Below, piece after piece: positions 1 through 64,000 of a stretch of DNA of 64,000 bases (the stretch's first letter is position 1; the number at the start of each line of letters is the position of its first letter). The translations under genes were made by a program, and so were the position numbers. The stretch spans positions 6,661-70,660 of the forward strand of contig JARYMK010000001.1 of assembly GCA_029907165.1 (NCBI GenBank), in the 5' to 3' direction. The stretch comes from Anaerolineae bacterium (GTDB lineage: Bacteria > Chloroflexota > Anaerolineae > DTLA01). The notes under the pieces are model-generated. The model did no database searches. It was given only the letters and a program-made list of their open reading frames with translations, and was not told the origin of the DNA.

Positions 1-1076
1 CCGAATACCGCCTGCCGCGCGACATCCTGAACATTGAGATTGAGAACATCAAGCGGGCCGGGGTGGAGATTCGCCTGAACCAGGAAATGGGCCGCGACTT
101 CACCATGGATGACCTGATGAACGGCATGGGCTACAGCGCCGTCGTGCTGGCCATCGGCACGCACAAGAGCCGCAAACTGGGCATCCCGAACGAGGACCTG
201 CCCGGCGTTTACCACGGCGTGAACTTCCTAAAGGATGTGGCCCTGGGCAAGAAGCCGGACATCAAGGGCAAGCGCGTGGCTGTTGTGGGCGGCGGTGCGG
301 TCGCCGTGGACGCAGCGCGGACGGCCCTGCGGCTTGGCGCCAGCAAGGTGCACATCATCTACCGCCGCACGCGGAGCGAGATGCCGGCCTGGGAAGAGGA
401 AGTCCACGCCGCGGCGCTGGAAGGCATCCAGTTCCACTTCCTGACCAACCCGGTGGAAGTGATTGGAACCGATCACGTAACTGGCGTGAAACTCCAGGCC
501 CAGAAGTTGGGCGAGTTTGACGCCAGCGGCCGCCGCAAGCCCGTTCCGATTGAGGGGTCCGAGTTCGTGCTGGACGTGGACCTGCTGATTCCGGCCATCG
601 GGCAGGCGCTGGCGGTGGAGTGCCTGGACTCCTGCGGCGACATCAGTTTCAACCGCGACGGCACCATCACCGTCGGGCCAGACCTGGCGACGACCCGCGA
701 GGGTGTCTTCGCCGCGGGCGATGCGGCCCTAGGGCCCGCCACCGTCGTGGAAGCCGTGGCCCAGGGCAACAAGGTGGCCGTGGCCGTGGATGCGTACCTC
801 AAGGGCCAGAAGGTGGAGCGGCCCAAGTACGTAACCCGGTACCACGAGGTGCTGCAGGTGTTCAACATGGACGACTACGCCGACGCCAAGCGACCTCAGA
901 TGCCCGAATTGCCCGTTGAGCAGCGCATTTGCTGCTTTGACGAAGTGGAACTCGGGTTTGACGAAAAGACGGCCCGCGAAGAGTGCAAGCGTTGCCTGCG
1001 CTGCGACCTAGAATGGGTAGAGACCATGGGTGTGGAAGCGGTTACGCAGGCGGACAAAGACGCGGTCGTGATCTAG
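1..1076 (+). CDS. GltD-like (glutamate synthase small-chain family) NAD(P)H-binding FAD oxidoreductase; putative diaphorase subunit of the adjacent hydrogenase. The 5' end lies outside the window.
   Basis: The frame is open from nt 3 with no upstream stop. The translation matches the central and C-terminal part of GltD/NfnB-type proteins (GYSAVVLAIGTHKSRKLGIPNEDLPGVYHGVNFL, VAVVGGGAVAVDAARTALRLGA). A C-terminal CKRCLRCD Cys cluster is present. Confidence 0.75.
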   Translation, partial: EYRLPRDILNIEIENIKRAGVEIRLNQEMGRDFTMDDLMNGMGYSAVVLAIGTHKSRKLGIPNEDLPGVYHGVNFLKDVALGKKPDIKGKRVAVVGGGAVAVDAARTALRLGASKVHIIYRRTRSEMPAWEEEVHAAALEGIQFHFLTNPVEVIGTDHVTGVKLQAQKLGEFDASGRRKPVPIEGSEFVLDVDLLIPAIGQALAVECLDSCGDISFNRDGTITVGPDLATTREGVFAAGDAALGPATVVEAVAQGNKVAVAVDAYLKGQKVERPKYVTRYHEVLQVFNMDDYADAKRPQMPELPVEQRICCFDEVELGFDEKTAREECKRCLRCDLEWVETMGVEAVTQADKDAVVI

Positions 1077-1123
1077 CGCGGGCGCGATTCTACGCAACCA
1101 ACGGAAAGGAGGCGACTTGCCCG

Positions 1124-2839
1124 ATGGCAACCGTCAACATTAAAATCAACGGACAACAGATTCAGGCGCGGGCGGGGGTCACGCTTTTGGAGGCGGCGAA
1201 AGAGGCAGGAATTGACATCCCCACCCTGTGCCACCACCCTGCCCTTGCCAACATCGGCGCGTGCCGCGTTTGCCTGGTGGAAGTGGCGAAGCAGCGCACA
1301 CTCCAACCCGCCTGCACCTTCCCCATCTCCGAGGGGATGGAAGTGGAGACCGAGTCCCCCAAGGCGGTGGAGGCGCGCAAGTTCGTCCTGGAGATGCTCT
1401 TCTCCGAACGCAACCACTACTGCATGTACTGCGAGATGAGCGGCGACTGCGAACTCCAGGCGCTGGCGTACCGCTACGGCCTGGACCACTGGACCTATCC
1501 CTCGCCGCACGCCAAGATGACGGTGGACGGCACGCGCAAGTACTTCATCATGGATCACAACCGCTGTATCCTGTGCCGGCGCTGCATCCGGGCGTGCTCG
1601 GACCTGGTGGCGAACCACACCCTGGGCGTGCGCTTCCGCGGCGCCAAGACCATGATCAGCGCCGACATGGACGTGCCCTTCGGTGACTCCACGTGCGTGT
1701 CGTGCGGCACCTGCCTGCAGGTCTGCCCCACGGGCGCGCTGGTGGATCGCAAGAGCGCCTACATGGGCCGCGAGGTGCACGTAGAACGCACGGCCAGCGC
1801 GTGCACGTTCTGCGCGGTGGGGTGCGGGACCAGCATCGTTACCCGCGCCGGGCATGTCCTGCGCGTGGAGGGCGACTGGGACGCGCCCAACCAGGGCGTG
1901 TTGTGCGTGGCGGGGCGGTTTGAGCCCCTCTACGACCGCCGCGAGCGGATCACCTCGCCCATGTTGCGCAAGGGCAACGGCCTTGTGCCCGTCTCCTGGG
2001 ATGAGGCGCTGGGTGCCATCGCCGCCAAGGCGAAGGGCAACAGCGGCAAGAAGGCCGCCGCATACGTTACCGGCAAGGCCCTCAACGACACGCTGGGCGA
2101 GTTCCTGAGGGTGTTCCAGGGGAAGATGCAGGCTACCGTTGGAACTGTGGAGCCGACGCTGGCGGACCTGGACCTGCCGGTGGGCGGCTCGCTGGCCGAC
2201 GTGGACGCGGCCGACTGCATCCTGGTGGCAGGCGGCGATCCGCTGGCCACGCACCGCGTGCTGGGCTACCGCGTCAAGCGCGCCCTGGACAAAGGCGCGC
2301 GGCTGCTGGTGGTTACCGACAAGCCCAATGGGATGCTCCCCTTCGCGCACCGGAAGTTCGGCATGGCCCAGTTGGACGAGGCCGTGAAGGTCTGCCAGGG
2401 CAGTGCCGCGCCGGTGGTCATCTACGGCGGTGACCTGGACAAGGCCAGCGCCCGGAAACTGGCCGCGTTGGCGGGCAAGGCCCGTTTCATCTCGCTGTTC
2501 CCCGCGAGCAACGGGTACCGAGCCAGGGAACTGGGCCTGACGAACGGCTTCAGCGCCAACGGTGTCAAGGTGCTCTACCTGCTGTTGGGCGACGAAGAAC
2601 TGCCCGACGAGGCCGTGAAGGAAGCGCGGCGCGCACCGTTCCTTGTGGTTCACGCGGCCTACAAGTCCGCGGCCACCGATGTGGCCGATGTGGTGCTGCC
2701 GGCGCCGCTGTGGTACGAGCAGGAGGGGAGTTTCACCGCGCTGGACGGCAGGAAAGTCGTCGTCAAGCCGGCGGTCGCCGCGCCCGAGGGTGTGCTTGCC
2801 GAGGCCGCTGTCCTTGCCCGGCTGGCAGAGAGCCTGTAG
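1124..2839 (+). CDS. hoxU: HoxU/NuoG-like iron-sulfur subunit: N-terminal 2Fe-2S ferredoxin, 4Fe-4S clusters, and a NuoG/molybdopterin-oxidoreductase-like domain.
   Basis: ATG at 1124 follows the RBS AAAGGAGG. The N-terminus MATVNIKINGQQIQARAGVTLLEAAKEAGIDIPTLCHH…CRVCLVEV is a plant-type 2Fe-2S motif. CxxCxxC…CP 4Fe-4S motifs and a C-x2-C-x3-C-x27-C NuoG-like motif (CTFCAVGCGTS) follow. The gene sits directly upstream of the hydrogenase small and large subunits. Confidence 0.75.
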   Translation: MATVNIKINGQQIQARAGVTLLEAAKEAGIDIPTLCHHPALANIGACRVCLVEVAKQRTLQPACTFPISEGMEVETESPKAVEARKFVLEMLFSERNHYCMYCEMSGDCELQALAYRYGLDHWTYPSPHAKMTVDGTRKYFIMDHNRCILCRRCIRACSDLVANHTLGVRFRGAKTMISADMDVPFGDSTCVSCGTCLQVCPTGALVDRKSAYMGREVHVERTASACTFCAVGCGTSIVTRAGHVLRVEGDWDAPNQGVLCVAGRFEPLYDRRERITSPMLRKGNGLVPVSWDEALGAIAAKAKGNSGKKAAAYVTGKALNDTLGEFLRVFQGKMQATVGTVEPTLADLDLPVGGSLADVDAADCILVAGGDPLATHRVLGYRVKRALDKGARLLVVTDKPNGMLPFAHRKFGMAQLDEAVKVCQGSAAPVVIYGGDLDKASARKLAALAGKARFISLFPASNGYRARELGLTNGFSANGVKVLYLLLGDEELPDEAVKEARRAPFLVVHAAYKSAATDVADVVLPAPLWYEQEGSFTALDGRKVVVKPAVAAPEGVLAEAAVLARLAESL

Positions 2840-2873
2840 CAGCCGTGTAACGAGGATAAAAGGAGGATAATCC

Positions 2874-3413
2874 ATGGCGAAAGTCAAGGTTGCAACAGAT
2901 TGGCTGGCCGCGTGCGCAGGGTGCCACATGTCCGTGCTGGACATGGATGAGCGGCTCGTCCAACTGCTGGACAAGATAGAACTCACGTCCACGCCCATCA
3001 CCGACCTGAAGCACCCGCCCAAGGAGGGCGTTACCGTCGGCATTCTCACGGGCGCCATTTCCAACACCACCAACATAGAAGTCGCCAAGCAGATGCGCGA
3101 GCGGTGTCAGATTCTCATCGCGCTGGGCGACTGCGCGGTGTTCGGCGGCATCGTAACCATGCGGAATTTCTTTGACATGAACGAGGCCCTGAAACGCGCC
3201 TATGTGGAGACCGAAGGCACCGTGGATGGCCAAATCCCCTGCTCGGAGGAACTGGGGAGGCCGGTGCGGGTGTGCGCGGTCAACAACATCGTCAAGGTGG
3301 ACATCCACATCCCTGGCTGCCCGCCGTCGCCGGACGCCATCTACTACGCCCTGTCGGAGTTGCTGGAGGGCCGGATACCCGTCCTGACCGGCGACAACCT
3401 GAAGTATGACTGA
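2874..3413 (+). CDS. hoxY: [NiFe] hydrogenase small (delta) subunit, group 3 (HoxY/HydD-like).
   Basis: RBS AAAGGAGG precedes ATG 2874. MAKVKVATDWLAACAGCHMSVLDMDE…GDCAVFGG…HIPGCPP carries the proximal 4Fe-4S cluster Cys pattern of soluble NiFe hydrogenase small subunits. Confidence 0.85.
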   Translation: MAKVKVATDWLAACAGCHMSVLDMDERLVQLLDKIELTSTPITDLKHPPKEGVTVGILTGAISNTTNIEVAKQMRERCQILIALGDCAVFGGIVTMRNFFDMNEALKRAYVETEGTVDGQIPCSEELGRPVRVCAVNNIVKVDIHIPGCPPSPDAIYYALSELLEGRIPVLTGDNLKYD

Positions 3414-3463
3414 CCGTCATGCTCGCCAGGTCCAGGATTTGACCCTAGACAAGGAGCGCAACC

Positions 3464-4885
3464 ATGCAAAAGATCACGATAGAACCCGTAACGCGAATTG
3501 AGGGCCACGCTAAGGTTACCATCCACCTGAACGACCAGGGCAAGGTGGAGCGGGCCTTCTTCCACGTGAACGAGTGGCGTGGGTTTGAGAAGTTCAGCGA
3601 GGGGCGGCCCTTCTTTGAGATGACGCAGATTACCCCGCGCATCTGTGGCATCTGCCCGGTCAGCCACCACTTGGCGTCGGCCAAGGCGTGCGACCGCGTT
3701 GCCGGTGTCGAGCCACCCAGGACGGCCAAACTCCTGCGCGAACTGATGCACATGGGCCAGTTCATTCAGTCCCACTCCATGCACTTCTTTGAACTGGCGG
3801 GGCCGGACCTCCTGCTGGGGTTTGACGCGGACCCCGCCATCCGCAACGTGGTGGGCATCGTCCAGGCGAACCCCGAACTGGCGCTGAAGGCGGTGCGTCT
3901 GCGCGGCTTTGGCCAGGACATCATCAAGCGTCTGGGCGGCAAGCGCGTGCACCCGGTCTTCGCCGTCCCGGGCGGCGTCAACGCGCCCCTGTCCGTCAAG
4001 GACCGCGACGCTATCCTGAGCCAGTTGGACGAGATGACCGAGGTCATCAAGACCGGCATCGCCATCGGCAAGCAGTGGTATGAGGCCAACCTGGACCTCG
4101 TCAACCAGTTCGCTGTGTTCTCGTCAGGCTATATGGGGCTGGTGGACGAGGAGGGCGGCCTGCAACTATACGACGGCAAGGTGCGACTGGTGGACAAGGA
4201 CGGCCGCAAACTGGAGGAGTTTGACGCCCAGGACTACCTGACGTACATCGGTGAGCACGTGGAAGATTGGTCGTACCTGAAGTTCCCCTTCTACCGCAAG
4301 ATGGGTTGGCCCAACGGCACCTACCGCGTTGGCCCGCTGGGGCGCCTGAACGCCGCCACCAAGATCAACACGCCCATGGCCAACGAGGAGTTCAAGAACT
4401 GGAAGTCCATCAACGGCGGCAAGCCGGTAGAAGGCACGCTCTGGTTCCACTACGCCCGCCTGATAGAAGACCTGTATACCATTGAGCGCGTCCGCGAGAT
4501 TCTGGAGGACCCCGACATCCTGTCCACGGACATCGTCGCGAATTCCACGGGGTTCGTGGGCCAGGGCGTCGGGTGCGTAGAGGCTCCGCGCGGCACGCTG
4601 TTCCACCACTACCAGACCGACGCCAACGGCATGTTGACCAAGGTCAACCTCATCGTCGCCACCGGCCACAACAACTGGGCGATGAGCAAATCGGTGGAAA
4701 TGGTGGCCAAAGCCTTCGTAGAGGGCACCAAGTTGACCGAAGGCATGCTCAACCGCGTGGAGGCGGCCATCCGCGCCCACGACCCGTGCCTGTCCTGCTC
4801 CACCCACGCCGTCGGGGCCATGCCCATCGTGATTGAGATGTACGGCCCGGATGGTGCACTGGTGCACTGCCTGACGCGCGACTAG
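3464..4885 (+). CDS. hoxH: [NiFe] hydrogenase large (catalytic) subunit, group 3 (HoxH/HydA-like).
   Basis: The N-terminal RIEGH and [10 protein letters not shown] motif (L1/L2) and the C-terminal [10 protein letters not shown] Ni-binding motif are present. Length is 473 aa and the RBS AAGGAG precedes the start. Confidence 0.9.
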
Positions 4886-4906
4886 ACGGGTAACCGAGGA
4901 ATCCCG

Positions 4907-4948
4907 CAGACCTCCGAGGGTCTTCCTGACCTCGGAGGTCTGCTTTTG
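4907..4948 (+). terminator. Rho-independent terminator after hoxH.
   Basis: A perfect 13-bp inverted repeat CAGACCTCCGAGG…CCTCGGAGGTCTG is followed by CTTTTG. Confidence 0.7.
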
Positions 4949-5029
4949 ACGCCCTTGCCCCGTCGGATACAATAACGTTCAACCGCAAAGACGCGCCAGG
5001 ACGGTCACGGGCGCGCTGGGACTAGACAA

Positions 5030-5515
5030 ATGAGACGGACCCTGGTCATCGGATACGGGAACCCCTACCGCCGCGACGATGGCGTGGCGTTGCACGTCGC
5101 CAACTTCCTGCGGGCCACGCAGGGGCTGCGACCTCTGGCCCTGGACGAAGACGGCCTGGACGATTGCGGCCATCCCCTGGACACGGTGGTGCTGCACCAG
5201 TTGCTGCCCGAAATCGCCCCCATGCTGGCCGACTACGACCTGGTCGTGTTCGTGGATGCCCATACCGGCGTGATACCGGATGACGTCCGCGTACTTCCCG
5301 TGCAGGAGGAGTACGGCTTCCAGGCGGTTACCCATCACATGAGCCCGGGCATGATGCTGGCGCTGGCCCGTGCGGCGCGGGGCCGTGCACCGGAGGCCGT
5401 GCTGGTCTCCATCCGGGGCGAGGATTTTGACTTCGGCGACGGGCTGTCGGCGGGGTGCAAGGCCCGCGCGGAGACGGCCGTCCGTGCCATCTTGGACATG
5501 GCCTGCAGGGAGTAG
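5030..5515 (+). CDS. hoxW: Hydrogenase maturation endopeptidase (HoxW/HycI/HybD family).
   Basis: The N-terminus MRRTLVIGYGNPYRRDDGVALHV is the GxGNxxxxDDGxG signature of hydrogenase C-terminal processing proteases. It sits adjacent to hoxH and the hyp genes. Confidence 0.8.
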   Translation: MRRTLVIGYGNPYRRDDGVALHVANFLRATQGLRPLALDEDGLDDCGHPLDTVVLHQLLPEIAPMLADYDLVVFVDAHTGVIPDDVRVLPVQEEYGFQAVTHHMSPGMMLALARAARGRAPEAVLVSIRGEDFDFGDGLSAGCKARAETAVRAILDMACRE

Positions 5516-5521
5516 GTCGCC

Positions 5522-5863
5522 GTGCACGAACTCCCCGTTACCGAGCAAATCCTCAAGGTTGTGCTGGATCACGCGCGCAAGGCGGAGGCGCACCGCGTCG
5601 TGCACGTCAATCTCGTCATCGGCGACCTGACCACGTTCGTGGACGAGAGCATCCAGTTCTACTTTGATTTCCTGTCGCGCGGGACCGAGGCGGAGGGGGC
5701 GGCTCTGCACATCCGCCGTATTCCGGCGCGCGTGCGGTGTCATGCCTGCGGCGGTGAGTTCGCGCCCGACGGAGTGGACTGGCGCTGTCCCCATTGCGGC
5801 GGCCTGGGCGGGGAAGTTCTCGCCGGCCGTGAGTCGTACATAGAGAGCATTGAGGTGGAATAG
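5522..5863 (+). CDS. hypA: Hydrogenase nickel insertion protein HypA.
   Basis: GTG start. MHELPVTEQIL…CHACGGEF…CPHCGG is the HypA MHE motif plus the CxxC…CxxC zinc site. The protein is 113 aa. Confidence 0.85.
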   Translation: MHELPVTEQILKVVLDHARKAEAHRVVHVNLVIGDLTTFVDESIQFYFDFLSRGTEAEGAALHIRRIPARVRCHACGGEFAPDGVDWRCPHCGGLGGEVLAGRESYIESIEVE

Positions 5864-5867
5864 CCCC

Positions 5868-6533
5868 ATGAGGAAAGTGGAAGTCGTAACCGACATCATG
5901 AGCGCCAACGACCAGATTGCCCAGGAGAACGCGGCGGCGCTGCAATCTCACCGCATCCTCGCGGTGAACCTGATGGCATCGCCCGGGGCCGGCAAGACCA
6001 GCCTCATCCTGCAGACTGCGCGGGCGCTGGACGGCCGCCTGCGCCTGGGCGTGATTGAGGGCGACGTGGCCTCGCGCATTGACGCGGACAAGGTGGCCGC
6101 CGCGGGGATTCCCGTGGTGCAGATCAACACCGGCGGCGCGTGCCACCTGGACGCGCCCATGATCCGCCAGGCGCTCCGTGCGCTCCCGCTGGACGAGATA
6201 GACGTGCTCATCGTGGAGAATGTCGGCAACCTCATCTGCCCGGTGGAGTTCCGCTTGGGCGAGACGCTGCGCGTCATGATCGCCAGCGTGCCCGAAGGCC
6301 ACGACAAGCCCTACAAGTACCCGGGCATCTTCACGGCGGTGGAGGCCGTCGTCATCAACAAGATGGATTTGGCGCCCTACGTGGATTTTGACCTGGACGC
6401 GCTGCGCGAGGCCATACGGGGCATGAACCCCCGCGCCGAAATCTTTGAGGTCTCCTGCCGCACGGGCGAAGGCATTGACCGATGGGCCGACTGGCTCTGG
6501 ACCCAGTGGCAGGCGCACAGGTCGGCGAAGTAG
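5868..6533 (+). CDS. hypB: Hydrogenase nickel-incorporation GTPase HypB.
   Basis: The ATG follows the hypA stop. The P-loop GSPGAGKTSL, the CH motif (GGACHLDA) and ENVGNLICP are present. An alternative TTG start lies at 5850. Confidence 0.85.
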   Translation: MRKVEVVTDIMSANDQIAQENAAALQSHRILAVNLMASPGAGKTSLILQTARALDGRLRLGVIEGDVASRIDADKVAAAGIPVVQINTGGACHLDAPMIRQALRALPLDEIDVLIVENVGNLICPVEFRLGETLRVMIASVPEGHDKPYKYPGIFTAVEAVVINKMDLAPYVDFDLDALREAIRGMNPRAEIFEVSCRTGEGIDRWADWLWTQWQAHRSAK

Positions 6534-6554
6534 GGGGAGAAGGCGGTCCCGGAC

Positions 6555-8942
6555 ATGGCCTCGGTTGTCGCCAATCGGTTCAAGGTAACTGGCGTTGTGC
6601 AAGGGGTGGGCTTTCGCCCGTTCGTGTACGGCCTGGCCACGGGGCTGGGCCTGCGCGGTTGGGTCATCAACACGTCGTCGGGCGTGGTGATTGAGGCGGA
6701 AGGCTCGCCCAAGGCCCTGGATGTCTTCGCGCGCGACCTGGTGGCGAAGGCCCCACCCGTGGCGCGCATAGAGACCGTGCAGCGGGAGGAGATTCCGCCC
6801 AACGGCTGGGAGCGGTTTGAAATCCGCGAGAGCCGGGCCGAGGCTGGGTATGTGCTCATCTCGCCGGACATCGCCACCTGCCCCGAATGCCTGCGCGAAC
6901 TGTTTGACCCCAACGACCGCCGCTACCGCTATCCGTTCATCAACTGCACCAACTGCGGGCCGCGCTTCACCATCATCGCCGACGTGCCCTACGACCGGCC
7001 CCTGACCACCATGGCCGCGTTCCAAATGTGCCCGGAATGCCAGGCCGAGTACGACGACCCGCTGGACCGCCGATTCCATGCCCAGCCCAACGCCTGCCCC
7101 GTGTGCGGGCCGCGGGTGTGGCTTGCGCCCGCGTCGGCGGAGGATGGCGAGGCGCTGACGCCGCCCGCAGGCGACCCGGCCAGCGCCGAGGTAATCGCCG
7201 AGGCCGCGCGCTTGCTTCGGGAAGGCGCCATCCTCGCCATCAAGGGCTTGGGCGGGTTCCACCTGGCCTGCGACGCGACCAACCCCGACGCGGTGCGCAC
7301 GCTGCGGGAACGCAAGCGCCGTCCGGCGAAGCCCCTGGCGGTGATGATGTCCTCGCTGGACGAGGTCCGCCAGCACTGCGAGATCACGCCCGACGAGCAG
7401 GCGCTCCTCACCTCGCGCCAGTGCCCCATCGTACTCCTGGAGTGGAAGCGCGACTCCACGGTTGTGGAGGAGGTGGCGCCGTGCAACCGCTACCTGGGCG
7501 TGATGCTCCCCTACACGCCACTGCACCACATCCTGCTGCGCGACGCCGGGCGGCCGCTGGTGATGACGAGCGGCAACCTGTCGGAGGAGCCCATCGCGCA
7601 GGACAACGAGGAGGCCTGGCGTCGGCTGCGCAACCTGGCCGATTGGTTTCTGCTCCACAACCGGGCCATCTACGCCCGCTACGATGACAGCGTCTGGTTT
7701 GTGCCGCGCGTCCCCGACGGCAAGGGAAGCGCCCAGTCGGTGCCCCAGCCGCTGCGCCGCTCGCGGGGCTACGCGCCGTACCCCGTGCGCCTGCCCTTCC
7801 ACGCCCGCACGGTGCTTGCCGCCGGCCCGGAACTCAAGAACACCTTCTGCATCACCCGCGATGAGCACGCCTTCGTCAGTCCCCACATCGGCGACATGGA
7901 GAACCTGGAGACGCTGGAGCACTACGAGACGGCGATGGGCCTCTACGAGCGGCTGTTCCGCCTGCGGCCCGAGGCGATTGTGCACGACTTGCATCCCGAC
8001 TACCTGGCGACGCGCTACGCCCACGAGCGGGCCGAGCGGGAGTGCCTGCCCCTTGTCGGCGTGCAGCACCACCACGCCCACATTGCAGCATGCATGGTGG
8101 ACAACGGCATCACCGAGCCGGTCATCGGCGTGGCCCTGGACGGCACAGGGTACGGCCTGGATGGGCGCATCTGGGGCGGCGAGTGGCTCGTCGCCGACCT
8201 GCGCGGGTTCCGCCGCGCCGCGTGGCTGGAGCCGCTCCCGCTCCCTGGCGGCGACGCGGGCATCCGCAACCCGTGCCGCATCGCCTACGCCTATCTCCGC
8301 GCGCTGTTCGGCGAAGTCCCTGCGCTGCCCTTCCTGGCGCAGATGGACGAAGCCGAAATCGCCGCCGTGCAGCGGCAGGTGGCGCGCGGGCTGAACACCG
8401 TTCTGACCACATCCTGCGGCCGCCTGTTTGACGCCGTAGCAGCGATGGCGGGAGGGCGGGGCCGCGTTACCTATGAGGCGCAGGCGGCCATTGAGATGGA
8501 GATGGCGTCGCAGGCTGACGAGAGCGAGTCCTACGGGTACTTCTTCCGCTGGGCAGAACCGCTCTCGTGGGGGAACACGGATGCCCTGCCCCCGCTGGCC
8601 TGTGCCTTTGAAGTCGCCCTAAAGCCGCTGCTGGCGGGCGTGGTGCGCGATGTCCAGGCCGGGCGAACGCTGGGCCAGGTGGGTGGGCGCTTCCACCACA
8701 CGCTGGCGAACATGATCGCCGACCTGTGCTGCATGATCGCGCAGGGCACCGGCCTCACGACGGTGGCCCTGTCGGGCGGCTGCTTCCAGAACCGCCTGTT
8801 GCTGGAACAGTCGGTGGGCGAACTCCGACGGCGCGGGCTGCGCGTGCTGTTGCATTACCAGGTTCCGGCCAACGACGGCGGCGTGTCGCTGGGCCAGGCG
8901 GCCATTGGCCACTTCGCCCTTGAGGAGGGGCGGGCGCGATGA
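6555..8942 (+). CDS. hypF: Carbamoyltransferase HypF.
   Basis: The N-terminal acylphosphatase domain (FKVTGVVQGVGFRPFVY), two Zn-finger motifs (CPECLRE…CTNCGPRF; CPECQAEY…CPVCGPR), a YrdC domain and a Kae1-like domain are present. Length is 795 aa. Confidence 0.9.
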   Translation: MASVVANRFKVTGVVQGVGFRPFVYGLATGLGLRGWVINTSSGVVIEAEGSPKALDVFARDLVAKAPPVARIETVQREEIPPNGWERFEIRESRAEAGYVLISPDIATCPECLRELFDPNDRRYRYPFINCTNCGPRFTIIADVPYDRPLTTMAAFQMCPECQAEYDDPLDRRFHAQPNACPVCGPRVWLAPASAEDGEALTPPAGDPASAEVIAEAARLLREGAILAIKGLGGFHLACDATNPDAVRTLRERKRRPAKPLAVMMSSLDEVRQHCEITPDEQALLTSRQCPIVLLEWKRDSTVVEEVAPCNRYLGVMLPYTPLHHILLRDAGRPLVMTSGNLSEEPIAQDNEEAWRRLRNLADWFLLHNRAIYARYDDSVWFVPRVPDGKGSAQSVPQPLRRSRGYAPYPVRLPFHARTVLAAGPELKNTFCITRDEHAFVSPHIGDMENLETLEHYETAMGLYERLFRLRPEAIVHDLHPDYLATRYAHERAERECLPLVGVQHHHAHIAACMVDNGITEPVIGVALDGTGYGLDGRIWGGEWLVADLRGFRRAAWLEPLPLPGGDAGIRNPCRIAYAYLRALFGEVPALPFLAQMDEAEIAAVQRQVARGLNTVLTTSCGRLFDAVAAMAGGRGRVTYEAQAAIEMEMASQADESESYGYFFRWAEPLSWGNTDALPPLACAFEVALKPLLAGVVRDVQAGRTLGQVGGRFHHTLANMIADLCCMIAQGTGLTTVALSGGCFQNRLLLEQSVGELRRRGLRVLLHYQVPANDGGVSLGQAAIGHFALEEGRAR

Positions 8943-10036
8943 AGTTCATAGACGAGTTTCGCGACCCCCGACTGGCCCGCTCGCTGGTAGAGCACATCCG
9001 CCAGCGCGCGCACAAACCCATGCGGCTGATGGAGTTCTGCGGCGGACATACCCACGCTATCCTACGGTTCGGCATCCGGCAGGCATTGCCGCCGACGGTG
9101 GAGATGCTGTCGGGGCCGGGGTGTCCGGTGTGCGTTACCGCCGCCGCAGACCTGGACCGGGCCATCGCCATGGCGGGCGTGCCGGGCGTCATCCTGGCCA
9201 CCTTCGGCGATATGATCCGCGTTCCCGGCAGCCGCGAGAGCCTGCAGCAGGCCAAAGCGCGGGGCGCTGACGTCCGCATCGTGTACTCGCCGCTGGACGC
9301 CGTGCGCCTGGCGGAACAGGAACCGGCCCGGCCGGTGGTCTTCCTGGGCGTGGGGTTTGAGACAACGGCTCCGGGCGTGGCCGCTTCCATCCTGGATGCC
9401 CATGCGCGCGGGATTGAGAACTACTACGTGCTTTGCCTGCACAAACTCACGCCACCCGCCACCCGCGCCATCCTGGATTCGGGCGAGGTCAACCTGTCGG
9501 GAATCCTGGGGCCGGGGCATGTTACCACCATCATCGGGACGAAGGCGTGGGAGTTCCTGCCGCACGAGTACGGCGTGCCCATCGCCGTCGCGGGGTTTGA
9601 GCCGCTGGACATCCTGCGGGGCATCTCCCTGCTCGTGGAGCGGATTGCAGGGGGCGAGGCGCGCGTGGACAACGCCTACTCCCGCAGCGTGCTGCCCGAA
9701 GGCAATCGCGCCGCACAGGACATGATGAACCGTGTGTTTGAGGTGGCCGACGCCGAGTGGCGCGGGCTAGGGACGATCCCGGCCAGCGGCCTGCGCATAC
9801 GGCTGGAGTTCCAGGTCCACGATGCCGCCCTTGCATTTCCGGTGGACGTGCCGCCGTCGCGCGAACCCCCTGGCTGCCGCTGCGGAGACGTCTTGCGGGG
9901 CGTCCTGGCTCCGCCTTCGTGCCCATTGTTCGGCAAAGCGTGTACGCCGGAGCACCCCGTTGGCCCGTGCATGGTGTCGGCCGAGGGGGCCTGCGCCGCC
10001 TACTATCAGTTTGGAGATGCGGGACATGAAGGATGA
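8939..10036 (+). CDS. hypD: Hydrogenase maturation factor HypD.
   Basis: The ATGA overlap with hypF indicates translational coupling. The motifs CGGHTH, GPGCPVCV and GFETT are present. Confidence 0.9.
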   Translation: MKFIDEFRDPRLARSLVEHIRQRAHKPMRLMEFCGGHTHAILRFGIRQALPPTVEMLSGPGCPVCVTAAADLDRAIAMAGVPGVILATFGDMIRVPGSRESLQQAKARGADVRIVYSPLDAVRLAEQEPARPVVFLGVGFETTAPGVAASILDAHARGIENYYVLCLHKLTPPATRAILDSGEVNLSGILGPGHVTTIIGTKAWEFLPHEYGVPIAVAGFEPLDILRGISLLVERIAGGEARVDNAYSRSVLPEGNRAAQDMMNRVFEVADAEWRGLGTIPASGLRIRLEFQVHDAALAFPVDVPPSREPPGCRCGDVLRGVLAPPSCPLFGKACTPEHPVGPCMVSAEGACAAYYQFGDAGHEG

Positions 10037-11033
10037 GGCCATCCTGCTCGCCCACGGCAGCGGCGGGCGACTGACGCACGAACTGATCCGCGACCTGTTC
10101 CTGCGCGAGTTGTCCAACCCGTTCCTGGACGCGCTGAGCGACGCCGCCGTCCTGCCGCCGCAGAGTGGCCGCCTGGCCCTGACGACCGACTCCTACGTGA
10201 TTCGGCCCATTTTCTTCCCGGGCGGCGACATCGGCAAACTGGCGGTGTGCGGCACGGTCAACGATCTCAGCATGGTGGGCGCGCGCCCGCTTTTCCTCAC
10301 CATCGGGTTCATCCTGGAGGAAGGGCTGCCCTTCGCCGACCTGCGGCGCATCGTGCGGTCGGCGGCGCAGACGGCCCGCGAGGCCGGCGTCCAGATTGTG
10401 GCTGGCGATACAAAGGTGGTGGACCGGGGCAGCGCCGACCAGGTGTTCATCAACACCGCAGGCGTTGGCATCATCCCCGACGGCCTCTCCCTTTCGTCGA
10501 GCGCCATCCGGCCGGGCGACGCCATCCTCGTCTCCGGGACTGTGGGCGACCACGGGATCGCCGTCATGGCCCAGCGGGAGGGGCTTGGGCTGAGCACATC
10601 GCTGGCCAGCGACTGTGCTCCCCTGAACGGCCTGGCACAGGCTGTGCTGGCGTGCGGCGGCGTGCGGGTTATGCGCGACCCCACGCGCGGCGGCCTGGCG
10701 ACCACGCTGGTGGAACTGGCGCAGGCAGGCGGTGTGGGTCTGGAGATTGACGAGAGCGCCGTTCCCGTCAAGGATGCGGTGCGGGGCGCGTGCGAACTCC
10801 TGGGCCTGGACCCGCTGTACGTCGCCAACGAGGGCAAGTTGGTGGCGGTGGTGGCAGCCGAGGCGGCAGACGCTGCCCTCGCCGCGATGCAGTCGCACCC
10901 GCTGGGCCGCGATGCCCGCATCATCGGGCGCGCCACGCAAGCCCATCCGGGGCGGGTCGTCCTGAAGACCCTGCTGGGCGTGTCCCGGGTTGTGGAGATG
11001 CTGACGGGCGAGCAGTTGCCCAGGATATGCTGA
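10026..11033 (+). CDS. hypE: Hydrogenase maturation factor HypE.
   Basis: MKDEAILLAHGSGG… is the AIR-synthase-like fold of HypE. The gene overlaps the hypD stop. An alternative start lies at 10017. Confidence 0.85.
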   Translation: MKDEAILLAHGSGGRLTHELIRDLFLRELSNPFLDALSDAAVLPPQSGRLALTTDSYVIRPIFFPGGDIGKLAVCGTVNDLSMVGARPLFLTIGFILEEGLPFADLRRIVRSAAQTAREAGVQIVAGDTKVVDRGSADQVFINTAGVGIIPDGLSLSSSAIRPGDAILVSGTVGDHGIAVMAQREGLGLSTSLASDCAPLNGLAQAVLACGGVRVMRDPTRGGLATTLVELAQAGGVGLEIDESAVPVKDAVRGACELLGLDPLYVANEGKLVAVVAAEAADAALAAMQSHPLGRDARIIGRATQAHPGRVVLKTLLGVSRVVEMLTGEQLPRIC

Positions 11034-11055
11034 AGCGCACAGGCCCGCGCTAACC

Positions 11056-11084
11056 TTGACGCGGCCCGCGTTTGGTCGTATAAT
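11056..11084 (+). promoter_or_regulatory. Sigma-70-type promoter (TTGACG-17-TATAAT) upstream of the formate dehydrogenase operon.
   Basis: An exact TATAAT lies 17 nt downstream of TTGACG, in the intergenic region after hypE. Confidence 0.6.
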
Positions 11085-11224
11085 GCGCTCACTTCGCCAT
11101 TTCGTTGGAGAGAACCCGCCATGTTGTGCAACGTGGCCAGCATGATGTTTGGAAAGCACCCTCATCCGCTTGGCATCCCCTCATCCGGCTCCAGTCCGGC
11201 GTCCATATCCAGCGGCTGTCCGGC

Positions 11225-11740
11225 ATGCATGTACGGCCGCTGCAACAGATTCGCTCGCGAAAGGAGGTCGCCTTGAACGACAAACTCCGAGAAATCCTGC
11301 AAGCGCCCGTAACCGGCAAAGGAGACCTCATCCCGCTGCTCCAGAAGGCCCAGGAGGCCGAGGGGTACGTCTCCGAGGAGGCCATCTACGCCATCGCCGA
11401 GAAACTCCGCATCCCCGCCAGCGAGGTATTCGGCGTGCTGTCGTTCTACGCGCAGTTCCGCCTGCGTCCCATGGGCAAGCACAACGTCAAGATATGCCGG
11501 GGCACCGCCTGCCATGTGCGCGGCTCGCCCCTTATCGTTACCGCTGTAGAAAGCGAACTGCAACTGGGAAATGGCGAGGATACCACGCCCGATGGCCTGT
11601 TCACCGTAGAGAAAATCGCCTGCTTCGGCGCGTGTAGTCTGGCGCCGGTGATGGTTGTGGGCGGGCGCACCTACGGGAACTTGAGTCCGGACAAGGCGCG
11701 CCGCCTGATTCGCAAGACCGCGGAGGAAGACCATGTATAG
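11225..11740 (+). CDS. NuoE-like 2Fe-2S (24 kDa) subunit, the FdsG/HoxE-type diaphorase component.
   Basis: The thioredoxin-like 2Fe-2S motifs CRGTACHVRGS…CFGACSLAPV are present. A strong RBS GAAAGGAGG precedes an alternative TTG start at 11273. The true start is either 11225 (ATG) or 11273. Confidence 0.8.
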   Translation: MHVRPLQQIRSRKEVALNDKLREILQAPVTGKGDLIPLLQKAQEAEGYVSEEAIYAIAEKLRIPASEVFGVLSFYAQFRLRPMGKHNVKICRGTACHVRGSPLIVTAVESELQLGNGEDTTPDGLFTVEKIACFGACSLAPVMVVGGRTYGNLSPDKARRLIRKTAEEDHV

Positions 11741-13592
11741 CGATTACGCATCCCTGCGCGCCTGGGCCGAAAGCGAAATCGCCCGCACGCGCCCGGCCGA
11801 CCGAACGCGCATCCTCGTGGGCCTGGGCACGTGCGGCATCGCCGCCGGCGGGCTGGATGTCCTGGCAGCCCTGCGTGAGAAACTGGCCGACATGCCCGTA
11901 TCCGCCGAAATCGTTCCCGTGGGCTGCATCGGCATGTGTTTTGAAGAGCCGCTGGTGGACATTGTAAGACCAGGCGAGCCTCGCATCTGCTATGCCAAAG
12001 TAACCCCCAAGAGCATCCCGACCATTCTGGAAGAGCACCTGCTTCACAACAACGTGCGCAAGGATTTGGCCTTCGCGGTCATCGGCGACGAACCGTATGA
12101 CGGCGTCCCGGCCTGGAAGCAGTTGCCGTTCTTCGCCACCCAGCGGCGCACGGTGCTGCGCAATTGCGGGTTCATTGACCCTGAATCGGTGGCCGAGTAC
12201 ATCGTCCACGATGGGTACGCCGCCCTGGCGAAGGCGCTGTTTGAGATGACGCCCGAGTCTGTGATTGAGGAAGTGAAACGGTCGGGGTTGCGCGGCAGGG
12301 GCGGCGCGGGGTTCCCGACGGGCATGAAGTGGGCCTTCTGCCGTCAGTCGCCGGGCGAGCACAAGTACGTCATTTGCAACGCCGACGAGGGCGATCCGGG
12401 TGCCTTCATGAACCGCAGCGTCCTGGAAGGCGATCCCCACAGCGTGTTGGAAGGGCTCATCATCGCCGCCTACGCCATCGGCGCCGACCACGGCTACATC
12501 TACTGCCGCGCCGAGTACCCGCTGGCCATCGTGCGGCTGCGCAAGGCGCTGGAGCAGGCGCGGGCGCTGGGCCTCCTGGGCGAGCGCATCTTCGGCACCG
12601 ACTTCAGTTTTGACGTAACCATCAAGGAAGGCGCGGGCGCGTTCGTCTGCGGCGAGGAGACCGCGCTCATGGCATCCATAGAGGGCAAGCGTGGGATGCC
12701 CCGACCTCGGCCGCCGTTCCCCGCCCAGAAGGGTCTCTGGGGCCAGCCGACCAATATCAACAACGTAGAGACGCTGAACAACATCCCGCCCATCATCCTG
12801 AATGGTGCCGATTGGTTCGCTGCCGTGGGCACCGAGAAGAGCAAGGGCACCAAGACCTTCGCCCTCACCGGCAAGGTGGTGAACAGCAGCCTTATAGAAG
12901 TGCCCTTCGGCATGACGCTGCGCGAGGTCATCTTCGGCGTGGGCGGCGGCATCGCCAACGGCAGGCAGTTCAAGGCGGCGCAGACAGGCGGGCCGTCTGG
13001 CGGGTGCCTGTCCAGCGAGCACCTGGACTGGCCGATTGACTACGAGACGCTCACGAAGGCAGGCTCCATCATGGGCTCGGGCGGCCTCGTCGTCATGGAC
13101 GACTCTACCTGCATGGTGGACGTGGCGCGCTTCTTCCTGAACTTCACCCAGAGCGAGTCGTGCGGCAAGTGCATCCCGTGCCGCCTGGGAACGAAGCGCA
13201 TGTTGGAAATCCTGGAGCGCATCGTCGCGGGCCAGGGGAAGATGGAGGACATTGACCTGTTGCTGGAACTGGGCGAGACGGTGAAACTGGGTTCGCTGTG
13301 CGGGCTGGGGCAGACCGCGCCCAATCCGGTTCTGAGCACGATCCGCTACTTCCGCGACGAGTATGAGGCCCACATCAAGGAGCACCGCTGCCCGGCCAAG
13401 GTTTGCAAGGCGCTCATCACGTACCGCATCTCTGAGGAGAAGTGCACCGGCTGCACCCTCTGCGCCCGCAACTGCCCGGTAAATGCCATCAGCGGGGAAA
13501 GGAAGAAGGTGCACGTGATTGACCCCGCCGTGTGCACGCGCTGCGACACCTGTCGCCAGGTGTGCAATTTTGACGCGGTCCTCGTGGACTAG
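11733..13592 (+). CDS. NuoF-like NAD(H)/FMN-binding subunit (FdsB/HoxF-type), with an N-terminal thioredoxin-like domain and C-terminal 2x[4Fe-4S].
   Basis: The FMN/NADH-binding core GRGGAGFPTG and the SLBB/4Fe-4S region ESCGKCIPCR are present. The C-terminal ferredoxin motifs are CTGCTLCARNCP and CTRCDTCRQVC. Confidence 0.85.
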   Translation: MYSDYASLRAWAESEIARTRPADRTRILVGLGTCGIAAGGLDVLAALREKLADMPVSAEIVPVGCIGMCFEEPLVDIVRPGEPRICYAKVTPKSIPTILEEHLLHNNVRKDLAFAVIGDEPYDGVPAWKQLPFFATQRRTVLRNCGFIDPESVAEYIVHDGYAALAKALFEMTPESVIEEVKRSGLRGRGGAGFPTGMKWAFCRQSPGEHKYVICNADEGDPGAFMNRSVLEGDPHSVLEGLIIAAYAIGADHGYIYCRAEYPLAIVRLRKALEQARALGLLGERIFGTDFSFDVTIKEGAGAFVCGEETALMASIEGKRGMPRPRPPFPAQKGLWGQPTNINNVETLNNIPPIILNGADWFAAVGTEKSKGTKTFALTGKVVNSSLIEVPFGMTLREVIFGVGGGIANGRQFKAAQTGGPSGGCLSSEHLDWPIDYETLTKAGSIMGSGGLVVMDDSTCMVDVARFFLNFTQSESCGKCIPCRLGTKRMLEILERIVAGQGKMEDIDLLLELGETVKLGSLCGLGQTAPNPVLSTIRYFRDEYEAHIKEHRCPAKVCKALITYRISEEKCTGCTLCARNCPVNAISGERKKVHVIDPAVCTRCDTCRQVCNFDAVLVD

Positions 13593-13623
13593 CCACGGTT
13601 CTCGGATGGAAGGAGACGCAGAC

Positions 13624-16335
13624 ATGACCATTACGCTGACCGTAGACGGCAAGAAGGTAACGGTAGAAGACGGGGCCACGATTTTGGATGCCGCAAAGAA
13701 AGCAGGCGTGTACATCCCCACCCTGTGCGCCGATGAGGACCTGCTGCCCTTTGGCGCGTGCCGCCTCTGCCTGGTGGAAGTGCAAGGCGACCGCCGCCCC
13801 ATGCTGCCCGCATGCACGACGCCTGCCACCGACGGCATGGTGGTGCGCACGTCCAGCCCGATCATTGACAAGACGCGGCGAAACGTCGTGGAACTCTTGC
13901 TGTCCGACCACCCGGAGGACTGCCTGACCTGCCCTCAGAACAACCGTTGCGAACTCCAGCGCGTGGCGGCCTATGTGGGCGTCCGCACCAACCGCTTCCG
14001 CGGTGAGAAGCATGCCTATCCGATTGACGATTCCAACCCGTTCTACCGCCGCGATTTGGATCGCTGCGTCCTGTGCGGCAAGTGCGTGCGAACCTGCGAT
14101 GAGGTTCAGCAACTGGGCGCCATCAACTTCGCCTACCGCGGCTTCCGCACCAAAATCGCGACGGTGTTGGATCGGCCGGTGGCGACCTCCACCTGCGAGT
14201 CGTGCGGGCAGTGCGTAGACAAGTGTCCGGTGGGGGCGCTGTACCCGGAGGCGTGGCTGCGGTACGGCTTGCCTACCCGCGAAACCAAGACCATTTGTTC
14301 GTATTGCGGAGTCGGCTGCGGGTTGATTCTCCAAACCCGCGGCAACACGGTGGTGGGCGTGCGCGGCGACCCCGACAACCCCGTGAACCGAGGCCGCACG
14401 TGCGTCAAGGGGCGGTTTGGGTATGAGTTTATCAATCACCCCGACCGTTTGAAGAAGCCGCTTATCAAGAGAGACGGGGCCTTTGTGGAAGCCACCTGGG
14501 ATGAGGCGCTGGACCTGGTCGCGCAACGGCTGGCGGCGGTCGTGCGCGAAAGCGGCCCCGACGCGGTGGCACTGCTGACATCCGCAAGGTGCACAAGCGA
14601 GGAAAACTACCTACTTCAGAAATTCGCAAGGGGGGTGCTGGGGACGCACAATGTAGACCATTGTGCGCGTCTCTGACACAGCAGCACCGTGACCGGTCTG
14701 GTCACCGCATTCGGCTCCGGAGCCATGACGAACTCCATTGAGGACATGAAGGAGGCCAAGGCGTTCCTGGTCATCGGCTCCAATACGACGGAGCAGCATC
14801 CTATCATCGGGCTGAACATCCGCAAGGCGGTGCGCGAGGGTGCGAAACTGATCGTCGCCGACCCGCGCTGCATAGACCTGGCCGCCCGCGCGGATATCTA
14901 CATGTCCATCAAGCCAGGAACCAACATCGCCCTGCTGAATGGCCTGGCGCATATCATCCTCAAGGAAGGGTTGGAGGACAAAGAGTTCATCGCCGCCCGA
15001 ACCGAAGGGTTTGACGAGTGGCGGGCGGTGGTGGAGCAGTACACGCCCGAACGGGTCAGCGAGATCACCGGCGTCCCAGTGGATCGCTTGTACGAGGCGG
15101 CGCGCCTTTACGCAAGCACCAAGCCCGCCACCTTGGTGTATGCGATGGGCATCACGCAACACACGTCAGGACACCAGGGCGTGCAAGCGTGCGCTAACCT
15201 GCAACTCCTGACGGGCAATATGGGCATTCGCGGAGGCGGCCTCAACCCGCTGCGCGGCCAAAACAATGTCCAGGGCGCGTGCGACATGGGCTGCCTGCCC
15301 GATTTCTTCCCCGGCTACCAGCGCGTAACCGACGAGAAGGCCCGCGAGAAGTTCGCCCAGGCGTGGGGCGCTCGCTTCGGCGACAAGCCGGGCCTCACCA
15401 TCGTGGAGATGCTCAACGCTGCGGAGCAAGGGCGGCTGAAGGCACTCTACGTTACCGGCGAGAACCCGGTCATGAGCGACCCCGATAGCCGGCACGCGAT
15501 CCACTGCCTGGAGAGCCTGGATTTCCTCGTGGTGCAGGACATCTTCCTCTCTGAGACCGCCCGCCTGGCCGACGTGGTGCTGCCCGCCGCGTCCTTCGCC
15601 GAGAAGGCAGGCACGTTCACCAACACCGAGCGGCGCGTCCAGTTGATTCGCCCTGCCATTGACCCGCCCGGTGAGGCCCGCCCCGATTGGGAGATCGTGG
15701 CCGACCTGGCCCGCCGCACGCTGAAGGCCCTCGGCCAGACACCCGAAGGCCCCTATGCTGGCTGGGACTACGCATCACCCGCCCAGATCATGGACGAAGT
15801 CGCGGCGCTGACCCCCATCTACGGGGGCATCCGCCACAGCCGGCTGGAGAACGGCGGAATCCAGTGGCCGTGCCCGTCCCCCGACCACCTGGGCACGCCC
15901 ATCCTGCACGTCGGCAAGTTCTCGCGCGGCCTCGGCAAGTTCAATCCGGTGGAGTACATCCCATCCGCCGAGACGCCAAATGAAGCCTATCCGCTCATCC
16001 TAACGACTGGCCGCAGGCTGGAGCATTATCACACGGGCACCATGACGCGCCGCGTGGACGGGCTGAACAAACTGGCCCCGGAGGAGCGCGTGGAGATCAA
16101 CACAGACGATGCGGCCCGTCTGGGCATTGCCGACGGCGACTGGGTCATCGTGGAGTCCAGGCGTGGCCGGGTGAAAGTGCGGGCGGCCGTGGGGCGACGG
16201 TGCAGGCCGGGCGTGGTCTTCATGACGTTCCACTTCGCCGAGGCGCTGGGCAACGTGTTGACCCACGCTGCGCTGGACCCCGTGTCCAGGATTCCGGAAT
16301 TCAAGGTTGCCGCCGTTCGCGTGCAGAAGGCATAG
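13624..16335 (+). CDS. fdhA: Formate dehydrogenase catalytic (alpha) subunit, selenocysteine-containing. An in-frame TGA at 14674-14676 is read as Sec.
   Basis: The N-terminal 2Fe-2S/4Fe-4S region and the molybdopterin domain are present. The ORF caller splits the gene at TGA, but both halves are in the same frame. The flanking sequence [42 protein letters not shown] aligns with E. coli FdhF VDCCARV-U-HGPSVAGLHQSVGNGAMSNAINE. The downstream half matches FdhF/FdsA throughout (GVNPLRGQNNVQGACDMG, etc.). Confidence 0.85.
14677..14706 (+). other. Bacterial SECIS-like hairpin immediately 3' of the Sec-UGA.
   Basis: The stem GTGACC/GGTCAC (14689-14694 / 14700-14705) has an apical GGUCU(G) loop, the same loop sequence as the E. 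coli fdhF SECIS. It begins ~13 nt after UGA. Confidence 0.6.
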
Positions 16336-16360
16336 AGGGCACGTCCTGCTGTTGAGCGCA

Positions 16361-16396
16361 ACGGAGCGCCGCGACGCGTGCGGCGCTCCGTTTTTC
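16361..16396 (+). terminator. Rho-independent terminator after fdhA.
   Basis: GGAGCGCCGC-gacgcgt-GCGGCGCTCC is followed by GTTTTT. Confidence 0.75.
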
Positions 16397-16424
16397 GCGC
16401 GCCTTCCCCACCCCGCATCCTCGT

Positions 16425-16452
16425 TTGACACCGCGGGTTTTTCCAGTAAGAT
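16425..16452 (+). promoter_or_regulatory. Candidate promoter (TTGACA-16-TAAGAT) of the ~200-nt transcript or leader preceding proC.
   Basis: An exact -35 hexamer with a moderate -10 lies between two intrinsic terminators. Confidence 0.35.
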
Positions 16453-16622
16453 ACGCCGCAAAGGTGGCAAGCACATGTTGGGCAATGGTTGGATTCCATG
16501 CGGCCGAGGGCAGCGCATCCCTATCCCTGCCAAGCCCCTGGGCACCGTCCAGGGGCGTCGGCACGTGGGGAGGTAGGGCGGCGATTGTCTTCGCCCGCGG
16601 CAATAGCGCATCGTTCGTCGTG

Positions 16623-16650
16623 CACGTGCCTCCCGTACGGGAGGCGTTTT
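16623..16650 (+). terminator. Intrinsic terminator/attenuator hairpin 30 nt upstream of proC.
   Basis: CCTCCCG-ta-CGGGAGG (16629-16644) is followed by CGTTTT. The 28-nt feature also includes the flanking CACGTG. Confidence 0.55.
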
Positions 16651-16679
16651 GTTAGGTTGACAGAGTGGAGACAGTTGAA

Positions 16680-17570
16680 ATGGAAAACACGCTACAGCAA
16701 GCGCGGCTGGCCTTCATCGGAAGCGGCACCATGTCCGAGGCCATGATCCAGGGCATCCTGCGGTGCGGCGTTACGGCGGCGGGGAACATCTGGGCAAGCG
16801 GCCCGCGCAAGGAACGCGCCGCCGAGTTGACCGCGAAGTACGGCATCCATGCCACGACCGACAACCGCGAGGCCGCCCGCAACGCCGATGTCGTCGTCCT
16901 GTCGGTCAAGCCGCAGCGGCTGCGCATGGTGCTGCACGAACTGCGGGGCACGGTCCGCCCCAATCAACTCGTCATGTCCATCGTGGCGGGCGCGAAGATT
17001 TCCTACATCGCGCAGGTGCTCGGCACGCCGTCTGTCATCCGGGTGATGCCCAATACCCCCGCGCAGATCGGCGAGGGGATTTCGGTCTGGTTCGCCACGC
17101 CCCAGGTTACGCCCGAACAGCGTGAGGTAGGCCGCCGCATTCTGACGGCCCTGGGCGAAGAGATTGAGGTGGATGAGGAGAAGTTCCTGGACATGGCGAC
17201 AGCGGTCAGCGGCACCGGCCCCACCTACGTATTCCTCATCATGGAGGCGCTGGTGGACGCGGCGGTGCACCTGGGATTCTCGCGGCGCATTGCCGAGGCT
17301 CTGGTTACCAAGACGGTGCTGGGTTCGGTGCTGTTTGCCCGCCAGTCCAACATGCACCTGGCGCAACTGCGAAACATGGTTACCTCGCCAGGTGGCACCA
17401 GCGCCGAGGCCATCTACCAACTGGACAAGGGAAGCATCCGCACGGTGCTGTCCAAAGCGGTCTGGGCGGCCTACCAGAAGTCCAAACTGCTGGGCGAGTC
17501 GTTGTCGCAGGAGGCCGAGTCCGAAAGCCGCCCGAACGGCAGCCCCCCGTCAGAGAAGTTGGAGGCATAG
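16680..17570 (+). CDS. proC: Pyrroline-5-carboxylate reductase.
   Basis: MENTLQQARLAFIGSGTMSEAMIQG is the Rossmann GxGxxG motif. The ProC C-terminal dimerization region (TSPGGTSAEAI) is present. An alternative GTG start lies at 16665. Confidence 0.85.
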   Translation: MENTLQQARLAFIGSGTMSEAMIQGILRCGVTAAGNIWASGPRKERAAELTAKYGIHATTDNREAARNADVVVLSVKPQRLRMVLHELRGTVRPNQLVMSIVAGAKISYIAQVLGTPSVIRVMPNTPAQIGEGISVWFATPQVTPEQREVGRRILTALGEEIEVDEEKFLDMATAVSGTGPTYVFLIMEALVDAAVHLGFSRRIAEALVTKTVLGSVLFARQSNMHLAQLRNMVTSPGGTSAEAIYQLDKGSIRTVLSKAVWAAYQKSKLLGESLSQEAESESRPNGSPPSEKLEA

Positions 17571-17577
17571 GCGCAGC

Positions 17578-18009
17578 ATGGCACGTCAGGATGCAGGCGC
17601 GGTCGTGCGGTACAAGGTCATCCCCGGTGGTCGCAGGCCCGTGAAGACAGGCGCGGCCTATGACCTGTTTGCGCGTTTGGGTGCGCCCCTCACGCTCCAC
17701 GGCCCCACGCTCGTGCCCCTGGGCATCGCGCTGGAACTGCCCCAAGGCTACGGGGCCATCGTCAAGGCCCGGTCCAGCTCCCCGCTGCGCCACGGGTACG
17801 AAGCGCACGTCGGCTTGATTGACCCCGAGTTCAACGGGCGCGAGGTGTGCACCATCCTGGAGCCGCTCCCCGGTGCGGGGCCGGTTACCATCCAGCCCGG
17901 CGACCGCGTGGCCCAGATGTGGGTCCAGCGCATGGACGTGGAACTGGTGGAGACGGACGAGGACATCCCGTTGGGCCCCAAGGAGGGGTTCGGCAGCACC
18001 GGAACGTAG
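17578..18009 (+). CDS. dut: dUTP diphosphatase.
   Basis: YKVIPGGRRP…GYGAIVKARSS…GLIDPEFNGRE…RVAQM are dUTPase motifs. The protein is ~143 aa. Confidence 0.8.
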   Translation: MARQDAGAVVRYKVIPGGRRPVKTGAAYDLFARLGAPLTLHGPTLVPLGIALELPQGYGAIVKARSSSPLRHGYEAHVGLIDPEFNGREVCTILEPLPGAGPVTIQPGDRVAQMWVQRMDVELVETDEDIPLGPKEGFGSTGT

Positions 18010-18011
18010 GA

Positions 18012-18821
18012 ATGGCGACTGCGATTCGCTGGACGGGAGTTGGCTTCGCCCATGTGGGCGTGATGGTGGGGCTGGCGGCGCTGGCCGACCATAGCCCCGA
18101 CCTCGCCTACAGCCTCGCCCTCGCCCTGCCCGTCCCGCTCCTGTACGCCCTGTTCCGACGCCGCACACCGCCGACCGCGCCCGCGCCGTGGTGGGCGGGC
18201 CTGGCGGTGTGGGCCTTCGTCGTGCTGTCGCGGGCAGGGGCGGCGGCGCTGGTCGCTGCGGGCAAAGCCCCGTTCGCCATCGGGCCGCATCTCGCCATCG
18301 CGGGCACCGGAAGCCTGTTTGCCCTTGTGGCGCTGGCCATTCTGCTGGGCGAACGGTCGGGCGGCGCTGCGTTTGGGTTCACGACGCAGGGCGCGTTGCG
18401 GCAGGTCCTCCTGGGCGTGGGGCTGGCGCTGGCGTTGCAGGCGATCATGCGCGCACCCGCCTGGGCGACAGGCCAGTTGCGCGTGGGCGCGGGCGGCTTC
18501 GCGGCGCTGGCGCAGAGTTTCCCTACCGAATTGATGACCATCGCCCTGGGCGAGGAGAGTCTGTTCCGCGGGTACATGCAAGTCTCGTTGCAGCGCCGCT
18601 ATCCGTGGTGGTTTGCGACGTTTCTCATCTCCATGCTCTTCGGCCTGTGGCATCTCCCCGCCGCGCTCTTCGCACCTAGCCTGCTAACTCTGTTCGGCGT
18701 GGTGGGCTTCCCGTTCGCCTTCGGGCTGCTGGCCGGGGTCATGTTCCGCCTCACGGGGTCCATCTTAGGGCCAGTGGTGGCCCACGCGCTCTACAACGCC
18801 GTGAATGCCATGTTCGCTTAG
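18012..18821 (+). CDS. CPBP-family (CAAX protease-like) intramembrane metalloprotease.
   Basis: The ATG lies 3 nt after the dut stop. The protein is polytopic and hydrophobic, with EESLFRGY, FGLWH and HALYNA (EExxxR / FxxxH / HxxxN motifs). Confidence 0.75.
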   Translation: MATAIRWTGVGFAHVGVMVGLAALADHSPDLAYSLALALPVPLLYALFRRRTPPTAPAPWWAGLAVWAFVVLSRAGAAALVAAGKAPFAIGPHLAIAGTGSLFALVALAILLGERSGGAAFGFTTQGALRQVLLGVGLALALQAIMRAPAWATGQLRVGAGGFAALAQSFPTELMTIALGEESLFRGYMQVSLQRRYPWWFATFLISMLFGLWHLPAALFAPSLLTLFGVVGFPFAFGLLAGVMFRLTGSILGPVVAHALYNAVNAMFA

Positions 18822-18872
18822 GTGTGCCCAATGCCAATGCCGCGACCCACTGGGCTGTGCCCTGCAACCGAC

Positions 18873-18901
18873 TTGACAAATCGGCTAAGATGGGGTATGA
18901 T
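18873..18901 (+). promoter_or_regulatory. Sigma-70-type promoter TTGACA-17-TATGAT.
   Basis: A near-consensus hexamer pair lies upstream of the lipoprotein gene. An imperfect inverted repeat TGACAAA-N16-TTTGTC lies between it and the start codon. Confidence 0.55.
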
Positions 18902-18979
18902 AACATTGTGACAAAACGTTCATCTTGGCGATTTGTCCACACACCGGTACCACGCCACGTGGGGGAGGGATTGACAATT

Positions 18980-19504
18980 ATGGGAGATGGAGGTTTAGGC
19001 CGCCTTCGGGTGGCTGTTTTGCTCTCCGCACTCCTGCTGGTTTTCTTGACAGGCTGCACAAAATTTCAAATTGAGACTCGCCAACTGGACGTCTTCACCA
19101 CGACGGTCCAGGACGTTTCGGCTAGGCCACCCGAACACGACATCGCCGTGCTGGCCATTGACTTTGACCCGCCTTTGGACACCATCCGTTCGCTGGATGA
19201 TCTGAAGGCGGTCAGTCTGCTTGTGGCCGTGGAGAACACGGGCCTGGTCTCGGAACGCAATGTCGTCGTCCGTGCGGAGCTCCGCCTGGACAACCGCGAG
19301 CCTTCGCCAGCCCTTGTCCGCACTGCGACCGTGGAGCAACTGGCCCCAGGTGAGGTCAAGGTCATTCGCATGCAGGGCCTTTCCGAGATTCCCATTCGCA
19401 GCGAGTACTGGCTCAGGGTGAGGGCGACGCCTGTCCTGGGCGAGACTGACATTACCGACAATCAGCGCATCTACCGGCTGCAACTGACGAACCTAACTCG
19501 CTAG
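18980..19504 (+). CDS. Hypothetical lipoprotein.
   Basis: MGDGGLGRLRVAVLLSALLLVFLTGCTKF is a signal peptide with an LTGC lipobox. There is no recognizable catalytic motif. Confidence 0.55.
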   Translation: MGDGGLGRLRVAVLLSALLLVFLTGCTKFQIETRQLDVFTTTVQDVSARPPEHDIAVLAIDFDPPLDTIRSLDDLKAVSLLVAVENTGLVSERNVVVRAELRLDNREPSPALVRTATVEQLAPGEVKVIRMQGLSEIPIRSEYWLRVRATPVLGETDITDNQRIYRLQLTNLTR

Positions 19505-19540
19505 GCACCATTCTTGCACAAGGAAAAGTGTTTCAGTCAG

Positions 19541-19565
19541 AAAGGCACCGAAAGGTGCTTTTCTG
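19541..19565 (+). terminator. Small intrinsic terminator hairpin.
   Basis: GGCACC-GAAA-GGTGC is followed by TTTTCT. Confidence 0.55.
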
Positions 19566-19714
19566 CGTTATATATGGTGAGTTCACCGGAAACGGCCATA
19601 TTCACCATAGAGCGCACAGAGGCCGCAGAGGTTTCGCCTGGCTAGCGCTTCTCTGTGCTTTCTGTTCTGTGAGCCGCCTTCTCACGTGGGAAAATTGTGA
19701 CGTAGGGCGATCCG

Positions 19715-20452
19715 ATGGAGAAACGGAAATTCCAGACACCTTCCATAGGGCTTCTTCTGGTCGGCGTGGCGCTGGGCCTGCTCTTGGCGCTCCAGTGGCG
19801 ATCGGCGCCCACCGCGCGCCTGACGGATACCAGTTACGCCCGCGATCGCACTGCGCTCACCATCGCGCGACTGGAAACCGAACAGGATGCCCTGAAGGCG
19901 CAGGTCGCCGAACTGCGCCAGCAACTGGACGAGCGCCAGCGTCGCGGGCAGTCCACCGACATGCTGCAGGGCCTGGCCGAGGAACTGGCGCGGCAGAAGA
20001 TGCTGGCCGGCCTGGTCGCGCTGCACGGGCCGGGCGTTGAGGTCGTCCTGAACGACAGCAACCGGCAGGTCGTCCCTTCGGTGGTGAACCCCGAGTTGTA
20101 CCTGGTGCACGACTACGACCTGCGCGACGTGGTAAACTTGCTATGGGCAGCCGGAACCGAGGCGATGTCGGTCAACGGCGAGCGCATCGTGGCCAGCACG
20201 TCCATCTACTGCGTGGGTGCTACCATCATGGTCAACGACACGCGCCTGTCGCCGCCGTATGTGATCCACGCCATAGGCCCGTCCGAGCAGCAGGAAGCCC
20301 TGCTCAAGAATCCCAAGTTTCTCGCCGAACTGCGCAACCGCGTGAGCGCCTACGGTCTGACTTTCAGCGTGGCGCAAGTTGCCGACATTGAGGTACCCGC
20401 CTATCGCGGCGGGTTCGGAGCGCTGTATGCAAGTGTCTCAGTATCTCCGTAG
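19715..20452 (+). CDS. DUF881-family membrane-anchored protein (YlxW/YlxX-like).
   Basis: An N-terminal TM segment, a coiled-coil segment (LKAQVAELRQQLDERQRR) and the conserved C-terminal DUF881 core (HGPGVEVVLNDS…VNGERIV…IMVNDTRLSPPYVI) are present. Confidence 0.7.
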   Translation: MEKRKFQTPSIGLLLVGVALGLLLALQWRSAPTARLTDTSYARDRTALTIARLETEQDALKAQVAELRQQLDERQRRGQSTDMLQGLAEELARQKMLAGLVALHGPGVEVVLNDSNRQVVPSVVNPELYLVHDYDLRDVVNLLWAAGTEAMSVNGERIVASTSIYCVGATIMVNDTRLSPPYVIHAIGPSEQQEALLKNPKFLAELRNRVSAYGLTFSVAQVADIEVPAYRGGFGALYASVSVSP

Positions 20453-21131
20453 AATCGCACACGACCACTGGGTTGCACGCATACTGCTGGCGGCGCTGTT
20501 CGTGCTCATCGGCATGCTCATCTTCGCCCAGTTCCGCAGCGAGAGCGCCCTGCGAGCGGCGCGCGTCGCGGCGTCGGGAACCGATCGGGCGGCGCTCATC
20601 AGCGGGCTTGTGGACGCCAACCTTAAGTTGCGCGAAGAGGTGGACTCCCTGCAGGCCAAACTGGCCGAACTGGAGCAGCAGGGCGGCTCGTTGGTCGTCA
20701 TGGTGGAGGAACTCAACCGGCTCAAACTCATCACTGGCCTCAGCGAGGTATCGGGGCCTGGCATTACCCTCACGCTGAATAGCCCCGTGAGCGCCACCGA
20801 GTTGCAGGACATGGTCAACGAACTCAAGAACTCCGGCGCGAAAGCCATCGCCCTCAACGGCCAGCGGCTCATCGTATCCTCGGCTATCGTCGGCACCGAG
20901 GCGGGCATCGCCGTGGACGGAACCCTCATCACCCGGCCGTTCGTGTTCCAGGTGCTCGGCGACCCCGATACCCTGCGGGTGGCGCTGACGCGGAAGGGCG
21001 GGATGCTCGCCTCGCTCCAGGCCGCCCATCCCGGATTCCAGGCCGACATCACCGTCGCCCCGTCCGTGGTGATCCCCATTTACGCCCGGAAGATTGAGTT
21101 CCGCTACGCGCAGCCGGTGGCTGTTCAGTGA
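20427..21131 (+). CDS. DUF881-family protein, tandem paralog of the previous gene.
   Basis: The architecture is the same (TM, coiled coil, SGPGITLTLNS…LNGQRLIVSSAIV…IAVDGTLITRPFVF). It overlaps the upstream paralog by 26 nt. Confidence 0.7.
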   Translation: MQVSQYLRRIAHDHWVARILLAALFVLIGMLIFAQFRSESALRAARVAASGTDRAALISGLVDANLKLREEVDSLQAKLAELEQQGGSLVVMVEELNRLKLITGLSEVSGPGITLTLNSPVSATELQDMVNELKNSGAKAIALNGQRLIVSSAIVGTEAGIAVDGTLITRPFVFQVLGDPDTLRVALTRKGGMLASLQAAHPGFQADITVAPSVVIPIYARKIEFRYAQPVAVQ

Positions 21132-21320
21132 TGCACGGGCCCGGCGAATGCGCTGCGACAACCACTGGCTGTCATTGCGCGGGCACGAAGTGCCCCAAGC
21201 AAACGCTGTGTAGTTGTCCAAGAACCCGGCTGCGCTGGGAACCCACCGCGCCCCGCAAGCGTCTACTACATGAAGTGTCGCGCGCTTCGGCGCGTTTTCG
21301 CTCGCTCAGGAGGCTTCCGT

Positions 21321-27176
<5,856 letters not shown>

Positions 27177-27285
27177 GCATAGAGAGCAGCCCTTGCGGTT
27201 GCCCCTTGCGCATTCATGACCTGCGAATGAGCGTGAAACTCGGCAGTGTCTTTCGTCTCCTTGCGTGGCGTGCATGATACAGATG

Positions 27286-27332
27286 CCCCTCACCCTAACC
27301 CTCTCCCGCCGGGAGAGGGCCGGGGTGAGGGG
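27286..27332. repeat. REP-like GC-rich nested palindrome between convergent genes.
   Basis: CCCCTCACCCTAACCCTCTCCCG / CGGGAGAGGGCCGGGGTGAGGGG. In frame it translates to the spurious 'PLTLTLSRRERAGVRG' / 'PHPGPLPAGEG' peptides typical of such elements. Confidence 0.6.
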
Positions 27333-27888
27333 TGGCCTGCGCCTGGCGGCGCTTGTCGCACTCCCACTCGTACCGCGTCAGATCAACCCGCAGAAACTCG
27401 CGATTGTACAGCAGGCAGCAGATGCGAAACCCGGCCGAGATGAGCGTGCGCTTGGCACGCTCGTTCGTCAGTTCCACCAGACCGAACAGCGAGTCTATGC
27501 TGGTCGTCTCAAACACCAGGTCTATGAACGCGCGGGTCGCGGCGGTTCCGTAACCCTTGCCCCACGATGACCGGTCGCCGATTTTGATGCCGTACTCGGC
27601 CTCGCGGAAATCCGGGTCAATGTACGCCACGCACAGGCCGATGAGTTTGCCCGTCTCCTTGACGACGATACCCGCGGCAATGCGCCTGGGGTTCGGGCGG
27701 ACGTACTTCTCCACGAAGAAGCGGCGGAACTCCTCGGGGTCGCGCGGGCCCAGCGGCGCCCCGCTCAACCCCTGCACGATGGGGTCACGCCACCAGTCGT
27801 AGGCGATGTCCGCATCCTCTTCGGTGAGGGGGCGCAGATAGACGGGCGACTCCTCCTCGCCCTGCGCGCGATTGGCCTCACTCGTCAC
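27295..27888 (-). CDS. GNAT-family N-acetyltransferase.
   Basis: The Acetyltransf fold motifs (…AYIDPDFREAEYGIKIGD…WGKGYGTAATRAFIDL…) are present. The 3' end runs into the REP-like palindrome. Confidence 0.7.
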   Translation of the reverse strand: MTSEANRAQGEEESPVYLRPLTEEDADIAYDWWRDPIVQGLSGAPLGPRDPEEFRRFFVEKYVRPNPRRIAAGIVVKETGKLIGLCVAYIDPDFREAEYGIKIGDRSSWGKGYGTAATRAFIDLVFETTSIDSLFGLVELTNERAKRTLISAGFRICCLLYNREFLRVDLTRYEWECDKRRQAQATPHPGPLPAGEG

Positions 27889-28669
27889 CGGTTTTCCCCT
27901 CGGGTGGCATGTTCCGCTCGCTCAGCAGGCGGACCCCGTCCAGTGTGAGCCATGGGTCCACGGCGTCCACGCACTTGAGCAGCGGGGCCAGCACCTGCAC
28001 CAGGCCGCCGGTGGCCACCACCTTGGCTTGGCCTCCCAGTTCGTGCCGCATCCGTGCGACCAGACCCTCCACCAGGCCCACGTAGCCGAAGATCAGGCCG
28101 GACTGCATGGAGTGGACGGTGTTCTTGCCGATGGCGGCGGGCGGCGGCACCAGGTTGATGCGTGGCAGTTGGGCCGTGCGCCCGGCCAGGGTGTCGGCGG
28201 CAGGCCCCAGCCCCAGCGCGATGGCGACGCCCAGGAAGTCGCCGTTGTCCGCCACGGCGCTGAGTGTCGTCGCCGTGCCAAAGTCAATGGCGATGCAGGC
28301 CGAGCGGAAGCGATGGTACGCGGCCACCGCATCGCAGAGCAGGTCCGCGCCCAGTTCGGCCGGGTTGTCAATCCGAATCCGCATGCCGGTCTTGATGCCC
28401 GGCCCGATGATGAGGGACGCGAAGCCGAAGTAGGTTTCGCACAACTCCACCAGCGCGCCCGTAACCGGCGGGACCACGCTGGAAATCGTTACCCGCCGCA
28501 CGTCGCGGAACGAGTACCCGCGGTCGTTCAGGAGCGCCTTCCACAGCATGGCGTATTCGTCGGGCATTCGGTCGTGGACAGTGCGGACTCGCCACCGCGC
28601 GACCCATTCGCCGTCCTTGTACAGCCCACCGACGGTGTTCGTGTTGCCCACGTTCACGCACAGAAGCAT
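27878..28669 (-). CDS. coaX: Type III pantothenate kinase.
   Basis: MLLCVNVGNTNTVGGLY… and …IAIDFGTATT… are the CoaX/Bvg accessory factor family motifs. Confidence 0.8.
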   Translation of the reverse strand: MLLCVNVGNTNTVGGLYKDGEWVARWRVRTVHDRMPDEYAMLWKALLNDRGYSFRDVRRVTISSVVPPVTGALVELCETYFGFASLIIGPGIKTGMRIRIDNPAELGADLLCDAVAAYHRFRSACIAIDFGTATTLSAVADNGDFLGVAIALGLGPAADTLAGRTAQLPRINLVPPPAAIGKNTVHSMQSGLIFGYVGLVEGLVARMRHELGGQAKVVATGGLVQVLAPLLKCVDAVDPWLTLDGVRLLSERNMPPEGKTGDE

Positions 28670-28700
28670 CGGTCTCCTCCTCAATCCAGGGATGATTGCG

Positions 28701-31007
28701 TTACTCGTCTCGGACGAAGTCCACTTCCACCAGCGCCCGCTCCTTCAAGCGGAAGCGCACGGCGACAAGCCCCGATGCCAGCACGCGGAAGGGCCATTTG
28801 CGCCCGTCCACGCGCACCTCGCTGGCCCGCCAGGGTGCCGGAGCGGTGAACACCAACTGTCCGCGCTGCGCCCCCGCCTTCTCCAGGGCAACGCGAAGCG
28901 TCTGCCCATTCGGGCCGTGGACGAGTCGCTGGATGCCTGAAATCTCCGCCGCGCCCTGGGTTACGTGGAAGGTGGACGTCAGCAGGTCAGGCTGGTTGGC
29001 GATGGGGCGCAGGCACAGCACGATGCTCTCGTGGGGCTGGTGGCGGCGGAACGACAGTTTGTCGGAGCGCGTGCCCACGTAGCGCTGTCGCCAGAAGTTG
29101 TACACGTGGTATTCGCCTTCGGGAAGCCCCAGGTCGCGCAGAGTTACCTCGGTCTTGGTCGTCCTGTCGCGCCAGTTCATGAGCGAAACGACCCACCATC
29201 GGCCCCAGGGCTTGTCCACGGCGAGCACGTGGAAACGCGGGTTCTCGCTGCGGAACAAGTCCACGGGCCGCGCCGCCAGGCCCGAAGGCGGGAGCGCCAT
29301 CCGAAGGTATTTCAGCCGCCCAGGGCGGATGGTGGGCAGGTTGTCGCTGTCCAGCGTGAGGCCGCCCGACAGCGCGATGCACGTAACCAGCGTCCGCATC
29401 TCGTTGAGCACCAGGTCCGACTGGTCGCCGCGCATGCGCACCAGCACGCAGTCGCCGTCGTTGAGCCACCAGCGGCGGTGCATGAAGTAGCGGGTGGCGG
29501 TGTTGCGCACGGCATTGGCCCCCGCCGGTGCGCTGAGATCGGCCCAGATGGGATCCCAGTTGAAAGCAACGTCGGGACCGATGCGCATGGCGTCCACCAC
29601 GCCTACGCTGGGCAGTTGGGGCGCGCCGCAGCCCAACAGGAACCGCTCGCCGATGACCTCGCGGATGCGCTCAATGCCGCGCCGGTAGGCTTCGGCGCGG
29701 GTAACCGTGGGGTCGTGGCGGATGCCCTCCATCGCCGCGGCGAACACGAAGTCAATCTTGAACAGGTCGTAGCCCCACTCCTGGCTCATGACGCGGAACA
29801 CATGGGCGATCCAGTCCAGCACGTCGGCGCGGGTCAGGTCCAGCGCGTAGATGTCCGTGCCCCAGTGCTGCCAGGCCACCACCGGCGAGCCATCCTCGCG
29901 CTTGAGCGTCCAGTCGGGGTGCTCTGCGTAGGCCGCCGACTCGCTGCTGATGCCGAACGGGGCCAGCCAGATGCCCGGGCGAAGCCCTGCGGTGCGGATG
30001 CCGTCGGCCACAGCCTTCATCCCCTGGGGGAACTTGGTCGCGTCAATCCGCAGCCAGTCGCCGATGGCCTGCTGGTAGCCGTCGTCTATGAGAACATAGT
30101 CCAGGGGCAGGTGATGCTTGCGAATCTGGGCGGCATTGGCCAGCACGTCCTCCGCCGAGTTTTCGCCATAGAAGTAGTACCACGTGCACCATCCGGTGGG
30201 GATATGGGCGGGGACGCGCGGGTTCATCCGCGCCGCGACGCGGTCGGCGTAGTGCTCCAGAAGGCCCAGCGGGTCGTCCGAGAAGGCCACCAGCAGCGGC
30301 TCCGACAGGAACCGCTCGCCGGGCTTCAGGATCACTCCGTCGGCGTAGCACGTAGCCGCGAGCCGCCGGAACGCGCGCCCGTCTAGATACAGCGCCACGT
30401 CCGCGAGGGCATGGCGGCCGTCTGTGAACCCCAGCAGCGCGGAGAGTCCGCCGTCTCGGTCGTGCAGCACCGCGAACCACTCGCTTTGGAAGTCTTCGGT
30501 ACCCGAGCCCGGGTGGGGGGTGTGCTTGCGGTCGTATTCCTCGCCGCCTGGGTTGACGTAGATTCCGTCGCCAATGTGGCGGGCAAAGGTGGGCGACCAG
30601 GATTGCCACCCGTGCTTGTAGAACGACCACCGGTGCGGGCCTGCGCCCAGGCTCACCACGCCGTTGGCCTCCCTCCGCACGTCCAGCACGGCCAGGCGGT
30701 CCAGGTTCACGGGCGCGGAGCCGATGTTCTGCACCTCCAGGACGAGTTCCAGGTCAGCGCCCAGGTGGATGTACCATTGCAACCGAATGTGCCCATCGCT
30801 GCGCTCCCAGCGGATGAATTCGGGCTTCACTTCCAGCGACGCGCTCGGCCCAGCGATGGCCAGAGCGCGTCGCTCGCCACCCGCGCGATACTCCACGCCG
30901 GCGCTGGCCTCTTGAATCACAGGCGCGGCCTGGAAGACGAAAGTTGCCGTGCCCCGTGCCCCGTGGAGAATCAACTGGTCGCGGATGTACGTATCGTCAG
31001 GGTTCAT
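28701..31007 (-). CDS. Glycoside hydrolase family 36-like alpha-galactosidase.
   Basis: WCTWYYFYGENS…LIDDGYQ…DLFKIDFV are GH36/GH27 catalytic-core motifs. The protein is ~768 aa. Confidence 0.75.
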   Translation of the reverse strand: MNPDDTYIRDQLILHGARGTATFVFQAAPVIQEASAGVEYRAGGERRALAIAGPSASLEVKPEFIRWERSDGHIRLQWYIHLGADLELVLEVQNIGSAPVNLDRLAVLDVRREANGVVSLGAGPHRWSFYKHGWQSWSPTFARHIGDGIYVNPGGEEYDRKHTPHPGSGTEDFQSEWFAVLHDRDGGLSALLGFTDGRHALADVALYLDGRAFRRLAATCYADGVILKPGERFLSEPLLVAFSDDPLGLLEHYADRVAARMNPRVPAHIPTGWCTWYYFYGENSAEDVLANAAQIRKHHLPLDYVLIDDGYQQAIGDWLRIDATKFPQGMKAVADGIRTAGLRPGIWLAPFGISSESAAYAEHPDWTLKREDGSPVVAWQHWGTDIYALDLTRADVLDWIAHVFRVMSQEWGYDLFKIDFVFAAAMEGIRHDPTVTRAEAYRRGIERIREVIGERFLLGCGAPQLPSVGVVDAMRIGPDVAFNWDPIWADLSAPAGANAVRNTATRYFMHRRWWLNDGDCVLVRMRGDQSDLVLNEMRTLVTCIALSGGLTLDSDNLPTIRPGRLKYLRMALPPSGLAARPVDLFRSENPRFHVLAVDKPWGRWWVVSLMNWRDRTTKTEVTLRDLGLPEGEYHVYNFWRQRYVGTRSDKLSFRRHQPHESIVLCLRPIANQPDLLTSTFHVTQGAAEISGIQRLVHGPNGQTLRVALEKAGAQRGQLVFTAPAPWRASEVRVDGRKWPFRVLASGLVAVRFRLKERALVEVDFVRDE

Positions 31008-31641
31008 CGTATCCTCCTGCGTTCTCTGGCGGGTGCGCCACGCCCCGCACCAGCGGCACGAATACCACGCCGGCCACCTCGCGCTGTTCTACATCATCGC
31101 CGCGCTTGCGCACGAGCATCAGCCGCTGCGACCACCCGGACTCGCCCACGGGGATCACCAGTCGCCCCCCGTCGGCCAATTGCGCCACGAGGGGCGGGGG
31201 TATCTCTTCCGCCGCGCACGTTACGATGATGGCCTCGTAGGGGGCATGTTCCGGCCAGCCCTCGTACCCGTCGCCGATGCGGATGTGCACGTTGTGGTAA
31301 CCCAGTTCGCGCAGGCGCTGGCGGGCCTTCTCGGCCAGTTGCGGGATGCGCTCCACGGTGTACACCTCGCGGGCCAGTAGCGCAAGGATGGCCGCCTGGT
31401 ACCCGGACCCCGCGCCGACTTCCAGCACCTTCTCGTGGCCCTTCAGTTCCAGCAACTGCGTCATCAGCGCGACAATGTACGGCTGGGAGATAGTCTGGCC
31501 GTAGCCGATGGGCAGCGGATGATCGCCGTAGGCGTCTTCGGCGTACTCGGCTGGCACGAACCGCTCACGCGGCACGGCTTCCATCGCCGCCAGAACCCGC
31601 GGGTCCGAGATTTCTCGCAGCACGAGTTTCCGCTTGCCCAT
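30997..31641 (-). CDS. pcm: Protein-L-isoaspartate O-methyltransferase.
   Basis: GYGQTISQPYIVALM…VLEVGAGSGYQAA is the PIMT signature. Confidence 0.85.
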   Translation of the reverse strand: MGKRKLVLREISDPRVLAAMEAVPRERFVPAEYAEDAYGDHPLPIGYGQTISQPYIVALMTQLLELKGHEKVLEVGAGSGYQAAILALLAREVYTVERIPQLAEKARQRLRELGYHNVHIRIGDGYEGWPEHAPYEAIIVTCAAEEIPPPLVAQLADGGRLVIPVGESGWSQRLMLVRKRGDDVEQREVAGVVFVPLVRGVAHPPENAGGYDEP

Positions 31642-31655
31642 GCGCCCCCCTCGCC

Positions 31656-32564
31656 CTAGCCGCGCCCGAGCAGGTCGAGCAGCAGCGGCTCCAGACGGAC
31701 GTACAGGTACGCCGCCAGTTTCCGGTAACCGCTCGCGCTCAGGTGCACACCGTCTTCCAGCCAGTCGCCCGCCTCAAGGCGGAGTTCCCCGTACACGTCC
31801 AGTACATGCACGCGTTCCTCACGCGCAACCGCCCGCACGCGGGCGTTGTAGTCGTCGCACGATTGCCGCAACTCCAGGCGCGATGCGTCGTCCACGTCGG
31901 GCCGGAAGTCCGGCGCCAGCGGCGTGGTGGTCAGGAGCACAGCCTGCGCTCCCGCTTTGCGCGCCCGTTTGCACATCCGGCCCAGCGCCTGGGCGAAGAC
32001 CGGCCCGGACACGCGCGGCTCCCACCGCTTGCCTTCCCAAGCCGCGTATTGCGCCTGCCATCTGCGCCAGCGCCGCTCCACCCCGACAAACAGCCGCGAG
32101 TGGCGCAGCACCCGAATCCACTTGGGTGCGGTGAAGGCGTCCTCCAGCCGTGCGTCGGAGTAAGACCGCGCCAGGTTGGCATCGTTCAGGCCGAATCCAA
32201 GGACCACGACCTGCGGTCGGAAGGTCCGCACAAGCAGAGGCAACAACTGCACGCCGTGCATCGTCGTCAGTCCGTTCGTGCCGCCGTTGACGAACTCAAC
32301 GCGGACATCCGGATGAGCGGCCTGCCACATGCCGCCCAGCAGGGCGGGGTAGGCCTGGTCGGGGGCCACGTCGTGCCCGTACACGATGGAATCTCCGACA
32401 AACAGCACGCGCACCGGGGCCGCCGCCTGGGCCGCTGCCAACGTCTCGCGGCGCAGCGCGAAGTCCGCCAGCGTCGGCCAGGGCCGCGACAGCAGCCTTG
32501 CTGCGCCTTCCATCGCCAGGAGGCCCACAATGGTCGCCCCTGCCCAGATGCACACCCGCTTCAT
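31656..32564 (-). CDS. SGNH/GDSL-family hydrolase (lipase/esterase-like), secreted.
   Basis: A signal peptide is present. Block I is VLFVGDSIVYG (GDS motif), Block III is GGTNG, and the C-terminus carries DGVHLSASG (DxxH). Confidence 0.7.
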   Translation of the reverse strand: MKRVCIWAGATIVGLLAMEGAARLLSRPWPTLADFALRRETLAAAQAAAPVRVLFVGDSIVYGHDVAPDQAYPALLGGMWQAAHPDVRVEFVNGGTNGLTTMHGVQLLPLLVRTFRPQVVVLGFGLNDANLARSYSDARLEDAFTAPKWIRVLRHSRLFVGVERRWRRWQAQYAAWEGKRWEPRVSGPVFAQALGRMCKRARKAGAQAVLLTTTPLAPDFRPDVDDASRLELRQSCDDYNARVRAVAREERVHVLDVYGELRLEAGDWLEDGVHLSASGYRKLAAYLYVRLEPLLLDLLGRG

Positions 32565-32716
32565 GCGCCCATTCTAGCACGTCGGCGTGCCTTGCGCAAG
32601 GTTCTGTGATATAATCAGGATGAAAGCGGTCGCACCGCAGAGGCGCAAAGGGCGCGGGGAGACAACCGTTTGTATCTCTGCGTTCTCTGCGGTGAAGATT
32701 CGGAAGCCTGGAGTAT

Positions 32717-32956
32717 GTGGAGATGCCTGTAGATTCCGAGTTGTTGGACATTCTCGTTTGCCCGCATTGCCGGACCAAGGTGCAGTTGCACGGCGACGCG
32801 TGGCTGATATGCCCCAACCCTGAGTGCCGCCGCAAGTACCCGATTGTGGACGACATTCCCGTCATGATGATTGAAGAGGGGGACAAGTACATTGACACAC
32901 CGCCCGAGCAACTGGACATCACCAAAGTATCGCTGGACACGGTGGGCAAGCCCTAG
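32717..32956 (+). CDS. Trm112-like small zinc-ribbon protein (UPF0434/DUF343 family).
   Basis: LLDILVCPHCRTKV…LICPNPECRRKYPIVDDIPVMMIEE is the hallmark of Trm112p-like proteins. Confidence 0.75.
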   Translation: MEMPVDSELLDILVCPHCRTKVQLHGDAWLICPNPECRRKYPIVDDIPVMMIEEGDKYIDTPPEQLDITKVSLDTVGKP

Positions 32957-34175
32957 AAGGGCCAGCCTGTTCGCCGTCGTCCTGCTGCTGTTCGCCCTCG
33001 CGCTGGCGGCTCCCGTTCATGCGCAGGAGCCGTGGCCCGGCAGCCGACCGAGCGCGAAGGCGGAATTCGGCGCGGGCATCACGTTCGCGCTGCAAGCGCA
33101 GGCGGCCTCGCCCGTGCAGGCGCTGTACCTGTTCTACCAACTGGAAGGCGAGCGCGCCCGCAACCGCGTCAACCTAGAAGACACCGGCACGCGCATCAAT
33201 GCCGAGTGGACGTGGGAACTGGAGCCGGGGACCATCCCCCCTGGACGGGCCATCTCCTATTGGTGGCGGGCCGAACTGGCCGACGGGCGAACCCTGGAGA
33301 CCGAACGCGCCACGGTAACCTACGACGACACCCGCTTCACGTGGAAGCAGCGGCAAGAGGGCAACCTCATCCTCTACTGGTACGGCGATAGCCAACGCGA
33401 GGCCGACAAGATCATGACGGCTGCGCAGTCGGCTCTCCAGCGCCTGCAGGCCGGTACAGGCGTGGAACTCCATAAGCCCATCCGCATCTTCTTGTACCGC
33501 AGCAAGTCGGACATGCGGCTCGCCATCCCGTCGCGCAGCGAGGGATACGACATCGCGACGATCACCCTAGGCATGGCGATGGGCGGGGATACCATCGTCA
33601 TCCTGTCCACGGCTGCCGACGCCGACCGCACCATCGCCCACGAGTTGAGCCACATCGTCATCGGAGCGTTCACCGAGAACCCGCTGGGCGGCCTGCCCAC
33701 CTGGCTGGACGAGGGCCTGGCCATGTACGCCGAGGGAGACCTGCGCGGCGAGAACCAGGCCGACCTGGACCGGGCCATCCGCGCCAACACGCTCATCTCG
33801 GTGCGTTCGCTTTCTGCCTACACGGGCGACCCCTCGCAGGTGGATTTGTTCTACGGCGAGTGCTACTCAGTCGTCAAGTTCCTGATAGACACCTACGGCG
33901 CGGACAAGATGGACGCGCTCCTGAAGACGTTTAAGAGGGGCGTGTACCAAGAGGATGCCCTGCGGGAGGTGTACGGGTTCGGGATAGACGAACTGGACGC
34001 GCGCTGGCGGGAAGCCATCGGCGCGCCGCCGCAGCCGACGCCGGCCCCCACCGCGCCGCCCGTTTTGCCGACCCCGCGCCCGCAGGAGGAGCCGTCGTCC
34101 ACGCCGATATGCTCGTCGGGGGCGCTGATTCTGGCGGCACTGGGCGTGCTCGTGTGGCGCAGGGTCAGCGGGTAA
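32871..34175 (+). CDS. Putative secreted zinc metalloprotease (HExxH) with a C-terminal Thr/Pro-rich linker and a TM/basic-tail anchor.
   Basis: HELSHIVIG…WLDEGLAMYAEGD is a peptidase MA-like motif. The N-terminal signal …SPRRASLFAVVLLLFALALAAPVHA has a weakly Tat-like RR. The C-terminus is PTPAPTAPPVLPTPRPQEEPSSTPICSSGALILAALGVLVWRRVSG. The start codon is uncertain: a TTG at 32871 overlaps the upstream gene. Confidence 0.55.
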   Translation: MKRGTSTLTHRPSNWTSPKYRWTRWASPRRASLFAVVLLLFALALAAPVHAQEPWPGSRPSAKAEFGAGITFALQAQAASPVQALYLFYQLEGERARNRVNLEDTGTRINAEWTWELEPGTIPPGRAISYWWRAELADGRTLETERATVTYDDTRFTWKQRQEGNLILYWYGDSQREADKIMTAAQSALQRLQAGTGVELHKPIRIFLYRSKSDMRLAIPSRSEGYDIATITLGMAMGGDTIVILSTAADADRTIAHELSHIVIGAFTENPLGGLPTWLDEGLAMYAEGDLRGENQADLDRAIRANTLISVRSLSAYTGDPSQVDLFYGECYSVVKFLIDTYGADKMDALLKTFKRGVYQEDALREVYGFGIDELDARWREAIGAPPQPTPAPTAPPVLPTPRPQEEPSSTPICSSGALILAALGVLVWRRVSG

Positions 34176-34241
34176 CTTGACGGCAACCGCGCACGACTGC
34201 GAGTCTCTGGTGGACTGTCATTACGAAGGCGCTGCGCGCCC

Positions 34242-34274
34242 GAAGCAATCCCGCCGCACACCTGGGATTGCTTC
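34242..34274. terminator. Candidate bidirectional terminator hairpin between convergent genes.
   Basis: The perfect 11-bp stem GAAGCAATCCC…GGGATTGCTTC has an 11-nt loop. No clear U-tract follows. Confidence 0.4.
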
Positions 34275-34348
34275 GCTTCGCTCACAATGACGACGGACGA
34301 TCTTCTCTGTGGTTCAGTACTACGCCACCCTATTCGTGCAGATTCGCG

Positions 34349-35320
34349 TTATTCGTGGATGACGTCCTGCCCTCCAGTCGCGGCTCCCTGCCCATGGGTG
34401 TCGGGCTCGCGCTTGACGATGCGGAACGTGTCAAAGTCGTTGGCCACGACGGTGTTGGGGAAGATGGGCGTCGCCTCGTCCAGAATCTGCCGCTCCGAGT
34501 AGCGCCGCGAGATGTGCGTCAGGATGAGCAGGCGCGCGTTCGCCTCGGCGGCCAGGCGCGCAGCCTGCGACGCCGTCAGGTGGCCGAACTTCCGCGCCAT
34601 ATCGGTTTCCTCGTCGGTGTAGGTCGCCTCAATCACCAGGGCGTCGGCCTGGCGGGCCACGCTGACCAGCCCCTCGGTGCTGCCCGCATCGCCGACGAAA
34701 ACCAGTTTGGCCCCGCCGACCGGCGCGCCCAGCACGTCGTCGGGGGTAACCACGCGCCCGTCGGCCAGCCTCACCGTTTCGCCGCGTACCAGCCGCGCCC
34801 GCTCCGGCCCGGCGGGAACGCCCAGCGCCTCGGCTTTGTCCACCAGGAACGGCCGCTTCTCCTTCTCGTAGAACGTGAAGCCGAAGCATCCGGGCCCCCG
34901 GTGCTGCACGGGGAAGGCGATGAGAGCGAAAGAGTCGTCCTGCAGGACAATGCCTGGCTCTAGCGTTGTGTACACGATGTCAATAGGCGGGATGCCTTCG
35001 CCGAAGACCACATTCATCAAGGCCCGCACGCGCTCCAGCGCCCACGACCCACCCATGATCTCCACGCGGTCTATGGACTCCCAGCGGGCGAACGTGGACA
35101 TCAGCCCACCCAGGCCGAGGATGTGATCCAGATGCCCGTGAGTGATGAGGATGCGGTCCATGCGCTTGAAGCCCAGGCCGCTCTTGAGCAACTGCCGCTG
35201 GGTACCCTCGCCACAGTCTATCAGAAAGCGGTACTCCTTGTGGAGCACCATCGCCGACGACAGCCCGCGCTTGATGGACGGTGCCGATGCCGATGTTCCC
35301 AGGAAGATGAGTTCAAACAT
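34349..35320 (-). CDS. rnz: Ribonuclease Z (tRNA 3' endonuclease, MBL fold).
   Basis: MFELIFLGTSASAP…LIDCGEGTQRQLL…ILITHGHLDH is the metallo-beta-lactamase HxHxDH motif, and the protein has the RNase Z architecture. Confidence 0.85.
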   Translation of the reverse strand: MFELIFLGTSASAPSIKRGLSSAMVLHKEYRFLIDCGEGTQRQLLKSGLGFKRMDRILITHGHLDHILGLGGLMSTFARWESIDRVEIMGGSWALERVRALMNVVFGEGIPPIDIVYTTLEPGIVLQDDSFALIAFPVQHRGPGCFGFTFYEKEKRPFLVDKAEALGVPAGPERARLVRGETVRLADGRVVTPDDVLGAPVGGAKLVFVGDAGSTEGLVSVARQADALVIEATYTDEETDMARKFGHLTASQAARLAAEANARLLILTHISRRYSERQILDEATPIFPNTVVANDFDTFRIVKREPDTHGQGAATGGQDVIHE

Positions 35321-35400
35321 GTTGTCTCCACCATAGCATCGTTGCGAGCGTAGGGGTCACACGTGCGTCGCCCCAGCACTCTGTGGTTCAGGATGACAGG

Positions 35401-36540
35401 TCAGGCCATGTCATTGCCGCGCAGGGCAGGACTTTCCACCCCTAGCCCGCGGCCGCGCACCCGAACCAGCGCGCCTGCTGGGTGCGGCTCAATCTCCACA
35501 CGCGGGCTCAGGAACTGCCCGATGGCCCAGGCGTTGGTGCGTAAGTGCTCGGTGGCCCGCGGCGTGGTGAACGCCACATCCGCGTCGGCCAGCACCGCAG
35601 GCAGCAGCAACTGGTCTGCCAGATGCTCGTCCACGGCAGCCTTCGTCTCGTGAAACCGGATGAGTTCGCGGGCGGCCTCCTCGGCGACGCGCTCCGCAGG
35701 CTTGCGCAGCGCGCCGTAGGCGGTGAACCCGCCGATGCCGCTCTCGTATTCGGCCACGAGGAAGACCACCGTGCCGAAGCCCGCCGCCGGCGCGTCCATC
35801 TCCTGTATGTCGGCGCGCAGGCCCGCCTTGCGGAGCGTCTCCGTCGCCTGGGCCTTCTGCCGCTGGATGATGTGCTCGGGCAGATTGGACGCTGCGCTGA
35901 TGCCCCAGACGCGGGTTACGCGTCCCCGCCGCGTCCAGTCCAGGGAGTACACATCCCCCGCCGGGGCATCCCGCGGCTGGATGATGGCCTGCACCACGCC
36001 CCCGCCTTTCGGGTACCATCCCCAGCGTTGGATAGCGAGGTCGGCCCTGTAGCCGAGCGCCGCGACCGCCGACAGGTACACATGCGCCAGATAGTGAAAT
36101 GGCGGACTCCAGGGCACATGGGTGCCGCCGACCAGCGTCAACCGCGACGGTGCACCGGCAAGCGACAGGGGCAGGAACAGCGTCTGGAAGACCAGCGACA
36201 CCGCGCCCGCGCTTCCCCCCGCCTCTGTGGCCCCCACGTCAAAGGTGTAATCCCCGCCTGCGGGCCTGTGGCGGGGAACGAACAGCAGGTCCTGGGACCC
36301 GACGTGGTCGCCCTCCACCGCCGCACCCGAGATGGCCGCAGCCGCGCGCACCGCCATCAGGTGCTGCGGGCGTAGGCCCGGCTTGGGGCGGCCCGCGCGT
36401 ATCCGCCGCATCCGAAAAGGCCGACCCAGCGCCACGGCCAGCGAAAGCGCCGTGCGCAGAATCTGCCCGCCGCCCTCACCGAAGGAGCCGTCTATCTCCG
36501 GAACATCGGCCTGCGCCCCCGCCATGGTCGCCCCGCTCAC
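35401..36540 (-). CDS. rtcA: RNA 3'-terminal phosphate cyclase.
   Basis: [41 protein letters not shown]…QHL aligns closely with the E. coli RtcA N-terminus ([46 protein letters not shown]). Confidence 0.85.
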
Positions 36541-39014
36541 GGACTCGCGGCGACGGAATCGGACGGAAGTTCCACGCTTTCCTTGCGGTAGAAGCGGATG
36601 CCCGTATCGCCCGCGTCCACGATGATGACGTCGCCCTCTCGGAACTCCCCGCTCAGCAGGCGCAGGGCGAGGGCGTTCTCCACGTGCTTCTGGAGCGCCC
36701 GACGCAGGGGCCGCGCGCCGAAGTTGGGATCGTACCCCTCCCGCGCAAGCCAGTCGCGGGCAGCCTCGGTCAATTCCACCTCCACGCCCTGCTCCCGCAG
36801 CCGCGCGCGAATCTCCTTCATCTGCAGGTCCACGATTTGCTTGACCTGATCCAGGGTCAGCGTATGGAAGATGATGATCTCATCCACGCGGTTCAGGAAC
36901 TCGGGCCGGAAGGTCTCCCGCAGGCCGCGTTCAATGGCCTCGTGGGCGGCGCGCTCCTCGGAATCCCGTGTGTCGGCAGCCCGGAAGCCCAGGGTTCCCC
37001 CCTTGCGCGTGTACTGCGACCCGATGTTGGAGGTCATGATGACCACCGTGTTGCGGAAGTCCACCGTGTGGCCCTGGCCGTCGGTCAGGCGACCGTCCTC
37101 CAGAATCTGGAGCAGCGCGTTCCAGACTTCGGGGTGGGCCTTCTCAATCTCGTCAAAGAGCACCACCTGATAGGGTCTGCGGCGGACGGCCTCGGTCAGT
37201 TGACCGCCTTCCTCGTAGCCCACGTACCCGGGCGGCGCGCCGATGAGGCGGGAGACCGTGTGCCGCTCGCGGTACTCGCTCATGTCCACGCGCACCAGAG
37301 CGTCCTCGTCGTCAAACAGGAACCAGGCCAGCGCCTTGGCCAGTTCGGTCTTGCCGACGCCCGACGACCCCAGGAAGATGAACGAGCCGATGGGGCGGCG
37401 CGGGTCCTTCAGCCCGGACCGCGCCCGCCGAATGGCGTTGGACACGGCGCGGATGGCCTCGTCCTGGCCCACGATGCGCTCGTGGAGCCGCTCCTCCATG
37501 TGGAGGAGGCGCTCGGCCTCGGTCTCCAGGAGCGCCGTAACGGGGATGCCGGTCCATGTGGCGACCACCTCGGCGATGTCCTGCACGTCCACCACTTCGT
37601 CAATGTTCTTCTCGCGCTGCCAGGCTTCGCGGGCGGCGTTGAACTCCTGCTCCAGGCGCAGGCGCTCGGCGCGGTGGATCGCGGCCTTCTCGTAGTCGCG
37701 CTGCTGCCAGGCGGCCTCTTCCTCCGCTGCCAGTTTGTGGATCGCAGCGCGCTTCTCCTTCAGTTCGGGCGGCATGCTATGGATGGCCATCCGCAACTTG
37801 GAGGCGGCCTCGTCTATCAGGTCAATGGCCTTGTCGGGCAGGTGGCGCTCGGTTACGTAGCGTTTGGACAGGCGCGCGGCGGCCACCAGCGCCTCGTCTG
37901 AGAAGCGCACCTTGTGGTGCGCCTCGTAGCGGTCGCGCACGCCGCGCAGCATCTGGATGGTCTCCTCCACCGACGGCTCGTCCACGTACACGGGGGCGAA
38001 GCGGCGCTCCAGGGCGGCGTCTTTCTCTATGTAGCGGCGGTATTCGTCCAGCGTGGTGGCGCCCACGCACTGGAGCTCGCCCCTGGCCAGGGCTGGCTTC
38101 AGCATGTTGGAGGCATCCATAGCGCCCATGGCCGCGCCCGCGCCCACCACGGTGTGGAGTTCGTCAATGAACAGGATGATCTCGCCCTGGGCGCGCTGGA
38201 TTTCCTCAATGGCCGTCTTTAGGCGCTCCTCAAATTCGCCGCGGAACCGTGTGCCCGCCACCATCGCGCCCAGGTCCAGGGCCAGGACGCGCTTGCCCAT
38301 CAGGACTTCGGGCACGTCCTCTTGCACGATCTTCTGCGCCAGACCCTCCACGATGGCGGTCTTGCCCACGCCGGCCTCCCCGATGAGGACCGGGTTATTC
38401 TTAGTGCGGCGCGACAGAATCTGCATCACGCGCATGATCTCTTTGTCCCTGCCGATGACCGGGTCCAGTTTCCCCTCGCGCGCCAGTTGGGTCAGGTCAC
38501 GGGTGTACCGCTCCAGCGTCCGGTAGCGGGTCTCGGCCTGGGGCGAGGTAACCCTCTGCCCGCCCCGCACCTGCTCAATGGCCTCCATCGCCCGATCCCG
38601 CGTAACGCCCATTTCCTCCAGCAGGCGCGATGCGGGCGACCCGCGCTCGGCGATGATGGCGAGGAACAGGTGCTCGGTGGAGATGTAGTCGTCCTTGAGG
38701 CGATTCGCTTCCTCGTTGGCCGTGTCCACCACGTGCTTCAGGCGCGGCGTGATGAACATCTGGCCCGGCATCGTACTGCCGAAGGTGGGCGTTCTGGGCG
38801 CGGCGCGCAAAGTGGTCTCCAGGCGCTGCTTCAGCGCCTCGGTGTCCACGCCCAGTTTGTCCAGAATCTGGGGAATCACGCCCCCCGGCTGTTCTATCAG
38901 CGCCAGGAGCAGGTGCTCGGTATCCACCTGCGTGTGGTTGTAGCGCTGCAAAATCTCGTAGGCGCGCATGGCTGCATCCTGCGCGCGCTCCGTGAAACGG
39001 TCAAATCGCATCAT
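36537..39014 (-). CDS. clpB: ATP-dependent chaperone ClpB (two AAA+ modules with a coiled-coil middle domain).
   Basis: The Clp N-domain repeats, Walker [14 protein letters not shown] and [14 protein letters not shown], and the sensor motifs are present. Length is 825 aa. Confidence 0.9.
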
Positions 39015-39059
39015 AGAGTTTCCCCTCGCCGGTATGCACCGGCTCTGTGGTTCAGGCCA

Positions 39060-40151
39060 CTAGTAGCGAAGGATGGCCCCAATCTGGCCTGCACGTTTCA
39101 GGTCCTCGTTCCCCTGCACGAACTCTATCTCTACGCCCCGCCGGATGGCGCGGCGGACGATGGCATCCACAGCGTCTTTGACAGGAACCATGGGGCCTCC
39201 GCAATAGACGCATGTCTTGGTCTTCTGCGCGCCGATATAGCCACAGTGGTCGCATCGGAATGCCGTGGCCTGAAACCCCTCTTCCACCAGAAGGATATGC
39301 ACGCGCTCCTCTTGCAACGCGGTCAGGGTGTCGGCCAGGCCGATGGCTCCCGGCCCGCCTTTGGTTGCCGCGGTGATCATCTGCTGAATCAGTGCGGCCT
39401 CGCGGTCGCGTTCGGCCTTCTCCAGCAGATCTTGCGCACGCGCCAGCGCCTCGCTCTCCGACGCGGTAATGTCTATGGGCATGGTGCCAATCACGCTGTC
39501 GCGGAGCGCCTTGGGCAGCATGGACAGGAAGCGCGACACGGTTTCCTCCTGCCCGCCCGCGATGAGCCGCTTGCACCGGTGCTTGTTGCAGAAATCCTTG
39601 ACCAGCGTTACGGCATCTTTCAAGTTCTGGTGGGCTTTCTCATCTTGGCGGCGCTGCAACCGCTGGGCTGCCCAGCCGCCCTTCTTGTGCCGCTTCAGTT
39701 CCGTGCCGAACGTCCCGGCCGTGTCCTCTACGATGCCCAGGTGGTACAGGATGACCCGCGCGCCTTCCTGGTCCACCAGCGCGACCGCAAAGCGGCCATA
39801 CTCGTCCAGCATGTCGCTGAGCGGCTTCACGTAGGGCCGATCGGCCACGAACACGTGGTTGCTGACCGGCACGCTGACCGGCAGGGCCCGCCAGAAGTCC
39901 TGCGCCTGGCAGGAGAACATGGCCAGCCCCTTGGCTTGCCAGTCGTATTCCAACTCCACGAAACGATCCATGCGGTCGGCGTCAGCCTGGGCCGCGCCCA
40001 GCGCCACCGCCTGCTTCAGCATCCCCCTAAGGCTCAACTTGACTTCGTCCTTGACGTGGCGGGAAGGATCTGTGCTAAGGTACAGGCTCAACACCGTGGC
40101 TCCATCTGCGTGGAAAGCAGCCAGTTCACGAACATCCTTTTCGTCAAACAT
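39060..40151 (-). CDS. eRF1/Pelota (Dom34)-like release-factor-family protein, bacterial type, with GGW in place of GGQ and a C-terminal CxxC…CxxC zinc ribbon.
   Basis: …GTELKRHKKGGWAAQRLQRRQ… aligns with the eRF1 domain-2 GGQ loop (KKHGRGGQSALRFARLR), with Q replaced by W. The overall length and alternating domain pattern fit the eRF1/Pelota fold. Domain 3 carries the insert CDHCGYIG…CVYCGG. Confidence 0.6.
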   Translation of the reverse strand: MFDEKDVRELAAFHADGATVLSLYLSTDPSRHVKDEVKLSLRGMLKQAVALGAAQADADRMDRFVELEYDWQAKGLAMFSCQAQDFWRALPVSVPVSNHVFVADRPYVKPLSDMLDEYGRFAVALVDQEGARVILYHLGIVEDTAGTFGTELKRHKKGGWAAQRLQRRQDEKAHQNLKDAVTLVKDFCNKHRCKRLIAGGQEETVSRFLSMLPKALRDSVIGTMPIDITASESEALARAQDLLEKAERDREAALIQQMITAATKGGPGAIGLADTLTALQEERVHILLVEEGFQATAFRCDHCGYIGAQKTKTCVYCGGPMVPVKDAVDAIVRRAIRRGVEIEFVQGNEDLKRAGQIGAILRY

Positions 40152-40188
40152 ACTGTCCTCCTGTCTGCATGATCCGATTCTGTTCCGC

Positions 40189-40530
40189 CTACTCGCTACT
40201 CTGCAACTTGCTTTTCAGCAAGGCGACCTCGCGCTCAAAGCGTGCCTGTAGGGCCTCCATCTCCGCCTTCATCTGTGCCACTTGATCCATCAGCGACAGA
40301 ATCGCCTCTACCCCTGCAAGATTGACGCCCAACTCCTCTGTGAGACGCTGAATCTGCCGCAATCGTTCAATGTCGCTGGGCGAGTACAGCCGCCGGTTGC
40401 CCGGCGAGCGGCAGGGCTTGATCAGCCCCAGGCTCTCGTAGTAGCGCAGAGTCTGGGGATGTACCCCTACCATTTTCGCTGCCACGCTGATGACGTAGCA
40501 GGGTTCCTGATGCGACGGACTGTCGCTCAC
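40189..40530 (-). CDS. hspR: MerR-family heat-shock repressor HspR-like regulator.
   Basis: GTG start. The HTH is YVISVAAKMVGVHPQTLRYYESLGLI…RSPGNRRLYS. The C-terminal coiled coil and the position beside clpB are typical of HspR. Confidence 0.7.
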   Translation of the reverse strand: MSDSPSHQEPCYVISVAAKMVGVHPQTLRYYESLGLIKPCRSPGNRRLYSPSDIERLRQIQRLTEELGVNLAGVEAILSLMDQVAQMKAEMEALQARFEREVALLKSKLQSSE

Positions 40531-40544
40531 GAGTGGCCTCCAGA

Positions 40545-41699
40545 CTACTCACGCGGGCGCTGGCCCAGTGTAACCTTGATGGACAACCGCTCCGTCCCGC
40601 GAATCACGTCCAGCACCACGACCTGCCCGGCCTCGGTGAAGTCCAGGTAACTGATGAGCGAGTCCATGCCGGTTACGCGGTTGCCGTCTATGCCCACGAT
40701 GATGTCGCCGCCCGCGCGGACAGCCTCCACGTAGCCGGGCACGCGCACGGTGCGCCGTCCACCGCGCAGGCCGGCCTTCTCGGCGGGACCGCCCGGCGTT
40801 ACCTCTCCCACGAGCGCGCCGCGGTCCACGGGCAGGCTCAGCGCCTCAACGAGTTCCGGCGTGATGGTGTAGCCCCGGATGCCCAGCCACGGGTGCGCGT
40901 AGAAGCCGTCCTTGATGAGCGCGGGCACCACCTTCTTGACGACGTTGACGGGGATGGCAAAGCCAAGCCCCGCCGATGCGCCTGTCTCCGAGATGATCAT
41001 GGTGTTGACGCCGATGACGCGGCCCCGCAGGTCTAGCAGTGGCCCGCCGGAGTTGCCCGGGTTGATGGCAGCGTCGGTCTGGATCAGGTTGGCGATGGAG
41101 AAGCCGCTCTCCTGCGGGAACACCCGCCCCAGGGCGCTGATGATCCCCCGCGTTACCGTGCGCTCCAGCCCGAACGGGTTGCCGATGGCGATGGCCCACT
41201 GGCCTACCTGCACCTTGCTGGAGTCGCCCAGTTCCGCCGGCACGATGAGGTCGGCGGGCGCGTCCACGACAATCACCGCCAGGTCGGCGTCGGGGTCGGT
41301 GCCCACCACCTCGGCCGGCACCTGCGAGCCATCGGCCAGCACCACGCGGATGGTCTCCGCGTCCCTCACCACGTGGTTGTTGGTAACGATGTGCCCTTCG
41401 CGGTCATAGAAGAAGCCGGAGCCCGAACCGGACCCCGTGGCCGTCGTTACCTGGATGTGCACGACCGACGGGCCGACGCGCTGGAACAGGTTCACCAGCA
41501 GGCGCTCCTCCAGTTCCAGCGCCTCGTAGTCTTGCTGGGGCAGCGGCGTGGCTGTGGCCACCACCAGGGGCAGCGTCGTTGGCTGGGCCGTGGGTCGGGT
41601 GGTGGATGCGCCGTCCCCCGTGAACCCGCAGCCCAGCAGCAGAAGCAGGGCCGCCGCGAAGAAGAGCCAGAACTTTCGTACATCAAACCGCGCTTTCAT
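40545..41699 (-). CDS. htrA: HtrA/DegP-family periplasmic serine protease with PDZ domain (lipoprotein signal).
   Basis: The signal with LLLLLGCG, the catalytic triad motifs (TNNHVV…DLAVI…GNSGGPL) and a C-terminal PDZ domain are present. Confidence 0.85.
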   Translation of the reverse strand: MKARFDVRKFWLFFAAALLLLLGCGFTGDGASTTRPTAQPTTLPLVVATATPLPQQDYEALELEERLLVNLFQRVGPSVVHIQVTTATGSGSGSGFFYDREGHIVTNNHVVRDAETIRVVLADGSQVPAEVVGTDPDADLAVIVVDAPADLIVPAELGDSSKVQVGQWAIAIGNPFGLERTVTRGIISALGRVFPQESGFSIANLIQTDAAINPGNSGGPLLDLRGRVIGVNTMIISETGASAGLGFAIPVNVVKKVVPALIKDGFYAHPWLGIRGYTITPELVEALSLPVDRGALVGEVTPGGPAEKAGLRGGRRTVRVPGYVEAVRAGGDIIVGIDGNRVTGMDSLISYLDFTEAGQVVVLDVIRGTERLSIKVTLGQRPRE

Positions 41700-41889
41700 T
41701 CGTGCATTGCTCCTCTGAGATTCAGGCTGTCCGTGTGCACGGTACAGCGAGCGGGGAAGTTCCTGCCGCGAAACGACTGCGAACCGAAGGGCATCATGCT
41801 ACACCACCCGCCTTTCGCGTACCGAGCGGTGCCGAGGTACGTCCCGAATTGACCGGTTGAGGCGCTAGGGTTGAAGAATCTCTATGCGT

Positions 41890-41919
41890 ATTATAGCACG
41901 AGTTGCGGCCGAATGTCAA
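41890..41919 (-). promoter_or_regulatory. Minus-strand sigma-70-type promoter (TTGACA-18-TATAAT) ~185 nt upstream of htrA.
   Basis: The reverse complement of 41890-41919 reads TTGACAttcggccgcaactcgtgcTATAAT. It is the presumptive promoter of the htrA–hspR–eRF1-like–clpB–rtcA operon. Confidence 0.55.
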
Positions 41920-42014
41920 TACCTACAGCCGCATTGTGAGGAAATCTTACACGGTGATTGTAAGAAATCGCCGCGGGCGAGGCGCTCCGACTCTCGCGCT
42001 TGCACGGGTGCGCA

Positions 42015-42407
42015 TCAGTCAGAGTCCAGCCAATTCACAAACTGGCGAGGTGTTACGATGGGAGTACCCTGGAATTCACCCAGAAGGAGGAGATACTGAT
42101 CGCCGGAGATGATGCAAACCACGCGGCCCGCCACCGCCGCTGCCAGCACAGCATTGTCCCCCGGATCGCGGCGGGCAGCCAGCGTCTCGGCAGGAGTAAC
42201 CCACTCCGCACCGAGCGCCACGAGGTCCACCCACTCCTCGGCAAGGCCGGGCTGCGCATTGACGCGCGTAGCGAGGGTGTGCAAGACACGGCCCAGTTCA
42301 TCCAATAGGGCAGGCGACATGACAGCCTCAAACTCGCCGTCGCGCCAGCGCAGCAACAACCGGTTTGGCAGTCCGGTCCAGAAGATGCCAGAGACCCGAG
42401 ATGTCAA
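42015..42407 (-). CDS. PIN-domain (PIN_3 / VapC-like) protein, apparently N-terminally truncated or interrupted and possibly a pseudogene.
   Basis: The C-terminal PIN motifs are present (…DPGDNAVLAAAVAGRVVCIISGDQYLL…). The ORF starts with TTG directly after an in-frame TGA. The frame upstream of that stop encodes …ACIVDVS, resembling the missing VVLDTNV N-terminal strand. Confidence 0.4.
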   Translation of the reverse strand: MTSRVSGIFWTGLPNRLLLRWRDGEFEAVMSPALLDELGRVLHTLATRVNAQPGLAEEWVDLVALGAEWVTPAETLAARRDPGDNAVLAAAVAGRVVCIISGDQYLLLLGEFQGTPIVTPRQFVNWLDSD

Positions 42408-42666
42408 GAAACATCAACGATGCAGGCAGGCCCAAGGCGAGTGTTCAGAGAGAGGCGTGGCGGCTGGGGATAGCCACCCTGCTGCAAGTCACCATCGGGT
42501 GCGCGCAACTGCCCAGCCCCGCGATCCCGCTCCACTTCTGCACAGGCCTGTGACAAAAGTTACAGGCGCGGGGCAACGAGTTGTGCTATCTTGTACTATG
42601 TAGGATTGCACTCTGCATCGCCCCGCGAATCCGCACCGGCATCAAGTCCTTGCGAGGAGGGAGGCT

Positions 42667-42771
42667 ATGTACACGACGGATGTCATCTGGTGGGCCTACA
42701 CGGCGTTCCTGGTCTTGGTGATCCTCTTCATGCTGGCCTTCGCCTGGAAGGTGAAGGAGAAAGGAGGGTAA
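42667..42771 (+). CDS. 34-aa single-TM small membrane protein preceding the oxidase genes (not in the ORF track).
   Basis: ATG 42667 to TAA 42769-42771 gives MYTTDVIWWAYTAFLVLVILFMLAFAWKVKEKGG. Its 3' end carries the RBS AAGGAGGG for the next gene. Confidence 0.45.
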   Translation: MYTTDVIWWAYTAFLVLVILFMLAFAWKVKEKGG

Positions 42772-42772
42772 G

Positions 42773-43195
42773 ATGGACAAACGCGAACGGAACTGGTTGT
42801 TCTTCCTCGCAGGCGTGTTTCTGCTCGTCAACGCCATCACGCTCTCGCCCCTCGTGCCCTGGCAGCAGTGGCTTCTCTGGTCTCGCCCCACGCCCGACCG
42901 CATCGTCCCCGTAGAGTTTGAGAACTACCAGATTCGGCTGCCGCGGGGCGGCGTGGAGGTGAAGGCCAACGAGTTCGTGCAGTTCGTCGCCACGTCCAAA
43001 GACGTAACCTACGGGTTCGGCGTGTTCCGGCCCGACGGCACAATGGTGTTCCAGATGCAGGTGCTGCCGGGATATGAGAACAAAATCACGTGGCGATTTG
43101 ACACCCCCGGAGTGTACGATGTGCGCTCCACCGAATACTCCGGCCCGCGGCACCCGGAGATGTACGTCCCGAACGCCATACGGGTGCTGCCGTAG
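42773..43195 (+). CDS. Heme-copper-oxidase subunit II-like cupredoxin-fold protein lacking the CuA ligands.
   Basis: An N-terminal TM segment is followed by a cupredoxin domain. SKDVTYGFGV corresponds to CoxB SQDVIHSW with H→Y. RSTEYSGPRHPEMY corresponds to the CuA loop QCSEICGxxHxxM with both Cys replaced by Ser or Tyr. Confidence 0.65.
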   Translation: MDKRERNWLFFLAGVFLLVNAITLSPLVPWQQWLLWSRPTPDRIVPVEFENYQIRLPRGGVEVKANEFVQFVATSKDVTYGFGVFRPDGTMVFQMQVLPGYENKITWRFDTPGVYDVRSTEYSGPRHPEMYVPNAIRVLP

Positions 43196-43206
43196 GGAGG
43201 TGCGAC

Positions 43207-44859
43207 ATGGCGAAACTCAACTGGCAAACCAAGTGGACCTTGCGTTTCGCGGTTGTTGGCCTGCTGTTCCTGGCGCTGTCGGGGTTTGAGGGCATCCTCA
43301 TGCGCATCCAGTTGGCCGCGCCCGACGCGCTGCACGGGATGGAGCAGGCGCTGATGGCGCTGCGCCCCGTCGGGCGCGAGGTTACGTCCGCCGAACTGTA
43401 CTACGCCATGCTGACGGCGCACCCCATCGTGGGCATCTACGGCTTCGCCTACATGCTGGTCTTCGGCGCGTTCTACTTCCTGGTGCCCCACCTGCTGGGC
43501 AAGGAGGTCCGCCACAAGAAACTGCTGGTGTTCAACTTCTGGGCGCAGATCGTTGGGGTGCTCACCTGCTGGGCGGCGGGCTTCTTCGGGCTGTTCAACT
43601 CGCTGTATACGCTCTACTGGCCGCTGCCCGTGTCCTACGACCGCGTGCCGCTCATCGGCAGCATCGCCTTCACCGTGGGCGCGGCCATCATCATGGTCAA
43701 CATCCTGCTGTTCTCGTACAACACCTTCAGCACCGTGCTCAGCAAGAGCAACCCAGGGTCGTACAGTTTCGGCGCGTTCCTGCGGGCGGCTTTCGGCATC
43801 TCGCGCCTGATGAAGCGCCTCGGCAAGGAGGATAAGGCCGCACCCAACCTGGACTACAACGGCCTGCCCGTGTTCATCGTGGCGGTGGCGCGCGGCTCCA
43901 TTGACACTGTCATCAACGCCATCGTGCTCCTGACGGCGGGTGCGCTGATCCTCGTCTATGGCATCGCGGCGCTCCTCAAGTCGCCGCTGAACCCCGCCGC
44001 CGTTGACCCGCTCATCTACAAAAACTGGTTCTGGTGGGGGCTGGACATGGTGGCTGACGGCAACGTGTTGATGTACACGGCGGGCGTGTGGTATCTGCTG
44101 GTGCCGCTCCTAGTGGGCCGCAAACTGTTCGGCGAGAACGTGGTCAAGACGGTCATCATGGTAGACCTGCTGGTGTCGCTGGGCGTGTGGAGCCACCACC
44201 TGCTGGGTGACCAGAGTCAGCCGCTGTGGATGCGGCTGATTTCCGGGCAGTTTATCACCTGGGGCGAGTTCTTCACCATGGGCCTGACGCTGTTCGCCAC
44301 GCTGATGACCATCTGGCTGGCGCGTCCGGTCAAGTTCTCGCCGGCGCTCAAATTCGTGCTGGGCTCCATGTTCGGGTTTATCATGGGCGGCGCGGCGGGC
44401 CTCATCCAGGCCAACGTAGGGCTGAACGTGGTATTCCACAACACCCAGTGGGTCGTGTCGCTTCACGCGCACACATTCCTGCTGACCGGCCTGGCGATGC
44501 TCCTGTTCGCCGTCGTGTACGCCCTGATTCCTATGCTGACGAACCTGCAGATCAAGAGCAACCGCCTGGTGAATGCCCACTTCTGGCTGTGGATGATCGG
44601 CTCGGTGGGGATGGCCTACGTAATGGGCATGGCGGGCGCGCGCGGAATGCTTCGCCGCACGTTGTACCCGGAAGGCAACCCCTACCAGACCAACGAGACG
44701 CTGGCTATCGTCGGCGGCGTTCTGATCGGCCTGGGCTTCCTTGCGTTCCTGGTCAACATCATCGCCACGCTGGGCTGGAAGAACGTCCTCAGCCTGGTCG
44801 TGCCAGAGCGATGGCTGGAGCGGCAGCCTTCGGCGGCGCTGGCGGAAGCGCAGCCGTAG
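43207..44859 (+). CDS. Heme-copper oxidase superfamily subunit I-like protein with an incomplete CuB site.
   Basis: It has 12+ TM helices. The helix II His (LTAHPIVG), the helix VII HH (GVWSHHLLG) and the helix X HNTQWVVSLHAH (H-x8-H-x-H, as in HDTYYVVAHFH) are conserved. The helix VI segment DPLIYKNWFWWGLDMVA aligns with DPVLYQHLFWFFGHPEVY, with the CuB His and the cross-linked Tyr replaced by Leu and Ala. Confidence 0.7.
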   Translation: MAKLNWQTKWTLRFAVVGLLFLALSGFEGILMRIQLAAPDALHGMEQALMALRPVGREVTSAELYYAMLTAHPIVGIYGFAYMLVFGAFYFLVPHLLGKEVRHKKLLVFNFWAQIVGVLTCWAAGFFGLFNSLYTLYWPLPVSYDRVPLIGSIAFTVGAAIIMVNILLFSYNTFSTVLSKSNPGSYSFGAFLRAAFGISRLMKRLGKEDKAAPNLDYNGLPVFIVAVARGSIDTVINAIVLLTAGALILVYGIAALLKSPLNPAAVDPLIYKNWFWWGLDMVADGNVLMYTAGVWYLLVPLLVGRKLFGENVVKTVIMVDLLVSLGVWSHHLLGDQSQPLWMRLISGQFITWGEFFTMGLTLFATLMTIWLARPVKFSPALKFVLGSMFGFIMGGAAGLIQANVGLNVVFHNTQWVVSLHAHTFLLTGLAMLLFAVVYALIPMLTNLQIKSNRLVNAHFWLWMIGSVGMAYVMGMAGARGMLRRTLYPEGNPYQTNETLAIVGGVLIGLGFLAFLVNIIATLGWKNVLSLVVPERWLERQPSAALAEAQP

Positions 44860-45037
44860 CCGCGGGTAGACGCGAACCTGCGCGAGTAGAAGCGCCCGTG
44901 CGACACACCTTCGGGAGTGCGTCGCACGCTGCTTTCGGCGACCAAAGTCACAGACAACACCTTCCAGATGCCCTATACTGAATGTGCAAGAAACTTGACA
45001 ATCGGGCCTGCGCCCGATGCACATAGGAGGCCGGACG

Positions 45038-45592
45038 ATGAAACCAACCGAAGTCCTCAAAGAGGAACACCAGGGCATCAAGACCGGGTTGCGCATCCTG
45101 GGCGGCATCGCCGACCGCCTCAAGGCGGGCCAGCCCGTCCCACCGGAGCACCTGGAGGAGATGGTGGACTTCATCCGCACCTTTGCCGACCGGTGCCACC
45201 ATGGCAAGGAGGAAGACCTGCTGTTCGTGGAGATGGAAAAGGCGGGCGTTCCCAAGCAGGGCGGCCCCATCGCGGTCATGCTCTTGGAGCACGACCAGGG
45301 GCGCGGATACGTGCGGGCCATGGCCGACGCAATCCCCGGGTACAAGGCCGGGGACCCCGCGGCCGCGCAGAAGTTTGCCCAGAACTCCTACAACTATATT
45401 GGCCTGCTCACCCAGCACATTGACAAAGAGGACAATATCCTCTACGTCATCGCCGACATGCACCTTTCGGACGAGCAGCAGGCGTGCCTGCTAGACGGGT
45501 TTGACCGCGTAGAAACCGAGCGCATCGGCCCGGGCAAGCACGAGGAGTACCACCGGATGTTGGAGCGCCTGAGCGGCGTGTATCTGGAATAG
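45038..45592 (+). CDS. Hemerythrin-like (HHE cation-binding) domain protein.
   Basis: The RBS AGGAGG precedes the start. MKPTEVLKEEHQGIK…FADRCHHGKEEDLLF…LLEHDQGRGY…HIDKEDNILY is the H-HxxxE-H…HxxxD pattern of hemerythrin-like domains. Confidence 0.75.
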   Translation: MKPTEVLKEEHQGIKTGLRILGGIADRLKAGQPVPPEHLEEMVDFIRTFADRCHHGKEEDLLFVEMEKAGVPKQGGPIAVMLLEHDQGRGYVRAMADAIPGYKAGDPAAAQKFAQNSYNYIGLLTQHIDKEDNILYVIADMHLSDEQQACLLDGFDRVETERIGPGKHEEYHRMLERLSGVYLE

Positions 45593-45635
45593 GGAGCAGA
45601 TGGCACATCGGGGGCCGGGGTGACATGCCGATGTC

Positions 45636-46454
45636 TCAGGACTGCTTTGCTCTGCTGCGAGCCCACAGATACAGCGACACCACCAACGCCCACACCAGAA
45701 TAGAGATGAGCATGCCCCACTCTAAAATCGCCATGGGCCAAACCATCGGGCGGGTTTCCATAAGGCGGCGAGTTGTTTCCTCTATGGTCATGGTCCCCGA
45801 CCCTGTGGGGTGCGGGTAAAATACGAATGCCACAAAGAAAGCGGTCGCCAACAGGCCAGGCGCGAGCATCCATCTGGGAAGCCTGCGCTGCCGTGAGAGG
45901 GCAATGTACAGCGAGAAGAGCAGCGTGGCAACCAGCCCCATGTTGAAGAACGTCATGGCCACCCTGGCGTGAGGAGCCAGGTTGTTCATGGGAAAGATGC
46001 CCACGAGCGCGCCCGAAACGCCCGTGATCAGGCCGATGGCGCCGAAGAGAGCGCTGAACCAGCCTGCCTTCATGTAGACTGCCAGCCCGAGCAGAAACAC
46101 CGTTAGGCACAGCCCTCCGGCGAACAGAGCCCCGTTGAACAGCCACGCCAGTTCCGACACGCCTACCTCGCCCAGTTCCGAGATGAAGTGATTGAGCAGG
46201 CTGTACGGTTCTCCCCTGCGGCCCGAATAGGCCAACGCCGTGATGAGCGAGGCGAGCGCCAGCACCACGGTTCCGGCAATACCTGCCAGGGCTGTAACCG
46301 CCGTACATCGGGGCGGCCGCAGGCAGGTACACACCATATGCCAAGCCCTTGGCCCCGAAGAATGCATCTTCTCAAGCGGCGGTTTGAGCATGGAGTTCAT
46401 CTCTTGGTCGCATGTGTACAGGCTAAGAGTACCACACAGGACGTCGCTAGGCAA
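45636..46454 (-). CDS. DUF998-family integral membrane protein (start codon uncertain).
   Basis: There are six predicted TM segments. LLNHFISELGEVGVSELAWLFN matches the conserved HFISE-type motif of DUF998. The true start is probably internal (MHSSG… or MVCTC…). Confidence 0.5.
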   Translation of the reverse strand: MPSDVLCGTLSLYTCDQEMNSMLKPPLEKMHSSGPRAWHMVCTCLRPPRCTAVTALAGIAGTVVLALASLITALAYSGRRGEPYSLLNHFISELGEVGVSELAWLFNGALFAGGLCLTVFLLGLAVYMKAGWFSALFGAIGLITGVSGALVGIFPMNNLAPHARVAMTFFNMGLVATLLFSLYIALSRQRRLPRWMLAPGLLATAFFVAFVFYPHPTGSGTMTIEETTRRLMETRPMVWPMAILEWGMLISILVWALVVSLYLWARSRAKQS

Positions 46455-46470
46455 ACCGACCGCGTTCCAC

Positions 46471-46499
46471 TTGTTTCATTCCACGCATCGTGATATAAT
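46471..46499 (+). promoter_or_regulatory. Promoter TTGTTT-17-TATAAT, ~170 nt upstream of the acyl-CoA dehydrogenase/etf operon.
   Basis: An exact -10 sits with 17-nt spacing from a -35-like hexamer. A long GC-rich leader follows. Confidence 0.5.
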
Positions 46500-46670
46500 G
46501 TGCCCAACAACAGGTCGGAGCCCATGGAGGTCTCGGACGTGCGAAGGCGCAATCCCACACGGGCGAAGCACTCGCGGCGGCAGGGGGGCTGACCCACCGC
46601 ATCCGCCGCTGACGGCTTCGCCTTCGTTTTCCTCCATGGCCGGGCTGAAGACAACAAGAGGAGGGACGCT

Positions 46671-47891
46671 ATGGACTTTACTCTGTCGGAAGAGCACCTC
46701 ATGGTGCAGAAGATGGTGCGCGAGTTCGCCGAGCGCGAGATTGCCCCCACCGTCAAGGAAAACGACCGCAAGCACACCTTTGACCGCAGTATCCTGCCCA
46801 AGATGGCCGCCCAGGGCATCCTCGGCATCTGCATCCCTGTCCGCTACGGGGGCGCGGGCATGGACTACATCTCGTTGGGCCTCACCTGCGAGGAACTGGA
46901 GCGGGTGGACACCTCGGCGCGGGTCATCATGTCGGTTCACGTGGGTCTGAATAGCCTGGGGCTGCTCCAGTGGGGCACGGAGGAGCAGAAGCAGAAGTAT
47001 CTCGTTCCCCAGGCGATGGGCCAGAAGATCGCCACCTACGGCCTCACGGAGCCGGCGGCGGGTTCCGACGTGCTTGGCATCCAGTCCACCGCCCGCCGCG
47101 AGGGCGACCACTGGATTCTGAATGGCGAGAAGATGTGGATTTCGCTGGCGGACGTGGCCGATCACTTCCTCATCTTTGCCTGGACCGACATGGAGAAGAA
47201 GCGGGTGCGGGATCATACGGGCATGTCCGCGTTCATCGTGGAGCGCGGCTGGCCGGGCCTGGAGACGGGCACCATCCACGGCAAACTGGGCGTGCGCGCT
47301 GGCAACACCGGCTTCATCTCTATGACCGACGTGCCCGTGCCCGCCGAGAACATGCTGGGCCTGGAGGGTGAGGGGTTCCGAATCGCCATGTCGTGCCTGG
47401 ACAACGGGCGGTACACGGTGGCTGCCGGCGCGACGGGCCTCATCCGCGCCTGCCTAGAGGCTTCGGTCAAGTACGCCAACGAGCGCCAGACCTTCGGCGT
47501 CCCCATCGGCCAGCACCAACTGGTACAGCAGATGATCGCCAACATGGTGCTGAAGTATGAGACGGCGCGGCTGCTCTACCTGCGGGCCGGTTGGCTCAAG
47601 AACCAGGGCATTCGCAACACCCGCGAGACCGGCCTGGCCAAGTGGTTCGCCACCCAGTCGTCCTTTGAATCCGCCGACGATGCGGTGGAAATCCACGGGG
47701 CCTATGGCTACTCCGACGAGTACGATGTGGAACGCTACCTGCGTAACTCCAAGGGCGCGGTCATCTACGAAGGCTCTAAGGAGATTCAGCAACTCATGCA
47801 GGCGCAGTACGCGCTGGGCTATCGCACCGACAAGCCGCTGCGCTGCGAACTGCCCGCCTACGATCCCGAGGAGTGGCAGCGGGAAGCGTAA
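46671..47891 (+). CDS. Acyl-CoA dehydrogenase (short/medium-chain, butyryl-CoA dehydrogenase-like).
   Basis: The ACAD N-terminal, middle and C-terminal domain motifs are present (…[12 protein letters not shown]…; the catalytic-base region [10 protein letters not shown]…). The RBS GAGGAGGG precedes the start. Confidence 0.85.
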
Positions 47892-48001
47892 GCAGCGGTA
47901 AGCCATCAGCCGACAGCCTTCAGCCCCATCGGTGTGTCCGCTAACGGCTGACTGCTGATCTCTGGTGGCGCTTCTTGATTCTCAGCAGAAGGAGGGAGAG
48001 C

Positions 48002-48802
48002 GTGCACGCCATTGTCTGCATCAAACAGGTGCCCGACACCACGGATGTCAAGGTGAACCCGGAGACGGGGACGCTCATCCGCGAAGGCGTCCCCAGCATC
48101 GTGAACCCCTTTGACACCTACGCCATTGAGGAGGCCCTGCGCCTGCGCGAGAAGTTCGGCGGCAAGGTAACGGTCATTTCCATGGGCCCGCCCCAGGCGA
48201 AGGAGGCGCTGAAGGAGGCCATCGCCATGGGCGCAGACGAGGCCATTCTCCTCAGCGACCGTGCCTTCGCCGGATCGGATACGTGGGCCACCGCCTACAC
48301 GCTGGCCAACGCCATCCGCAAAATCGGCGACTTTGACATCATCCTGTGCGGCAAGCAGGCTATTGACGGGGACACGGGCCAGGTAGGCCCCGGCATCGCC
48401 CGGCAACTGGACATTGAGCAACTGACGTATGTCTTCAAGATTCAGGAGATTGACTTCCAGGCCAAGCGCGTCCGGGTGGAGCGGCTGCTGGAGGAAGGGC
48501 GCGAGGTGGTGGAAACGCGCCTGCCCGCCCTGTTGACGGTGGTCAAGGACATCAACCAGCCGCGCTATCCCACCATCATGGGCATTCGGCGGGCGACCCG
48601 CACGGAGATACCGGTCTGGACGGCGGTGGATTTGCCCGACGCCAAGCCGGACCTGCTGGGGCTGAAAGGTTCGCCGACGCAGGTGGTGCGCGTCTTCAAC
48701 CCACCGCCCCGCAGCGGGCAGATCGTGATGATTGAGGGCGAGTCGCCCCAGGAGCAGGCCGCAAAACTGGCCGACCTGTTGCTCAAAGAGAAAGTGATAT
48801 AG
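48002..48802 (+). CDS. etfB: Electron transfer flavoprotein beta subunit.
   Basis: GTG start after the RBS AAGGAGGG. MHAIVCIKQVPDTTDVKVNPETGTL…NPFDTYAIEEALRL is the EtfB signature. Confidence 0.85.
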   Translation: MHAIVCIKQVPDTTDVKVNPETGTLIREGVPSIVNPFDTYAIEEALRLREKFGGKVTVISMGPPQAKEALKEAIAMGADEAILLSDRAFAGSDTWATAYTLANAIRKIGDFDIILCGKQAIDGDTGQVGPGIARQLDIEQLTYVFKIQEIDFQAKRVRVERLLEEGREVVETRLPALLTVVKDINQPRYPTIMGIRRATRTEIPVWTAVDLPDAKPDLLGLKGSPTQVVRVFNPPPRSGQIVMIEGESPQEQAAKLADLLLKEKVI

Positions 48803-48811
48803 GAGGCTGCC

Positions 48812-50005
48812 ATGGCGCTCTTGATCATTGACACCGAAGCGTGCATCGGCTGCGCGGCCTGCGTGGCGGCCTGTCCCTTCGGCGCGCTGCGCATGGAGAA
48901 CGACAAGGCGGTGGTGGACGATAAATGCACCGACTGTGGCGCGTGCCTGGAAGTCTGCCCTGTGGAAGCGTTGAGCCTGCCCGAGCGCGGCAAAGGCGCA
49001 GAGGACATCTCCGCGTACCAGGGCGTGTGGGTCTGGGTGGAGCAGTTCCGCGGCGAGGCGTGCGGCATCTCGTGGGAGATGATGGGCCAGGGCCGGCGCA
49101 TCGCCGATACCCTGGGCACGACCCTCACCGCGTGTGTCCTGGGCCACAAGGTGGAGGGCATCGCGCAACAGGCCATCTACTACGGCGCGGACCGCGTGTT
49201 CCTGGTGGACGACCCGTCGCTGGGCGTGTACCGCACCGCGCCATATGCCAAACAACTGACGCACCTGGTGCGGCAGTACAAGCCAGAGATTTTCCTGTTG
49301 GGGGCCAGCGCCCGGGGCCGAGATTTGGCTGGCGCCGTCGCCACCGAAGTCCACACCGGCCTCACCGCCGACTGCACGGGTCTGGACATTGACCCCGAGA
49401 CGAAACTCCTGCGCCAGACCCGCCCGGCCTTCGGCGGCAACATCATGGCGACCATCATCTGCCCCAACTACCGCCCGCAAATGGCGACGGTACGCCACCG
49501 CGTGTTTGAGATGCCGGAGCCGGATTCCAGCCGGCAGGGCCAGATTGTGAGAGTCCCGCCGGTGATGACCGAGGATCAAATCGCCGCCAAGGTGGTGGAC
49601 TTCATCGTGGAGGAAGGCGAGGTGAACCTGGCCGACGCCAAGATTATCGTGTCGGGCGGGCGGGGCGTGCGCGGGCCGGAGGGGTTCAAGCCGCTGCGTG
49701 AATTGGCCGAGGTGCTCGGCGGGGCGGTCGGCTCGTCGCGCGCTGCGGTGGACGCTGGCTGGATTCCCTACGCCCACCAGGTTGGCCAAACCGGCCGCAC
49801 GGTTCGGCCCGACCTGTACATCGCGTGCGGGATTTCTGGCGCGATCCAGCACCTGGCGGGGATGGGCACATCCAAGGTCATCGTCGCCATCAACAAGGAC
49901 CCGGAAGCGCCCATCTTCAAGGTCGCCAACTACGGCATCGTGGGCGACCTGTTCCAGGTTGTGCCGGCGCTCACGGAGGAACTCCGCAAGCGCCTGCGGA
50001 AGTAG
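48812..50005 (+). CDS. etfA: Electron transfer flavoprotein alpha subunit with an N-terminal 2x[4Fe-4S] ferredoxin domain.
   Basis: The N-terminus [12 protein letters not shown]…[12 protein letters not shown] is a bacterial ferredoxin. It is followed by the EtfA FAD-binding C-terminus (…[10 protein letters not shown]…). Confidence 0.85.
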
Positions 50006-50095
50006 GGAATTCACCGCAGAGGCGCGGAGGACGCAGAGGAACTAGAGAATTCCTCGCTCTGCGCTCTCTGCGTCTCCGCGGTGCAGGACGGGAAC

Positions 50096-51517
50096 ATGCC
50101 TGAAATCGCTATCAACCGAGACTGGTGCAAGGGGTGCTACATCTGCGTCAACGTGTGCCCCCGCCACGTGCTTGAGATTGACCAGGAATCGTTTGACCAC
50201 GGGTTCCATCCCGTGGTGGCCGCGCGTCCCGACGATTGCACCGTGTGCCGCCAGTGCGAACTCCTGTGCCCCGATTTGGCCATCTCCGTATCTGGTGAGG
50301 AGGCGGCAGGCGCGCCCGCAGGTGAAGCGCACGTAGAGCCGCTGGCCCCGGCGCCGCGCCCGCTGCCCCAGGGCTGGGCCACAGCCCCGTCGCCCCTGCC
50401 CGCGGGCCGGTACTTCCTGCAGGGCGATGAGGCCTGCGCCGAAGGGGCCATCGCCGCGGGGTGCAACTACTACGCGGGCTATCCCATCACCCCCGCCAGC
50501 GAAATCATGGAGCGCATCTGTGCGCGGTTTGCGGTGCTCCTCGGCAAGCGTGTCTTCGTCCAGATGGAGGATGAAATCGCGTCCATTGCGTCGTGCGTGG
50601 GCGCGGCATGGGCGGGCGCGAAGGCCATGACCGCCACCAGCGGCCCAGGCATCAGCCTCATGCTGGAGAACCTGGGCTACGCCATCATCACCGAGACGCC
50701 GGTGGTCATCGTGGACGTGCAGCGCGCCGGCCCCAGCACCGGGCAGGCCACCCGCCCTGGCCAGGGCGACTTCATGCAGGTCCGCTGGGGCGCGCACGGT
50801 GACTACGAACTCATCGCCCTGTCGCCGTGGTCCGTCGCCGAGATGTACACGGAAACCATCCGCGCCTTCAACCTGGCCGAGCGATTCCGCGTGCCGGTCA
50901 TCCTGCTGGCCGACGAGGGTGTGGGACACCTGCGCGAGAACCTGACCATCCCGCCAGAGGTGCGCATCTTCAACCGCATCGGCCCGTCGGACCGCGAGCC
51001 GCCCTTTGGGGGCAGGCCCGTCCCGCCCATGCCGGTCTTCGGCGAGGGGCACCGCGTGCTCGTTACCGGCTCCACCCACGACGAGTGGGGCTACCGCCGC
51101 ACGTCCAGCGCCAGGGTCCAGGCCGAACTCACCGCGCGCCTGTGTACGAAGATCACGGACAGCATGGACGAGATTGTGGAGAGCGAGACCTACCTCTGCG
51201 ACGACGACCGCCTGGACCTACTGCTGGTGAGTTTTGGGTTCACGGCGCGGTCGGCGCTTGGCGCGGCCCGCATGGCCCGCGAGGCCGGCTACCGGGTCGG
51301 GCTGTTCCGCCCGCGCACCGTGTGGCCGTTCCCCGCCGAGGCGCTGCGCGCCGTAGCCGCCAAGAGCGCCCGCGTCCTGGTGGCCGAGATGAACCGCGGG
51401 CAAATGCTCCGCGAAGTCCAGCGGGTTGTGCCGAACGCGCGCGGATTCGGCAAGACCGACGGCGAGGTTATCGCCCCCGACGAAATCTGGGACGCCGCGA
51501 AGGAGTACCTGCGATGA
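50096..51517 (+). CDS. korA: 2-oxoacid:ferredoxin oxidoreductase alpha subunit with an N-terminal fused ferredoxin (delta) domain.
   Basis: The N-terminus CKGCYICVNVCP…CTVCRQCELLCP is a 2x[4Fe-4S] domain. It is followed by the KorA/PorA-like domain (…GYPITPASEIME…). Confidence 0.8.
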   Translation: MPEIAINRDWCKGCYICVNVCPRHVLEIDQESFDHGFHPVVAARPDDCTVCRQCELLCPDLAISVSGEEAAGAPAGEAHVEPLAPAPRPLPQGWATAPSPLPAGRYFLQGDEACAEGAIAAGCNYYAGYPITPASEIMERICARFAVLLGKRVFVQMEDEIASIASCVGAAWAGAKAMTATSGPGISLMLENLGYAIITETPVVIVDVQRAGPSTGQATRPGQGDFMQVRWGAHGDYELIALSPWSVAEMYTETIRAFNLAERFRVPVILLADEGVGHLRENLTIPPEVRIFNRIGPSDREPPFGGRPVPPMPVFGEGHRVLVTGSTHDEWGYRRTSSARVQAELTARLCTKITDSMDEIVESETYLCDDDRLDLLLVSFGFTARSALGAARMAREAGYRVGLFRPRTVWPFPAEALRAVAAKSARVLVAEMNRGQMLREVQRVVPNARGFGKTDGEVIAPDEIWDAAKEYLR

Positions 51518-52287
51518 CCGCGAACACGGCGACAACCGCCTCCATCCAGAAGTGCATACGCCCGGAGGTCTTCCCCTCCACGATGTGCCCCGGCTGCGGC
51601 CATGGGATTCTCATGGGCGCCATCCTGCGAGCGGTCGACGAACTGGGCCTGGACATGCGCCGCATGTTGTTCGTGTCGGGCATCGGGTGCGCGGGGTGGA
51701 TTCCCAGTCCCCACTTCGCCGCCGACACGCTCCACACGACCCACGGGCGACCGGTGGCCTTCGCCACCGGTGCCGCGCTGTTCAACCCCGGCCTGAACGT
51801 GGTTGTCATCGGCGGCGACGGCGACATCGCGGCCATCGGCGGGAACCACCTGATTCACGCCGCCCGCCGCGACCTGGACATGACGGTCATCTGCGCCAAC
51901 AACCAAATCTACGGCATGACGGGCGGGCAGGTAACGCCCACCACCGACATCGGCACCATCACCGCCACCACGCCGCAGGGCAACGAAGAGCCGCCCTTTG
52001 ACCTGTGCAAACTGGTGGAGGGGGCGGGGGCGTCTTTTGTGGCGCGGTATTCGGTATATCACATCCGCCCGCTCATCCGCACGCTAAAGGAGGCGTTCCA
52101 GCATAGGGGGTTCGCCTTCGTGGAAGTCCTCAGCCCGTGCCCGACCCAATGGGGCCGCCGCAACCAGTTTGCCGACCCTGTGGCTCTCTTGGAGCGGTAC
52201 AAGACTCTCTGCGTGCCCAAAGACCGCGCCGAGAAGATAAGCGCGGAGGAGTTGGCGGGGAAGGTTGTGGTGGGGCGGTTTCGCTAG
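51514..52287 (+). CDS. korB: 2-oxoacid:ferredoxin oxidoreductase beta subunit (TPP-binding).
   Basis: The ATGA overlap with korA indicates coupling. CPGCGHGIL…GIGCAGW…GGDGD is the TPP/Fe-S motif of KorB/PorB. Confidence 0.8.
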   Translation: MTANTATTASIQKCIRPEVFPSTMCPGCGHGILMGAILRAVDELGLDMRRMLFVSGIGCAGWIPSPHFAADTLHTTHGRPVAFATGAALFNPGLNVVVIGGDGDIAAIGGNHLIHAARRDLDMTVICANNQIYGMTGGQVTPTTDIGTITATTPQGNEEPPFDLCKLVEGAGASFVARYSVYHIRPLIRTLKEAFQHRGFAFVEVLSPCPTQWGRRNQFADPVALLERYKTLCVPKDRAEKISAEELAGKVVVGRFR

Positions 52288-52292
52288 TAGGC

Positions 52293-54062
52293 CTAGCGCT
52301 TGCGCCTCGCCATCCTCACTACGCCCGCGACGGCCAGCGCGGCGATCAGCGCAAACGCCCCCAGCGGCACGTAGGGGAACGCGGGCGTCGGCGCGGCGCG
52401 TACCACAAACGCATCAATGCCGCACTTTGCGCCCGTGGCCGCGGGGTTCGTTTGCTCCGCCACCGTCAGCGTCAGCGTATGCGGGCCGTTCCCTGCGCCC
52501 TTGACGACCTGGGTTTCCGTCCACAGGTCACCATTGCTGTGCAGGTCCACGTACGAGCGCCCCTGCTCGTCCACCAGAAGCCCGGGCACGTTGCGCCCGT
52601 CCAGCGCCACCAGCAGCCGCCCCGCGTAGGGCGCTTTGTGCACCACCAGGTTGACAATCTGGCCGGTGAACGAGAAGGTGAGCGACGCGCCAGCCTGCGA
52701 CGCCTCTAGGTAGCCGCCCCCGCTCACCTGCGGCGCGAGGATGCGCTCCCACCCGCCCGAATGCGTTACCGCGGGGCTGGTCTCCTCGTGGGTACCCGGC
52801 CCGGCGGGGGGCATGGCCGCGGCGGCCTCCTTGATGGCGTAGTACAGGCGGCGGGGGGTGAAGTCGGGGTCCACCATGCGGAAGTAGTAGGCCGCCTCGT
52901 CCGCCGGGTACTGCCCCACCTGGCGGAAGTACCAGATGCAGAAGACGCCCGCCCACGGCCACCGCTGCCGCGCTATCTCAATCCCGCGCACCGTGTACTG
53001 CGCCTGCGTCTCCTCATCCACCCGCCCCCAAATGAGCGCACCCTTGGGGAACGACTCGGGTGCGGCGTTCCAGCCGTACTCGTTGAACCACACCGCCTTG
53101 CGCGTGTCGCCGTACTTTTCCATGATTTGCCGCAGGAGCACGACGCGGGAGAAGTTGAGTTTGTTCGGGTCGGGCGGGTCCTCCGGCGGCAGGCTCATCC
53201 CGAAGGCGTTGGCCGAGAGGATGTCAAAGTAGTCCTTGGCGCCCGCCTTGTACATCTCTTCCAGGAACTGGAGGTCGCTCATGGAGCGCCACTTGCCGGG
53301 CTCCGGGTGCGGCTCGCCCAGCGTGATGGCCAGCGGCGCGCTGAGGACTACGATGTTCGGGTCGGCCTCCTTCGCCCGCAGATAGGCGATCTTCAGCAGT
53401 TCCACGTATGCCGCCGGGTCCACAGGCCGCTCGCCCCATTCGGGGTAGATGTTCGGCTCGTTCCAAATCTGGATATAGTGGATGCGGCCCTTGAAGTGGC
53501 GGACGAATTCGTACACGAAGTTGCCGTAGTCGGCGAAGTTGTCGGGTGGGCGCTCCTTGTGGGTGTTGTCCTGGCGCGTCCAGTCGGGCGGACGGTCCAG
53601 GCGGGCGATGACCTCCATGCCGTACTGGCGAAACAGGTCCACGATTTGGTCGTACTTGCCCCAACTGCTCTCGCCGGTAGCGGGGATGCGGAAATCGCCT
53701 TTGCGCGGCTCAATCTCCTCCCAGGCGAACTGCTGCTTGGCCCAGCGGATGCCGGCGGCGGCTGCCATCTGAACGGTCTTCTCGCGCTTCCACAGTTCCA
53801 CCTCGCGGGCGAGGAAGAAGTTGGCGCCGTAGGGGTTCACGTCGGTGTTGTGAACCTCGCGCGGCGGCGTCGGCTGCACGCCGGACGAGCGCAGAGCCTG
53901 GCGGTAGTCGTCCAGGGTGCGGCCCACGCCCGCCAGTGCGCCCAGGAGCACGGCCACCAGCAGCACTATCGTGAGAATCTTCCGGCCGGGGAAGCGCAAT
54001 CCTACCTCCAGCGAATCGGTCAGCGTGTGGCGGATTATACCGCTCGCATCCTGCTTTGTCAA
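52293..54062 (-). CDS. Clan GH-A glycoside hydrolase (GH5/GH39-like) with an N-terminal signal-anchor and a C-terminal TM/basic tail.
   Basis: IHYIQIWNEPN is the NEP acid/base motif of clan GH-A. The N-terminal TM is ILTIVLLVAVLLGALAGV and the C-terminus is …FPYVPLGAFALIAALAVAGVVRMARRKR. Confidence 0.65.
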   Translation of the reverse strand: MTKQDASGIIRHTLTDSLEVGLRFPGRKILTIVLLVAVLLGALAGVGRTLDDYRQALRSSGVQPTPPREVHNTDVNPYGANFFLAREVELWKREKTVQMAAAAGIRWAKQQFAWEEIEPRKGDFRIPATGESSWGKYDQIVDLFRQYGMEVIARLDRPPDWTRQDNTHKERPPDNFADYGNFVYEFVRHFKGRIHYIQIWNEPNIYPEWGERPVDPAAYVELLKIAYLRAKEADPNIVVLSAPLAITLGEPHPEPGKWRSMSDLQFLEEMYKAGAKDYFDILSANAFGMSLPPEDPPDPNKLNFSRVVLLRQIMEKYGDTRKAVWFNEYGWNAAPESFPKGALIWGRVDEETQAQYTVRGIEIARQRWPWAGVFCIWYFRQVGQYPADEAAYYFRMVDPDFTPRRLYYAIKEAAAAMPPAGPGTHEETSPAVTHSGGWERILAPQVSGGGYLEASQAGASLTFSFTGQIVNLVVHKAPYAGRLLVALDGRNVPGLLVDEQGRSYVDLHSNGDLWTETQVVKGAGNGPHTLTLTVAEQTNPAATGAKCGIDAFVVRAAPTPAFPYVPLGAFALIAALAVAGVVRMARRKR

Positions 54063-54084
54063 CGGCTGTCCTTGCCGCTATAAT
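54056..54084 (+). promoter_or_regulatory. Sigma-70-type promoter TTGTCA-17-TATAAT upstream of the CCA-enzyme gene.
   Basis: An exact -10 sits with 17-nt spacing from a -35-like hexamer. The ATG lies 24 nt downstream. Confidence 0.55.
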
Positions 54085-54107
54085 CCGAGGCAGGGGATTG
54101 GGTTCGG

Positions 54108-56711
54108 ATGGAGATCATCGCAACGCACGAGAACACGGATTTTGACGCGCTGGCGTCGCTGTTGGCGGCGTCCAAACTATACCCGCACGCCACGCCCGTC
54201 CTCCCACGTCGGCTGAACCGCAACGTGCAGGATTTCGTTACGCTGTACTGGGAGCAACTGCCGTTCTGGCACGCCGAGGACTTGCCGCGGAAGCCCATCA
54301 CGCGCCTCATCCTCGTGGACACCCAGACGATTCCCACGCTCAAGGGCATGGGCAAGCACACGCGGATGGAGATCATTGACCATCACCCGCGCAGCGCCGA
54401 CCTGCCCGAGGGCGTTGCGTTCTCGTCGGCCGAAACGGGCGCGACGACGACGCTGCTGGTGGAGCAAATCTCGCAGGCGCTGGTGCCCATCTCGCCCATT
54501 GAGGCGACGCTTCTCCTGCTCGGCATCTACGAGGACACAGGCTCGCTCAGTTACCTGACGACGACGGCCCGCGACGCCAGGGCGGCTGCGTGGCTCTTGG
54601 ACCGCCACGCGAACCTGGAGGTGGCCAACCGCTACCTGCGCTATCCTCTCACCGAGCGGCAGCGTGCCCTCTACGATCAACTGGTGCAGAACAGCGAAAT
54701 CTTTGAGTTCAGCGGGCAGGTGGTAGCCATCGCTACTGCCACCGTGCCGGAGTACGTGGAGGAAATCTCCACGCTGGCCCACAAGTTGCGGGACTTGCTG
54801 GACCCCGACGCGCTGTTCGTCATCGTGCAAATGGACGAGAACGTGCAGATCGTGGCGCGCAGCACGTCCGACGCGGTCAACGTGGCTGACGCGGCGGCGT
54901 TCTTCGGCGGGGGCGGGCATAGCCGAGCCGCAGCCGCCCTTGTCCGTGGACAGAGCGCGGTGGAGGTCAAGGAGGCGCTGGTGGCCTACCTGAAGGAGCG
55001 GGTGATGCCCGCCGTTACTGTGGGCGAGATCATGTCCTACGGCGTCCACACGGTCAGCCCTGACACGACCATCGCCGAGGCCGCCGATCTCATGACGCGC
55101 TACGGCCACGAGGGCTTCCCGGTGGTGGAGCGCGGCAAGGTCATCGGCATCCTGACGCGCCGCGAGGTGGACCGGGCGTTGCACCACAAACTCGGCGGCG
55201 CGCCCGTGCGGCTGTACATGGTGGCGGGCGACGTAACCGTGTCGCCGACCGATCCGGTGGAGAAACTGCGCCAGGTGATGGTGGAGCATCGTGTGGGCCA
55301 GGTGCCGGTAGTGCGCGACGGCGAAGTCATCGGCATCGTAACCCGCACGGACTTGCTGAAACTGTGGGCTGTGCCCCCCAGCCCTCGCCGGGCGGAAATC
55401 GCCGCCAAACTGGCCGAGTCGCTGCCCCCGTCGCTGCTGCGGCTCATCCAGGAGGTGGGACGTGAAGCCGACGAGATGCAGGCATCGGCCTACCTGGTGG
55501 GCGGGTTCGTGCGCGACCTGCTGCTCGGCATCCCCAACTTTGACATAGACTTCGTGGTGGAGGGCGACGCCATTCGCCTGGCGCGCAGGCTGGCGCGACG
55601 CATTGGCGGCAAGGTCCGCGTCCACGCCCAGTTCAAGACAGCCAACTGGCTCCTGGAGGGCATCCCAGACGGCGAGCCGGAGTTCCCGGGCAACATTGAC
55701 TTCGTAACCGCGCGGACCGAGTTCTACGAGGAGCCGACGGTGCTCCCCAAGGTGGAGCGCAGTTCCATCAAGTTGGATTTGCACCGCCGGGATTTCACCA
55801 TCAATACCCTTGCCATCCGGGTGGACCCGGAGCACTTCGGCGAACTGCTGGATTTCTACGGCGGCGAGGCGGACCTGAACCACAAGATCATCCGCGTCTT
55901 GCACAGTCTGAGTTTCGTGGAGGACCCGACGCGGATGCTGCGGGCCGCCCGCTTTGAGACGCGCATGGGCTTCCACATGGAGCCGCGCACCGAGGAGTTG
56001 CTGCGCAACGCGGTGGATTTGCTGGACAAGGTCTCCGGGCCGCGCATTCTCCACGAGTTGCTCCTGATTCTGGAGGAGCAGGCGCCCGAGGCCATCCTGT
56101 GCCGCCTGCAGGAGTTGGGCATCCTGCGCCACATCTCGCCCAGCCTGGTCTGCGACGCATGGCTCCAGGAGCGATTCCGACGCCTGCGCGAACCGACGCC
56201 ACCCTGGGGCGAGAAGCCCGTGGGCGATGGGCTGCGCGACGCCTACCTGGCGCTGCTCACGGCCCGCCTGCCCGAGCGCGAACAGGCCGCCTTCATGGAG
56301 CGGTTCCGGCTCCGCCGCCAACTGGCCGACCTGCTCCTGGCGACGGCGCAGTTGTTGGCGAACGAGCGGCAGCTTGCCCGCCGCGCGATGCGGCCCAGCG
56401 AGGTCTGCCGCATCCTGGACGCCGCGCCTCTGGACGCCGTGAAGTTGCTGTGGTATGCCGCCTCGGCCGAGGCCGTGCAGGAGCGGGTAGCCGATTACGT
56501 CCTGCGCCTGCGCCATGTGCGCCCCGAAATCACCGGCCACGACCTCGAAGCCATGGGGCTGTCGCCGGGGCCGCTGTACAAGAACATCCTGGCGGCGGTG
56601 CTGGCGGCCCGCCTGGACGGCGAGGTGAGCACCCGCGAGGAGGAGAAGGCGCTGGTGCAGCGCATCCTGGCCGAGGGGCGCGAGTTGCCCGCTGCCTGGC
56701 CGCGCCGATAG
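54108..56711 (+). CDS. Multidomain tRNA nucleotidyltransferase (CCA-adding)/poly(A) polymerase-family enzyme with N-terminal DHH/DHHA1 phosphoesterase and tandem CBS domains.
   Basis: The DHH motif (LILVDTQTIP…IIDHHP), GGGGH (DHHA1), two CBS domains, and the PolA head motif LVGGFVRDLLLG…DIDFVV with the RxxRF tRNA-NT region are present. Length is 867 aa. Confidence 0.8.
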   Translation: MEIIATHENTDFDALASLLAASKLYPHATPVLPRRLNRNVQDFVTLYWEQLPFWHAEDLPRKPITRLILVDTQTIPTLKGMGKHTRMEIIDHHPRSADLPEGVAFSSAETGATTTLLVEQISQALVPISPIEATLLLLGIYEDTGSLSYLTTTARDARAAAWLLDRHANLEVANRYLRYPLTERQRALYDQLVQNSEIFEFSGQVVAIATATVPEYVEEISTLAHKLRDLLDPDALFVIVQMDENVQIVARSTSDAVNVADAAAFFGGGGHSRAAAALVRGQSAVEVKEALVAYLKERVMPAVTVGEIMSYGVHTVSPDTTIAEAADLMTRYGHEGFPVVERGKVIGILTRREVDRALHHKLGGAPVRLYMVAGDVTVSPTDPVEKLRQVMVEHRVGQVPVVRDGEVIGIVTRTDLLKLWAVPPSPRRAEIAAKLAESLPPSLLRLIQEVGREADEMQASAYLVGGFVRDLLLGIPNFDIDFVVEGDAIRLARRLARRIGGKVRVHAQFKTANWLLEGIPDGEPEFPGNIDFVTARTEFYEEPTVLPKVERSSIKLDLHRRDFTINTLAIRVDPEHFGELLDFYGGEADLNHKIIRVLHSLSFVEDPTRMLRAARFETRMGFHMEPRTEELLRNAVDLLDKVSGPRILHELLLILEEQAPEAILCRLQELGILRHISPSLVCDAWLQERFRRLREPTPPWGEKPVGDGLRDAYLALLTARLPEREQAAFMERFRLRRQLADLLLATAQLLANERQLARRAMRPSEVCRILDAAPLDAVKLLWYAASAEAVQERVADYVLRLRHVRPEITGHDLEAMGLSPGPLYKNILAAVLAARLDGEVSTREEEKALVQRILAEGRELPAAWPRR

Positions 56712-56743
56712 GGCATCATCCCCATCCCATTCGGAGAGAAGCC

Positions 56744-57058
56744 ATGAAGCCGATGGTTGCATTCGTTACCGCCGCGAGCACCGACGAAGCCACGCGCATC
56801 GCCCAGGCCCTCGTGGAGGAGCGCCTGGCAGCGTGCGTGAACATCGTCGCGCCCATCGCCTCGGTGTACCGATGGGAAGGACGGGTGCAGCAGGACGCCG
56901 AGGTGTTGCTGCTCATCAAGACCACCGACGCGCGCTTGCCCGACCTCATCCAGCGCGTCAAGGCGCTGCATTCGTACCAGGTGCCCGAAGTCATTGCCCT
57001 GCCCATCGCGGACGGAAGCCCCGACTATCTGCGGTGGCTTGTGGACGAGACGCGATAG
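56744..57058 (+). CDS. cutA: Divalent-cation tolerance protein CutA.
   Basis: VTAASTDEATRIAQALVEERLAACVNIV…SVYRWEGRV…YQVPEVIALPI is the CutA1 signature. Confidence 0.8.
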   Translation: MKPMVAFVTAASTDEATRIAQALVEERLAACVNIVAPIASVYRWEGRVQQDAEVLLLIKTTDARLPDLIQRVKALHSYQVPEVIALPIADGSPDYLRWLVDETR

Positions 57059-57110
57059 GCGCTCGCGGCCGCTGAGTCAAGAACACCATACGCAGAGGAG
57101 ACACAATCGC

Positions 57111-58085
57111 ATGAAGCCGCACGTGACAGAAGATAGGAGCACGAAGCGCGTCCTGGTAACAGGCGGGGCGGGGTTCATCGGCTCCCACGTGGTGGACCTG
57201 CTGCTGGAGCAGGGGCACCGCGTGGCCGTCGTGGACAACCTGAGTACGGGCCGCCGCGAGAACGTGAACCCCCAGGCCGAGTTCTTCCTGGCGGACATCG
57301 GTTCGCCCGACCTGGCGGCGGTATTTGATGCCGTGCGCCCGCAGGCGGTGGTGCACCTGGCCGCGCAGGCGTCGGTTTCCGTCTCCGTGGCCGACCCCAT
57401 CCGCGACGCCACCGCCAACATCCTAGGCTCCGTGAACCTGCTCCAGCAGTGCGTGCGGACCGGCGTGGAAAAGTTCGTGTATGTGTCCACAGGGGGCGCG
57501 CTGTACGGCGAGCCGCAGTACCTGCCGTGCGACGAGAATCACCCCATCAACCCGCTGTCGCCCTACGGCGTGAGCAAGCACACAGTGGAACACTACCTAT
57601 ACTTCTACCGGCAGGTGCACGGCCTTGCCTACACGGTGCTCCGCCTGGCCAACGTGTACGGCCCCCGGCAGGACCCCTTTGGGGAGGCAGGGGTCGTCGC
57701 CATCTTCACCCAGCGGATGCTGGATGGCGAGCAGGTGGTCATCTACGGGAGCGGCGAGCAGGAGCGGGATTTCGTGTTCGTGGTGGATTGCGCCCGCGCG
57801 GCGGTGCTGGCCCTGTGGCGCGGCGACGGCGAAGCGTACAACATCGGCTGCGGTCGGGGGACGACGGTCAACGCGCTGTTTGCCATGATGAAGTCGCTCA
57901 CGGGCTACGCGCGGGAGCCTCGCTACGACCCGCCCCGTCCGGGGGACGTGTTCCGCAGTTTTCTCAACGCCGACAAGGCCCGCCGTGAACTGGGGTGGGA
58001 GCCGTCGGTCTCGCTGGAGGAGGGGCTGCGCCAGACGATTGCCCACTTCCGGCAGGGCGGCCCCACGGGGCACGCAGGGGTGTGA
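57111..58085 (+). CDS. NAD-dependent epimerase/dehydratase (UDP-glucose 4-epimerase-like SDR).
   Basis: VLVTGGAGFIGSH (GxxGxxG) and the YxxxK catalytic motif (SPYGVSKH) are present. Confidence 0.8.
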   Translation: MKPHVTEDRSTKRVLVTGGAGFIGSHVVDLLLEQGHRVAVVDNLSTGRRENVNPQAEFFLADIGSPDLAAVFDAVRPQAVVHLAAQASVSVSVADPIRDATANILGSVNLLQQCVRTGVEKFVYVSTGGALYGEPQYLPCDENHPINPLSPYGVSKHTVEHYLYFYRQVHGLAYTVLRLANVYGPRQDPFGEAGVVAIFTQRMLDGEQVVIYGSGEQERDFVFVVDCARAAVLALWRGDGEAYNIGCGRGTTVNALFAMMKSLTGYAREPRYDPPRPGDVFRSFLNADKARRELGWEPSVSLEEGLRQTIAHFRQGGPTGHAGV

Positions 58086-58282
58086 GGGCATCCCGATTTG
58101 GCTTCACCTTTGCTGGTGACCGTGTACTGCGACGATTCCGCAACTGTGAGCCACGCAGCGGCGCAGAATCTCGCTAGAGCGATGCTTTGCTGCCACTTTC
58201 CTTATACTCGGGGTGCTGGTCAGCATGGCGACACGGGTGTAGTTACCAAGAACCCTTGAACCGAGTCGTGCACCCCTGGCCC

Positions 58283-58675
58283 TTATGGCCGCTGCGCGTT
58301 CCGTCGGAGACCTGCAAGCGTTCGCTTCGCAAGTTCGCGCACAAGGCGCGAGGGGTGGCGCGTCATGGCTCGCAACACGGTCTCGCTGTCCGCGCCGCCG
58401 ATGAGGGTCAGCGCCTCCACGACGGCCTGCGCTTCGTGGAAATCCTCCGTCGCCAGGGCAACGCGCCGCAGCGACGGCACCGCCTTGCGACTGCGCAGGC
58501 GGCCCAGGGCGACGATGGCGATCATGCGGTTCTCGCGGACAGGGTGGCCCAGCGCCAAAAGGAGTTTGTCCTCATAGGATAGGCGGTCGTATTCGGCCAA
58601 CTCGTACCCACAGTGTGAGCAGTGGGTGGCCTTCTCCTCCACGTCCTGCCAGCAGTTCGGACAGAAGTAAATCAT
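58283..58675 (-). CDS. Zinc-ribbon plus HEAT/PBS-lyase-repeat protein, uncharacterized.
   Basis: The N-terminus is CPNCWQDV…CSHCGYEL. It is followed by HEAT-like repeats (…AIVALGRL…AVPSLRRVAL…). Confidence 0.5.
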   Translation of the reverse strand: MIYFCPNCWQDVEEKATHCSHCGYELAEYDRLSYEDKLLLALGHPVRENRMIAIVALGRLRSRKAVPSLRRVALATEDFHEAQAVVEALTLIGGADSETVLRAMTRHPSRLVRELAKRTLAGLRRNAQRP

Positions 58676-58687
58676 GGGCTTCCCCCG

Positions 58688-59125
58688 CTACGTCTCGGCT
58701 CCGAAAAGCGCCGCCAGACGAAGCGCGTGTTCGGCCAGCGCGTCCAGGCGGGGGTCTAGCCAATCCTCCAGCGCGTTGTCCACAGCGCCGTACCGCGCCA
58801 GCCTCGGAGTCTTCACATCGGAGAGGTCGGCCCAACTCACGCTCATGAACGCCGAGGCCGCGGCCTCAATCGGCTCGTCGGCGGGCTGCGCCTCCAAGTG
58901 CTGCGCCAAATCTGCGATCGCCCGCAGGGCAGCGGCGATTTCGGCCCGAATTTCGGCTACCCTCTCCGAGGGCAGGTGGCGCGTGTAGCGGTAGAGAACG
59001 CCCTCGGGGAGAGCCTCGGCCAGCCATGCGTCGGCTTGCCGCAACCGTTCCTCAAACAGGCGGAGCGTAAGGATCACAGACTGATATTGCGATGCATTCA
59101 AGCCCTTGCGGGTGGTTTCAGCCAT
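58688..59125 (-). CDS. Hypothetical protein (145 aa, alpha-helical).
   Basis: The ORF has no recognizable motif. It is tightly spaced between neighbouring genes on the same strand. Confidence 0.4.
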   Translation of the reverse strand: MAETTRKGLNASQYQSVILTLRLFEERLRQADAWLAEALPEGVLYRYTRHLPSERVAEIRAEIAAALRAIADLAQHLEAQPADEPIEAAASAFMSVSWADLSDVKTPRLARYGAVDNALEDWLDPRLDALAEHALRLAALFGAET

Positions 59126-59131
59126 GGTATC

Positions 59132-59992
59132 TTATCCTGGGTCAGCATTTCCACCGTCGGGAGCGCACGGAGCAGATGGCGTGGTCATCTCTCGCCCACC
59201 GAAGAACTCCGCCGCCTTCCGGGGCGCATCGGCTTCGCCGCTCGTCAGCGGCTCGTCGCGGTACTGCCAAGCCTGCTTGCGGATGTAAGCGCCTAGATTG
59301 GCGACCAACGTCTCAAGCCTACCGGTCGCCTCGTCCGCCAGAAAGCGAGCGGTGTCCGGGTCATGCGTGGCCGCGAGGCGAAGGGCCTGGCGCAGGTGTG
59401 CGAGGCACAGCCCGTCCGACGCGGTGTATAGCGCGCGAAAGTCGGGCGCGTCGCACAGGCTGACCAGGGCGCGGACAACGGTCTCCTCCTCGTGAGCGGC
59501 GTGAGCGCACATCCGGCACTCGCCGACAGGGCGCAGTGGATCCAAAGCGCCCGGATGCCTGATCAGCGAGCCGACGACGAGGCGAAAACGGCCCCACGCG
59601 CGCCGCCACCAAACGTTGGGACGCGAGGCCGAAGTCGGCAAGCCCCGGCGGAATGCCACCAGGTCATCTCGCACACGCTCGGCCAGGTCTTCATAGAGGA
59701 TGCTGTTCCCCAGCGCGTCCCCGAAGCGAGTTGTCTCTGTGTGGTACAGGAGCCACGTGTGTTCGGGGCAGAAGCCCAGGCCATGCACGATGTAGGCTCG
59801 TGCGTCGCCGTCGTTCACGTTCTCGGCCAGAAGGAATCGCACGTAGCGATGCACGGTCTCCTCCTTGAGCCGACACACCGCGCACCCCTGGAGGCGGAGG
59901 GCCCGCTTCAGGTCCGCCGAAATCATGCTGAACCGACCTGTGGAAACCGCCTGCGGCTCGCCAATGGCTTGTTCTTGTGGCATCAAGGTCAA
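59132..59992 (-). CDS. Uncharacterized Cys-rich repeat protein (2x CxxC…CxxH modules), paralog of the next gene.
   Basis: The modules are CAVCRLKEE…GFCPEHTW and CRMCAHAAHEE…GLCLAHLRQ. The C-terminal tail …YIRKQAWQYRDEPL…AAEFFGG is shared with the upstream paralog. Confidence 0.5.
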   Translation of the reverse strand: MTLMPQEQAIGEPQAVSTGRFSMISADLKRALRLQGCAVCRLKEETVHRYVRFLLAENVNDGDARAYIVHGLGFCPEHTWLLYHTETTRFGDALGNSILYEDLAERVRDDLVAFRRGLPTSASRPNVWWRRAWGRFRLVVGSLIRHPGALDPLRPVGECRMCAHAAHEEETVVRALVSLCDAPDFRALYTASDGLCLAHLRQALRLAATHDPDTARFLADEATGRLETLVANLGAYIRKQAWQYRDEPLTSGEADAPRKAAEFFGGREMTTPSAPCAPDGGNADPG

Positions 59993-60044
59993 AGGACTCC
60001 TGTATGATAAGGTGAGTCAGTCGCCTGCACTCTAGGCTCTGCTC

Positions 60045-61241
60045 TCACCCGTTCACTCTCTCGCCGCCGAAGAAGACCAATGCGCGCAGCCACGAGTCCT
60101 TCTCCTTCCCCAGAGGCTCGTCGGAGAAGCGGTAATCGTGCTTGCGGATGAGTTCGCCCAGGTCGCGCACCAGCGGGCCCATGCGGGCGGCGATGGCCGC
60201 TGTCCAGGTGCGGGCTTCAGGAGGCGTGGACGTCTCCAGCGCGAGGCGGGCGTGGGGAAGGCAGGCACGCTCGCGGGCCTCGTCGCCCGCGGTTTCCAGT
60301 GCCGCCCAGGCTGCGTTGTGGGCATGGTCGCACATCGGGCAGTCGTACGGTTCGGACTCGCTCGCGGCGAGGGTCTGCTTCACCAGATCGTAGGCGAATT
60401 CGCTCCCATGGCGGTGGAGCGTCCACAGGGTGGCTTGGCCCTGGTGAGTTGGGCATAGCCGCAGCCAGATTCTGGCCAGGTCCTCGGGCGTGATGGCCTG
60501 CAAGAATTCCTGTTCGGCCATCGCCTCGGCATGGCAGCCTGGGCATTGCATCTCCAGGCGCGTGCTGGCTGTGATGTCGGCAGCGCCGCACTGACACAGC
60601 AGCAGATTGGCGATGGCATCAGAGTTATCCCGTTGGGCTTGCCGGGCCGCAGCGGTAGCGATCACGCGCCTGGCTTCTCCGCTGCGCGCGGTATGAATCG
60701 TCCGTTCCGCGTGCGCCAGGCACAGGCCATGGGATACGCCGTACCGTTCCCGCAGCGCGGGCGAGGCGTCCAGCCCTGCGACGAGCGCGCCCAGGTACGT
60801 GCGCTCGCGCTCCTCGGATTGCTCGCACAGCCAGCAGGGCTTTGTGGGCGACAACAGGCGCAGCACCCGATGGTTCTCTCGCGCGAACAGCCGTGCATAC
60901 AGCGGCGCGGGCCTGCTCACGCCCTCAAGGACGGTTTGCGCGAAATCGCGGTACAGGATGGCGATTCCTAGCGGTCCCACCCAGGGGTGATTGACCGCCT
61001 GCCTCACGGCGCGGGTGTGCGTCGCGCAGAAGCCCAGCGAGTCCCGAAGCCGCTTGCGGACGTGGGGCGAGTTGACGTTTTCCCAGAACAGGCTGAACAG
61101 GAACCGTTCCTCGGCGCGCCGCATCAGCCCGCAGATTGGACAGGGAGGCTGGCGCATGGCTTCCATGAGGTTGTAGGCGATGATGTCGGCCGGTGTAGGG
61201 AACCAGCGTTCATCGCCCTGGATAACCCTACGCCTCTCCAT
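60045..61241 (-). CDS. Uncharacterized Cys-rich repeat protein (4x CxxC…CxxH modules).
   Basis: The modules are CPICGLMRRAEERF…GFCATHTR; CWLCEQSEERE…GLCLAHAER; CPGCHAEAMAE…RLCPTHQG; CPMCDHAHNAA…ACLPHARL. The C-terminus is …LIRKHDYRFSDEPL…ALVFFGG. The start at MERRRV (61241) is preferred over 61307, to avoid overlap with the upstream gene. Confidence 0.5.
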   Translation of the reverse strand: MERRRVIQGDERWFPTPADIIAYNLMEAMRQPPCPICGLMRRAEERFLFSLFWENVNSPHVRKRLRDSLGFCATHTRAVRQAVNHPWVGPLGIAILYRDFAQTVLEGVSRPAPLYARLFARENHRVLRLLSPTKPCWLCEQSEERERTYLGALVAGLDASPALRERYGVSHGLCLAHAERTIHTARSGEARRVIATAAARQAQRDNSDAIANLLLCQCGAADITASTRLEMQCPGCHAEAMAEQEFLQAITPEDLARIWLRLCPTHQGQATLWTLHRHGSEFAYDLVKQTLAASESEPYDCPMCDHAHNAAWAALETAGDEARERACLPHARLALETSTPPEARTWTAAIAARMGPLVRDLGELIRKHDYRFSDEPLGKEKDSWLRALVFFGGERVNG

Positions 61242-61809
61242 CGGACCTCCCCAAGCCCAGCCGCCGGAGGATGCGGCGCACCAGTCCGGCCGGCCTCTGC
61301 GCGGCATGGACCTCGCGCAGTGTCGTAGGCGCGGGCTCCACCACCCCCGGAATGCGACGTGCGGTGCCCCCGCCGCGCCCGCTTTTCAGGGCTGCGATCT
61401 CCTCGTTGAGCCTCTGGATGTGGCCCTCCAGAGCGTGGATAGTGTTGCGCAGGGCCGCGTTCTGGATCTCCAGCGTCTGGTTGTCCTTCATGAGGTGGAA
61501 CGCTCTGTACTTCATCACCGCGTACAGGGAATCCAACTGCATGAGGCGATCCGAAAGGCCGCCAGGCGTGTCCAGCGACGCCAGGCTGTCGTCGGAGATG
61601 ACCTGGTCGGTCTTGATTTTGGCAAGCCCCAGCGTCAGCGCGATGCGCAGCCCCTCTTCTTCGGTCCAGCCGTTTGCGGCGAAGACCTGCTTGGCCTCCT
61701 CCAGCGTCTCGCGCAGGATGGATATGGCAACTTGAATCACCTCTGCGCCCCGGAAGAAGTCGCGCTCCATTTCCTCTGTGGACAGCTCATGCTCGTCCAT
61801 GTGAATCAC
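61228..61809 (-). CDS. Hypothetical coiled-coil protein (193 aa), first gene of the Cys-rich cluster.
   Basis: The N-terminal helical domain is followed by a heptad-rich segment (LEIQNAALRNTIHALEGHIQRLNEEIAALK) and a basic C-terminus. Confidence 0.4.
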   Translation of the reverse strand: MIHMDEHELSTEEMERDFFRGAEVIQVAISILRETLEEAKQVFAANGWTEEEGLRIALTLGLAKIKTDQVISDDSLASLDTPGGLSDRLMQLDSLYAVMKYRAFHLMKDNQTLEIQNAALRNTIHALEGHIQRLNEEIAALKSGRGGGTARRIPGVVEPAPTTLREVHAAQRPAGLVRRILRRLGLGRSDGEA

Positions 61810-62095
61810 CCCCTGAGACCCCTAAAGAAAAAAGCCTCTACACGCAATGGTGTAGAGGCTATCAGTCCGAACCGACGTGCTGGGCCTACGGCCCCGGCGA
61901 GCCTCATCGCCACGAATACTATATCACGGTCGGGCGCATGTGTCAACCCACGCACGACGGATTACTGAGGCACGGAGTGCCGAAGAATCTCGCCAACCGA
62001 GATGCTTCGATCAGCATGACGGACAAGGCCTGGGATTGCCTCGGGCACTCCGTACCCTCGCGATGACAACGGATAATCCTCTCTGTGGTCAAGCG

Positions 62096-63730
<1,635 letters not shown>

Positions 63731-63815
63731 CTACGCACAAAGAGCGGGGAGCCCAACCCGATCGGTCGGGACTCCCCACCCGTATTCACTCCGAGAACAG
63801 AAAGGGCGCTTGGCT

Positions 63816-64000
63816 ACAGCAGTTTGGCTAGGTCTTCCGCGGCGCGGCGCATGTCCAGGAAGATGAGTCCCAGTTTGGCGTCCTTGCGCGCCAACACAGT
63901 GAGCACGGCGTCCTCGCCGACTGCCGACAGGAAGACGTAGCCCTGCGCGCCGCGAATGTAAACCTGCTCCAGCAAGCCCCGACCCAACTCGCTTGCGATT
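63816..64000 (-). CDS. Roadblock/LC7-domain protein (MglB-like), C-terminal part only. The 5' end lies outside the window.
   Basis: The reverse-strand translation …GAQGYVFLSAVGEDAVLTVLARKDAKLGLIFLDMRRAAEDLAKLL* fits the Roadblock/LC7 C-terminal pattern. The stop is at 63816-63818. Confidence 0.45.

Follow-up and report, generated by a model that had tools for sequence, protein, structure and literature searches.

Does the formate dehydrogenase locus in this Anaerolineae MAG from GenBank hold one gene or two, and how is the TGA inside it read? The window, meaning the whole stretch of DNA analyzed, covers 64,000 nucleotides. The first-pass annotation had described the catalytic subunit gene as split by the ORF track into two same-frame pieces separated only by a TGA, and had proposed that they are one gene read through an in-frame UGA. 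The mechanical ORF list indeed gives 13519..14676 (+) and 14689..16335 (+), both sharing the frame of the ATG at 13624, with the TGA at 14674-14676 between them. From this ATG to the TAG at 16333-16335 there is one frame, in which the TGA, codon 351, is the sole internal stop. The resulting single CDS, fdhA/fdsA (13624..16335, + strand), comprises 903 codons and the TAG stop, and a Shine-Dalgarno-like AAGGAG read from the sequence (13610..13615, +) lies 8 nt 5' of the ATG.

The joined 903-aa product aligned along its whole length with formate dehydrogenases of the FdsA/FdhF type, with residues 3-901 aligning to FdsA 6tg9_A. It scored 872.5 bits against TIGR01591 (Fdh-alpha) and covered profile positions 1-672 of 672, where the whole protein has to exceed a curated equivalog cut-off of 666.25 bits for membership, and so the one-gene proposal held up. 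The N-terminal part contains Fer2_4 (aa 2-78), NADH-G_4Fe-4S_3 (85-124) and Fer4_Nqo3 (142-206) domains, followed by the catalytic domains Molybdop_Fe4S4 (PF04879, 219-272), Molybdopterin (PF00384, 275-697) and Molydop_binding (PF01568, 791-896). The [4Fe-4S], molybdopterin and dinucleotide-binding domain set of the TIGR01591 type is complete, and codon 351 sits inside PF00384. A sequence look-up found neither the joined product with X at the UGA, nor the 350-aa N-terminal fragment, nor any of three possible C-terminal fragments in the protein collection.

The in-frame UGA (14674..14676, +) is predicted from homology and from TGA in orthologues to encode a selenocysteine serving as Mo/W ligand. 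When the joined translation was aligned, a check suggested in the first-pass annotation, UGA351 matched the active-site Cys of FdsA 6tg9_A, where it lands in the CARVCHS motif, of 9wxb_B, and of T. kivui FdhF 7qv7_S. This is the Mo-ligand position, occupied by Cys in R. capsulatus FdsA and by Sec140 in E. coli FdhF. In the fetched E. coli K-12 fdhF sequence the stop is codon 140, within NVDCCARV-*-HGPSVAGLHQSVGNGAMSNAINE, and therefore the residue-for-residue alignment claimed earlier for the UGA flank stands. The adjacent His352 codon (14677..14679, +; alignment A1 shows no variation in columns C13 and A14) completes a dipeptide that matches Cys-His in FdsA and the active-site U-H in FdhF. 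The Arg544 codon (15253..15255, +) lies in a PLRGQNNVQG motif that aligned with the reference structures, and we take this residue to correspond to Arg333 in the active site of FdhH and to Arg587 in that of FdsA.

Among the matches listed are 80 orthologous loci in other genomes, spread over many phyla, and the equivalent of codon 351 is TGA at 61 of them and a Cys codon at 18. Of the 120 best full-length homologues in the database, with identity up to 65%, at least 119 likewise have Cys at this position (HCARLCH), as anticipated when a Cys codon in orthologues was put forward as confirming the call. These alignments indicate that the FdhA catalytic residue is a Sec/Cys pair position, and almost certainly UGA351 is a selenocysteine codon.

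With Cys in nearly all of the nearest full-length proteins and only one base change needed to turn TGC or TGT into TGA, the codon might instead be a nonsense mutation or a sequencing or assembly error in a Cys-type fdhA, making the gene a pseudogene or artefact. However, that Cys alone fills the top of the list is an artefact of the database: the Cys form appears as the nearest relative in homology searches because Sec genes are stored as split fragments. Besides the TGA in 61 of the 80 orthologues among the matches listed, five compared assemblies of close relatives, at ~87% nucleotide identity, retain both the TGA and an identical downstream hairpin of a kind specific to TGA-type genes. No further stops occur in the fdhA frame of these five assemblies, and synonymous to nonsynonymous codon changes relative to the close relatives number 101:20 upstream of the TGA and 149:50 downstream. 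Purifying selection thus acts downstream of the UGA in the relatives. An error or pseudogene is extremely improbable, and is effectively refuted already by the relatives' TGA and synonymous change.

The hairpin lies at 14689..14705 (+), with arms GUGACC (14689-14694) and GGUCAC (14700-14705) and loop GGUCU (14695-14699). It had been reported about 13 nt downstream of the UGA; the structure is present as written, and the spacer (14677..14688, +) measures 12 nt, a length shared by 62 of 62 TGA-type sequences among the matches listed. Its perfect 6-bp stem and 5-nt loop, which begins 18 nt past the UGA, fit the geometry of the bSECIS model, in which a stem-loop directly 3' of an in-frame UGA has a 4-16-bp upper stem and a 3-9-nt apical loop with G in its two opening positions, located 16-37 nt from the UGA (PMC13188914). 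The hairpin also agrees with the description of bacterial SECIS elements as 6-8 bp stems with a conserved G ~20 nt after the UGA (PMC4605307). On its own, the hairpin showed no thermodynamic excess in its 66% GC context (z = -0.07), and the MFE structure of the 42-nt stretch around it is a different fold. No Rfam family reached its gathering score anywhere in the window. In a local search, Rfam RF01989 (SECIS_3), whose consensus is clearly fdhA-type (GUC UGA CAC ... gGCc AGUCU gGCc), matched 14671-14729 over all 59 model positions with 32.2 bits (E 5e-6), below its gathering score of 63 bits; the window does not form the model's lower stem.

Comparison across orthologues gave a different level of support. 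The hairpin was compared in 62 TGA-type sequences (61 orthologues and the window) and 18 Cys-type sequences, all counts being among the matches listed. It occurs in the same register in 61 of 61 TGA-type orthologues; all six pairs are formed in 59 of the 62 TGA-type sequences versus 0 of 18 Cys-type sequences, the loop reads GGTCT in 58/62 versus 4/18, and paired cells make up 99.2% versus 62%. Compensatory (double) changes were found in four of the six pairs of the TGA-type set (n=62, again among the matches listed). The changes in pair 27-39, for example, fall on the third bases of Val and Ala codons and are synonymous, the pair being GC in 42 sequences, CG in 8, AU in 5 and UA in 5. Shuffled controls reached the observed pairing values in 0 of 500 cases, slid registers collapsed, and RNAalifold predicted the 14689-14705 helix as the sole consensus structure. 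In alignment A1, loop column G32 never varies and T33 is conserved to at least 90%. The comparative signal that the hairpin exceeds chance is overwhelming, while the single-sequence fold is not significant. As judged from these alignments, the hairpin is conserved, covarying and specific to UGA-type genes.

These data also bear on the idea that UGA351 ends translation, which would begin again at ATG 14725 or GTG 14689 and yield two polypeptides of 350 and ~536 aa. ORF callers divide the relatives' gene in this way (350 + 538 aa), and a GGAG stands just 5' of ATG 14725, but it is merely 2 nt from that ATG. Moreover, two polypeptides would lose the metal ligand, His352 and ~15 more conserved residues inside PF00384, and would leave unexplained a covarying hairpin confined to TGA-type genes. 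We consider such a restart very unlikely.

Instead, fdhA is very probably one gene for a Mo/W formate dehydrogenase alpha subunit, with UGA351 read as Sec via the SECIS at 14689-14705. In the mechanism that we propose, UGA351 would be bypassed as a stop during translation, and the hairpin 12 nt downstream, with its 6-bp stem and GGUCU loop, would work as a bacterial SECIS. SelB-GTP-Sec-tRNA(Sec) would dock on it through the C-terminal winged-helix domains of SelB and so be delivered to the UGA in the A site, and Sec351 would then ligate the Mo/W of the bis-MGD cofactor, beside His352 and Arg544. The hairpin has the features of an fdhF-class bacterial SECIS; SelB binding and selenium incorporation at UGA351 are predictions, as are the metal (Mo or W) and the electron acceptor of FdhA.

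The first-pass annotation had expected the Sec-insertion genes elsewhere in the genome. ARAGORN detected no tRNA in the 64-kb window, so there is no tRNA-Sec gene there, and NCBIfam scans of ~40 of its ORFs found no SelA, SelB or SelD. Searches of all fetched loci and relatives' flanks by tblastn with E. coli SelA and SelB and by ARAGORN found nothing. HypE in the window gave a weak paralogous SelD match only. The genes selA, selB, selC and selD are presumably present elsewhere in the genome.

Finding no Sec machinery in the window or the fetched flanks would also fit a UGA351 read without it, through near-cognate Cys or Trp decoding or a reassigned UGA, to give a Cys, Trp or Gly enzyme, and the Cys-type enzymes of the family are functional (6tg9, 7qv7). 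However, TGA is the normal terminator of 11 of the 34 window genes, and global UGA reassignment was therefore rejected. The conserved SelB-type GGUCU hairpin argues for SelB-dependent decoding, Chloroflexi are reported to have tRNA-Sec species (PMC5389517), and we give read-through of this kind very little credence. It is similarly hard to believe that the genome is without canonical SelB and tRNA-Sec and decodes UGA351 in some other manner despite the GGUCU hairpin, a scenario that no observation favors.

Outside fdhA, just one in-frame TGA separating long ORFs stood out in the window, at 21129. It was considered as a second selenoprotein candidate and rejected, being the ordinary stop of a DUF881 gene before an alpha-2-macroglobulin gene.

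Two genes upstream of fdhA point to the type of complex. The first (11273..11740, +) encodes a 155-aa nuoE/fdsG-like, thioredoxin-like [2Fe-2S] ferredoxin (PF01257, E 1e-46) with NCBIfam matches to NuoE, HoxE and formate dehydrogenase gamma; its start is also called on JGI contig L001, whose adjacent NuoF is exactly that of the window. The second (11733..13592, +) encodes a 619-aa nuoF/fdsB-like NAD(H)-/FMN-binding subunit (TIGR01959, 503 bits) with PF01512, PF10589 and Fer4 domains, the C-terminal one being a 2x[4Fe-4S] ferredoxin domain, and its exact sequence is in GenBank (MDH7487898.1). As in FdsGBA-type enzymes, these NuoE-like and NuoF-like genes adjoin the gene for an alpha subunit that carries a NuoG-like module at its N-terminus, and the order nuoE-nuoF-fdhA is conserved in the relatives. 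Gene content and domain architecture suggest that fdhA encodes the alpha subunit of a soluble NuoE/NuoF-linked (FdsGBA-type) formate dehydrogenase, probably with NAD(P)+ as acceptor.

How such a gene is annotated depends on the pipeline. The prediction that pipelines would mis-call it is borne out by the plain ORF callers behind the ENA, JGI and Logan assemblies, which split the relatives' fdhA as described above. For GenBank the prediction probably fails: NuoF (MDH7487898) and ProC (MDH7487900) are separated by a single protein accession, MDH7487899, and therefore fdhA is probably recorded there as one CDS. When the C-terminal half is searched against the protein database, most of the best matches are ~520-590-aa fragments with the two C-terminal domains only. 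This database is full of C-terminal pieces of ~540 aa, some of them labeled 'formate dehydrogenase alpha'. Among bacterial selenoproteins FdhA is the most widespread, and 67 of 75 Sec-using bacteria were found to have it (PMC1794560; PMC13188914); this case therefore adds no new biology. A Sec-containing NAD-type FdhA with an fdhF-class SECIS is canonical, textbook biology. The practical value of this case lies in annotation, where a cheap flag rule could be HCAR[LTY]-UGA-CAY, 9 more nt, and a 6-bp stem with a GGUCU loop, and fdhA marks the source Anaerolineae lineage as a probable selenium user.

Among known systems, E. coli FdhF shares the catalytic motif CAR[VL]-U-H with UGA at the homologous codon, but it is without the N-terminal NuoG-like Fe-S domains and aligns to residues 220-901 only. 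SECIS elements of the fdhF type carry an apical GGUC with essential G23 and U24, and a bulged U17 in the 5' arm is important. GGUCUG is identical in the window, including G23 and U24, whereas no equivalent of the bulged U17 occurs in the window or in the 61 orthologues among the matches listed, which align without gaps over a continuous 6-bp helix. The resemblance to the fdhF apical GGUCUG noted in the first pass extends to the codons (Val-Ala/Thr-Gly-Leu...), GGUCUG falling on the same Gly-Leu pair (GGT CTG) in both genes, but not to the fold: the E. coli loop is a 4-nt GGUC closed by A-U with the bulged U17, and that of the window is a 5-nt GGUCU closed by C-G. Both hairpins are ~17 nt long and start 11-12 nt after the UGA (PMC8659212).

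Put in its milder variant, the bulge-less hairpin with 6 bp and a GGUCU loop at a fixed 12 nt would represent one near-invariant fdhA SECIS class across the many lineages sampled. Examples of lineages sharing it are Chloroflexota, Bacillota, Deltaproteobacteria and Candidatus Kuenenia. Orthologues from Moorellales and Moorella mulderi (L006, L025; 53-57% identity) have a TGA at the same codon and a CC-GGUCU-GG hairpin 12 nt on, and the SECIS co-crystallized with M. thermoacetica SelB reportedly carries a GGUCU loop. The window differs from these Moorella/Clostridia-type Sec-FdhA genes in its host phylum (Chloroflexota/Anaerolineae) and in its arms, GUGACC/GGUCAC, where the encoded residues become Thr and Val.

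R. capsulatus FdsA (FdsGBAD, PDB 6tg9/6tga) and 9wxb_B share the full-length architecture over residues 3-901 (E ~1e-244), with the 2Fe-2S and NuoG-type clusters and Mo-bisMGD domain common to FdsA and the window FdhA, and FdsGBAD likewise has NuoE-like and NuoF-like partner genes upstream. Unlike FdsGBAD, the window has no fdsC/fdhD-like or fdsD-like gene after fdhA, the next gene being proC, and its NuoF-like subunit carries the additional C-terminal 2x[4Fe-4S] domain. The metal ligand also differs, being Cys in FdsA and, at the UGA codon of the window, a predicted Sec.

The fdhA gene was read on the forward strand from ATG 13624, preceded by a Shine-Dalgarno-like AAGGAG (13610-13615), to TAG 16333-16335, with TGA at codon 351 (14674-14676) as the sole in-frame stop between them. 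A mechanical ORF list gives the gene as two pieces (13519..14676 and 14689..16335), bearing out the first-pass annotation of one gene split by one TGA. When codon 351 was given a placeholder residue, the resulting 903-aa protein matched the FdsA subunits of NAD-dependent formate dehydrogenases from residue 3 to residue 901 (9wxb_B, E 1e-246; R. capsulatus FdsA 6tg9_A, E 1e-243), and its C-terminal two-thirds matched E. coli FdhH, the FdhF of T. kivui HDCR and an F420-dependent formate dehydrogenase. The protein scored above the NCBIfam equivalog TIGR01591 cut-off (872.5 vs 666.25 bits) and contains the Pfam domains Fer2_4, NADH-G_4Fe-4S_3, Fer4_Nqo3, Molybdop_Fe4S4, Molybdopterin and Molydop_binding. 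Profile matches identified the gene directly 5' of fdhA as NuoF-like (FMN/NAD), its product carrying an additional 2x[4Fe-4S] domain, and the one before it as a NuoE-like [2Fe-2S] gene, so the locus looks like an fdsG-fdsB-fdsA operon.

The placeholder coincides with the catalytic Cys of CARVCHS/CARLCHA in the aligned formate dehydrogenases, and of the 120 best-matching full-length proteins in a large protein collection, at least 119 have HCARLCH. Fetched E. coli K-12 fdhF reads NVDCCARV, a stop at codon 140, then HGPSVAGLHQSVGNGAMSNAINE, confirming the flanking-peptide alignment proposed earlier. Translation could instead stop at UGA351 and restart at ATG 14725, but the TGA falls inside the Molybdopterin domain (aa 275-697), and a restart there would cut the metal ligand and His352 out of the centre of that domain.

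Selenocysteine at codon 351 also matches the distribution of codons in other genomes. When GTDB species were scanned, each represented by one genome, the matches listed included 80 orthologous loci at 48-57% identity, topped by an Anaerolineales MAG (L002); 61 carry TGA at exactly the equivalent codon (TGA-type) and 18 carry TGC or TGT (Cys-type). Closer relatives (~87% identical at the nucleotide level), taken from separate assemblies in ENA, JGI and Logan, kept nuoE-nuoF-fdhA-proC synteny. All five relatives compared in detail retained the TGA and an identical downstream hairpin and showed no further stops in fdhA, and their synonymous to nonsynonymous codon changes against the window were 101:20 before the TGA and 149:50 after it. 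A sequencing error or pseudogene was rejected on this basis, and so was global UGA reassignment, because 11 of the window's 34 predicted genes end in TGA. The TGA at 21129, between a 250-aa ORF and a ~2000-aa ORF (20379-27176), was considered as another recoding site but proved to be where a DUF881 gene ends in the ordinary way; the ORF after it, in frame with that gene, encodes a 1968-aa bacterial alpha-2-macroglobulin (MG, bait-region and TED domains), and another DUF881 paralogue occupies 19715-20452.

The inverted repeat GTGACC-GGTCT-GGTCAC (14689-14705, forward strand) was present after the TGA as the first-pass annotation had described, with a spacer of 12 nt instead of about 13. On its own the hairpin has unremarkable thermodynamic stability (z = -0.07 in 66% GC sequence). 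In an ungapped alignment of the window with the 61 TGA-type loci (62 sequences), 99.2% of cells in helix columns 25-30/36-41 were paired, all six pairs formed in 59 sequences and the GGTCT loop was kept in 58. Double (compensatory) changes occurred in four of the six pairs; pair 27-39, at synonymous third positions of Val and Ala codons, was GC in 42 sequences, CG in 8, AU in 5 and UA in 5. Pairing and covariation as high as these arose in none of 500 shuffles, pairing dropped to 19-62% when the register was shifted by 1-3 nt, and RNAalifold independently predicted the same helix and no other. The window arms GUGACC/GGUCAC are a compensated variant common to L002, in which an A-U pair alters the encoded residues to Thr and Val. 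The 18 Cys-type genes code for much the same peptide here, yet none forms all six pairs, four have GGTCT, and pairing was 62% against a shuffled mean of 57%. It is this comparative signal, not single-sequence stability, that argues for a real, conserved RNA element.

The hairpin also satisfies two published descriptions of bacterial SECIS elements. One gives a 3-9-nt loop that has G in its first two positions and lies 16-37 nt from UGA, on a 4-16-bp stem (PMC13188914); the other gives a 6-8-bp stem with a conserved G ~20 nt past UGA (PMC4605307), and in this hairpin +20 is where the invariant G falls. A permissive search with Rfam SECIS_3 (RF01989) covered the whole model at 14671-14729 with 32.2 bits, below the gathering score of 63, and the lower stem of the model was not formed in the window. 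Among Cys-type loci, GGTCT was kept at the loop position, ~12-30 nt past the TGT/TGC codon, in L019, L021, L034 and L078, and, counted separately, five of six stem pairs still formed in 3 of 18. These look like fossil SECIS remnants from Sec-to-Cys conversions, as described previously (PMC1794560).

Homology across the TGA, the 61 of 80 TGA-type orthologues and the covarying hairpin together support the earlier proposal of one gene with a Sec UGA and a SECIS. From these comparisons, fdhA is predicted to encode a canonical, NuoEF-linked alpha subunit of formate dehydrogenase that contains Sec, and to carry a bacterial SECIS of the fdhF class. As general background, no selenoprotein is linked more tightly than FdhA to the Sec-decoding trait (PMC1794560), and Chloroflexi are among the groups with reported tRNA-Sec species (PMC5389517). 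Searches of the 64-kb window, of the flanks of the 80 orthologous loci and of those of close relatives found neither a tRNA gene nor any homologue of SelA, SelB or SelD.

A Sec-type fdhA here adds nothing new, and the sole practical lesson concerns annotation. Ten of 11 window proteins tested had exact GenBank matches (range MDH7487890-MDH7487939, from an 'Anaerolineae bacterium' MAG). Since exactly one accession is left for fdhA between NuoF (MDH7487898) and ProC (MDH7487900), and neither half was found as a separate protein in the protein collection, we infer that GenBank holds fdhA as one Sec-containing CDS; two related MAGs show the same numbering pattern. The earlier prediction that pipelines will mis-call the gene thus holds for generic callers, which split the relatives' fdhA into 350 + 538 aa, but is probably untrue for GenBank. 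The best 120 matches to the C-terminal half were mostly ~520-590-aa fragments with PF00384 and PF01568 only. These fragments came from gene calls of NCBI, JGI, ENA and Logan; some bear the name 'formate dehydrogenase alpha subunit', and no full-length entry with U was among the matches. Because Sec-type genes are stored in this way, a full-length query returned only Cys-type enzymes and hid the true nearest relatives.

A soluble [NiFe]-hydrogenase cluster (3-11033) lies directly 5' of the formate dehydrogenase genes on the same strand. It comprises a partial GltD-like NAD(P)-binding subunit (3-1076), a 625-aa NuoG/HoxU-like protein (962-2839) whose molybdopterin region is degenerate, the hydrogenase small subunit (2871-3413), a VhuA-like large subunit (3464-4885), a maturation protease and hypA, hypB, hypF, hypD and hypE; the strand that all of these share with nuoE-nuoF-fdhA points to a formate/H2/NAD(P)H module. 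The gene order in common with the 87%-identical relatives ends soon past proC (10924-12145 in L083/L084 vs window 17570-18821), where the next genes called in L083/L084 are for a dUTPase and an Rce1-like protein; scans of window 17570-18821 identified no dUTPase, only a CPBP-type protease gene (17823-18821). Elsewhere, RtcA (RNA 3'-phosphate cyclase), ClpB and an eRF1-like 'ribosome hibernation factor' (MSMEG_1130/Rv2629 family) adjoin on the reverse strand (35401-40214) with RNase Z just downstream, a grouping that may serve stress responses and RNA repair. An 875-aa A-adding tRNA nucleotidyltransferase with N-terminal DHH/NrnA-like and CBS regions (54084-56711) implies a split CC-adding/A-adding system.

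Compared with the known E. coli element, the window fdhA carries the GGUCUG hexamer at identical Gly-Leu codons. The E. coli fdhF SECIS has a 4-nt GGUC loop, an A-U closing pair and a bulged U described as important (PMC8659212), whereas the window and all 61 TGA-type orthologues have a continuous 6-bp helix and a 5-nt loop without a bulge. The loop is therefore E. coli-like, as first annotated, at the level of sequence, and the element is better described as the bulge-less CC-GGUCU-GG form that the window shares with the Moorella orthologues (L006, L025).

Follow-up and report, generated by a model that had tools for sequence, protein, structure and literature searches.

The locus lies between the end of an fdh operon and the gene proC in the window, that is, the whole 64-kb stretch of DNA that was analysed. 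The stop codon of fdhA is followed by a terminator-like hairpin and T-run of its own, which form the upstream boundary of the locus and stand outside the switch described here (this hairpin region gave a weak Rfam match, to the hairpin only and on the minus strand). At the other end, proC encodes pyrroline-5-carboxylate reductase: its product scores 248 bits against the TIGR00112 equivalog (cut-off, 196.75), the Pfam domains P5CR_dimer and F420_oxidored were found in it, and 296-aa relatives align end-to-end from the ATG at 16680. The dUTPase gene dut, further downstream, is probably in the same transcription unit as proC; it has no link to proline, which is a point against an attenuator of the trp type. 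The genes and signals that frame the locus are as follows.

16333-16335: stop codon of fdhA, with its own hairpin and T-run following at 16361-16395
16361-16395, plus strand: terminator-like hairpin and T-run of the upstream fdh operon, ACGGAGCGCCGC-GACGCGT-GCGGCGCTCCGT-TTTT, read directly
16425-16452, plus strand: promoter, with -35 TTGACA at 16425-16430, a 16-nt spacer and -10 TAAGAT at 16447-16452
16628-16653, plus strand: intrinsic terminator, comprising segment 3 GCCUCCCG (16628-16635), loop UA, segment 4 CGGGAGGC (16638-16645) and U-tract GUUUUGUU (16646-16653)
16667-16670, plus strand: proC Shine-Dalgarno (SD) sequence GGAG, 9 nt before the ATG, read directly
16680-17570, plus strand: proC (pyrroline-5-carboxylate reductase), the presumed regulated gene, ATG at 16680
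About 17599-18009: dUTPase gene, downstream of proC

TTGACA-16-TAAGAT is the sole sigma-70-like site in 15500-17800 (0.2 expected from shuffles), and CTTGACA plus TAnnAT, separated by a variable spacer, are kept in all 10 related loci having any leader. From the position of this promoter, transcription is predicted to start at about 16459. The terminator hairpin GCCTCCCG-TA-CGGGAGGC (16628-16645; −15.2 kcal mol−1) is followed by GTTTTGTT, and the ATG of proC stands 29 nt downstream of the U-tract. A search of the 64-kb window for GCCTCCC-N(2-9)-GGGAGGC yields this one site, and 100 shuffles yield none. A U-tract is present in the window and in the related loci L081, L082 and L095; the hairpin of L093/L094 is instead followed by CUCAGUGC, with no U-tract, which counts against a trp-type attenuator. 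Promoter and terminator thus lie where the initial annotation had put them, and the case that it had named against its own reading, a promoter of proC beyond 16650, was not borne out: the TTGACA at 16659-16664 has no -10 partner, is not conserved and was rejected as a separate proC promoter. Translational control by sequestration of the proC SD was likewise rejected, as no such pairing is present in the predicted folds, which leave this site unsequestered, and the folding z-score of 16600-16710 is about zero (−0.08).

Five independent close relatives (L081, L082, L093/L094 and L095) likewise have, ahead of proC, the promoter hexamers, a central core and the hairpin (nhmmer E values from 1e-27 to 1e-46), and conservation of the hairpins in related genomes, proposed earlier as a check, was confirmed, the 7-bp GCCUCCC/GGGAGGC stem being invariant in 12 of 12 related leaders while its loops vary freely. 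DNA upstream of the promoter is unalignable between the window and these relatives, the neighbour there being fdhA, a cytochrome gene together with tRNA-His, or an unrelated gene read from the other strand; the leader unit nevertheless always adjoins proC on its 5′ side and in one orientation, regardless of what precedes it. The label ‘orphan', given to the unit initially, does not hold. A tRNA gene adjoining the leader in L084 and L093 was considered and set aside, being tRNA-His, not tRNA-Pro. No second copy of the leader was found by nhmmer in the window or in 100 loci.

Full-length leaders form a set of five sequences (the window, L081, L082, L093 and L095) from three lineages. Identity of the window's leader to its relatives is 45-69%, not higher than the identity at third codon positions of proC (55-74%), and the leader core is somewhat more conserved (61-82%). 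Other relatives carry less: the variant leaders of L084/L086 no longer have the central hairpin or the ATG; in L083/L098, about 25 nt separate the promoter from the same hairpin, and there is no ORF; and L096/L100 lack a leader altogether. Organisms whose ProC proteins are 77-92% identical thus range from a full leader through truncated and minimal forms to none. In a scan of a genome collection with ProC, none of the best 80 loci (54-65% identical) carried the element, and 79 of these 80 more distant proC loci had no terminator-like hairpin upstream. The whole-leader identity, the truncated or missing leaders of close relatives and these bare distant loci all count against a trp-type attenuator. 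A metagenome scan for GGGCAGCGCA-N(35-60)-TGGGGAGGTAG returned six matches, all attributed to chance, and a scan of viral contigs for the pattern of hairpin plus segment 2 returned none.

Between promoter and proC, the leader comprises the following parts in addition to the terminator.

16461-16467, plus strand: SD-like AAGGTGG of the leader ORF, 7 nt upstream of the ATG at 16475, read directly
16475-16576, plus strand: leader ORF from ATG 16475 to TAG 16576, 33 codons plus TAG, MLGNGWIPCGRGQRIPIPAKPLGTVQGRRHVGR
16496-16498, 16520-16522, 16526-16528 and 16535-16537: proline codons of the leader ORF, respectively P8 (CCA), P16 (CCT), P18 (CCT) and P21 (CCC)
16519-16531, plus strand: segment 1, CCCUAUCCCUGCC, which holds the P-I-P codons and pairs with segment 2 in the minimum free energy (MFE) and consensus folds
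16534-16556, plus strand: central hairpin of 10 bp, GCCCCUGGGC-ACC-GUCCAGGGGC, which lies within the ORF and is flanked by the two strands of the 1:2 pairing
16567-16578, plus strand: segment 2, GGGGAGGUAGGG, which includes the leader stop UAG (16574-16576) and pairs with segment 1 or segment 3
16568-16575 with 16627-16634: antiterminator pairing of GGGAGGUA with UGCCUCCC
16579-16626, plus strand: variable spacer between segments 2 and 3, with a local hairpin whose sequence differs between homologues

A 206-nt stretch spanning the leader folds better than its shuffles (z=−3.0; one of 200 shuffles as good), and both the MFE fold and the consensus fold consist of the 1:2 pairing, the central hairpin and the 3:4 terminator. 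Across the five sequences, pairing in helix 1 reaches 89%, with 1:2 duplex energies of −11.5 to −17 kcal mol−1. The central hairpin has an invariant base of 7 bp, an upper stem that changes in sequence but stays paired, and a freely varying loop; it may serve as a pause or synchronising hairpin for RNA polymerase. Paired cells amount to 83%, versus 37-53% when the partners are slid, and none of 500 shuffles reaches the observed value, the structure tested being derived from the same five sequences. Changes on both sides were seen in 10 of 12 pairs of the spacer helices 3-4, a poorly aligned region whose structure likewise comes from these five sequences. With five full-length homologues from three lineages only, covariation is of low power.

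The initial annotation had proposed GGGGAGG (16567-16573) as an antiterminator against the CCUCCC arm, and in each of the five homologues no upstream stretch indeed pairs better with segment 3 than segment 2 or a stretch that overlaps it. The 2:3 duplex (−15 to −21 kcal mol−1) is matched against a terminator hairpin of −15 to −18 kcal mol−1, and for the window a shuffled segment 3 pairs equally well with segment 2 in 0.2% of cases. When folding was constrained by a 28-nt footprint on the PxP codons, the 2:3 pairing formed in the window, L082, L093 and L095; moving the footprint to the stop codon, or leaving the ribosome out, gave the terminator. For L081, the MFE structure with a stalled ribosome lacks the 2:3 pairing, a further point against a trp-type attenuator. 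Together with the fixed linkage to proC, the 2:3 pairing supports the principal reading of the initial annotation, a transcription-attenuation leader for proC.

That annotation saw no convincing protein in the region, and thereby overlooked a conserved ORF. The ATG at 16475 lies about 16 nt after the predicted transcription start, and ATG-initiated ORFs of 33, 33, 33, 33 and 38 codons were found in the window, L081, L082, L093 and L095, respectively. Their frame is the sole one that is open from the start region through segment 2 in all five homologues. SD-like 4-mers precede the in-frame ATG in four of the five; in these four, the first ATG after the predicted start is in-frame, open and equipped with an SD-like motif (3-14% by chance per sequence). 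L095 departs from this, with no SD-like motif and the in-frame ATG being the second one, which again counts against a trp-type attenuator. The stop codon falls 0 nt (window, L081 and L082) or 8 nt (L093 and L095) after GGGAGGT: a 1-nt insertion in the latter two puts the GGUAG stop out of frame, and a new TGA or TAG appears three codons on. As the stop is always within 0-8 nt of GGGAGGT, a terminating ribosome would cover segment 2.

In the peptide, P16, P18, P21, L22, Q26 and G27 are invariant among the five homologues, while the N-terminal half varies freely. P-x-P-x-x-P is thus invariant, with three to four prolines in six codons, and the P16 codon shows synonymous CCT/CCC changes between homologues. 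Three of the four leader proline codons are CCT or CCA, each of which makes up about 6% of the proline codons in the window's genes. Glycine and arginine are as frequent as proline in the peptide, and a C-rich stem strand yields proline codons in one frame of three; since the proline codons are confounded with the C-rich stem, specificity for proline rests on their position, their invariance and the proC context, not on enrichment. No family in NCBIfam or Pfam matched the leader peptides, and a protein-database search with the leader alignment extended in frame found no match. Overlapping long ORFs on both strands were rejected as genes, as they have no Pfam match and their frames are not conserved open. 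Given its SD, ATG, clustered proline codons and stop inside segment 2, the conserved leader ORF is the probable sensor.

We consider it somewhat better than an even chance that the unit of roughly 190 nt is the 5′ leader of proC and acts as a trp-type, ribosome-mediated attenuator that senses proline supply. The signal would, on balance, be the supply of charged tRNA-Pro or, more generally, the speed at which proline codons are decoded. In this model, transcription would begin at about 16459 from the conserved promoter, and a ribosome would load at AAGGTGG and read the 33-codon ORF, meeting the cluster Pro16-Ile-Pro18-Ala-Lys-Pro21 in segment 1, which is otherwise paired to segment 2 around the central hairpin. 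When proline is plentiful, the ribosome would reach the stop and cover segment 2, so that 3:4 forms; with no ribosome, segment 1 would hold segment 2 and leave segment 3 free for segment 4. Either way, the GCCUCCCG/CGGGAGGC hairpin plus U-tract would end transcription near 16650 and release an RNA of about 190 nt. If Pro-tRNA runs short, the ribosome would stall on the proline codons and mask segment 1 together with the 5′ arm of the central hairpin, segment 2 would pair with the emerging 5′ arm of the terminator, and, with no terminator formed, transcription would read through into proC. The parts, their conservation, the mutually exclusive pairings and the conserved ORF are computed observations; from them we infer the start site, translation of the ORF, stalling, coupling of transcription to translation and the specificity for the amino acid.

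Several alternatives were weighed. It is unlikely, in our estimation, that the leader is an attenuator made of RNA alone, whose core binds a small ligand, a tRNA or a protein and whose ORF is a by-product of GC-rich sequence. Such a device would account for the concentration of nucleotide-level conservation in the stems, for the stable fold that is consistent across homologues, for the leader of L095 without an SD, and for L084/L086, which keep a 1:2-like hairpin and the terminator with no ATG; moreover, open frames are common at 66% GC, and another frame of 76 codons is also open in the window. However, it leaves unexplained the start codon with its SD, the uniquely open frame and the stop re-created after a frameshifting indel, and the helices are simple, with freely varying loops and bulges and with no aptamer-like conserved unpaired nucleotides or junctions. 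Nor did a known family emerge: Rfam 15 gave no relevant match in the region (permissive thresholds), the whole window or eight related loci, the best matches in the region (E=1.6-7) being generic hairpins far below gathering scores. For the T-box (RF00230), no match was obtained in 15800-17300 at E≤10, in the window at the gathering threshold or in the eight loci at E≤1, and Stem I, the specifier loop and the T-box sequence are absent. Membership of the T-box or another known riboswitch class was thus rejected for want of an Rfam match, and the riboswitch that the initial annotation offered as an alternative gains no positive support.

Less probable again is a constitutive 5′ structure, a leaky terminator or 5′-end stabiliser that fixes proC at a low level, with the leader as debris in the course of being lost. 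The short forms of L083 and L098, in which hairpin and U-tract are accompanied by neither an ORF nor an obvious antiterminator, the lack of any leader in L096 and L100, and a whole-leader rate of evolution about that of synonymous sites are consistent with it. Set against these, three lineages whose neighbouring leader sequence has diverged beyond recognition show little or no change in segment 1, the base of the central hairpin and segment 2; the 5′ arm of the terminator consistently finds its best partner in segment 2; and the stop codon is kept beside segment 2.

It is very unlikely that the unit is an independent gene, for a trans-acting sRNA of about 190 nt or a basic micro-protein of 33 residues, with proC transcribed by incidental read-through: although its promoter-to-terminator architecture, a partly conserved peptide (RGQR.PIP..PLG..QGRR in the window group) and the trans-acting attenuator-derived RNAs and leader peptides known in Sinorhizobium (PMC6614838 and PMC7298713) fit this idea, the unit is never away from proC and holds its position and orientation despite changed upstream context, no second copy turned up with nhmmer, a separate proC promoter has neither room nor trace in the 29 nt that follow the terminator, and the conserved residues of the peptide coincide with RNA stems, with no protein family or called protein matched. 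An independent small-RNA gene, also raised at first, is disfavoured by this linkage, although the terminated leader RNA could additionally act in trans. Similarly improbable is an invariant core (segment 1, the 10-bp hairpin and GGGGAGGUAGGG) that is aptamer-like for proline, P5C or uncharged tRNA-Pro, or a nascent PxPxxPL...QG that acts as a proline-sensing arrest peptide; either would be a new class of proline sensor and not a simple codon-reading attenuator.

Control of proline biosynthesis is usually described as feedback inhibition of ProB, with T-boxes in Bacilli. The classical leader-peptide attenuators are those of amino-acid biosynthetic operons in E. coli, namely trpL, hisL, leuL, thrL and pheL. 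For proteobacterial pro genes, a leader-peptide attenuator was reportedly predicted by Seliverstov and Lyubetsky; our literature search found no described leader-peptide attenuator for proline biosynthesis, and no attenuator in Chloroflexi.

With the E. coli-type leaders (modelled in PMC1183508), ribosome-mediated attenuation at proC would share the following features of leader-peptide attenuators: (i) a promoter-proximal short ORF with ribosome-binding site and start near the transcription start (L095 having no SD); (ii) cognate codons in segment 1, proline not being the peptide's most frequent residue; (iii) a stop placed so that a terminating ribosome covers segment 2; (iv) mutually exclusive 1:2, 2:3 and 3:4 pairings, the stalled state of L081 excepted; and (v) an intrinsic terminator, a GC hairpin plus U-tract (L093/L094 excepted), immediately ahead of the first biosynthetic gene. 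The model further predicts superattenuation in the absence of leader translation, and read-through that depends on this translation and rises on proline starvation. Unlike in those leaders, proline would be sensed and proC controlled, in an Anaerolineae (Chloroflexota) host; the ORF, at 33 codons, is long and has a hairpin of 10 bp within it; and the proline codons are interspersed (PxPxxP), not in a run. The proC leader has no sequence or Rfam relationship to them.

In Salmonella, the short ORF mgtP, through its proline codons, sets alternative stem-loops and answers Pro-tRNA limitation, as established experimentally (PMC3641672). Common to mgtP/mgtL and the proC leader are an SD-preceded short ORF, conserved proline codons, alternative stem-loops between which translation of the ORF decides, action in cis and a rise of downstream expression with a fall of Pro-tRNA (for proC, the effect of translation, the action in cis and this rise are predictions). 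The mgtP ORF (mgtCBR leader; mgtL is in the mgtA leader) has 17 codons with three consecutive prolines (PMC3641672), acts on genes of Mg2+ transport and virulence, works as one of a tandem pair of sensors and has no sequence similarity to the proC leader. Membership of the mgtL/mgtP type was rejected, as no peptide family matched and the downstream gene is proC, not a Mg2+ transporter; the likeness is confined to the predicted mode of action. Because the output gene of the proC leader makes proline, the predicted loop would be direct end-product feedback, unlike that of mgtP. For B. subtilis, the summary in PMC9245794 of Brill et al. (2011) gives proBA and proI as controlled by T-box riboswitches; as far as that summary goes, the proI T-box resembles the predicted proC leader in that a leader of terminator/antiterminator type precedes a P5C reductase gene and allows read-through only when proline (tRNA-Pro charging) is limiting. 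T-boxes, however, bind uncharged tRNA directly and need no translation, whereas the proC leader is proposed to depend on it.

The type of switch is thus already known, and it is the gene (proC) and the phylum that are unusual for leader-peptide attenuation. Practical impact would be modest, given a known principle and an element restricted to one narrow, uncultured clade. To our knowledge, there is almost no regulatory genetics in Chloroflexota. If ribosome-mediated attenuation does operate at this leader, proline would join the amino acids under classical attenuation, and such attenuation, hence tight coupling of transcription to translation, would be documented in Chloroflexota. The related contigs form a small natural series for the build-up and loss of an attenuator.

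The roughly 190-nt promoter-to-terminator unit between fdhA and proC, the gene for pyrroline-5-carboxylate (P5C) reductase, is probably a terminator/antiterminator switch for proC. The promoter, hairpins and terminator claimed for it in the initial annotation are all present in place. Segments 1 and 2 are leader strands that pair with each other (1:2), segments 3 and 4 are the 5′ and 3′ arms of the terminator, and 2:3 is the antiterminator.

Predicted features of the proC locus (window coordinates)
13624-16335, fdhA reading frame, ending at 16335
16361-16395, hairpin 3′ of fdhA, 12 bp, then T-run, read from sequence
16425-16452, sigma-70-like promoter, TTGACA-16 nt-TAAGAT
7 nt 5′ of the leader ATG, SD-like AAGGTGG
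16475 (ATG) to 16574-16576 (TAG), leader ORF, product MLGNGWIPCGRGQRIPIPAKPLGTVQGRRHVGR
16519-16531, segment 1, CCCUAUCCCUGCC, P-I-P codons, partner of segment 2
16534-16556, central hairpin, 10 bp, enclosed by the 1:2 pairing
16567-16578, segment 2, GGGGAGGUAGGG, includes the stop codon, partner of segment 1
16568-75 with 16627-34, antiterminator 2:3 by complementarity, GGGAGGUA with UGCCUCCC
16628-16645 (hairpin), terminator, GCCTCCCG-TA-CGGGAGGC, then GTTTTGTT, scored terminator-like
16680, ATG of proC, next gene after the leader
about 17599-18009, dUTPase gene, close 3′ of proC (window 17570-18821)
17847-18821 as listed, CAAX/Rce1-like protease gene, 3′ of the dUTPase gene

The gene at 16680 is a true proC: its product matches TIGR00112 (248 bits; cut-off 196.75) and Pfam P5CR domains, and 296-residue relatives align with it end to end. 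ProC relatives place the host in Anaerolineae (Chloroflexota). The promoter is the sole sigma-70-like site in 15500-17800 (expectation 0.2), and GCCTCCC-N(2-9)-GGGAGGC occurs once in the 64-kb window and in none of 100 shuffles, 29 nt separating the terminator from proC. The 206-nt leader stretch folds more stably than its own shuffles (z = −3.0). A second perfect TTGACA between terminator and proC (16659-16664) lacks a −10 partner at 16-18 nt spacing, is not kept in the related contigs L081 (TTACAG) or L082 (CTACAG), and is probably fortuitous. Upstream, the formate dehydrogenase alpha gene fdhA is split by an in-frame TGA (14674-14676; motif NVDHCARL-TGA-HSSTV), at the site where FdhA/FdhF usually carry selenocysteine. 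SECIS_3 matches below the Rfam threshold (31-34 bits; E 5e-4 to 4e-3) occur at the corresponding position in L081, L082 and L083, and the 67 nt downstream of the TGA in the window show no notable fold (z = 0.24).

The initial annotation saw no convincing protein in the unit, and so overlooked a conserved leader ORF (16475-16576), with ATG-started equivalents of 33, 33, 33 and 38 codons in L081, L082, L093 and L095, respectively. The first ATG past the predicted start site lies in this frame, is open and follows an SD-like 4-mer in four of the five sequences, a combination that dinucleotide shuffling of the variable 5′ part gives in 4-14% of trials; L095 departs from it and has no SD. Only the ORF frame stays open in all five between the start region and segment 2, segment 2 included, and its stop always lies 0 or 8 nt 3′ of GGGAGGT. 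A single inserted nucleotide 5′ of GGGAGG shifts the frame of L093 and L095 away from the ancestral GGUAG stop; both have a substitute in-frame stop (TGA or TAG) three codons further on. Residues P16, P18, P21, L22, Q26 and G27 are invariant, and the peptide shows no conservation in its N-terminal half; three to four Pro codons lie within six codons across the homologues, P16 being encoded by CCT or CCC. In window genes only ~6% of Pro codons are CCT and ~6% CCA, yet these two together supply three of the leader's four. Searches with the peptides gave no match, either to NCBIfam or Pfam families or to called proteins of a 5.8-billion-sequence collection. One reading frame in three turns a C-rich stem strand into Pro codons, and Pro is not enriched (Gly and Arg are as common in the peptide); the case for proline specificity therefore lies in where the codons sit, their invariance and the gene context.

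The MFE and RNAalifold structures agree, with the terminator hairpin placed after a variable spacer. Across the five aligned sequences, 83% of alignment cells are paired versus 37-53% with partners slid by 1-3 columns, and the observed values were not matched in any of 500 shuffles; the structure derives from the same five sequences, and n = 5 gives little power. The earlier proposal that GGGGAGG serves as antiterminator strand for the CCUCCC arm is supported by calculation, as the best upstream partner of the terminator 5′ arm is or overlaps segment 2 in all five homologues, with duplex energies of −15 to −21 kcal mol−1, the terminator hairpin itself scoring −15 to −18. The 1:2, 2:3 and 3:4 pairings are mutually exclusive. 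When a 28-nt footprint was placed on the PxP codons, the constrained fold contained the 2:3 antiterminator in the window (even in the full-length transcript), L082, L093 and L095; the stalled-state MFE of L081 had no 2:3 pairing. With the footprint on the stop codon, or with no ribosome, the terminator formed. The proC SD was not sequestered in any fold. The spacer (16579-16626) forms a local hairpin of differing sequence in each homologue; both-side changes in 10 of its 12 consensus pairs fall in a poorly aligned region, and this pattern may be an artefact.

The predicted anatomy is that of a trp-type attenuator, with regulatory codons in segment 1 and the stop codon in segment 2. Since the clustered invariant codons are proline codons and the controlled gene encodes the last step of proline synthesis, Pro-tRNA-sensing attenuation is proposed, with the transcription start, ORF translation, stalling and coupling all inferred. 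When Pro-tRNA is scarce, Pro16, Pro18 and Pro21 would be decoded slowly, parking the ribosome on segment 1 and leaving segment 2 free to capture segment 3, with read-through into proC; with ample proline or no translation, the terminator would form and the ~190-nt leader RNA be released. The central hairpin may have a role analogous to that of the trp 1:2 pause hairpin, holding RNA polymerase back until a ribosome catches up. The computational evidence supports the attenuation leader suggested initially, which the leader ORF sharpens, and slightly favours translation of the Pro codons as the sensor. The proC, dUTPase and protease genes are probably one transcription unit, and thus the attenuator would also act on genes unrelated to proline. 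Downstream synteny varies, with YfhO inserted in L083 and an fdh/NuoE-like operon in L084, L086, L093 and L095.

Classical leader-peptide attenuators are known for trp, his, leu, thr and phe; the proC leader resembles them in its presumed mode of working and in every testable structural feature, but is unrelated to them by sequence or Rfam family. For Salmonella mgtP, it is experimentally established that a 17-codon ORF with a run of three Pro codons, its SD lying 9 nt upstream, sets alternative stem-loops in response to Pro-tRNA (PMC3641672); unlike the proC leader, it governs Mg2+ transport genes, and the two have no sequence kinship. Bacillus subtilis T-boxes, which induce proBA and proI (P5C reductase) under proline limitation (PMC9245794), share the physiological task. 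T-box identity of the leader was rejected, the Rfam search of the window and eight related loci giving no T-box match. An RNA-only sensor, in which the leader itself binds a ligand, tRNA or protein, is unlikely, and the riboswitch offered by the initial annotation is not favoured. In the literature covered by the searches, no leader-peptide attenuator is described for proline biosynthesis, and none in Chloroflexi. Attenuation of proteobacterial pro genes was reportedly predicted by Seliverstov and Lyubetsky.

Among 80 proC loci from the nearest genome representatives (ProC 54-65% identical), nhmmer found no match to the leader, and one has a terminator-like hairpin within 120 nt of proC. Contigs with ProC 77-92% identical fall into four classes.

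Leader classes among close relatives
Full leader: window, L081, L082, L093 (L094 near-identical), L095; nhmmer E 1e-35 to 1e-46
Variant leader: L084/L085, L086, L099 (partial); central hairpin deleted, start codon gone
Short leader: L083, L098; conserved promoter, ~25 nt, then same hairpin and U-tract
No leader: L096, L100

Where present, the leader always lies immediately 5′ of proC in the same orientation, while the gene 5′ of it differs (fdhA, a cytochrome gene plus tRNA-His, a divergent phosphoesterase gene or an unrelated gene) and sequence 5′ of the −35 box is unalignable. The tRNA-His(GTG), on the opposite strand just 5′ of the proC promoter (L084 2503-2578 (−); L093 2583-2658 (−)), occurs in lineages where proC does not adjoin fdhA. 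The two promoter hexamers, C-rich segment, central-hairpin base, GGGAGGT and 7-bp GCCTCCC/GGGAGGC stem are (near-)invariant, and loops and linkers vary freely. Identity to the window is 45-69% for the whole leader, similar to proC third-codon positions (55-74%), and 61-82% for the core spanning segments 1 and 2. Judged from these alignments, conservation is real but modest.

Variant leaders (L084 2766-3000; L086 2774-3000; L099 1-78) have lost the central hairpin along with the greater part of segments 1 and 2, with the ATG replaced (GGTTATGGCG to GGCCACGCG) and the reading frame still recognisable (AKGF...); L086 retains a Pro-rich EPAPPTPYAVP, its stop directly after GUGGAGGC. They may be decaying, or re-wired attenuators. 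Short forms (L083 2474-2555; L098 about 155-245) have no ORF or obvious antiterminator between promoter and hairpin, and an A-tract 5′ of the L098 hairpin lengthens its stem to 13 bp. L093 (2950-2985) and L094 (268-300) carry a longer hairpin, GAGCCUCCC/GGGAGGCUC, then AGUGCAAUC; lacking a U-tract, it cannot be a canonical intrinsic terminator. In L096 (1043-1196) and L100 (1-182), whose proC is 81-85% identical, the leader is missing; the region upstream is T-rich, with a TGTG(G/A)TAGATT −10-like element shortly 5′ of proC, so that the leader is patchily distributed among close relatives.

The missing U-tract in L093/L094, missing SD in L095 and missing stalled-state 2:3 in L081 count against the attenuator, as do truncated or minimal leaders keeping promoter and hairpin without the ORF; the latter may be decaying derivatives, or their hairpin may function by itself (leaky terminator or stabiliser). 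A constitutive structure with no switching role is likewise unlikely, and a shade less probable than the RNA-only sensor. Although the unit has its own promoter, ORF and terminator, an independent micro-protein gene or sRNA, the latter also suggested initially, is improbable, because it occurs only next to proC and leaves no room for a separate proC promoter. As an attenuator, the proC leader would be a further case of a well-known regulatory device, confined to a narrow uncultured clade.

Follow-up and report, generated by a model that had tools for sequence, protein, structure and literature searches.

The protein discussed here belongs to baeRF-1 family 10, which was defined by Burroughs & Aravind in 2019 and singled out by them as possibly catalytic (PMC6514570). 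Published work on the family member and Balon homologue Msmeg1130 includes its cryo-EM structure on the ribosome and its inhibition of translation; Msmeg1130 and Rv2629 both bind in the ribosomal A site and inhibit protein synthesis in vitro (PMC10901736). Balon genes are found in stress operons with Hsp20, DnaK, DnaJ, and RtcB, and YocB, the B. subtilis homologue, is heat-induced (PMC10901736). Eukaryotic Vms1 partners the AAA+ protein Cdc48 (PMC6514570). Cleavage of tRNA by ANKZF1 leaves a 2',3'-cyclic phosphate; RNase Z(S)/ELAC1 takes this off, and CCA is then added back (bioRxiv 10.1101/2021.08.05.455008, PMC11897441).

The operon and its promoter region

In the 64-kb window (the whole stretch of DNA that was analysed), a promoter on the minus strand is followed by an operon of six genes, all of which were found as open reading frames: htrA, hspR, an eRF1-like gene, a Clp ATPase gene, rtcA, and rnz.

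41946..41964, no strand assigned: CTTACA-N7-TGTAAG, an inverted repeat without mismatches that lies 27 bp 5' of the -35 element; candidate repressor operator
41922..41940, no strand assigned: degenerate second copy of this repeat (2 mismatches), abutting the -35 element
41890..41919, minus: sigma-70-type promoter, TTGACA-18 nt-TATAAT with TG extension
41700..41883, minus: 5' leader from promoter to htrA, ~185-190 nt, the first ~115 nt conserved in sequence
40545..41699, minus: htrA, HtrA/DegP serine protease with PDZ domain (Trypsin_2, 130 bits; PDZ_2), secreted or lipoprotein-type, N-terminus ending in ...LLLLGC
40189..40530, minus: hspR, MerR-family heat-shock repressor (Pfam MerR_1; NCBIfam HspR equivalog NF047375, 119 bits against a cut-off of 105)
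39060..40151, minus: eRF1-like gene, aeRF1 superfamily, 363 aa, Pfam baeRF_family10; putative Balon-related A-site factor
36537..39014, minus: Clp ATPase, ClpC-type double-ring AAA+ unfoldase, 825 aa
36984..36992, minus: LGF tripeptide of the Clp ATPase, residues 675-677, at the position of the ClpP-docking loop (VGF) of ClpC
35401..36540, minus: rtcA, RNA 3'-terminal phosphate cyclase (TIGR03399, 364 bits against a cut-off of 250)
34349..35320, minus: rnz, short-form RNase Z, 80 nt 3' of rtcA (NCBIfam NF000801, 269.5 bits against a cut-off of 252)
34241..34275, no strand assigned: inverted repeat, perfect 12-bp stem and 11-nt loop, between the convergent rnz and Peptidase_MA genes

The six genes are co-directional, as originally predicted. 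The spacing of 3-45 nt given with that prediction applies to the first five genes only, since the first three gaps measure 14, 37, and 45 nt, the clp stop codon and the rtcA start share 4 nt (GTGA), and 80 nt separate rtcA from rnz. rnz had also been placed within positions 35401-41919 and lies outside them. A consensus scan of the clp-rtcA and rtcA-rnz junctions reported no terminator-like sites. The inverted repeat beyond rnz is probably where the transcription unit ends, although it is not called a terminator by the consensus scan.

The Clp ATPase, first taken for the disaggregase ClpB, is assigned as a ClpC-type unfoldase. It aligns in one colinear match to ClpC of B. subtilis and S. aureus, its M-domain is ~65 residues shorter than that of a syntenic true ClpB, and its score of 1150 bits lies below the NCBIfam ClpB cut-off of 1232. 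The LGF region is a 10-residue insert that is absent from the syntenic ClpB.

As first described, the promoter matches the consensus, at 12 of 12 positions, and is the only promoter-like site in the 8.4 kb scanned (34000-42400). Its -35 and -10 elements are kept in the related metagenome-assembled genome (MAG) loci L001-L003, and promoter elements are visible in L018-L021. Two matches to the CTTACA-N7-TGTAAG repeat are observed while 0.31 are expected. The perfect copy is conserved in L001 and L003; in L002 both arms are changed (CTCACA...TGTGAG) and the spacer is shorter by one base. For the second copy, the left arm alone is conserved in L002 and L003. The repeat is a candidate operator, possibly that of HspR. 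The 5' leader matched no Rfam family, and structure prediction gives it a stability no greater than that of shuffled sequence (z = +0.68).

The HspR identity of the presumptive repressor holds, but the operon promoter lacks both the HAIR operator in its canonical form and the HAIR-like version known from Chloroflexota. In 1.5 Mb of related loci, the HAIR-like motif CTTGACA-N7-NCTAAAG gives 14 exact matches, and each of these falls 60-117 nt ahead of the gene that opens the operon. The inference of HspR control for this operon draws only on hspR within it, on the HAIR-like sites of relatives, and on a different conserved upstream repeat.

The eRF1-like factor

The 363-aa factor matches Pfam baeRF_family10 (PF18854) with 121 bits; Msmeg1130, which reaches 125 bits with this model, is the best PDB sequence match of the factor (phmmer, E = 1.3e-11). 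The AlphaFold2 model (pLDDT 88.8, pTM 0.77) is closest in Foldseek to the ribosome-bound Balon entries 8v9l and 8v9j (E = 1.8e-26 and 3.5e-25, TM-score 0.72). Entries 8v9k and 8rdv, also Balon, likewise rank over eRF1 and Pelota. The predicted model thus gives confident assignment to the aeRF1 fold of the eRF1/Pelota superfamily, as anticipated. The splitting or rescue role like that of Pelota/Dom34, once held more plausible, loses ground here: since the closest structures are Balon and Pelota matches are much weaker, hibernation or A-site blocking is better precedented than ribosome splitting. The view that such a bacterial aeRF1-family protein is uncharacterised is out of date, as Msmeg1130 shares its Pfam family. 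The factor also scores far under the cut-offs of all three NCBIfam families of Balon-type hibernation factors (92 against 480, 87 against 320, and 44 against 330). It is an atypical, divergent member of baeRF_family10, a relative of the known Balon and not a new kind of system.

Two features of the factor are of interest.

39645..39695, minus: loop KRHKKGGWAAQRLQRRQ, residues 153-169, with GGW at 39672-39680
39201..39254, minus: zinc ribbon (C300, C303, C314, C317), inserted in the C-terminal domain

The loop is colinear with the eRF1 GGQ loop and lacks the catalytic Gln, as first noticed: in the phmmer alignment, GGWAAQR of the factor stands opposite GGQSAQR of archaeal aRF1. The family consensus, KRHKQGG[W/F]AAxRxQR, is aRF1-like with a conserved aromatic residue in place of this Gln. 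Among 118 full-length homologues, the residue after Gly-Gly is Trp in 70, Phe in 14, another residue in the others, and Gln in none, and 43 of the 118 have no Gln within three residues past that position. G159 is invariant and G158 is conserved at 90% or more. The low model confidence at residues 154-158 (pLDDT below 50) points to a flexible loop. Loops with W, F, L, I, R, P, or S and with long Gly/Arg insertions occur without any change in synteny. A syntenic 370-aa subclade has an expanded Gly/Arg-rich loop, similar to the loops of non-catalytic baeRF-1 families, which are unconstrained (PMC6514570). In more distant relatives the loop reads GGWSQ and so agrees with GGxSQ, the motif of predicted-active VLRF-1 families. 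Another GGQ, at residues 199-201, is rejected as the catalytic loop because a predicted core beta-strand (195-200) ends there and relatives have GGT or GGS in the alignment.

The four Cys of the zinc ribbon are intact, in agreement with the original prediction. They are invariant in two alignments (A1 and A4), and CCCC is found in ~95% of 136 distant representatives, whereas the aligned segment of Msmeg1130 has no Cys. Where the factor keeps a zinc ribbon, Balon instead has a Cys-less beta-hairpin that contacts EF-Tu. The factor also retains the Gly-Gly and basic flanks of the aRF1 catalytic loop, unlike Balon. Loops of typical non-catalytic baeRF-1 families are poorly conserved; this one is highly conserved, as would be expected if it had a defined task in the peptidyl-transferase centre.

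Gene order in related loci

Across 96 related loci, the Chloroflexota order (Band7)-(GrpE)-DnaJ-HtrA-HspR-factor-(ClpB)-ClpC is strongly conserved and co-directional. Of 59 loci, 46 have a Clp ATPase gene at most 4 kb downstream of the factor, frequently less than 100 nt away, and the other 13, all of Chloroflexota type, have none at this distance. HspR, HtrA, or DnaJ is encoded upstream in 56 of 62. This order is kept from 95% down to ~36% protein identity while the flanking genes vary. Three Nitrospirota homologues (31-35% identity) lack it and neighbour amidohydrolase, GATase, and transporter genes. The predicted coupling to HspR, HtrA, and Clp is thus conserved, but the linkage to rtcA is not: of 38 loci, 6 have rtcA/rnz behind clpC, and these belong without exception to the clade of the window (at least 70% identity). 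RNA repair is therefore not a conserved property of the system, contrary to the proposed RNA-repair module; the genes for RtcA and RNase Z lie outside the conserved core and extend the transcription unit downstream in this clade alone.

Possible roles of the factor

Most likely, though with only about an even chance, the factor is a heat-induced, non-hydrolytic A-site blocker that pauses translation and protects ribosomes, encoded in an autoregulated HspR-type heat-shock operon of an uncultured member of the Chloroflexota (Anaerolineae/Caldilineae-like). Proteotoxic stress would relieve HspR repression, and the factor would be co-produced with HtrA, a periplasmic protease, and with the ClpC-type unfoldase. 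Judging from its fold and the solved ribosome complexes of homologues, it would enter the ribosomal A site in the manner of Balon and aRF1. Stop-codon reading is not expected since its N-domain has no NIKS motif. The flexible, basic GG-Trp loop would reach towards the peptidyl-transferase centre and, as no Gln directly follows Gly-Gly, most likely fills it without hydrolysing peptidyl-tRNA. Translation would thereby be braked reversibly and ribosomes protected while chaperones and proteases clear damaged protein. The Balon-like fold, the published behaviour of Balon homologues, the lack of the catalytic Gln in the clade, the stress-regulon gene order, and the HAIR-like sites of relatives support this reading. 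The missing Balon traits, the conserved loop, the low Balon-family scores, the GGWSQ relatives, the possible catalysis raised for family 10 by Burroughs & Aravind, and the lack of a HAIR-type operator speak against it.

It is possible, but rather unlikely, that the factor instead rescues ribosomes in partnership with the AAA+ unfoldase, much as Vms1-Cdc48 or Pelota do in other organisms. When heat has stalled ribosomes or split their subunits, it would enter the A site of the stalled 70S ribosome or of a 50S-peptidyl-tRNA complex; the nascent chain would be freed by drop-off or tRNA 3'-end cleavage, and ClpC with ClpP would extract and degrade it. The tight adjacency to the Clp ATPase gene, the LGF docking loop, and the pairing of Vms1 with Cdc48 fit this, as does the GG-aromatic loop, whose strong conservation and predicted flexibility recall the catalytic loop of release factors. 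RtcA and RNase Z could repair damaged tRNA 3' ends in the clade of the window, comparable to the steps after ANKZF1 cleavage; however, their linkage is limited to that clade, and RNase Z also has a housekeeping role in tRNA processing. The Pelota and Dom34 structural matches, much weaker than those of Balon and aRF1, count against rescue, and so does ABCE1, the ribosome-splitting partner of Pelota, which bacteria are not known to have. The variety of residues that the loop tolerates within the same synteny argues against precise chemistry, and gene order of a regulon can come from co-regulation alone.

An active, codon-independent peptidyl-tRNA hydrolase, in which the Gly-Gly backbone positions water without a Gln side chain, would agree with the product name at NCBI ('Vms1/Ankzf1 family peptidyl-tRNA hydrolase') but is distinctly improbable. 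The near-invariant Gly-Gly, the aRF1-like KRH flanks, the alignment with aRF1, the GGWSQ relatives, and the proposal of Burroughs & Aravind are in its favour, but no close homologue has Gln directly past Gly-Gly, none of the positions nearby holds a conserved Gln in the Chloroflexota clade, and the score with the NCBIfam acVLRF1 model is 24 bits where 125 are required. In bacterial release factors, hydrolysis reportedly falls only modestly with most replacements of the Gln of GGQ and is abolished when a Gly is replaced (Shaw & Green 2007; Santos et al. 2013), which would favour a hydrolase; the bulky Trp at the Gln position counts against one. Uncontrolled release of nascent chains in heat shock would also increase the unfolded-protein load. 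Very unlikely, too, is that the gene order reflects shared regulation only, with the factor a general stationary-phase or starvation hibernation factor that sits in the heat-shock operon by chance, without a functional link to HtrA, ClpC, RtcA, or RNase Z. The Nitrospirota neighbourhoods, the Chloroflexota-type loci without a nearby Clp ATPase, and the differing neighbours of Balon genes between phyla agree with it. Against it stands the persistence of the order while flanks change, which usually reflects selection for co-expression.

Operon layout and gene neighborhood

Six co-directional ORFs lie on the minus strand between 34349 and 41919.

Genes of the operon, in gene order, with the assignments obtained
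40545-41699, minus strand, HtrA/DegP protease with a PDZ domain (Pfam and NCBIfam)
40189-40530, minus strand, hspR, MerR family (NCBIfam HspR equivalog cut-off passed, 119 vs 105 bits)
39060-40151, minus strand, aeRF1-like protein of 363 aa (Pfam baeRF_family10)
36537-39014, minus strand, double-ring Clp AAA+ ATPase (Pfam and NCBIfam)
35401-36540, minus strand, RtcA (NCBIfam TIGR03399 cut-off passed, 364 vs 250 bits)
34349-35320, minus strand, RNase Z (NCBIfam NF000801 cut-off passed, 269.5 vs 252 bits)

The intergenic gaps in this order are 14, 37, and 45 nt, a 4-nt overlap (GTGA), and 80 nt. A perfect TTGACA-18-TATAAT, extended by TG (41919-41890), is the sole promoter-like site in 8.4 kb, and a leader of about 185-190 nt separates it from htrA. 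No terminator-like sites were reported by the scan in the intergenic junctions, and a perfect 12-bp hairpin is found 3' of rnz (34241-34275). The original prediction described a six-gene operon containing an eRF1-like protein (the factor hereafter) with a GGW loop and a zinc ribbon. Both features of the protein are present as described, the loop as KRHKKGGWAAQRLQRRQ at residues 153-169 and the zinc ribbon with four cysteines (Cys 300, 303, 314, and 317), so this observation stands with two corrections. The spacing of 3-45 nt that was claimed fails for rnz, with its gap of 80 nt, and the gene labeled clpB encodes a ClpC-type protein instead.

The Clp ATPase gives a single end-to-end alignment to ClpC of B. 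subtilis (915 bits) and S. aureus, while its matches to ClpB are split in two at the M-domain. A syntenic Chloroflexota locus encodes a true ClpB of 863 aa. Relative to this ClpB, the window's ATPase has an M-domain about 65 residues shorter and an extra 10-residue insert, which contains an LGF that aligns with the VGF ClpP-docking tripeptide of ClpC. The ClpB cut-off (TIGR03346) is missed, 1150 vs 1232 bits in two stretches. A ClpB disaggregase would have a long two-wing M-domain and would lack the ClpP-docking loop. By its short UVR-like M-domain and (V/L)GF loop, this enzyme is a ClpC-type unfoldase. In some related loci, short ClpB fragments exist between the eRF1-like gene and ClpC (L016:7238-7498, e.g., an 86-aa ClpB_D2-small ORF, and L043/L045:7360-8298). 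These fragments appear to be decaying remnants of a gene that is kept there elsewhere, which suggests that ClpB was lost from this position in several lineages, including that of the window.

An 867-aa ORF on the plus strand (54108-56711) was considered as the 'real' ClpB and rejected, as it is a DHH-DHHA1-CBS-PolyA_pol fusion. It has DHH, DHHA1, two CBS, PolyA_pol head, and RNA-binding domains, and looks like a fusion of a DHH phosphoesterase with a nucleotidyltransferase of the CCA-adding or poly(A) polymerase type. Lying about 15 kb from the operon, it is only loosely relevant, as an enzyme of tRNA 3' ends. No tRNA genes, which were sought for a genome-encoded CCA, were found in the 64-kb window.

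Gene neighborhoods were compared among 96 loci by tblastn (9 loci from genomes, 7 from contig look-ups, and 80 from metagenomes, the metagenome scan using the homolog alignment A1). The co-directional order (Band7)-(GrpE)-DnaJ-HtrA-HspR-factor-(ClpB)-ClpC is strikingly constant in these loci and persists from 95% to about 36% identity of the factor. Of the 62 loci that extend at least 1.5 kb upstream, 56 have HspR, HtrA, or DnaJ on that side. Of the 59 loci that extend at least 2 kb downstream, 46 have a Clp ATPase no more than 4 kb away (ClpC-type in 42 and ClpB in 13). The linkage to hspR and Clp genes proposed in the original prediction is thus frequent in Chloroflexota loci, but the linkage to rtcA and rnz is not: these two genes follow ClpC in only 6 of the 38 loci with enough sequence, all in the window's clade (at least 70% identity). 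The RNA-end-processing genes are a recent addition to the operon. Three Nitrospirota relatives (31-35% identity) have unrelated neighbors. The heat-shock context was therefore rejected as a general property of the GGW/zinc-ribbon subfamily; it was seen in the Chloroflexota loci and in none of the three Nitrospirota loci checked.

In L001, the locus of a 95%-identical MAG, rtcA and rnz are about 670 nt apart, compared with 80 nt in the window. This spacer (L001:12777) holds a sequence that is also found near L001:82, which suggests a small repeat or an insertion.

Fold, loop, and zinc ribbon of the factor

The best Pfam family of the factor is PF18854 (baeRF_family10), which matches the middle domain (residues 106-240) with 121 bits against a gathering score of 27.1. 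Pfam acVLRF1 is a secondary match (40 bits). Msmeg1130, the mycobacterial homolog of the ribosome hibernation factor Balon, also belongs to baeRF_family10 (124.6 bits in a Pfam scan of a sequence reconstructed from a printed alignment), and it is the best PDB sequence match of the factor (E = 1.3e-11), with archaeal aRF1 and eRF1 behind. The factor does not reach the cut-offs of the Balon-type NCBIfam hibernation-factor equivalogs (MSMEG_1130, 92 vs 480 bits; Rv2629, 87 vs 320 bits; AOC03_06830, 44 vs 330 bits), of aRF1/eRF1 (TIGR03676, 76.7 vs 234.7 bits), or of NCBIfam acVLRF1 (NF041024, 24 vs 125 bits). A 100%-identical protein of an Anaerolineae MAG has the NCBI product name 'Vms1/Ankzf1 family peptidyl-tRNA hydrolase'; this name and the 'ClpB' label are probably both misleading. 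An exhaustive HMMER search identifies 3,637 relatives at E <= 1e-3, 399 of them at E <= 1e-30. Every related genome locus belongs to a Chloroflexota MAG, and the distant relatives include Nitrospirota, Actinomycetota, Patescibacteria, and WOR-3.

An AlphaFold2 model of the factor, built on 55 homologs, has a pLDDT of 88.8 and a pTM of 0.77, with disorder confined to residues 154-158, before and into the Gly-Gly. The model has the three-domain architecture N, M (RNase H-like), and C (Pelota-type), and Foldseek gives full-length matches to Balon, aRF1, eRF1, and Pelota with probability 1.00. The eRF1/Pelota-superfamily fold, which the original prediction had left to structure prediction, is therefore confirmed. 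Among PDB entries, proteins of the Balon type are the best structural matches (Msmeg1130 and Rv2629 of mycobacteria and Balon of Psychrobacter urativorans; PDB 8v9j, 8v9l, 8v9k, and 8rd8; TM-score 0.65-0.72; PMC10901736). Ribosome-bound Msmeg1130 is at the top (E = 1.8e-26, TM-score 0.72), followed by aRF1 (4af1, E = 7e-21), Rv2629, P. urativorans Balon, and eRF1. Pelota/Dom34 is a far weaker match (E about 1e-10, TM-score about 0.4).

The GGW loop (residues 158-160) retains the aRF1 loop nearly residue for residue, with Trp replacing the catalytic Gln, and is colinear with KKHxxGGQSAQRF of aRF1. Gly-Gly and the aRF1-like basic flanks are highly conserved, while Msmeg1130 has no GG there. Among 118 full-length close homologs, the residue after Gly-Gly is W in 70 and F in 14, occasionally L, I, R, P, S, or Y, and Q in none. 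GGxSQ is the motif of the predicted-active VLRF-1 families described by Burroughs and Aravind (PMC6514570), who note a 'well-conserved glutamine' for family 10. The loop of the window reads GGWAAQ and the Gln position varies in its clade, so GGxSQ/GxxQ with a conserved Gln is not found here; a Gln within three residues after the W/F position is missing in 43 of the 118 close homologs. The distant relatives mostly have H-K-Q-G-G-W-S-Q-x-R-F-Q-R-H, and the Gln in their GGWSQ may be the conserved glutamine noted for family 10. A GGQ at residues 199-201 was rejected as a hidden catalytic motif, since it lies at the predicted end of a core beta-strand and is GGT or GGS in relatives. In a syntenic subclade of 370-aa proteins (P0026, P0027, P0031-P0033, P0035, and others; e.g., loci L026-L035), a Gly/Arg-rich loop, KRMKHGRGSAAGRRGGVxGRTGRREEE, is found instead of KRHKQGGW. 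With this expanded loop, loop length is plastic within one operon context.

The zinc-ribbon cysteines are invariant in the homolog alignments A1 and A4, and CCCC is present in about 95% of 136 distant representatives. The four-Cys ribbon aligns with a Cys-less segment of Msmeg1130, so the factor does not have the Cys-less beta-hairpin of Balon. No NIKS motif is present in the factor sequence, and its N-domain is short and divergent.

The factor and Balon have in common the three-domain aeRF1 architecture, the absence of NIKS and of the GGQ glutamine, a C-terminal LR[YW] ending, and location in a stress operon. However, their identity is only about 15-21%, and the EF-Tu-binding hairpin of Balon sits in the domain where the factor has its zinc ribbon. 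Where the factor has a Gly-Gly loop with basic flanks and a conserved Trp/Phe, Balon has a divergent 'lasso' loop and a bL27 trap. The neighbors of the factor are HspR, HtrA, and ClpC, whereas those of Balon are RaiA, Hsp20, or the hypoxia regulon. With aRF1/eRF1 the factor shares the fold and, as in archaeal aRF1, the C-domain zinc ribbon, and its C-terminal G-x-IGAxLRY motif also occurs in eRF1 sequences. It differs from them in GGW for GGQ, the lack of NIKS, and a shorter N-domain. Bacteria terminate translation with RF1 and RF2, and the host here is a bacterium, unlike the users of aRF1/eRF1. Among the bacterial versions encountered in this analysis, the Chloroflexota subfamily is the most aRF1-like, with its intact zinc ribbon, Gly-Gly loop, and conserved Trp in the catalytic position.

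Vms1/ANKZF1 and bacterial VLRF-1 resemble the factor in the aeRF1-superfamily middle domain, the product name, and the secondary Pfam match, and GGWSQ of the distant relatives fits GGxSQ. Unlike VLRF-1, however, the factor has baeRF_family10 as its best Pfam family, and the motif's Gln lacks conservation in the window's clade. It also retains the N-terminal domain, which is lost in acVLRF-1 (PMC6514570), and the C-terminal Pelota-type domain.

Family 10 is a named and discussed bacterial aeRF1 family (Burroughs and Aravind 2019, PMC6514570). For one of its branches, structures and biochemistry have established a role in ribosome hibernation at the A site (Helena-Bueno et al. 2024, PMC10901736). 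Balon binds this site with EF-Tu, inhibits translation, and touches the decoding center through an HP motif, and its genes are often found within stress operons with Hsp20, DnaK, DnaJ, and RtcB (PMC10901736). The existence of bacterial aeRF1 homologs, one hibernating branch, and a chaperone-operon location are therefore known already, and the family as such is not uncharacterized. Of the operon and the GGW/zinc-ribbon subfamily, no description was found in the accessible literature on HspR and eRF1, on Balon and ClpB, or in the supplements of the Balon paper.

Possible roles of the factor

The best-supported reading, to which we give about an even chance, is that of a Balon-type A-site factor that is under heat-shock control and does not hydrolyze peptidyl-tRNA. 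Under proteotoxic stress, the factor would sit on ribosomes, reduce the supply of newly made unfolded proteins, and protect active sites. Meanwhile HtrA and ClpC and, in relatives, DnaJ, GrpE, and ClpB would handle the damage. This reading takes the observed fold, family, lack of Gln after Gly-Gly, conserved synteny, and HspR identity, and would add heat induction, binding to the A site, and absence of hydrolysis.

The Balon-type reading is open to doubt mainly because the subfamily is more aRF1-like than Balon, with a strongly conserved Gly-Gly-aromatic loop and an intact zinc ribbon. The same features keep two other explanations alive. A role in rescue or release in which the factor is coupled to ClpC, as Vms1 is to Cdc48, seems rather unlikely; the AAA+ ATPase gene adjoining that of the factor recalls the Vms1-Cdc48 pair. 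Pelota/Dom34, the model for the splitting or rescue role originally proposed, is of one superfamily with the factor, and both lack the catalytic Gln. Bacteria are not known to have ABCE1, and Pelota is not known to have a conserved Gly-Gly loop. The rtcA-rnz extension is suggestive, given that tRNA cleaved by ANKZF1 carries a 2',3'-cyclic phosphate that is taken off by RNase Z(S)/ELAC1 (bioRxiv 10.1101/2021.08.05.455008, PMC11897441), but its narrow distribution makes a coincidence more likely. Gln-independent hydrolysis of peptidyl-tRNA by the factor, which the aRF1-like loop would allow to be considered, is improbable in our view.

A more elaborate analogy, which we regard as a long shot, would cast the GG-Trp factor as the Vms1/ANKZF1 of bacteria, acting together with an AAA+ unfoldase. 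Upon heat shock, stalled ribosomes or 50S-peptidyl-tRNA complexes would be entered by the factor, which would free the nascent chain through non-canonical chemistry, either cleavage of the tRNA 3' end or hydrolysis independent of Gln. ClpC-ClpP would take the chain, and in the window's clade the tRNA 3' end would be restored by the co-transcribed RtcA and RNase Z, like ELAC1 and TRNT1 in eukaryotic ribosome quality control.

Balon-type factors were recognized only in 2024 (PMC10901736), and their wiring into stress regulons is largely unexplored. Here the factor has a fixed place between a heat-shock repressor and the ClpB/ClpC unfoldases. With the features of the subfamily, this makes it a testable question whether A-site occupancy, as a brake or for nascent-chain release, is coupled directly to protein quality control. 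The subfamily is also a natural 'GGQ to GGW' variant for dissecting the release-factor loop at the peptidyl-transferase center.

Promoter, candidate operators, and leader

As in the HspR/HAIR regulons of Streptomyces, Helicobacter, and Campylobacter, an HspR equivalog is encoded inside the operon that it presumably represses. An aeRF1-like factor with ClpC, RtcA, and RNase Z was not found as HspR-regulon content in the literature searched. The published consensus of HAIR, the HspR operator, is CTTGAGT-N7-ACTCAAG (PMC6102357). The canonical operator has no match in the whole window at up to 3 mismatches, and the Chloroflexota HAIR-like variant is likewise absent near the window's promoter at up to 3 mismatches. 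In relatives, the HAIR-like sequence CTTGACA-N7-NCTAAAG overlaps the -35 and spacer of the promoters of operons that begin with dnaJ or grpE. All 14 exact matches in 1.5 Mb (both strands) are located 60-117 nt upstream of the first operon gene. This element is probably the HspR operator of the Chloroflexota phylum, and its position at the operon promoters of relatives supports HspR control of this operon type.

HAIR-like elements in related loci (locus:position)
L013:1287
L014:1574
L024:118
L041:4505
L047:3512
L048:3272
L056:2534
L062:4503
L066:4506
L073:4506
L074:4514
L085:1501

In the window's clade, the operon no longer contains dnaJ and grpE. Unlike the known regulons, its promoter has a different element, a perfect palindrome CTTACA-N7-TGTAAG, 27 bp upstream of the -35. 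The palindrome is conserved in L001 and L003, and in L002 both arms are changed together, reading CTCACA and TGTGAG, and the spacer is shorter by one base. It is a reasonable candidate operator, with HspR as the putative binder. A PIN_3-domain gene (42015-42407, minus strand) ends just upstream of the operon promoter and is followed by a weak 5-bp terminator-like hairpin (41968-41980), the T-run of which overlaps the left arm of the palindrome.

The first approximately 115 nt of the leader (41765-41884, minus strand) are far better conserved among L001-L003 and L018-L020 than the remaining intergenic region. Conserved stretches are, e.g., TAGAGATTCTTCAACCCTAGCGCCTCA... and CCTCGGCACCGCTCGG...GAAAGGCGGGTG, and a direct repeat, CTTCAACC/CCTCAACC, exists just past the likely transcription start. 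An Rfam scan of the window reached no gathering score, leaving the conserved leader without a known RNA family. An RNA thermometer or structured element was rejected, as the minimum free energy is no better than that of shuffled sequences (z = +0.68). Covariation in the leader is almost absent among the only four close sequences.

A motif of 13-14 nt, (C)CTGAACCACAGAG, is found on the sense strand in intergenic regions of the operon, in three exact copies and one with 2 mismatches. One site each follows the eRF1-like gene, rtcA, and rnz, and another immediately precedes the ribosome-binding site of htrA.

Copies of the (C)CTGAACCACAGAG motif
34305-34318, minus strand, intergenic
35379-35392, minus strand, intergenic
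39043-39056, minus strand, intergenic
41713-41726, minus strand, intergenic

The 64-kb window has six matches compared with 1.2 expected by chance, and the two distant ones have 2 mismatches each. In the 95%-identical L001, a single copy persists, with 1 mismatch, namely that following the eRF1-like gene, and the other loci of the clade lack the motif. It may serve in processing or binding, or may be a repeat specific to this strain.

What the first reader, a model, noticed from the sequence alone, without database searches (positions are those of the whole stretch)
42667..45592. Divergent heme-copper-oxidase-like complex lacking the CuB histidine and Tyr cross-link, with a CuA-less subunit II, a 34-aa membrane peptide and a hemerythrin
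Subunit I conserves the heme ligands (AHPIVG, and HNTQWVVSLHAH, which is H-x8-H-x-H) and the helix VII HH. The helix VI segment WFWWGLDMVA aligns with WFFGHPEVY of A-type oxidases, so the first CuB histidine and the cross-linked tyrosine are replaced by Leu and Ala. Subunit II keeps the cupredoxin fold but has lost every CuA Cys and His ligand (DVTYGF versus DVIHSW, STEYSGPRHPEM versus CSEICGxxHxxM). Canonical O2 reductases and the known NOR families retain all three CuB or FeB histidines. This therefore looks like an uncharacterized HCO-superfamily branch with a remodelled binuclear centre. The co-located hemerythrin-like protein often accompanies NO or O2 stress enzymes, and a tiny TM peptide is translationally coupled upstream. 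Possible functions include NO or N2O chemistry, O2 sensing, or a non-catalytic role.
Basis: partly seen in the sequence, partly recalled or inferred. Interest (0 to 1): 0.6.

Follow-up and report, generated by a model that had tools for sequence, protein, structure and literature searches.

The report
A gNOR-type nitric oxide reductase operon
This gene cluster encodes a Chloroflexi version of gNOR, an already named but never purified branch of the respiratory oxidase superfamily that is thought to turn nitric oxide into nitrous oxide, so the finding is real but is not a new kind of enzyme.

Summary
The four ORFs exist as described, in an Anaerolineae MAG. Subunit I is a heme-copper-oxidase (HCO) protein. 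It keeps all heme histidines and the helix VII HH, but has no histidine or tyrosine at the two helix VI active-site positions. Subunit II is a ba3-like cupredoxin that has lost both CuA cysteines and the first histidine, but keeps the second His and the Met.

This combination is the published definition of gNOR (Hemp & Gennis; Sievert 2008; Murali et al. PNAS 2024). Relatives 42-43% identical, with the same invariant motifs and operon, occur in Sulfurimonas, Sulfurovum and Persephonella, the genera where gNOR was defined, and also in archaea.

Details I did not find in the texts I could read:
- The 34-aa peptide is the split-off first transmembrane helix of subunit II, and is fused in other lineages.
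- Hemerythrin, Crp/Fnr regulators and heme o synthase recur nearby.

The most likely function is quinol-dependent NO reduction at a heme/non-heme-iron centre. That is inferred; gNOR has never been assayed.

The parts
42667..42771 (+). 34-aa single-helix membrane peptide. It is the split-off first transmembrane helix of subunit II and a functional analogue of ba3 subunit IIa.
   Evidence: Found in 54 related loci, and 49 of these are exactly 34 aa. The stop-to-subunit II start spacing is mostly 1-3 nt. An HMM built from it retrieves, out of 5860 stop-to-stop segments, the N-terminus of fused two-helix subunit II in L059, L061 and L063. It also retrieves separate small ORFs just upstream of subunit II in Dehalococcoidia and archaea. 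The acidic N-terminus and basic C-terminus (KVKEKGG) predict an N-out/C-in topology.
42773..43195 (+). Subunit II: one transmembrane helix plus a cupredoxin domain without a CuA site.
   Evidence: NCBIfam CoxB E 1.3e-7 and Pfam COX2 E 0.015, both below cutoff. The family profile hits T. thermophilus ba3 subunit II best (E about 2e-6). The alignment gives H->Y80, C->S119, C->S123, with H127 and M130 kept. The motif RSTEYSGP is invariant. This gene lies directly upstream of subunit I in all 76 loci that contain upstream DNA.
43207..44859 (+). Subunit I (550 aa), the HCO catalytic subunit of gNOR type.
   Evidence: Pfam COX1 E 3.9e-64. The AF2 model has pTM 0.80 and Foldseek TM about 0.7 to bo3, aa3 and ba3 subunit I. 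At least 575 GTDB species genomes encode relatives.
43420..43422 (+). H72 codon: helix II ligand of the low-spin heme.
   Evidence: Invariant, and in the His column of the multi-family alignment.
44044..44058 (+). Codons D280 to D284 (D-M-V-A-D) in helix VI. Asp replaces the first CuB/FeB histidine, and Asp replaces the cross-linked tyrosine.
   Evidence: In three MAFFT modes, D280 falls in the His column (35/37) and D284 in the Tyr column (29 Y, 6 N, 1 Q). Both are invariant across all clades. G285 is a one-residue insertion.
44194..44199 (+). H330-H331 codons: the helix VII metal ligands.
   Evidence: WSHH is invariant.
44266..44268 (+). E354 codon: a family-specific buried glutamate in helix VIII.
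   Evidence: Invariant in the family, while other HCO families have I/V/L in this column. A role near the metal centre is inferred only.
44464..44472 (+). H420-A-H422 codons: helix X ligands of the high-spin and low-spin hemes.
   Evidence: Invariant, and in His columns.
45017..45592 (+). Hemerythrin-like di-iron protein (probable true start 45038); a facultative partner.
   Evidence: Pfam Hemerythrin E 5.3e-21. Its only PDB sequence relatives are YtfE/RIC (E 6e-4). A homolog lies within 8 kb of the operon in about 20 of 80 loci. It is the adjacent same-strand gene, less than 250 nt away, in the window and in 9 other loci, including archaeal ones.
42549..42564 (.). TGTGAcaaaagTTACA palindrome (CRP-like, 9 of 10), 118 nt upstream of the operon; a possible regulator site.
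   Evidence: Seen in the sequence. A similar site lies at the same offset only in L025. It is not conserved across loci, so the evidence is weak.

Best explanation
The cluster encodes a Chloroflexota (Anaerolineae) member of the gNOR family of the heme-copper oxidoreductase superfamily.

The complex has three membrane polypeptides:
- A 34-aa peptide, which is the detached first transmembrane helix of subunit II.
- A one-helix cupredoxin subunit II that cannot bind CuA.
- A 12-helix subunit I.

Subunit I carries a low-spin heme (H72/H422) and a high-spin heme (H420). The high-spin heme is probably heme o. Next to it is a non-heme metal bound by H330, H331 and the carboxylate of D280. D284 (at the tyrosine position) and E354 sit nearby. 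Two histidines plus one or more carboxylates is the classic non-heme Fe(II) motif, so the metal is most likely iron (FeB), not copper.

With no CuA and no cytochrome c domain, electrons most likely come from menaquinol bound in subunit I. They would pass through the low-spin heme to the binuclear centre, where 2 NO + 2 e- + 2 H+ give N2O + H2O.

In this apparently fermentative anaerobe, the role is more likely NO detoxification than respiratory denitrification. The neighbouring hemerythrin-like di-iron protein would bind or buffer NO or O2, or repair damaged iron centres, as YtfE/NorA-type proteins do.

Shown: family membership, ligand pattern, subunit architecture and neighbourhood.
Inferred: the metal identity, the quinol donor, the NO reductase activity and the hemerythrin's role.
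For: Membership:
- Subunit I is COX1.
- D280 is in the His column and D284 in the Tyr column.
- Subunit II is CuA-less, with its best match to ba3 subunit II.
- The nearest non-family relatives are 33% identical or less and carry the B-type GHPVVY motif.
- Homologs 42-43% identical with identical motifs occur in Campylobacterales (L077, L079). Their close relatives are named Sulfurimonas, Sulfurovum and Persephonella. These are the genera listed for gNOR in Table A4 of PMC8756737.
- Archaeal members also exist, as published for gNOR.
- The published definition is Asp in place of an active-site His, no Tyr, a cupredoxin subunit lacking CuA ligands, a putative quinol site and B-family relatedness.

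Function:
- The redox ligands are invariant, and mean column identity is 62-79%, in at least 575 species. This argues for an active enzyme.
- Crp/Fnr-family regulators lie nearby in 12 loci, hemerythrin in 15-20 loci, and heme o synthase (TIGR01473, 265 bits against a cutoff of 210) in 11 loci.
- The hemerythrin's only solved relatives are the nitrosative-stress protein YtfE.
- In Sulfurimonas the operon is divergent from a molybdopterin nitrate-reductase-like gene and a NIR_SIR nitrite/sulfite reductase gene.
- cNOR uses a conserved FeB-binding glutamate, E211. From memory, E211 lies four residues after the first His ligand, which is the position of D284 here.
- A 2-His-1-carboxylate heme/non-heme-iron protein mimic reduces NO, as cited.
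Against: - No gNOR has been purified or assayed. As of 2026, eNOR is the only one of the four newly identified clades (eNOR, sNOR, gNOR, nNOR) with confirmed activity.
- The 64-kb window has no nir, nos or nar genes. None was among the recurrent neighbour clusters, but the neighbours were never screened for nir, nos or nar directly.
- Many hosts (Anaerolineae, Bathyarchaeia, Methanomethylicia, Dehalococcoidia) are anaerobes not known as denitrifiers, and I did not check whether they make quinones.
- Heme o synthase neighbours and a hemerythrin would fit an O2-reactive enzyme equally well.
- The quinol site was not located here.
- The FIND preprint reports a His->Glu heme-ligand substitution in gNOR. 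I do not see it in this family; all three heme histidines are kept.
- I could not obtain a sequence explicitly labelled gNOR (Suden or DAMO_1118-1119), so membership rests on the feature match plus taxonomy.
- Profile methods disagree on the helix VI register.
Confidence: 0.6

Rival explanations
1. It is an O2- or peroxide-scavenging quinol oxidase of anaerobes. The heme o/non-heme-metal centre would reduce O2, perhaps to H2O2 or slowly to water, to protect oxygen-sensitive metabolism. The hemerythrin would act as an O2 binder or sensor.
For: - Heme o synthase, typical of oxidases, lies next to the operon in 11 loci.
- Hemerythrins classically bind O2 (Pfam hit; the O2-binding role is from general knowledge).
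- Crp/Fnr regulators often sense O2.
- The hosts are mostly anaerobes with no visible denitrification genes nearby.
- The best Foldseek hits are E. coli bo3 quinol oxidase.
Against: - The redox-active Tyr needed for four-electron O2 reduction is absent, and no migrated Tyr has been reported for these families.
- One CuB His is replaced by a carboxylate, which favours Fe over Cu.
- The Foldseek ranking of bo3 over aa3 and ba3 is marginal (TM 0.70 against 0.64-0.72).
Confidence: 0.15
2. It performs another N-oxide reaction, such as NO dismutation or N2O reduction, rather than NO reduction to N2O.
For: - Other divergent HCO branches have been proposed as NO dismutase and as a membrane N2O reductase.
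- The active site is unusual (2 His plus 2 Asp plus a buried Glu) and untested.
Against: - No specific feature points to these reactions.
- The published NOD and N2O-reductase candidates belong to the qNOR- and cNOR-related part of the tree, not the B-family-related part.
Confidence: 0.07
3. It is a separate HCO family that only converges on gNOR features. That would make it a genuinely undescribed branch.
For: - I could not retrieve a sequence explicitly labelled gNOR.
- The FIND preprint attributes a His->Glu heme-ligand change to gNOR, which is absent here.
- The representative search shows the clade is well isolated: only two full-length 50% clusters lie within E<1e-30.
Against: - The Sulfurimonas, Sulfurovum and Persephonella proteins belong to the same clade, with identical motifs and operon order.
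- The literature states that gNOR is the only HCO family with an active-site His replaced. Two such families in the same genera would be needed.
Confidence: 0.06
4. It is a degenerate, non-catalytic or purely sensory relic of an oxidase.
For: It has lost canonical CuB, Tyr and CuA ligands.
Against: - All heme ligands, HH, D280, D284 and E354 are invariant across phyla and domains.
- Identity is 73-96% among hundreds of Chloroflexota, and the three-gene operon is maintained.
- The replaced positions are themselves invariant, which is the opposite of decay.
Confidence: 0.03

Closest known systems
gNOR family of the heme-copper oxidoreductase superfamily (Hemp & Gennis 2008; Sievert et al. 2008; Murali et al. 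PNAS 2024, PMC11214002)
   Same: - Asp replaces one active-site His, and the cross-linked Tyr is absent.
- Subunit II is a cupredoxin without CuA ligands.
- The family is related to the B-family and occurs in Bacteria and Archaea.
- Orthologs are found in Sulfurimonas, Sulfurovum and Persephonella.
   Different: - This is a Chloroflexota (Anaerolineae) member, 42-43% identical to the Campylobacterales proteins.
- Here the first helix of subunit II is a separate 34-aa gene.
- A hemerythrin gene follows the operon.
- The heme-ligand His->Glu change mentioned for gNOR in the FIND preprint is not present.
B-family oxygen reductase, Thermus thermophilus cytochrome ba3 (PDB 1EHK/1XME)
   Same: - Subunit II has one helix plus a cupredoxin, and ba3 subunit II is its best sequence match.
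- There is a 34-residue single-helix third subunit; ba3 subunit IIa is 34 aa.
- From memory, the ba3 gene order is small peptide, II, I.
- The FWW-x2-[H/D]-x3-[Y/D] helix VI frame aligns without gaps (ba3 sequence from memory).
   Different: - ba3 has CuA, three CuB histidines and the His-Tyr cross-link, and it reduces O2.
- No sequence similarity was detected between the 34-aa peptide and IIa.
- The peptide's predicted polarity is N-out, as for helix 1 of two-helix subunit II. From memory, ba3 IIa has the opposite polarity.
cNOR/qNOR nitric oxide reductases
   Same: - The proposed reaction is the same.
- A non-heme metal site includes a carboxylate. cNOR has three His plus a Glu, and that Glu lies at the His+4 position (from memory), where D284 sits here.
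- There is no Tyr cofactor.
- qNOR also uses quinol.
   Different: [quoted passage not shown]
- No NorQ/NorD-type genes appeared among the recurrent neighbour clusters, though they were not searched for directly.
E. coli cytochrome bo3 ubiquinol oxidase
   Same: - Subunit II is a CuA-less cupredoxin.
- The electron donor is quinol.
- It uses heme o, and heme o synthase lies near the operon in 11 loci.
- It gives the top Foldseek matches.
   Different: bo3 is an A-family proton-pumping O2 reductase with three CuB His and the Tyr cross-link, a two-helix subunit II, and subunits III and IV.
YtfE/RIC, NorA, DnrN hemerythrin-like di-iron proteins
   Same: - It has an HHE hemerythrin domain, and the only PDB sequence relatives are YtfE.
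- From memory, Ralstonia norA lies next to the qNOR gene norB, a precedent for a hemerythrin-like gene beside a NOR gene.
   Different: - It lacks the ScdA_N domain of YtfE.
- It scores far below the NCBIfam cutoffs (23.8 against 254 bits).
- It has a roughly 45-aa C-terminal extension.
- The association with the operon is facultative, in about a quarter of loci.

Membership tests
gNOR (HCO superfamily) | Subunit I is an HCO (COX1) protein with two heme-ligating sites and a binuclear centre. | tested here: met
   Pfam COX1 E 3.9e-64. H72, H420 and H422 are in His columns. AF2/Foldseek TM is about 0.7 to oxidase subunit I.
gNOR (HCO superfamily) | One of the three active-site histidines is replaced by aspartate. 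| tested here: met
   D280 sits in the helix VI His column in three MAFFT modes (35/37 outgroups have His) and is invariant in all clades. Caveat: HMMER and hhalign place gaps differently.
gNOR (HCO superfamily) | The cross-linked active-site tyrosine is absent. | tested here: met
   D284 occupies the Tyr column. Table A4 of PMC8756737 lists 'D' as the gNOR active-site residue.
gNOR (HCO superfamily) | The secondary subunit has a cupredoxin fold but lacks the CuA ligands. | tested here: met
   The profile matches ba3 subunit II. Both Cys are replaced by Ser and the first His by Tyr.
gNOR (HCO superfamily) | It belongs to the clade that contains the Sulfurimonas/Sulfurovum/Persephonella (and M. 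oxyfera) proteins, and is related to the B-family. | tested here: met
   It is 42-43% identical to Campylobacterales loci L077 and L079. Their 70-95% relatives are named Sulfurimonas, Sulfurovum and Persephonella, and motifs are identical in alignment A5. The next relatives are 33% identical or less and carry the B-type GHPVVY motif. M. oxyfera DAMO_1118-1119 was not retrievable, and no formal tree was built.
gNOR (HCO superfamily) | Conserved quinol-binding residues and quinol:NO oxidoreductase activity (both proposed in the literature, not demonstrated). | not testable with these tools
   The residues are given in a paper I could not read. E28 and R33 in helix I are invariant charged residues, but their role is a guess. 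No gNOR activity has been reported.
A/B-family O2 reductases | CuB is bound by three histidines, there is a His-Tyr cross-link, and subunit II has CuA (or is a quinol oxidase with an intact CuB/Tyr). | tested here: not met
   D280 and D284 replace the His and the Tyr. The CuA cysteines are absent.
cNOR/qNOR | FeB is bound by three His plus a Glu, with a cytochrome c subunit or fused N-terminal domain, and C-family relatedness. | tested here: not met
   Only two His are present. The partner subunit is a cupredoxin. No NorB chain appears among the PDB sequence hits at E<=1e-5, whereas A, B and C oxidases do.
ba3 subunit IIa (CbaD) | It is a 34-residue single-helix subunit that replaces helix 1 of subunit II. 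| tested here: inconclusive
   The length is the same. By inference it has the same structural role, since the peptide is homologous to helix 1 of fused two-helix subunit II in other gNOR lineages. No sequence similarity to IIa was found, and the predicted polarity differs.
Hemerythrin HHE domain proteins | It has an HHE cation-binding four-helix domain with His/Glu/Asp di-iron ligands. | tested here: met
   PF01814 at 75.8 bits against a cutoff of 25.3. The motifs EEH, CHHGKEE, LEHD and QHIDKED are visible in the sequence.

The most novel reading that the evidence does not exclude
In the strictly anaerobic, non-denitrifying lineages that hold most members (Anaerolineae, Dehalococcoidia, Bathyarchaeia, Methanomethylicia), the enzyme may not be a respiratory NO reductase. 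It could instead be a heme o/non-heme-iron quinol oxidoreductase with a 2-His/2-Asp(+Glu) centre that has a different physiological substrate, such as O2, H2O2 or NO handled in a detoxifying cycle. It would work as a module with the recurrent hemerythrin partner. That would be a new catalytic solution inside the oxidase fold.
Probability: 0.15. Interest if true: 0.6.

Novelty: new member of a known kind. Interest (0 to 1): 0.3.

Why it matters
gNOR genes are already counted as N2O sources in environmental surveys, yet no member has been characterised. The family now appears in at least 575 species genomes, mostly Chloroflexota and archaea that are not regarded as denitrifiers. If these enzymes really reduce NO, a large group of anaerobes contributes to NO detoxification and N2O formation. 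If they do not, survey-based N2O budgets that count gNOR are inflated.

This work gives concrete hypotheses for the first biochemical study:
- a three-polypeptide composition, because the 34-aa gene must be co-expressed;
- a likely heme o cofactor;
- the D280/D284/E354 carboxylate cluster;
- the hemerythrin partner.

Annotation is also wrong in public records. Subunit I is labelled 'cbb3-type cytochrome c oxidase subunit I', and subunit II is labelled 'hypothetical protein' in NCBI records ('cytochrome c oxidase subunit 2' in JGI).

Tried and rejected
- Labelled gNOR sequences. I looked for Sievert 2008 and the BBA 2022 quinol-oxidation paper; neither is held. The supplements of the PNAS paper are not held either. 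Membership therefore had to be argued from features plus taxonomy.
- Helix VI register by profile methods. HMMER pairwise, HMMER profile against PDB and hhalign against a B-like alignment each gave a different gapped register (L279, D284 and G285 as 'His'). I rejected these in favour of the gap-free register, which three MAFFT modes on 54 sequences also recovered. A 4-6-residue indel inside a continuous transmembrane helix (AF2 helix 274-303) is implausible.
- Fold search. It confirmed the HCO fold but could not separate A-, B- or quinol-oxidase affinity.
- Shared operator. FNR-box and CRP-box scans and a general palindrome scan of the 200-300 nt upstream of the operon start (300 nt in 71 loci for the box scans, 200 nt in 55 loci for the palindrome scan) found nothing conserved.
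- The 34-aa peptide against PDB: no hit.
- Exact look-up of the window's subunit I in the contig index: not on record. The subunit II look-up returned only a 1.7-kb contig.
- Denitrification genes in the window: none found among 30 annotated ORFs.
- Pseudogene or relic reading: rejected on conservation.

Full report
**What is there**

- The 550-aa protein matches Pfam COX1 at E 3.9e-64.
- The 140-aa protein weakly matches subunit II models: COX2 at E 0.015 and TIGR CoxB at E 1.3e-7.
- The 191-aa protein is a Hemerythrin HHE domain protein at E 5.3e-21.

Subunit II is 100% identical to an NCBI 'hypothetical protein' from an Anaerolineae MAG. The rest of the window looks like an anaerobic fermenter. 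It carries a POR-type oxidoreductase, Etf with acyl-CoA dehydrogenase, a [NiFe] hydrogenase with Hyp genes, and a selenocysteine formate dehydrogenase. No nir, nos or nar genes were found among the 30 annotated ORFs.

**Subunit I active site**

H72 (AHPIVG), H330/H331 (WSHH), H411, H420 and H422 (HNTQWVVSLHAH) are present and invariant.

That register needs a gap. HMMER pairwise reproduces it. However, the HMMER profile and hhalign give two other gapped registers, so profile methods do not settle the matter.

A 54-sequence alignment mixes this family with 37 full-length proteins from other HCO families. In three MAFFT modes it gives the same result:

| Window residue | Column in the other families |
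|---|---|
| W276 | conserved Trp |
| D280 | His (35 of 37) |
| D284 | Tyr (29 Y, 6 N, 1 Q) |
| G285 | one-residue insertion |

The same register aligns D267 to D284 without gaps on the bovine DPxxYxxxFW-x3-H-x3-Y frame, and FWWGLDMVAD on ba3 FWWTGHPIVY. Both reference sequences are from memory. It also keeps the 50-residue spacing to the helix VII HH. The AF2 model shows residues 274-303 as one continuous helix. A related Nitrospinota protein has WWGLHSYVN, with His exactly where D280 sits.

So the first metal-ligand His is replaced by Asp and the cross-link Tyr by Asp. Both are invariant from Chloroflexota to archaea to Campylobacterales. E354 in helix VIII is a further family-specific invariant carboxylate; other families have I/V/L there.

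**Subunit II and the small peptide**

A profile of subunit II hits T. thermophilus ba3 subunit II best. The alignment gives H->Y80, C->S119 and C->S123, while the second His (H127) and the Met (M130) remain. CuA cannot form, but 'every ligand lost' overstates it.

The 34-aa ORF is a real gene.
- 54 related loci have it, and 49 of these are exactly 34 aa. Its stop lies 1-3 nt before subunit II in most.
- An HMM built from it was searched against 5860 stop-to-stop segments from the more distant loci. It retrieves the N-terminus of a fused two-helix subunit II in Firestonebacteria, an unclassified bacterium and a Thermoprotei archaeon. It also retrieves separate small ORFs directly upstream of subunit II in Dehalococcoidia and Bathyarchaeia.
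- Campylobacterales, Omnitrophica and Methanomethylicia also have the fused two-helix form.

The peptide is therefore helix 1 of subunit II, split off in the cytoplasmic loop. This mirrors the role of the 34-residue subunit IIa of ba3 (length confirmed). No sequence similarity to IIa was found.

**Which family**

Close homologs are abundant: about 3000 at E<=1e-10, and the top 120 are 73-96% identical. Those that carry an organism name are all Chloroflexota, annotated as 'cbb3-type' oxidase.

In a 1.84-billion-protein representative library the clade is isolated. Only two full-length 50% clusters score better than 1e-30. The next full-length relatives are 33% identical or less and carry the B-type GHPVVY motif.

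A scan of one genome per species found at least 575 genomes with a relative:
- Chloroflexota, at 63-96% identity;
- Firestonebacteria, at 56%;
- Bathyarchaeia, Thermoproteota and Methanomethylicia, at about 50%;
- Campylobacterales and Omnitrophica, at 42-43%.

The close relatives of the Campylobacterales protein are named Sulfurimonas, Sulfurovum, Persephonella, Nitrosophilus and SAR324. They carry the same invariant motifs.

The literature defines gNOR as follows:
- It is the first HCO family to replace an active-site His, and the replacement is Asp.
- It lacks the Tyr.
- Its secondary subunit is a cupredoxin without CuA residues.
- It has a putative quinol site.
- It is related to the B-family.
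- It occurs in Bacteria and Archaea, mainly in sulfidic settings.

A table derived from Hemp & Gennis and Sievert lists gNOR in Sulfurimonas, Sulfurovum and Persephonella, with active-site residue 'D'. Every defining feature I could test is met.

The main caveat is that I could not obtain a sequence explicitly labelled gNOR. In addition, one preprint attributes a heme-ligand His->Glu change to gNOR that I do not see here.

**Neighbourhood**

Subunits II and I are adjacent in all 76 loci that have upstream DNA. Clustering the flanking genes of 86 loci gave these recurrent neighbours:

| Neighbour | Loci |
|---|---|
| Hemerythrin (some as DUF438-hemerythrin-PAS fusions) | 15 by clustering, about 20 by tblastn |
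| Crp/Fnr-family regulator | 12 |
| Heme o synthase (TIGR01473, above cutoff) | 11 |
| Unannotated 459-aa membrane protein directly downstream | 7 |
| DUF166 | 6 |

The hemerythrin is the immediately adjacent same-strand gene in the window and in 9 other loci, including archaeal ones. Its only solved sequence relatives are YtfE/RIC. In Sulfurimonas the operon is divergent from a molybdopterin nitrate-reductase-like gene and a NIR_SIR gene. No shared operator was found.

**How it most likely works**

The evidence shows a three-polypeptide membrane complex with two hemes and a metal site made of H330, H331 and D280, with D284 and E354 close by.

The following steps are inferred:
- Two His plus carboxylate(s) favour non-heme Fe. 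cNOR likewise adds a Glu ligand.
- Without CuA or a cytochrome c domain, the donor is probably menaquinol.
- The heme o synthase neighbours suggest a heme o high-spin site.
- The reaction is 2 NO + 2 e- + 2 H+ -> N2O + H2O, serving NO detoxification in this anaerobe.
- The hemerythrin acts as an NO/O2-binding or iron-repair accessory.

My confidence is about 0.9 for gNOR membership and about 0.6 for NO reductase function. No gNOR has ever been assayed, and no denitrification genes accompany the operon.

The main rival is an O2/peroxide-scavenging quinol oxidase. Other N-oxide chemistry, a convergent new family and a non-catalytic relic are less likely.

**Verdict**

The interpretation as an undescribed branch fails, because the branch is gNOR. 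This is a new (Chloroflexota) member of a known, predicted kind.

Modest new points are the split subunit II helix, the D280/D284/E354 cluster, the heme o synthase and hemerythrin associations, and the much wider distribution among anaerobes than the 156 GTDB genomes reported earlier.

Noticed in passing
window 13519-16335 (+): Two adjacent ORFs (13519-14676 and 14689-16335) are one gene interrupted by an in-frame TGA at 14674-14676. The context is HNVDHCARL*HSSTVTG, the classic selenocysteine site of formate dehydrogenase alpha (NuoG-like N-terminus plus molybdopterin domains). A NuoF-like gene lies upstream at 11733-13592.
   Followed up: partly
window 983-11033: A hydrogenase and maturation cluster: a NuoG/molybdopterin-like protein (983-2839), a [NiFe] hydrogenase large subunit (3464-4885), HypF (6555-8942) and HypE-like (9822-11033). 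Together with the Sec-FDH, this suggests a formate/H2 module.
   Followed up: no
window 21270-27176 (+): A 1968-aa bacterial alpha-2-macroglobulin with four Big_5 Ig-like domains plus MG, bait-region, TED and MG10 domains.
   Followed up: no
window 36537-41699 (-): A heat-shock-like cluster just upstream of the operon: ClpB, a baeRF family10/VLRF1-like release-factor homolog (39060-40151), a MerR/HspR-like regulator (40189-40530) and HtrA (40545-41699). The synteny with the operon is kept only in the closest relatives, L001 and L002.
   Followed up: partly
window 42549-42564; L025 at the same offset: A CRP-like palindrome, TGTGAcaaaagTTACA, lies 118 nt upstream of the 34-aa ORF. L025 has TGTGATAAACCTCACA at -119. 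It is not conserved in the other loci, although Crp/Fnr regulators are frequent neighbours.
   Followed up: partly
L010 9741-11120, also L007, L025, L029, L034, L049, L053: A polytopic membrane protein of about 459 aa, with no Pfam or NCBIfam match, lies 13-134 nt downstream of subunit I in L010, L025 and L034 and further downstream in the other loci. It could be an extra subunit or an assembly factor. It is absent from the window.
   Followed up: partly
L081 9649-10245, also L077, L079, L082, L083: In Campylobacterales, a 198-aa protein with a C-terminal membrane segment and no family match follows subunit I by 10-65 nt, in place of the hemerythrin.
   Followed up: no
L014 5309-6730, L075 10557-11840, also L009, L022, L034: Some operon neighbours are 430-470-aa DUF438-Hemerythrin-PAS_10 fusion proteins. 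These suggest a gas- or redox-sensing hemerythrin variant linked to the same operon.
   Followed up: partly
P0291 (Nitrospinota/Nitrospirota, 472 aa): This is the nearest non-family HCO with a similar helix VI (WWGLHSYVN: His kept, Asn at the Tyr position). It looks like an sNOR/bNOR-type active site and served as a register anchor. Its family was not identified.
   Followed up: no
window 19715-21131 and 59132-61307: There are tandem paralog pairs of uncharacterised families: two DUF881 genes on the + strand and two DUF6062 genes on the - strand.
   Followed up: no
public annotation of the family: Subunit I homologs are systematically annotated 'cbb3-type cytochrome c oxidase subunit I'. In NCBI records subunit II is 'hypothetical protein' (JGI calls it cytochrome c oxidase subunit 2), and no Pfam family is on record for it. 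In the two Chloroflexota contigs and one near-identical JGI contig I looked at, the 34-aa gene is called but has no annotation.
   Followed up: yes
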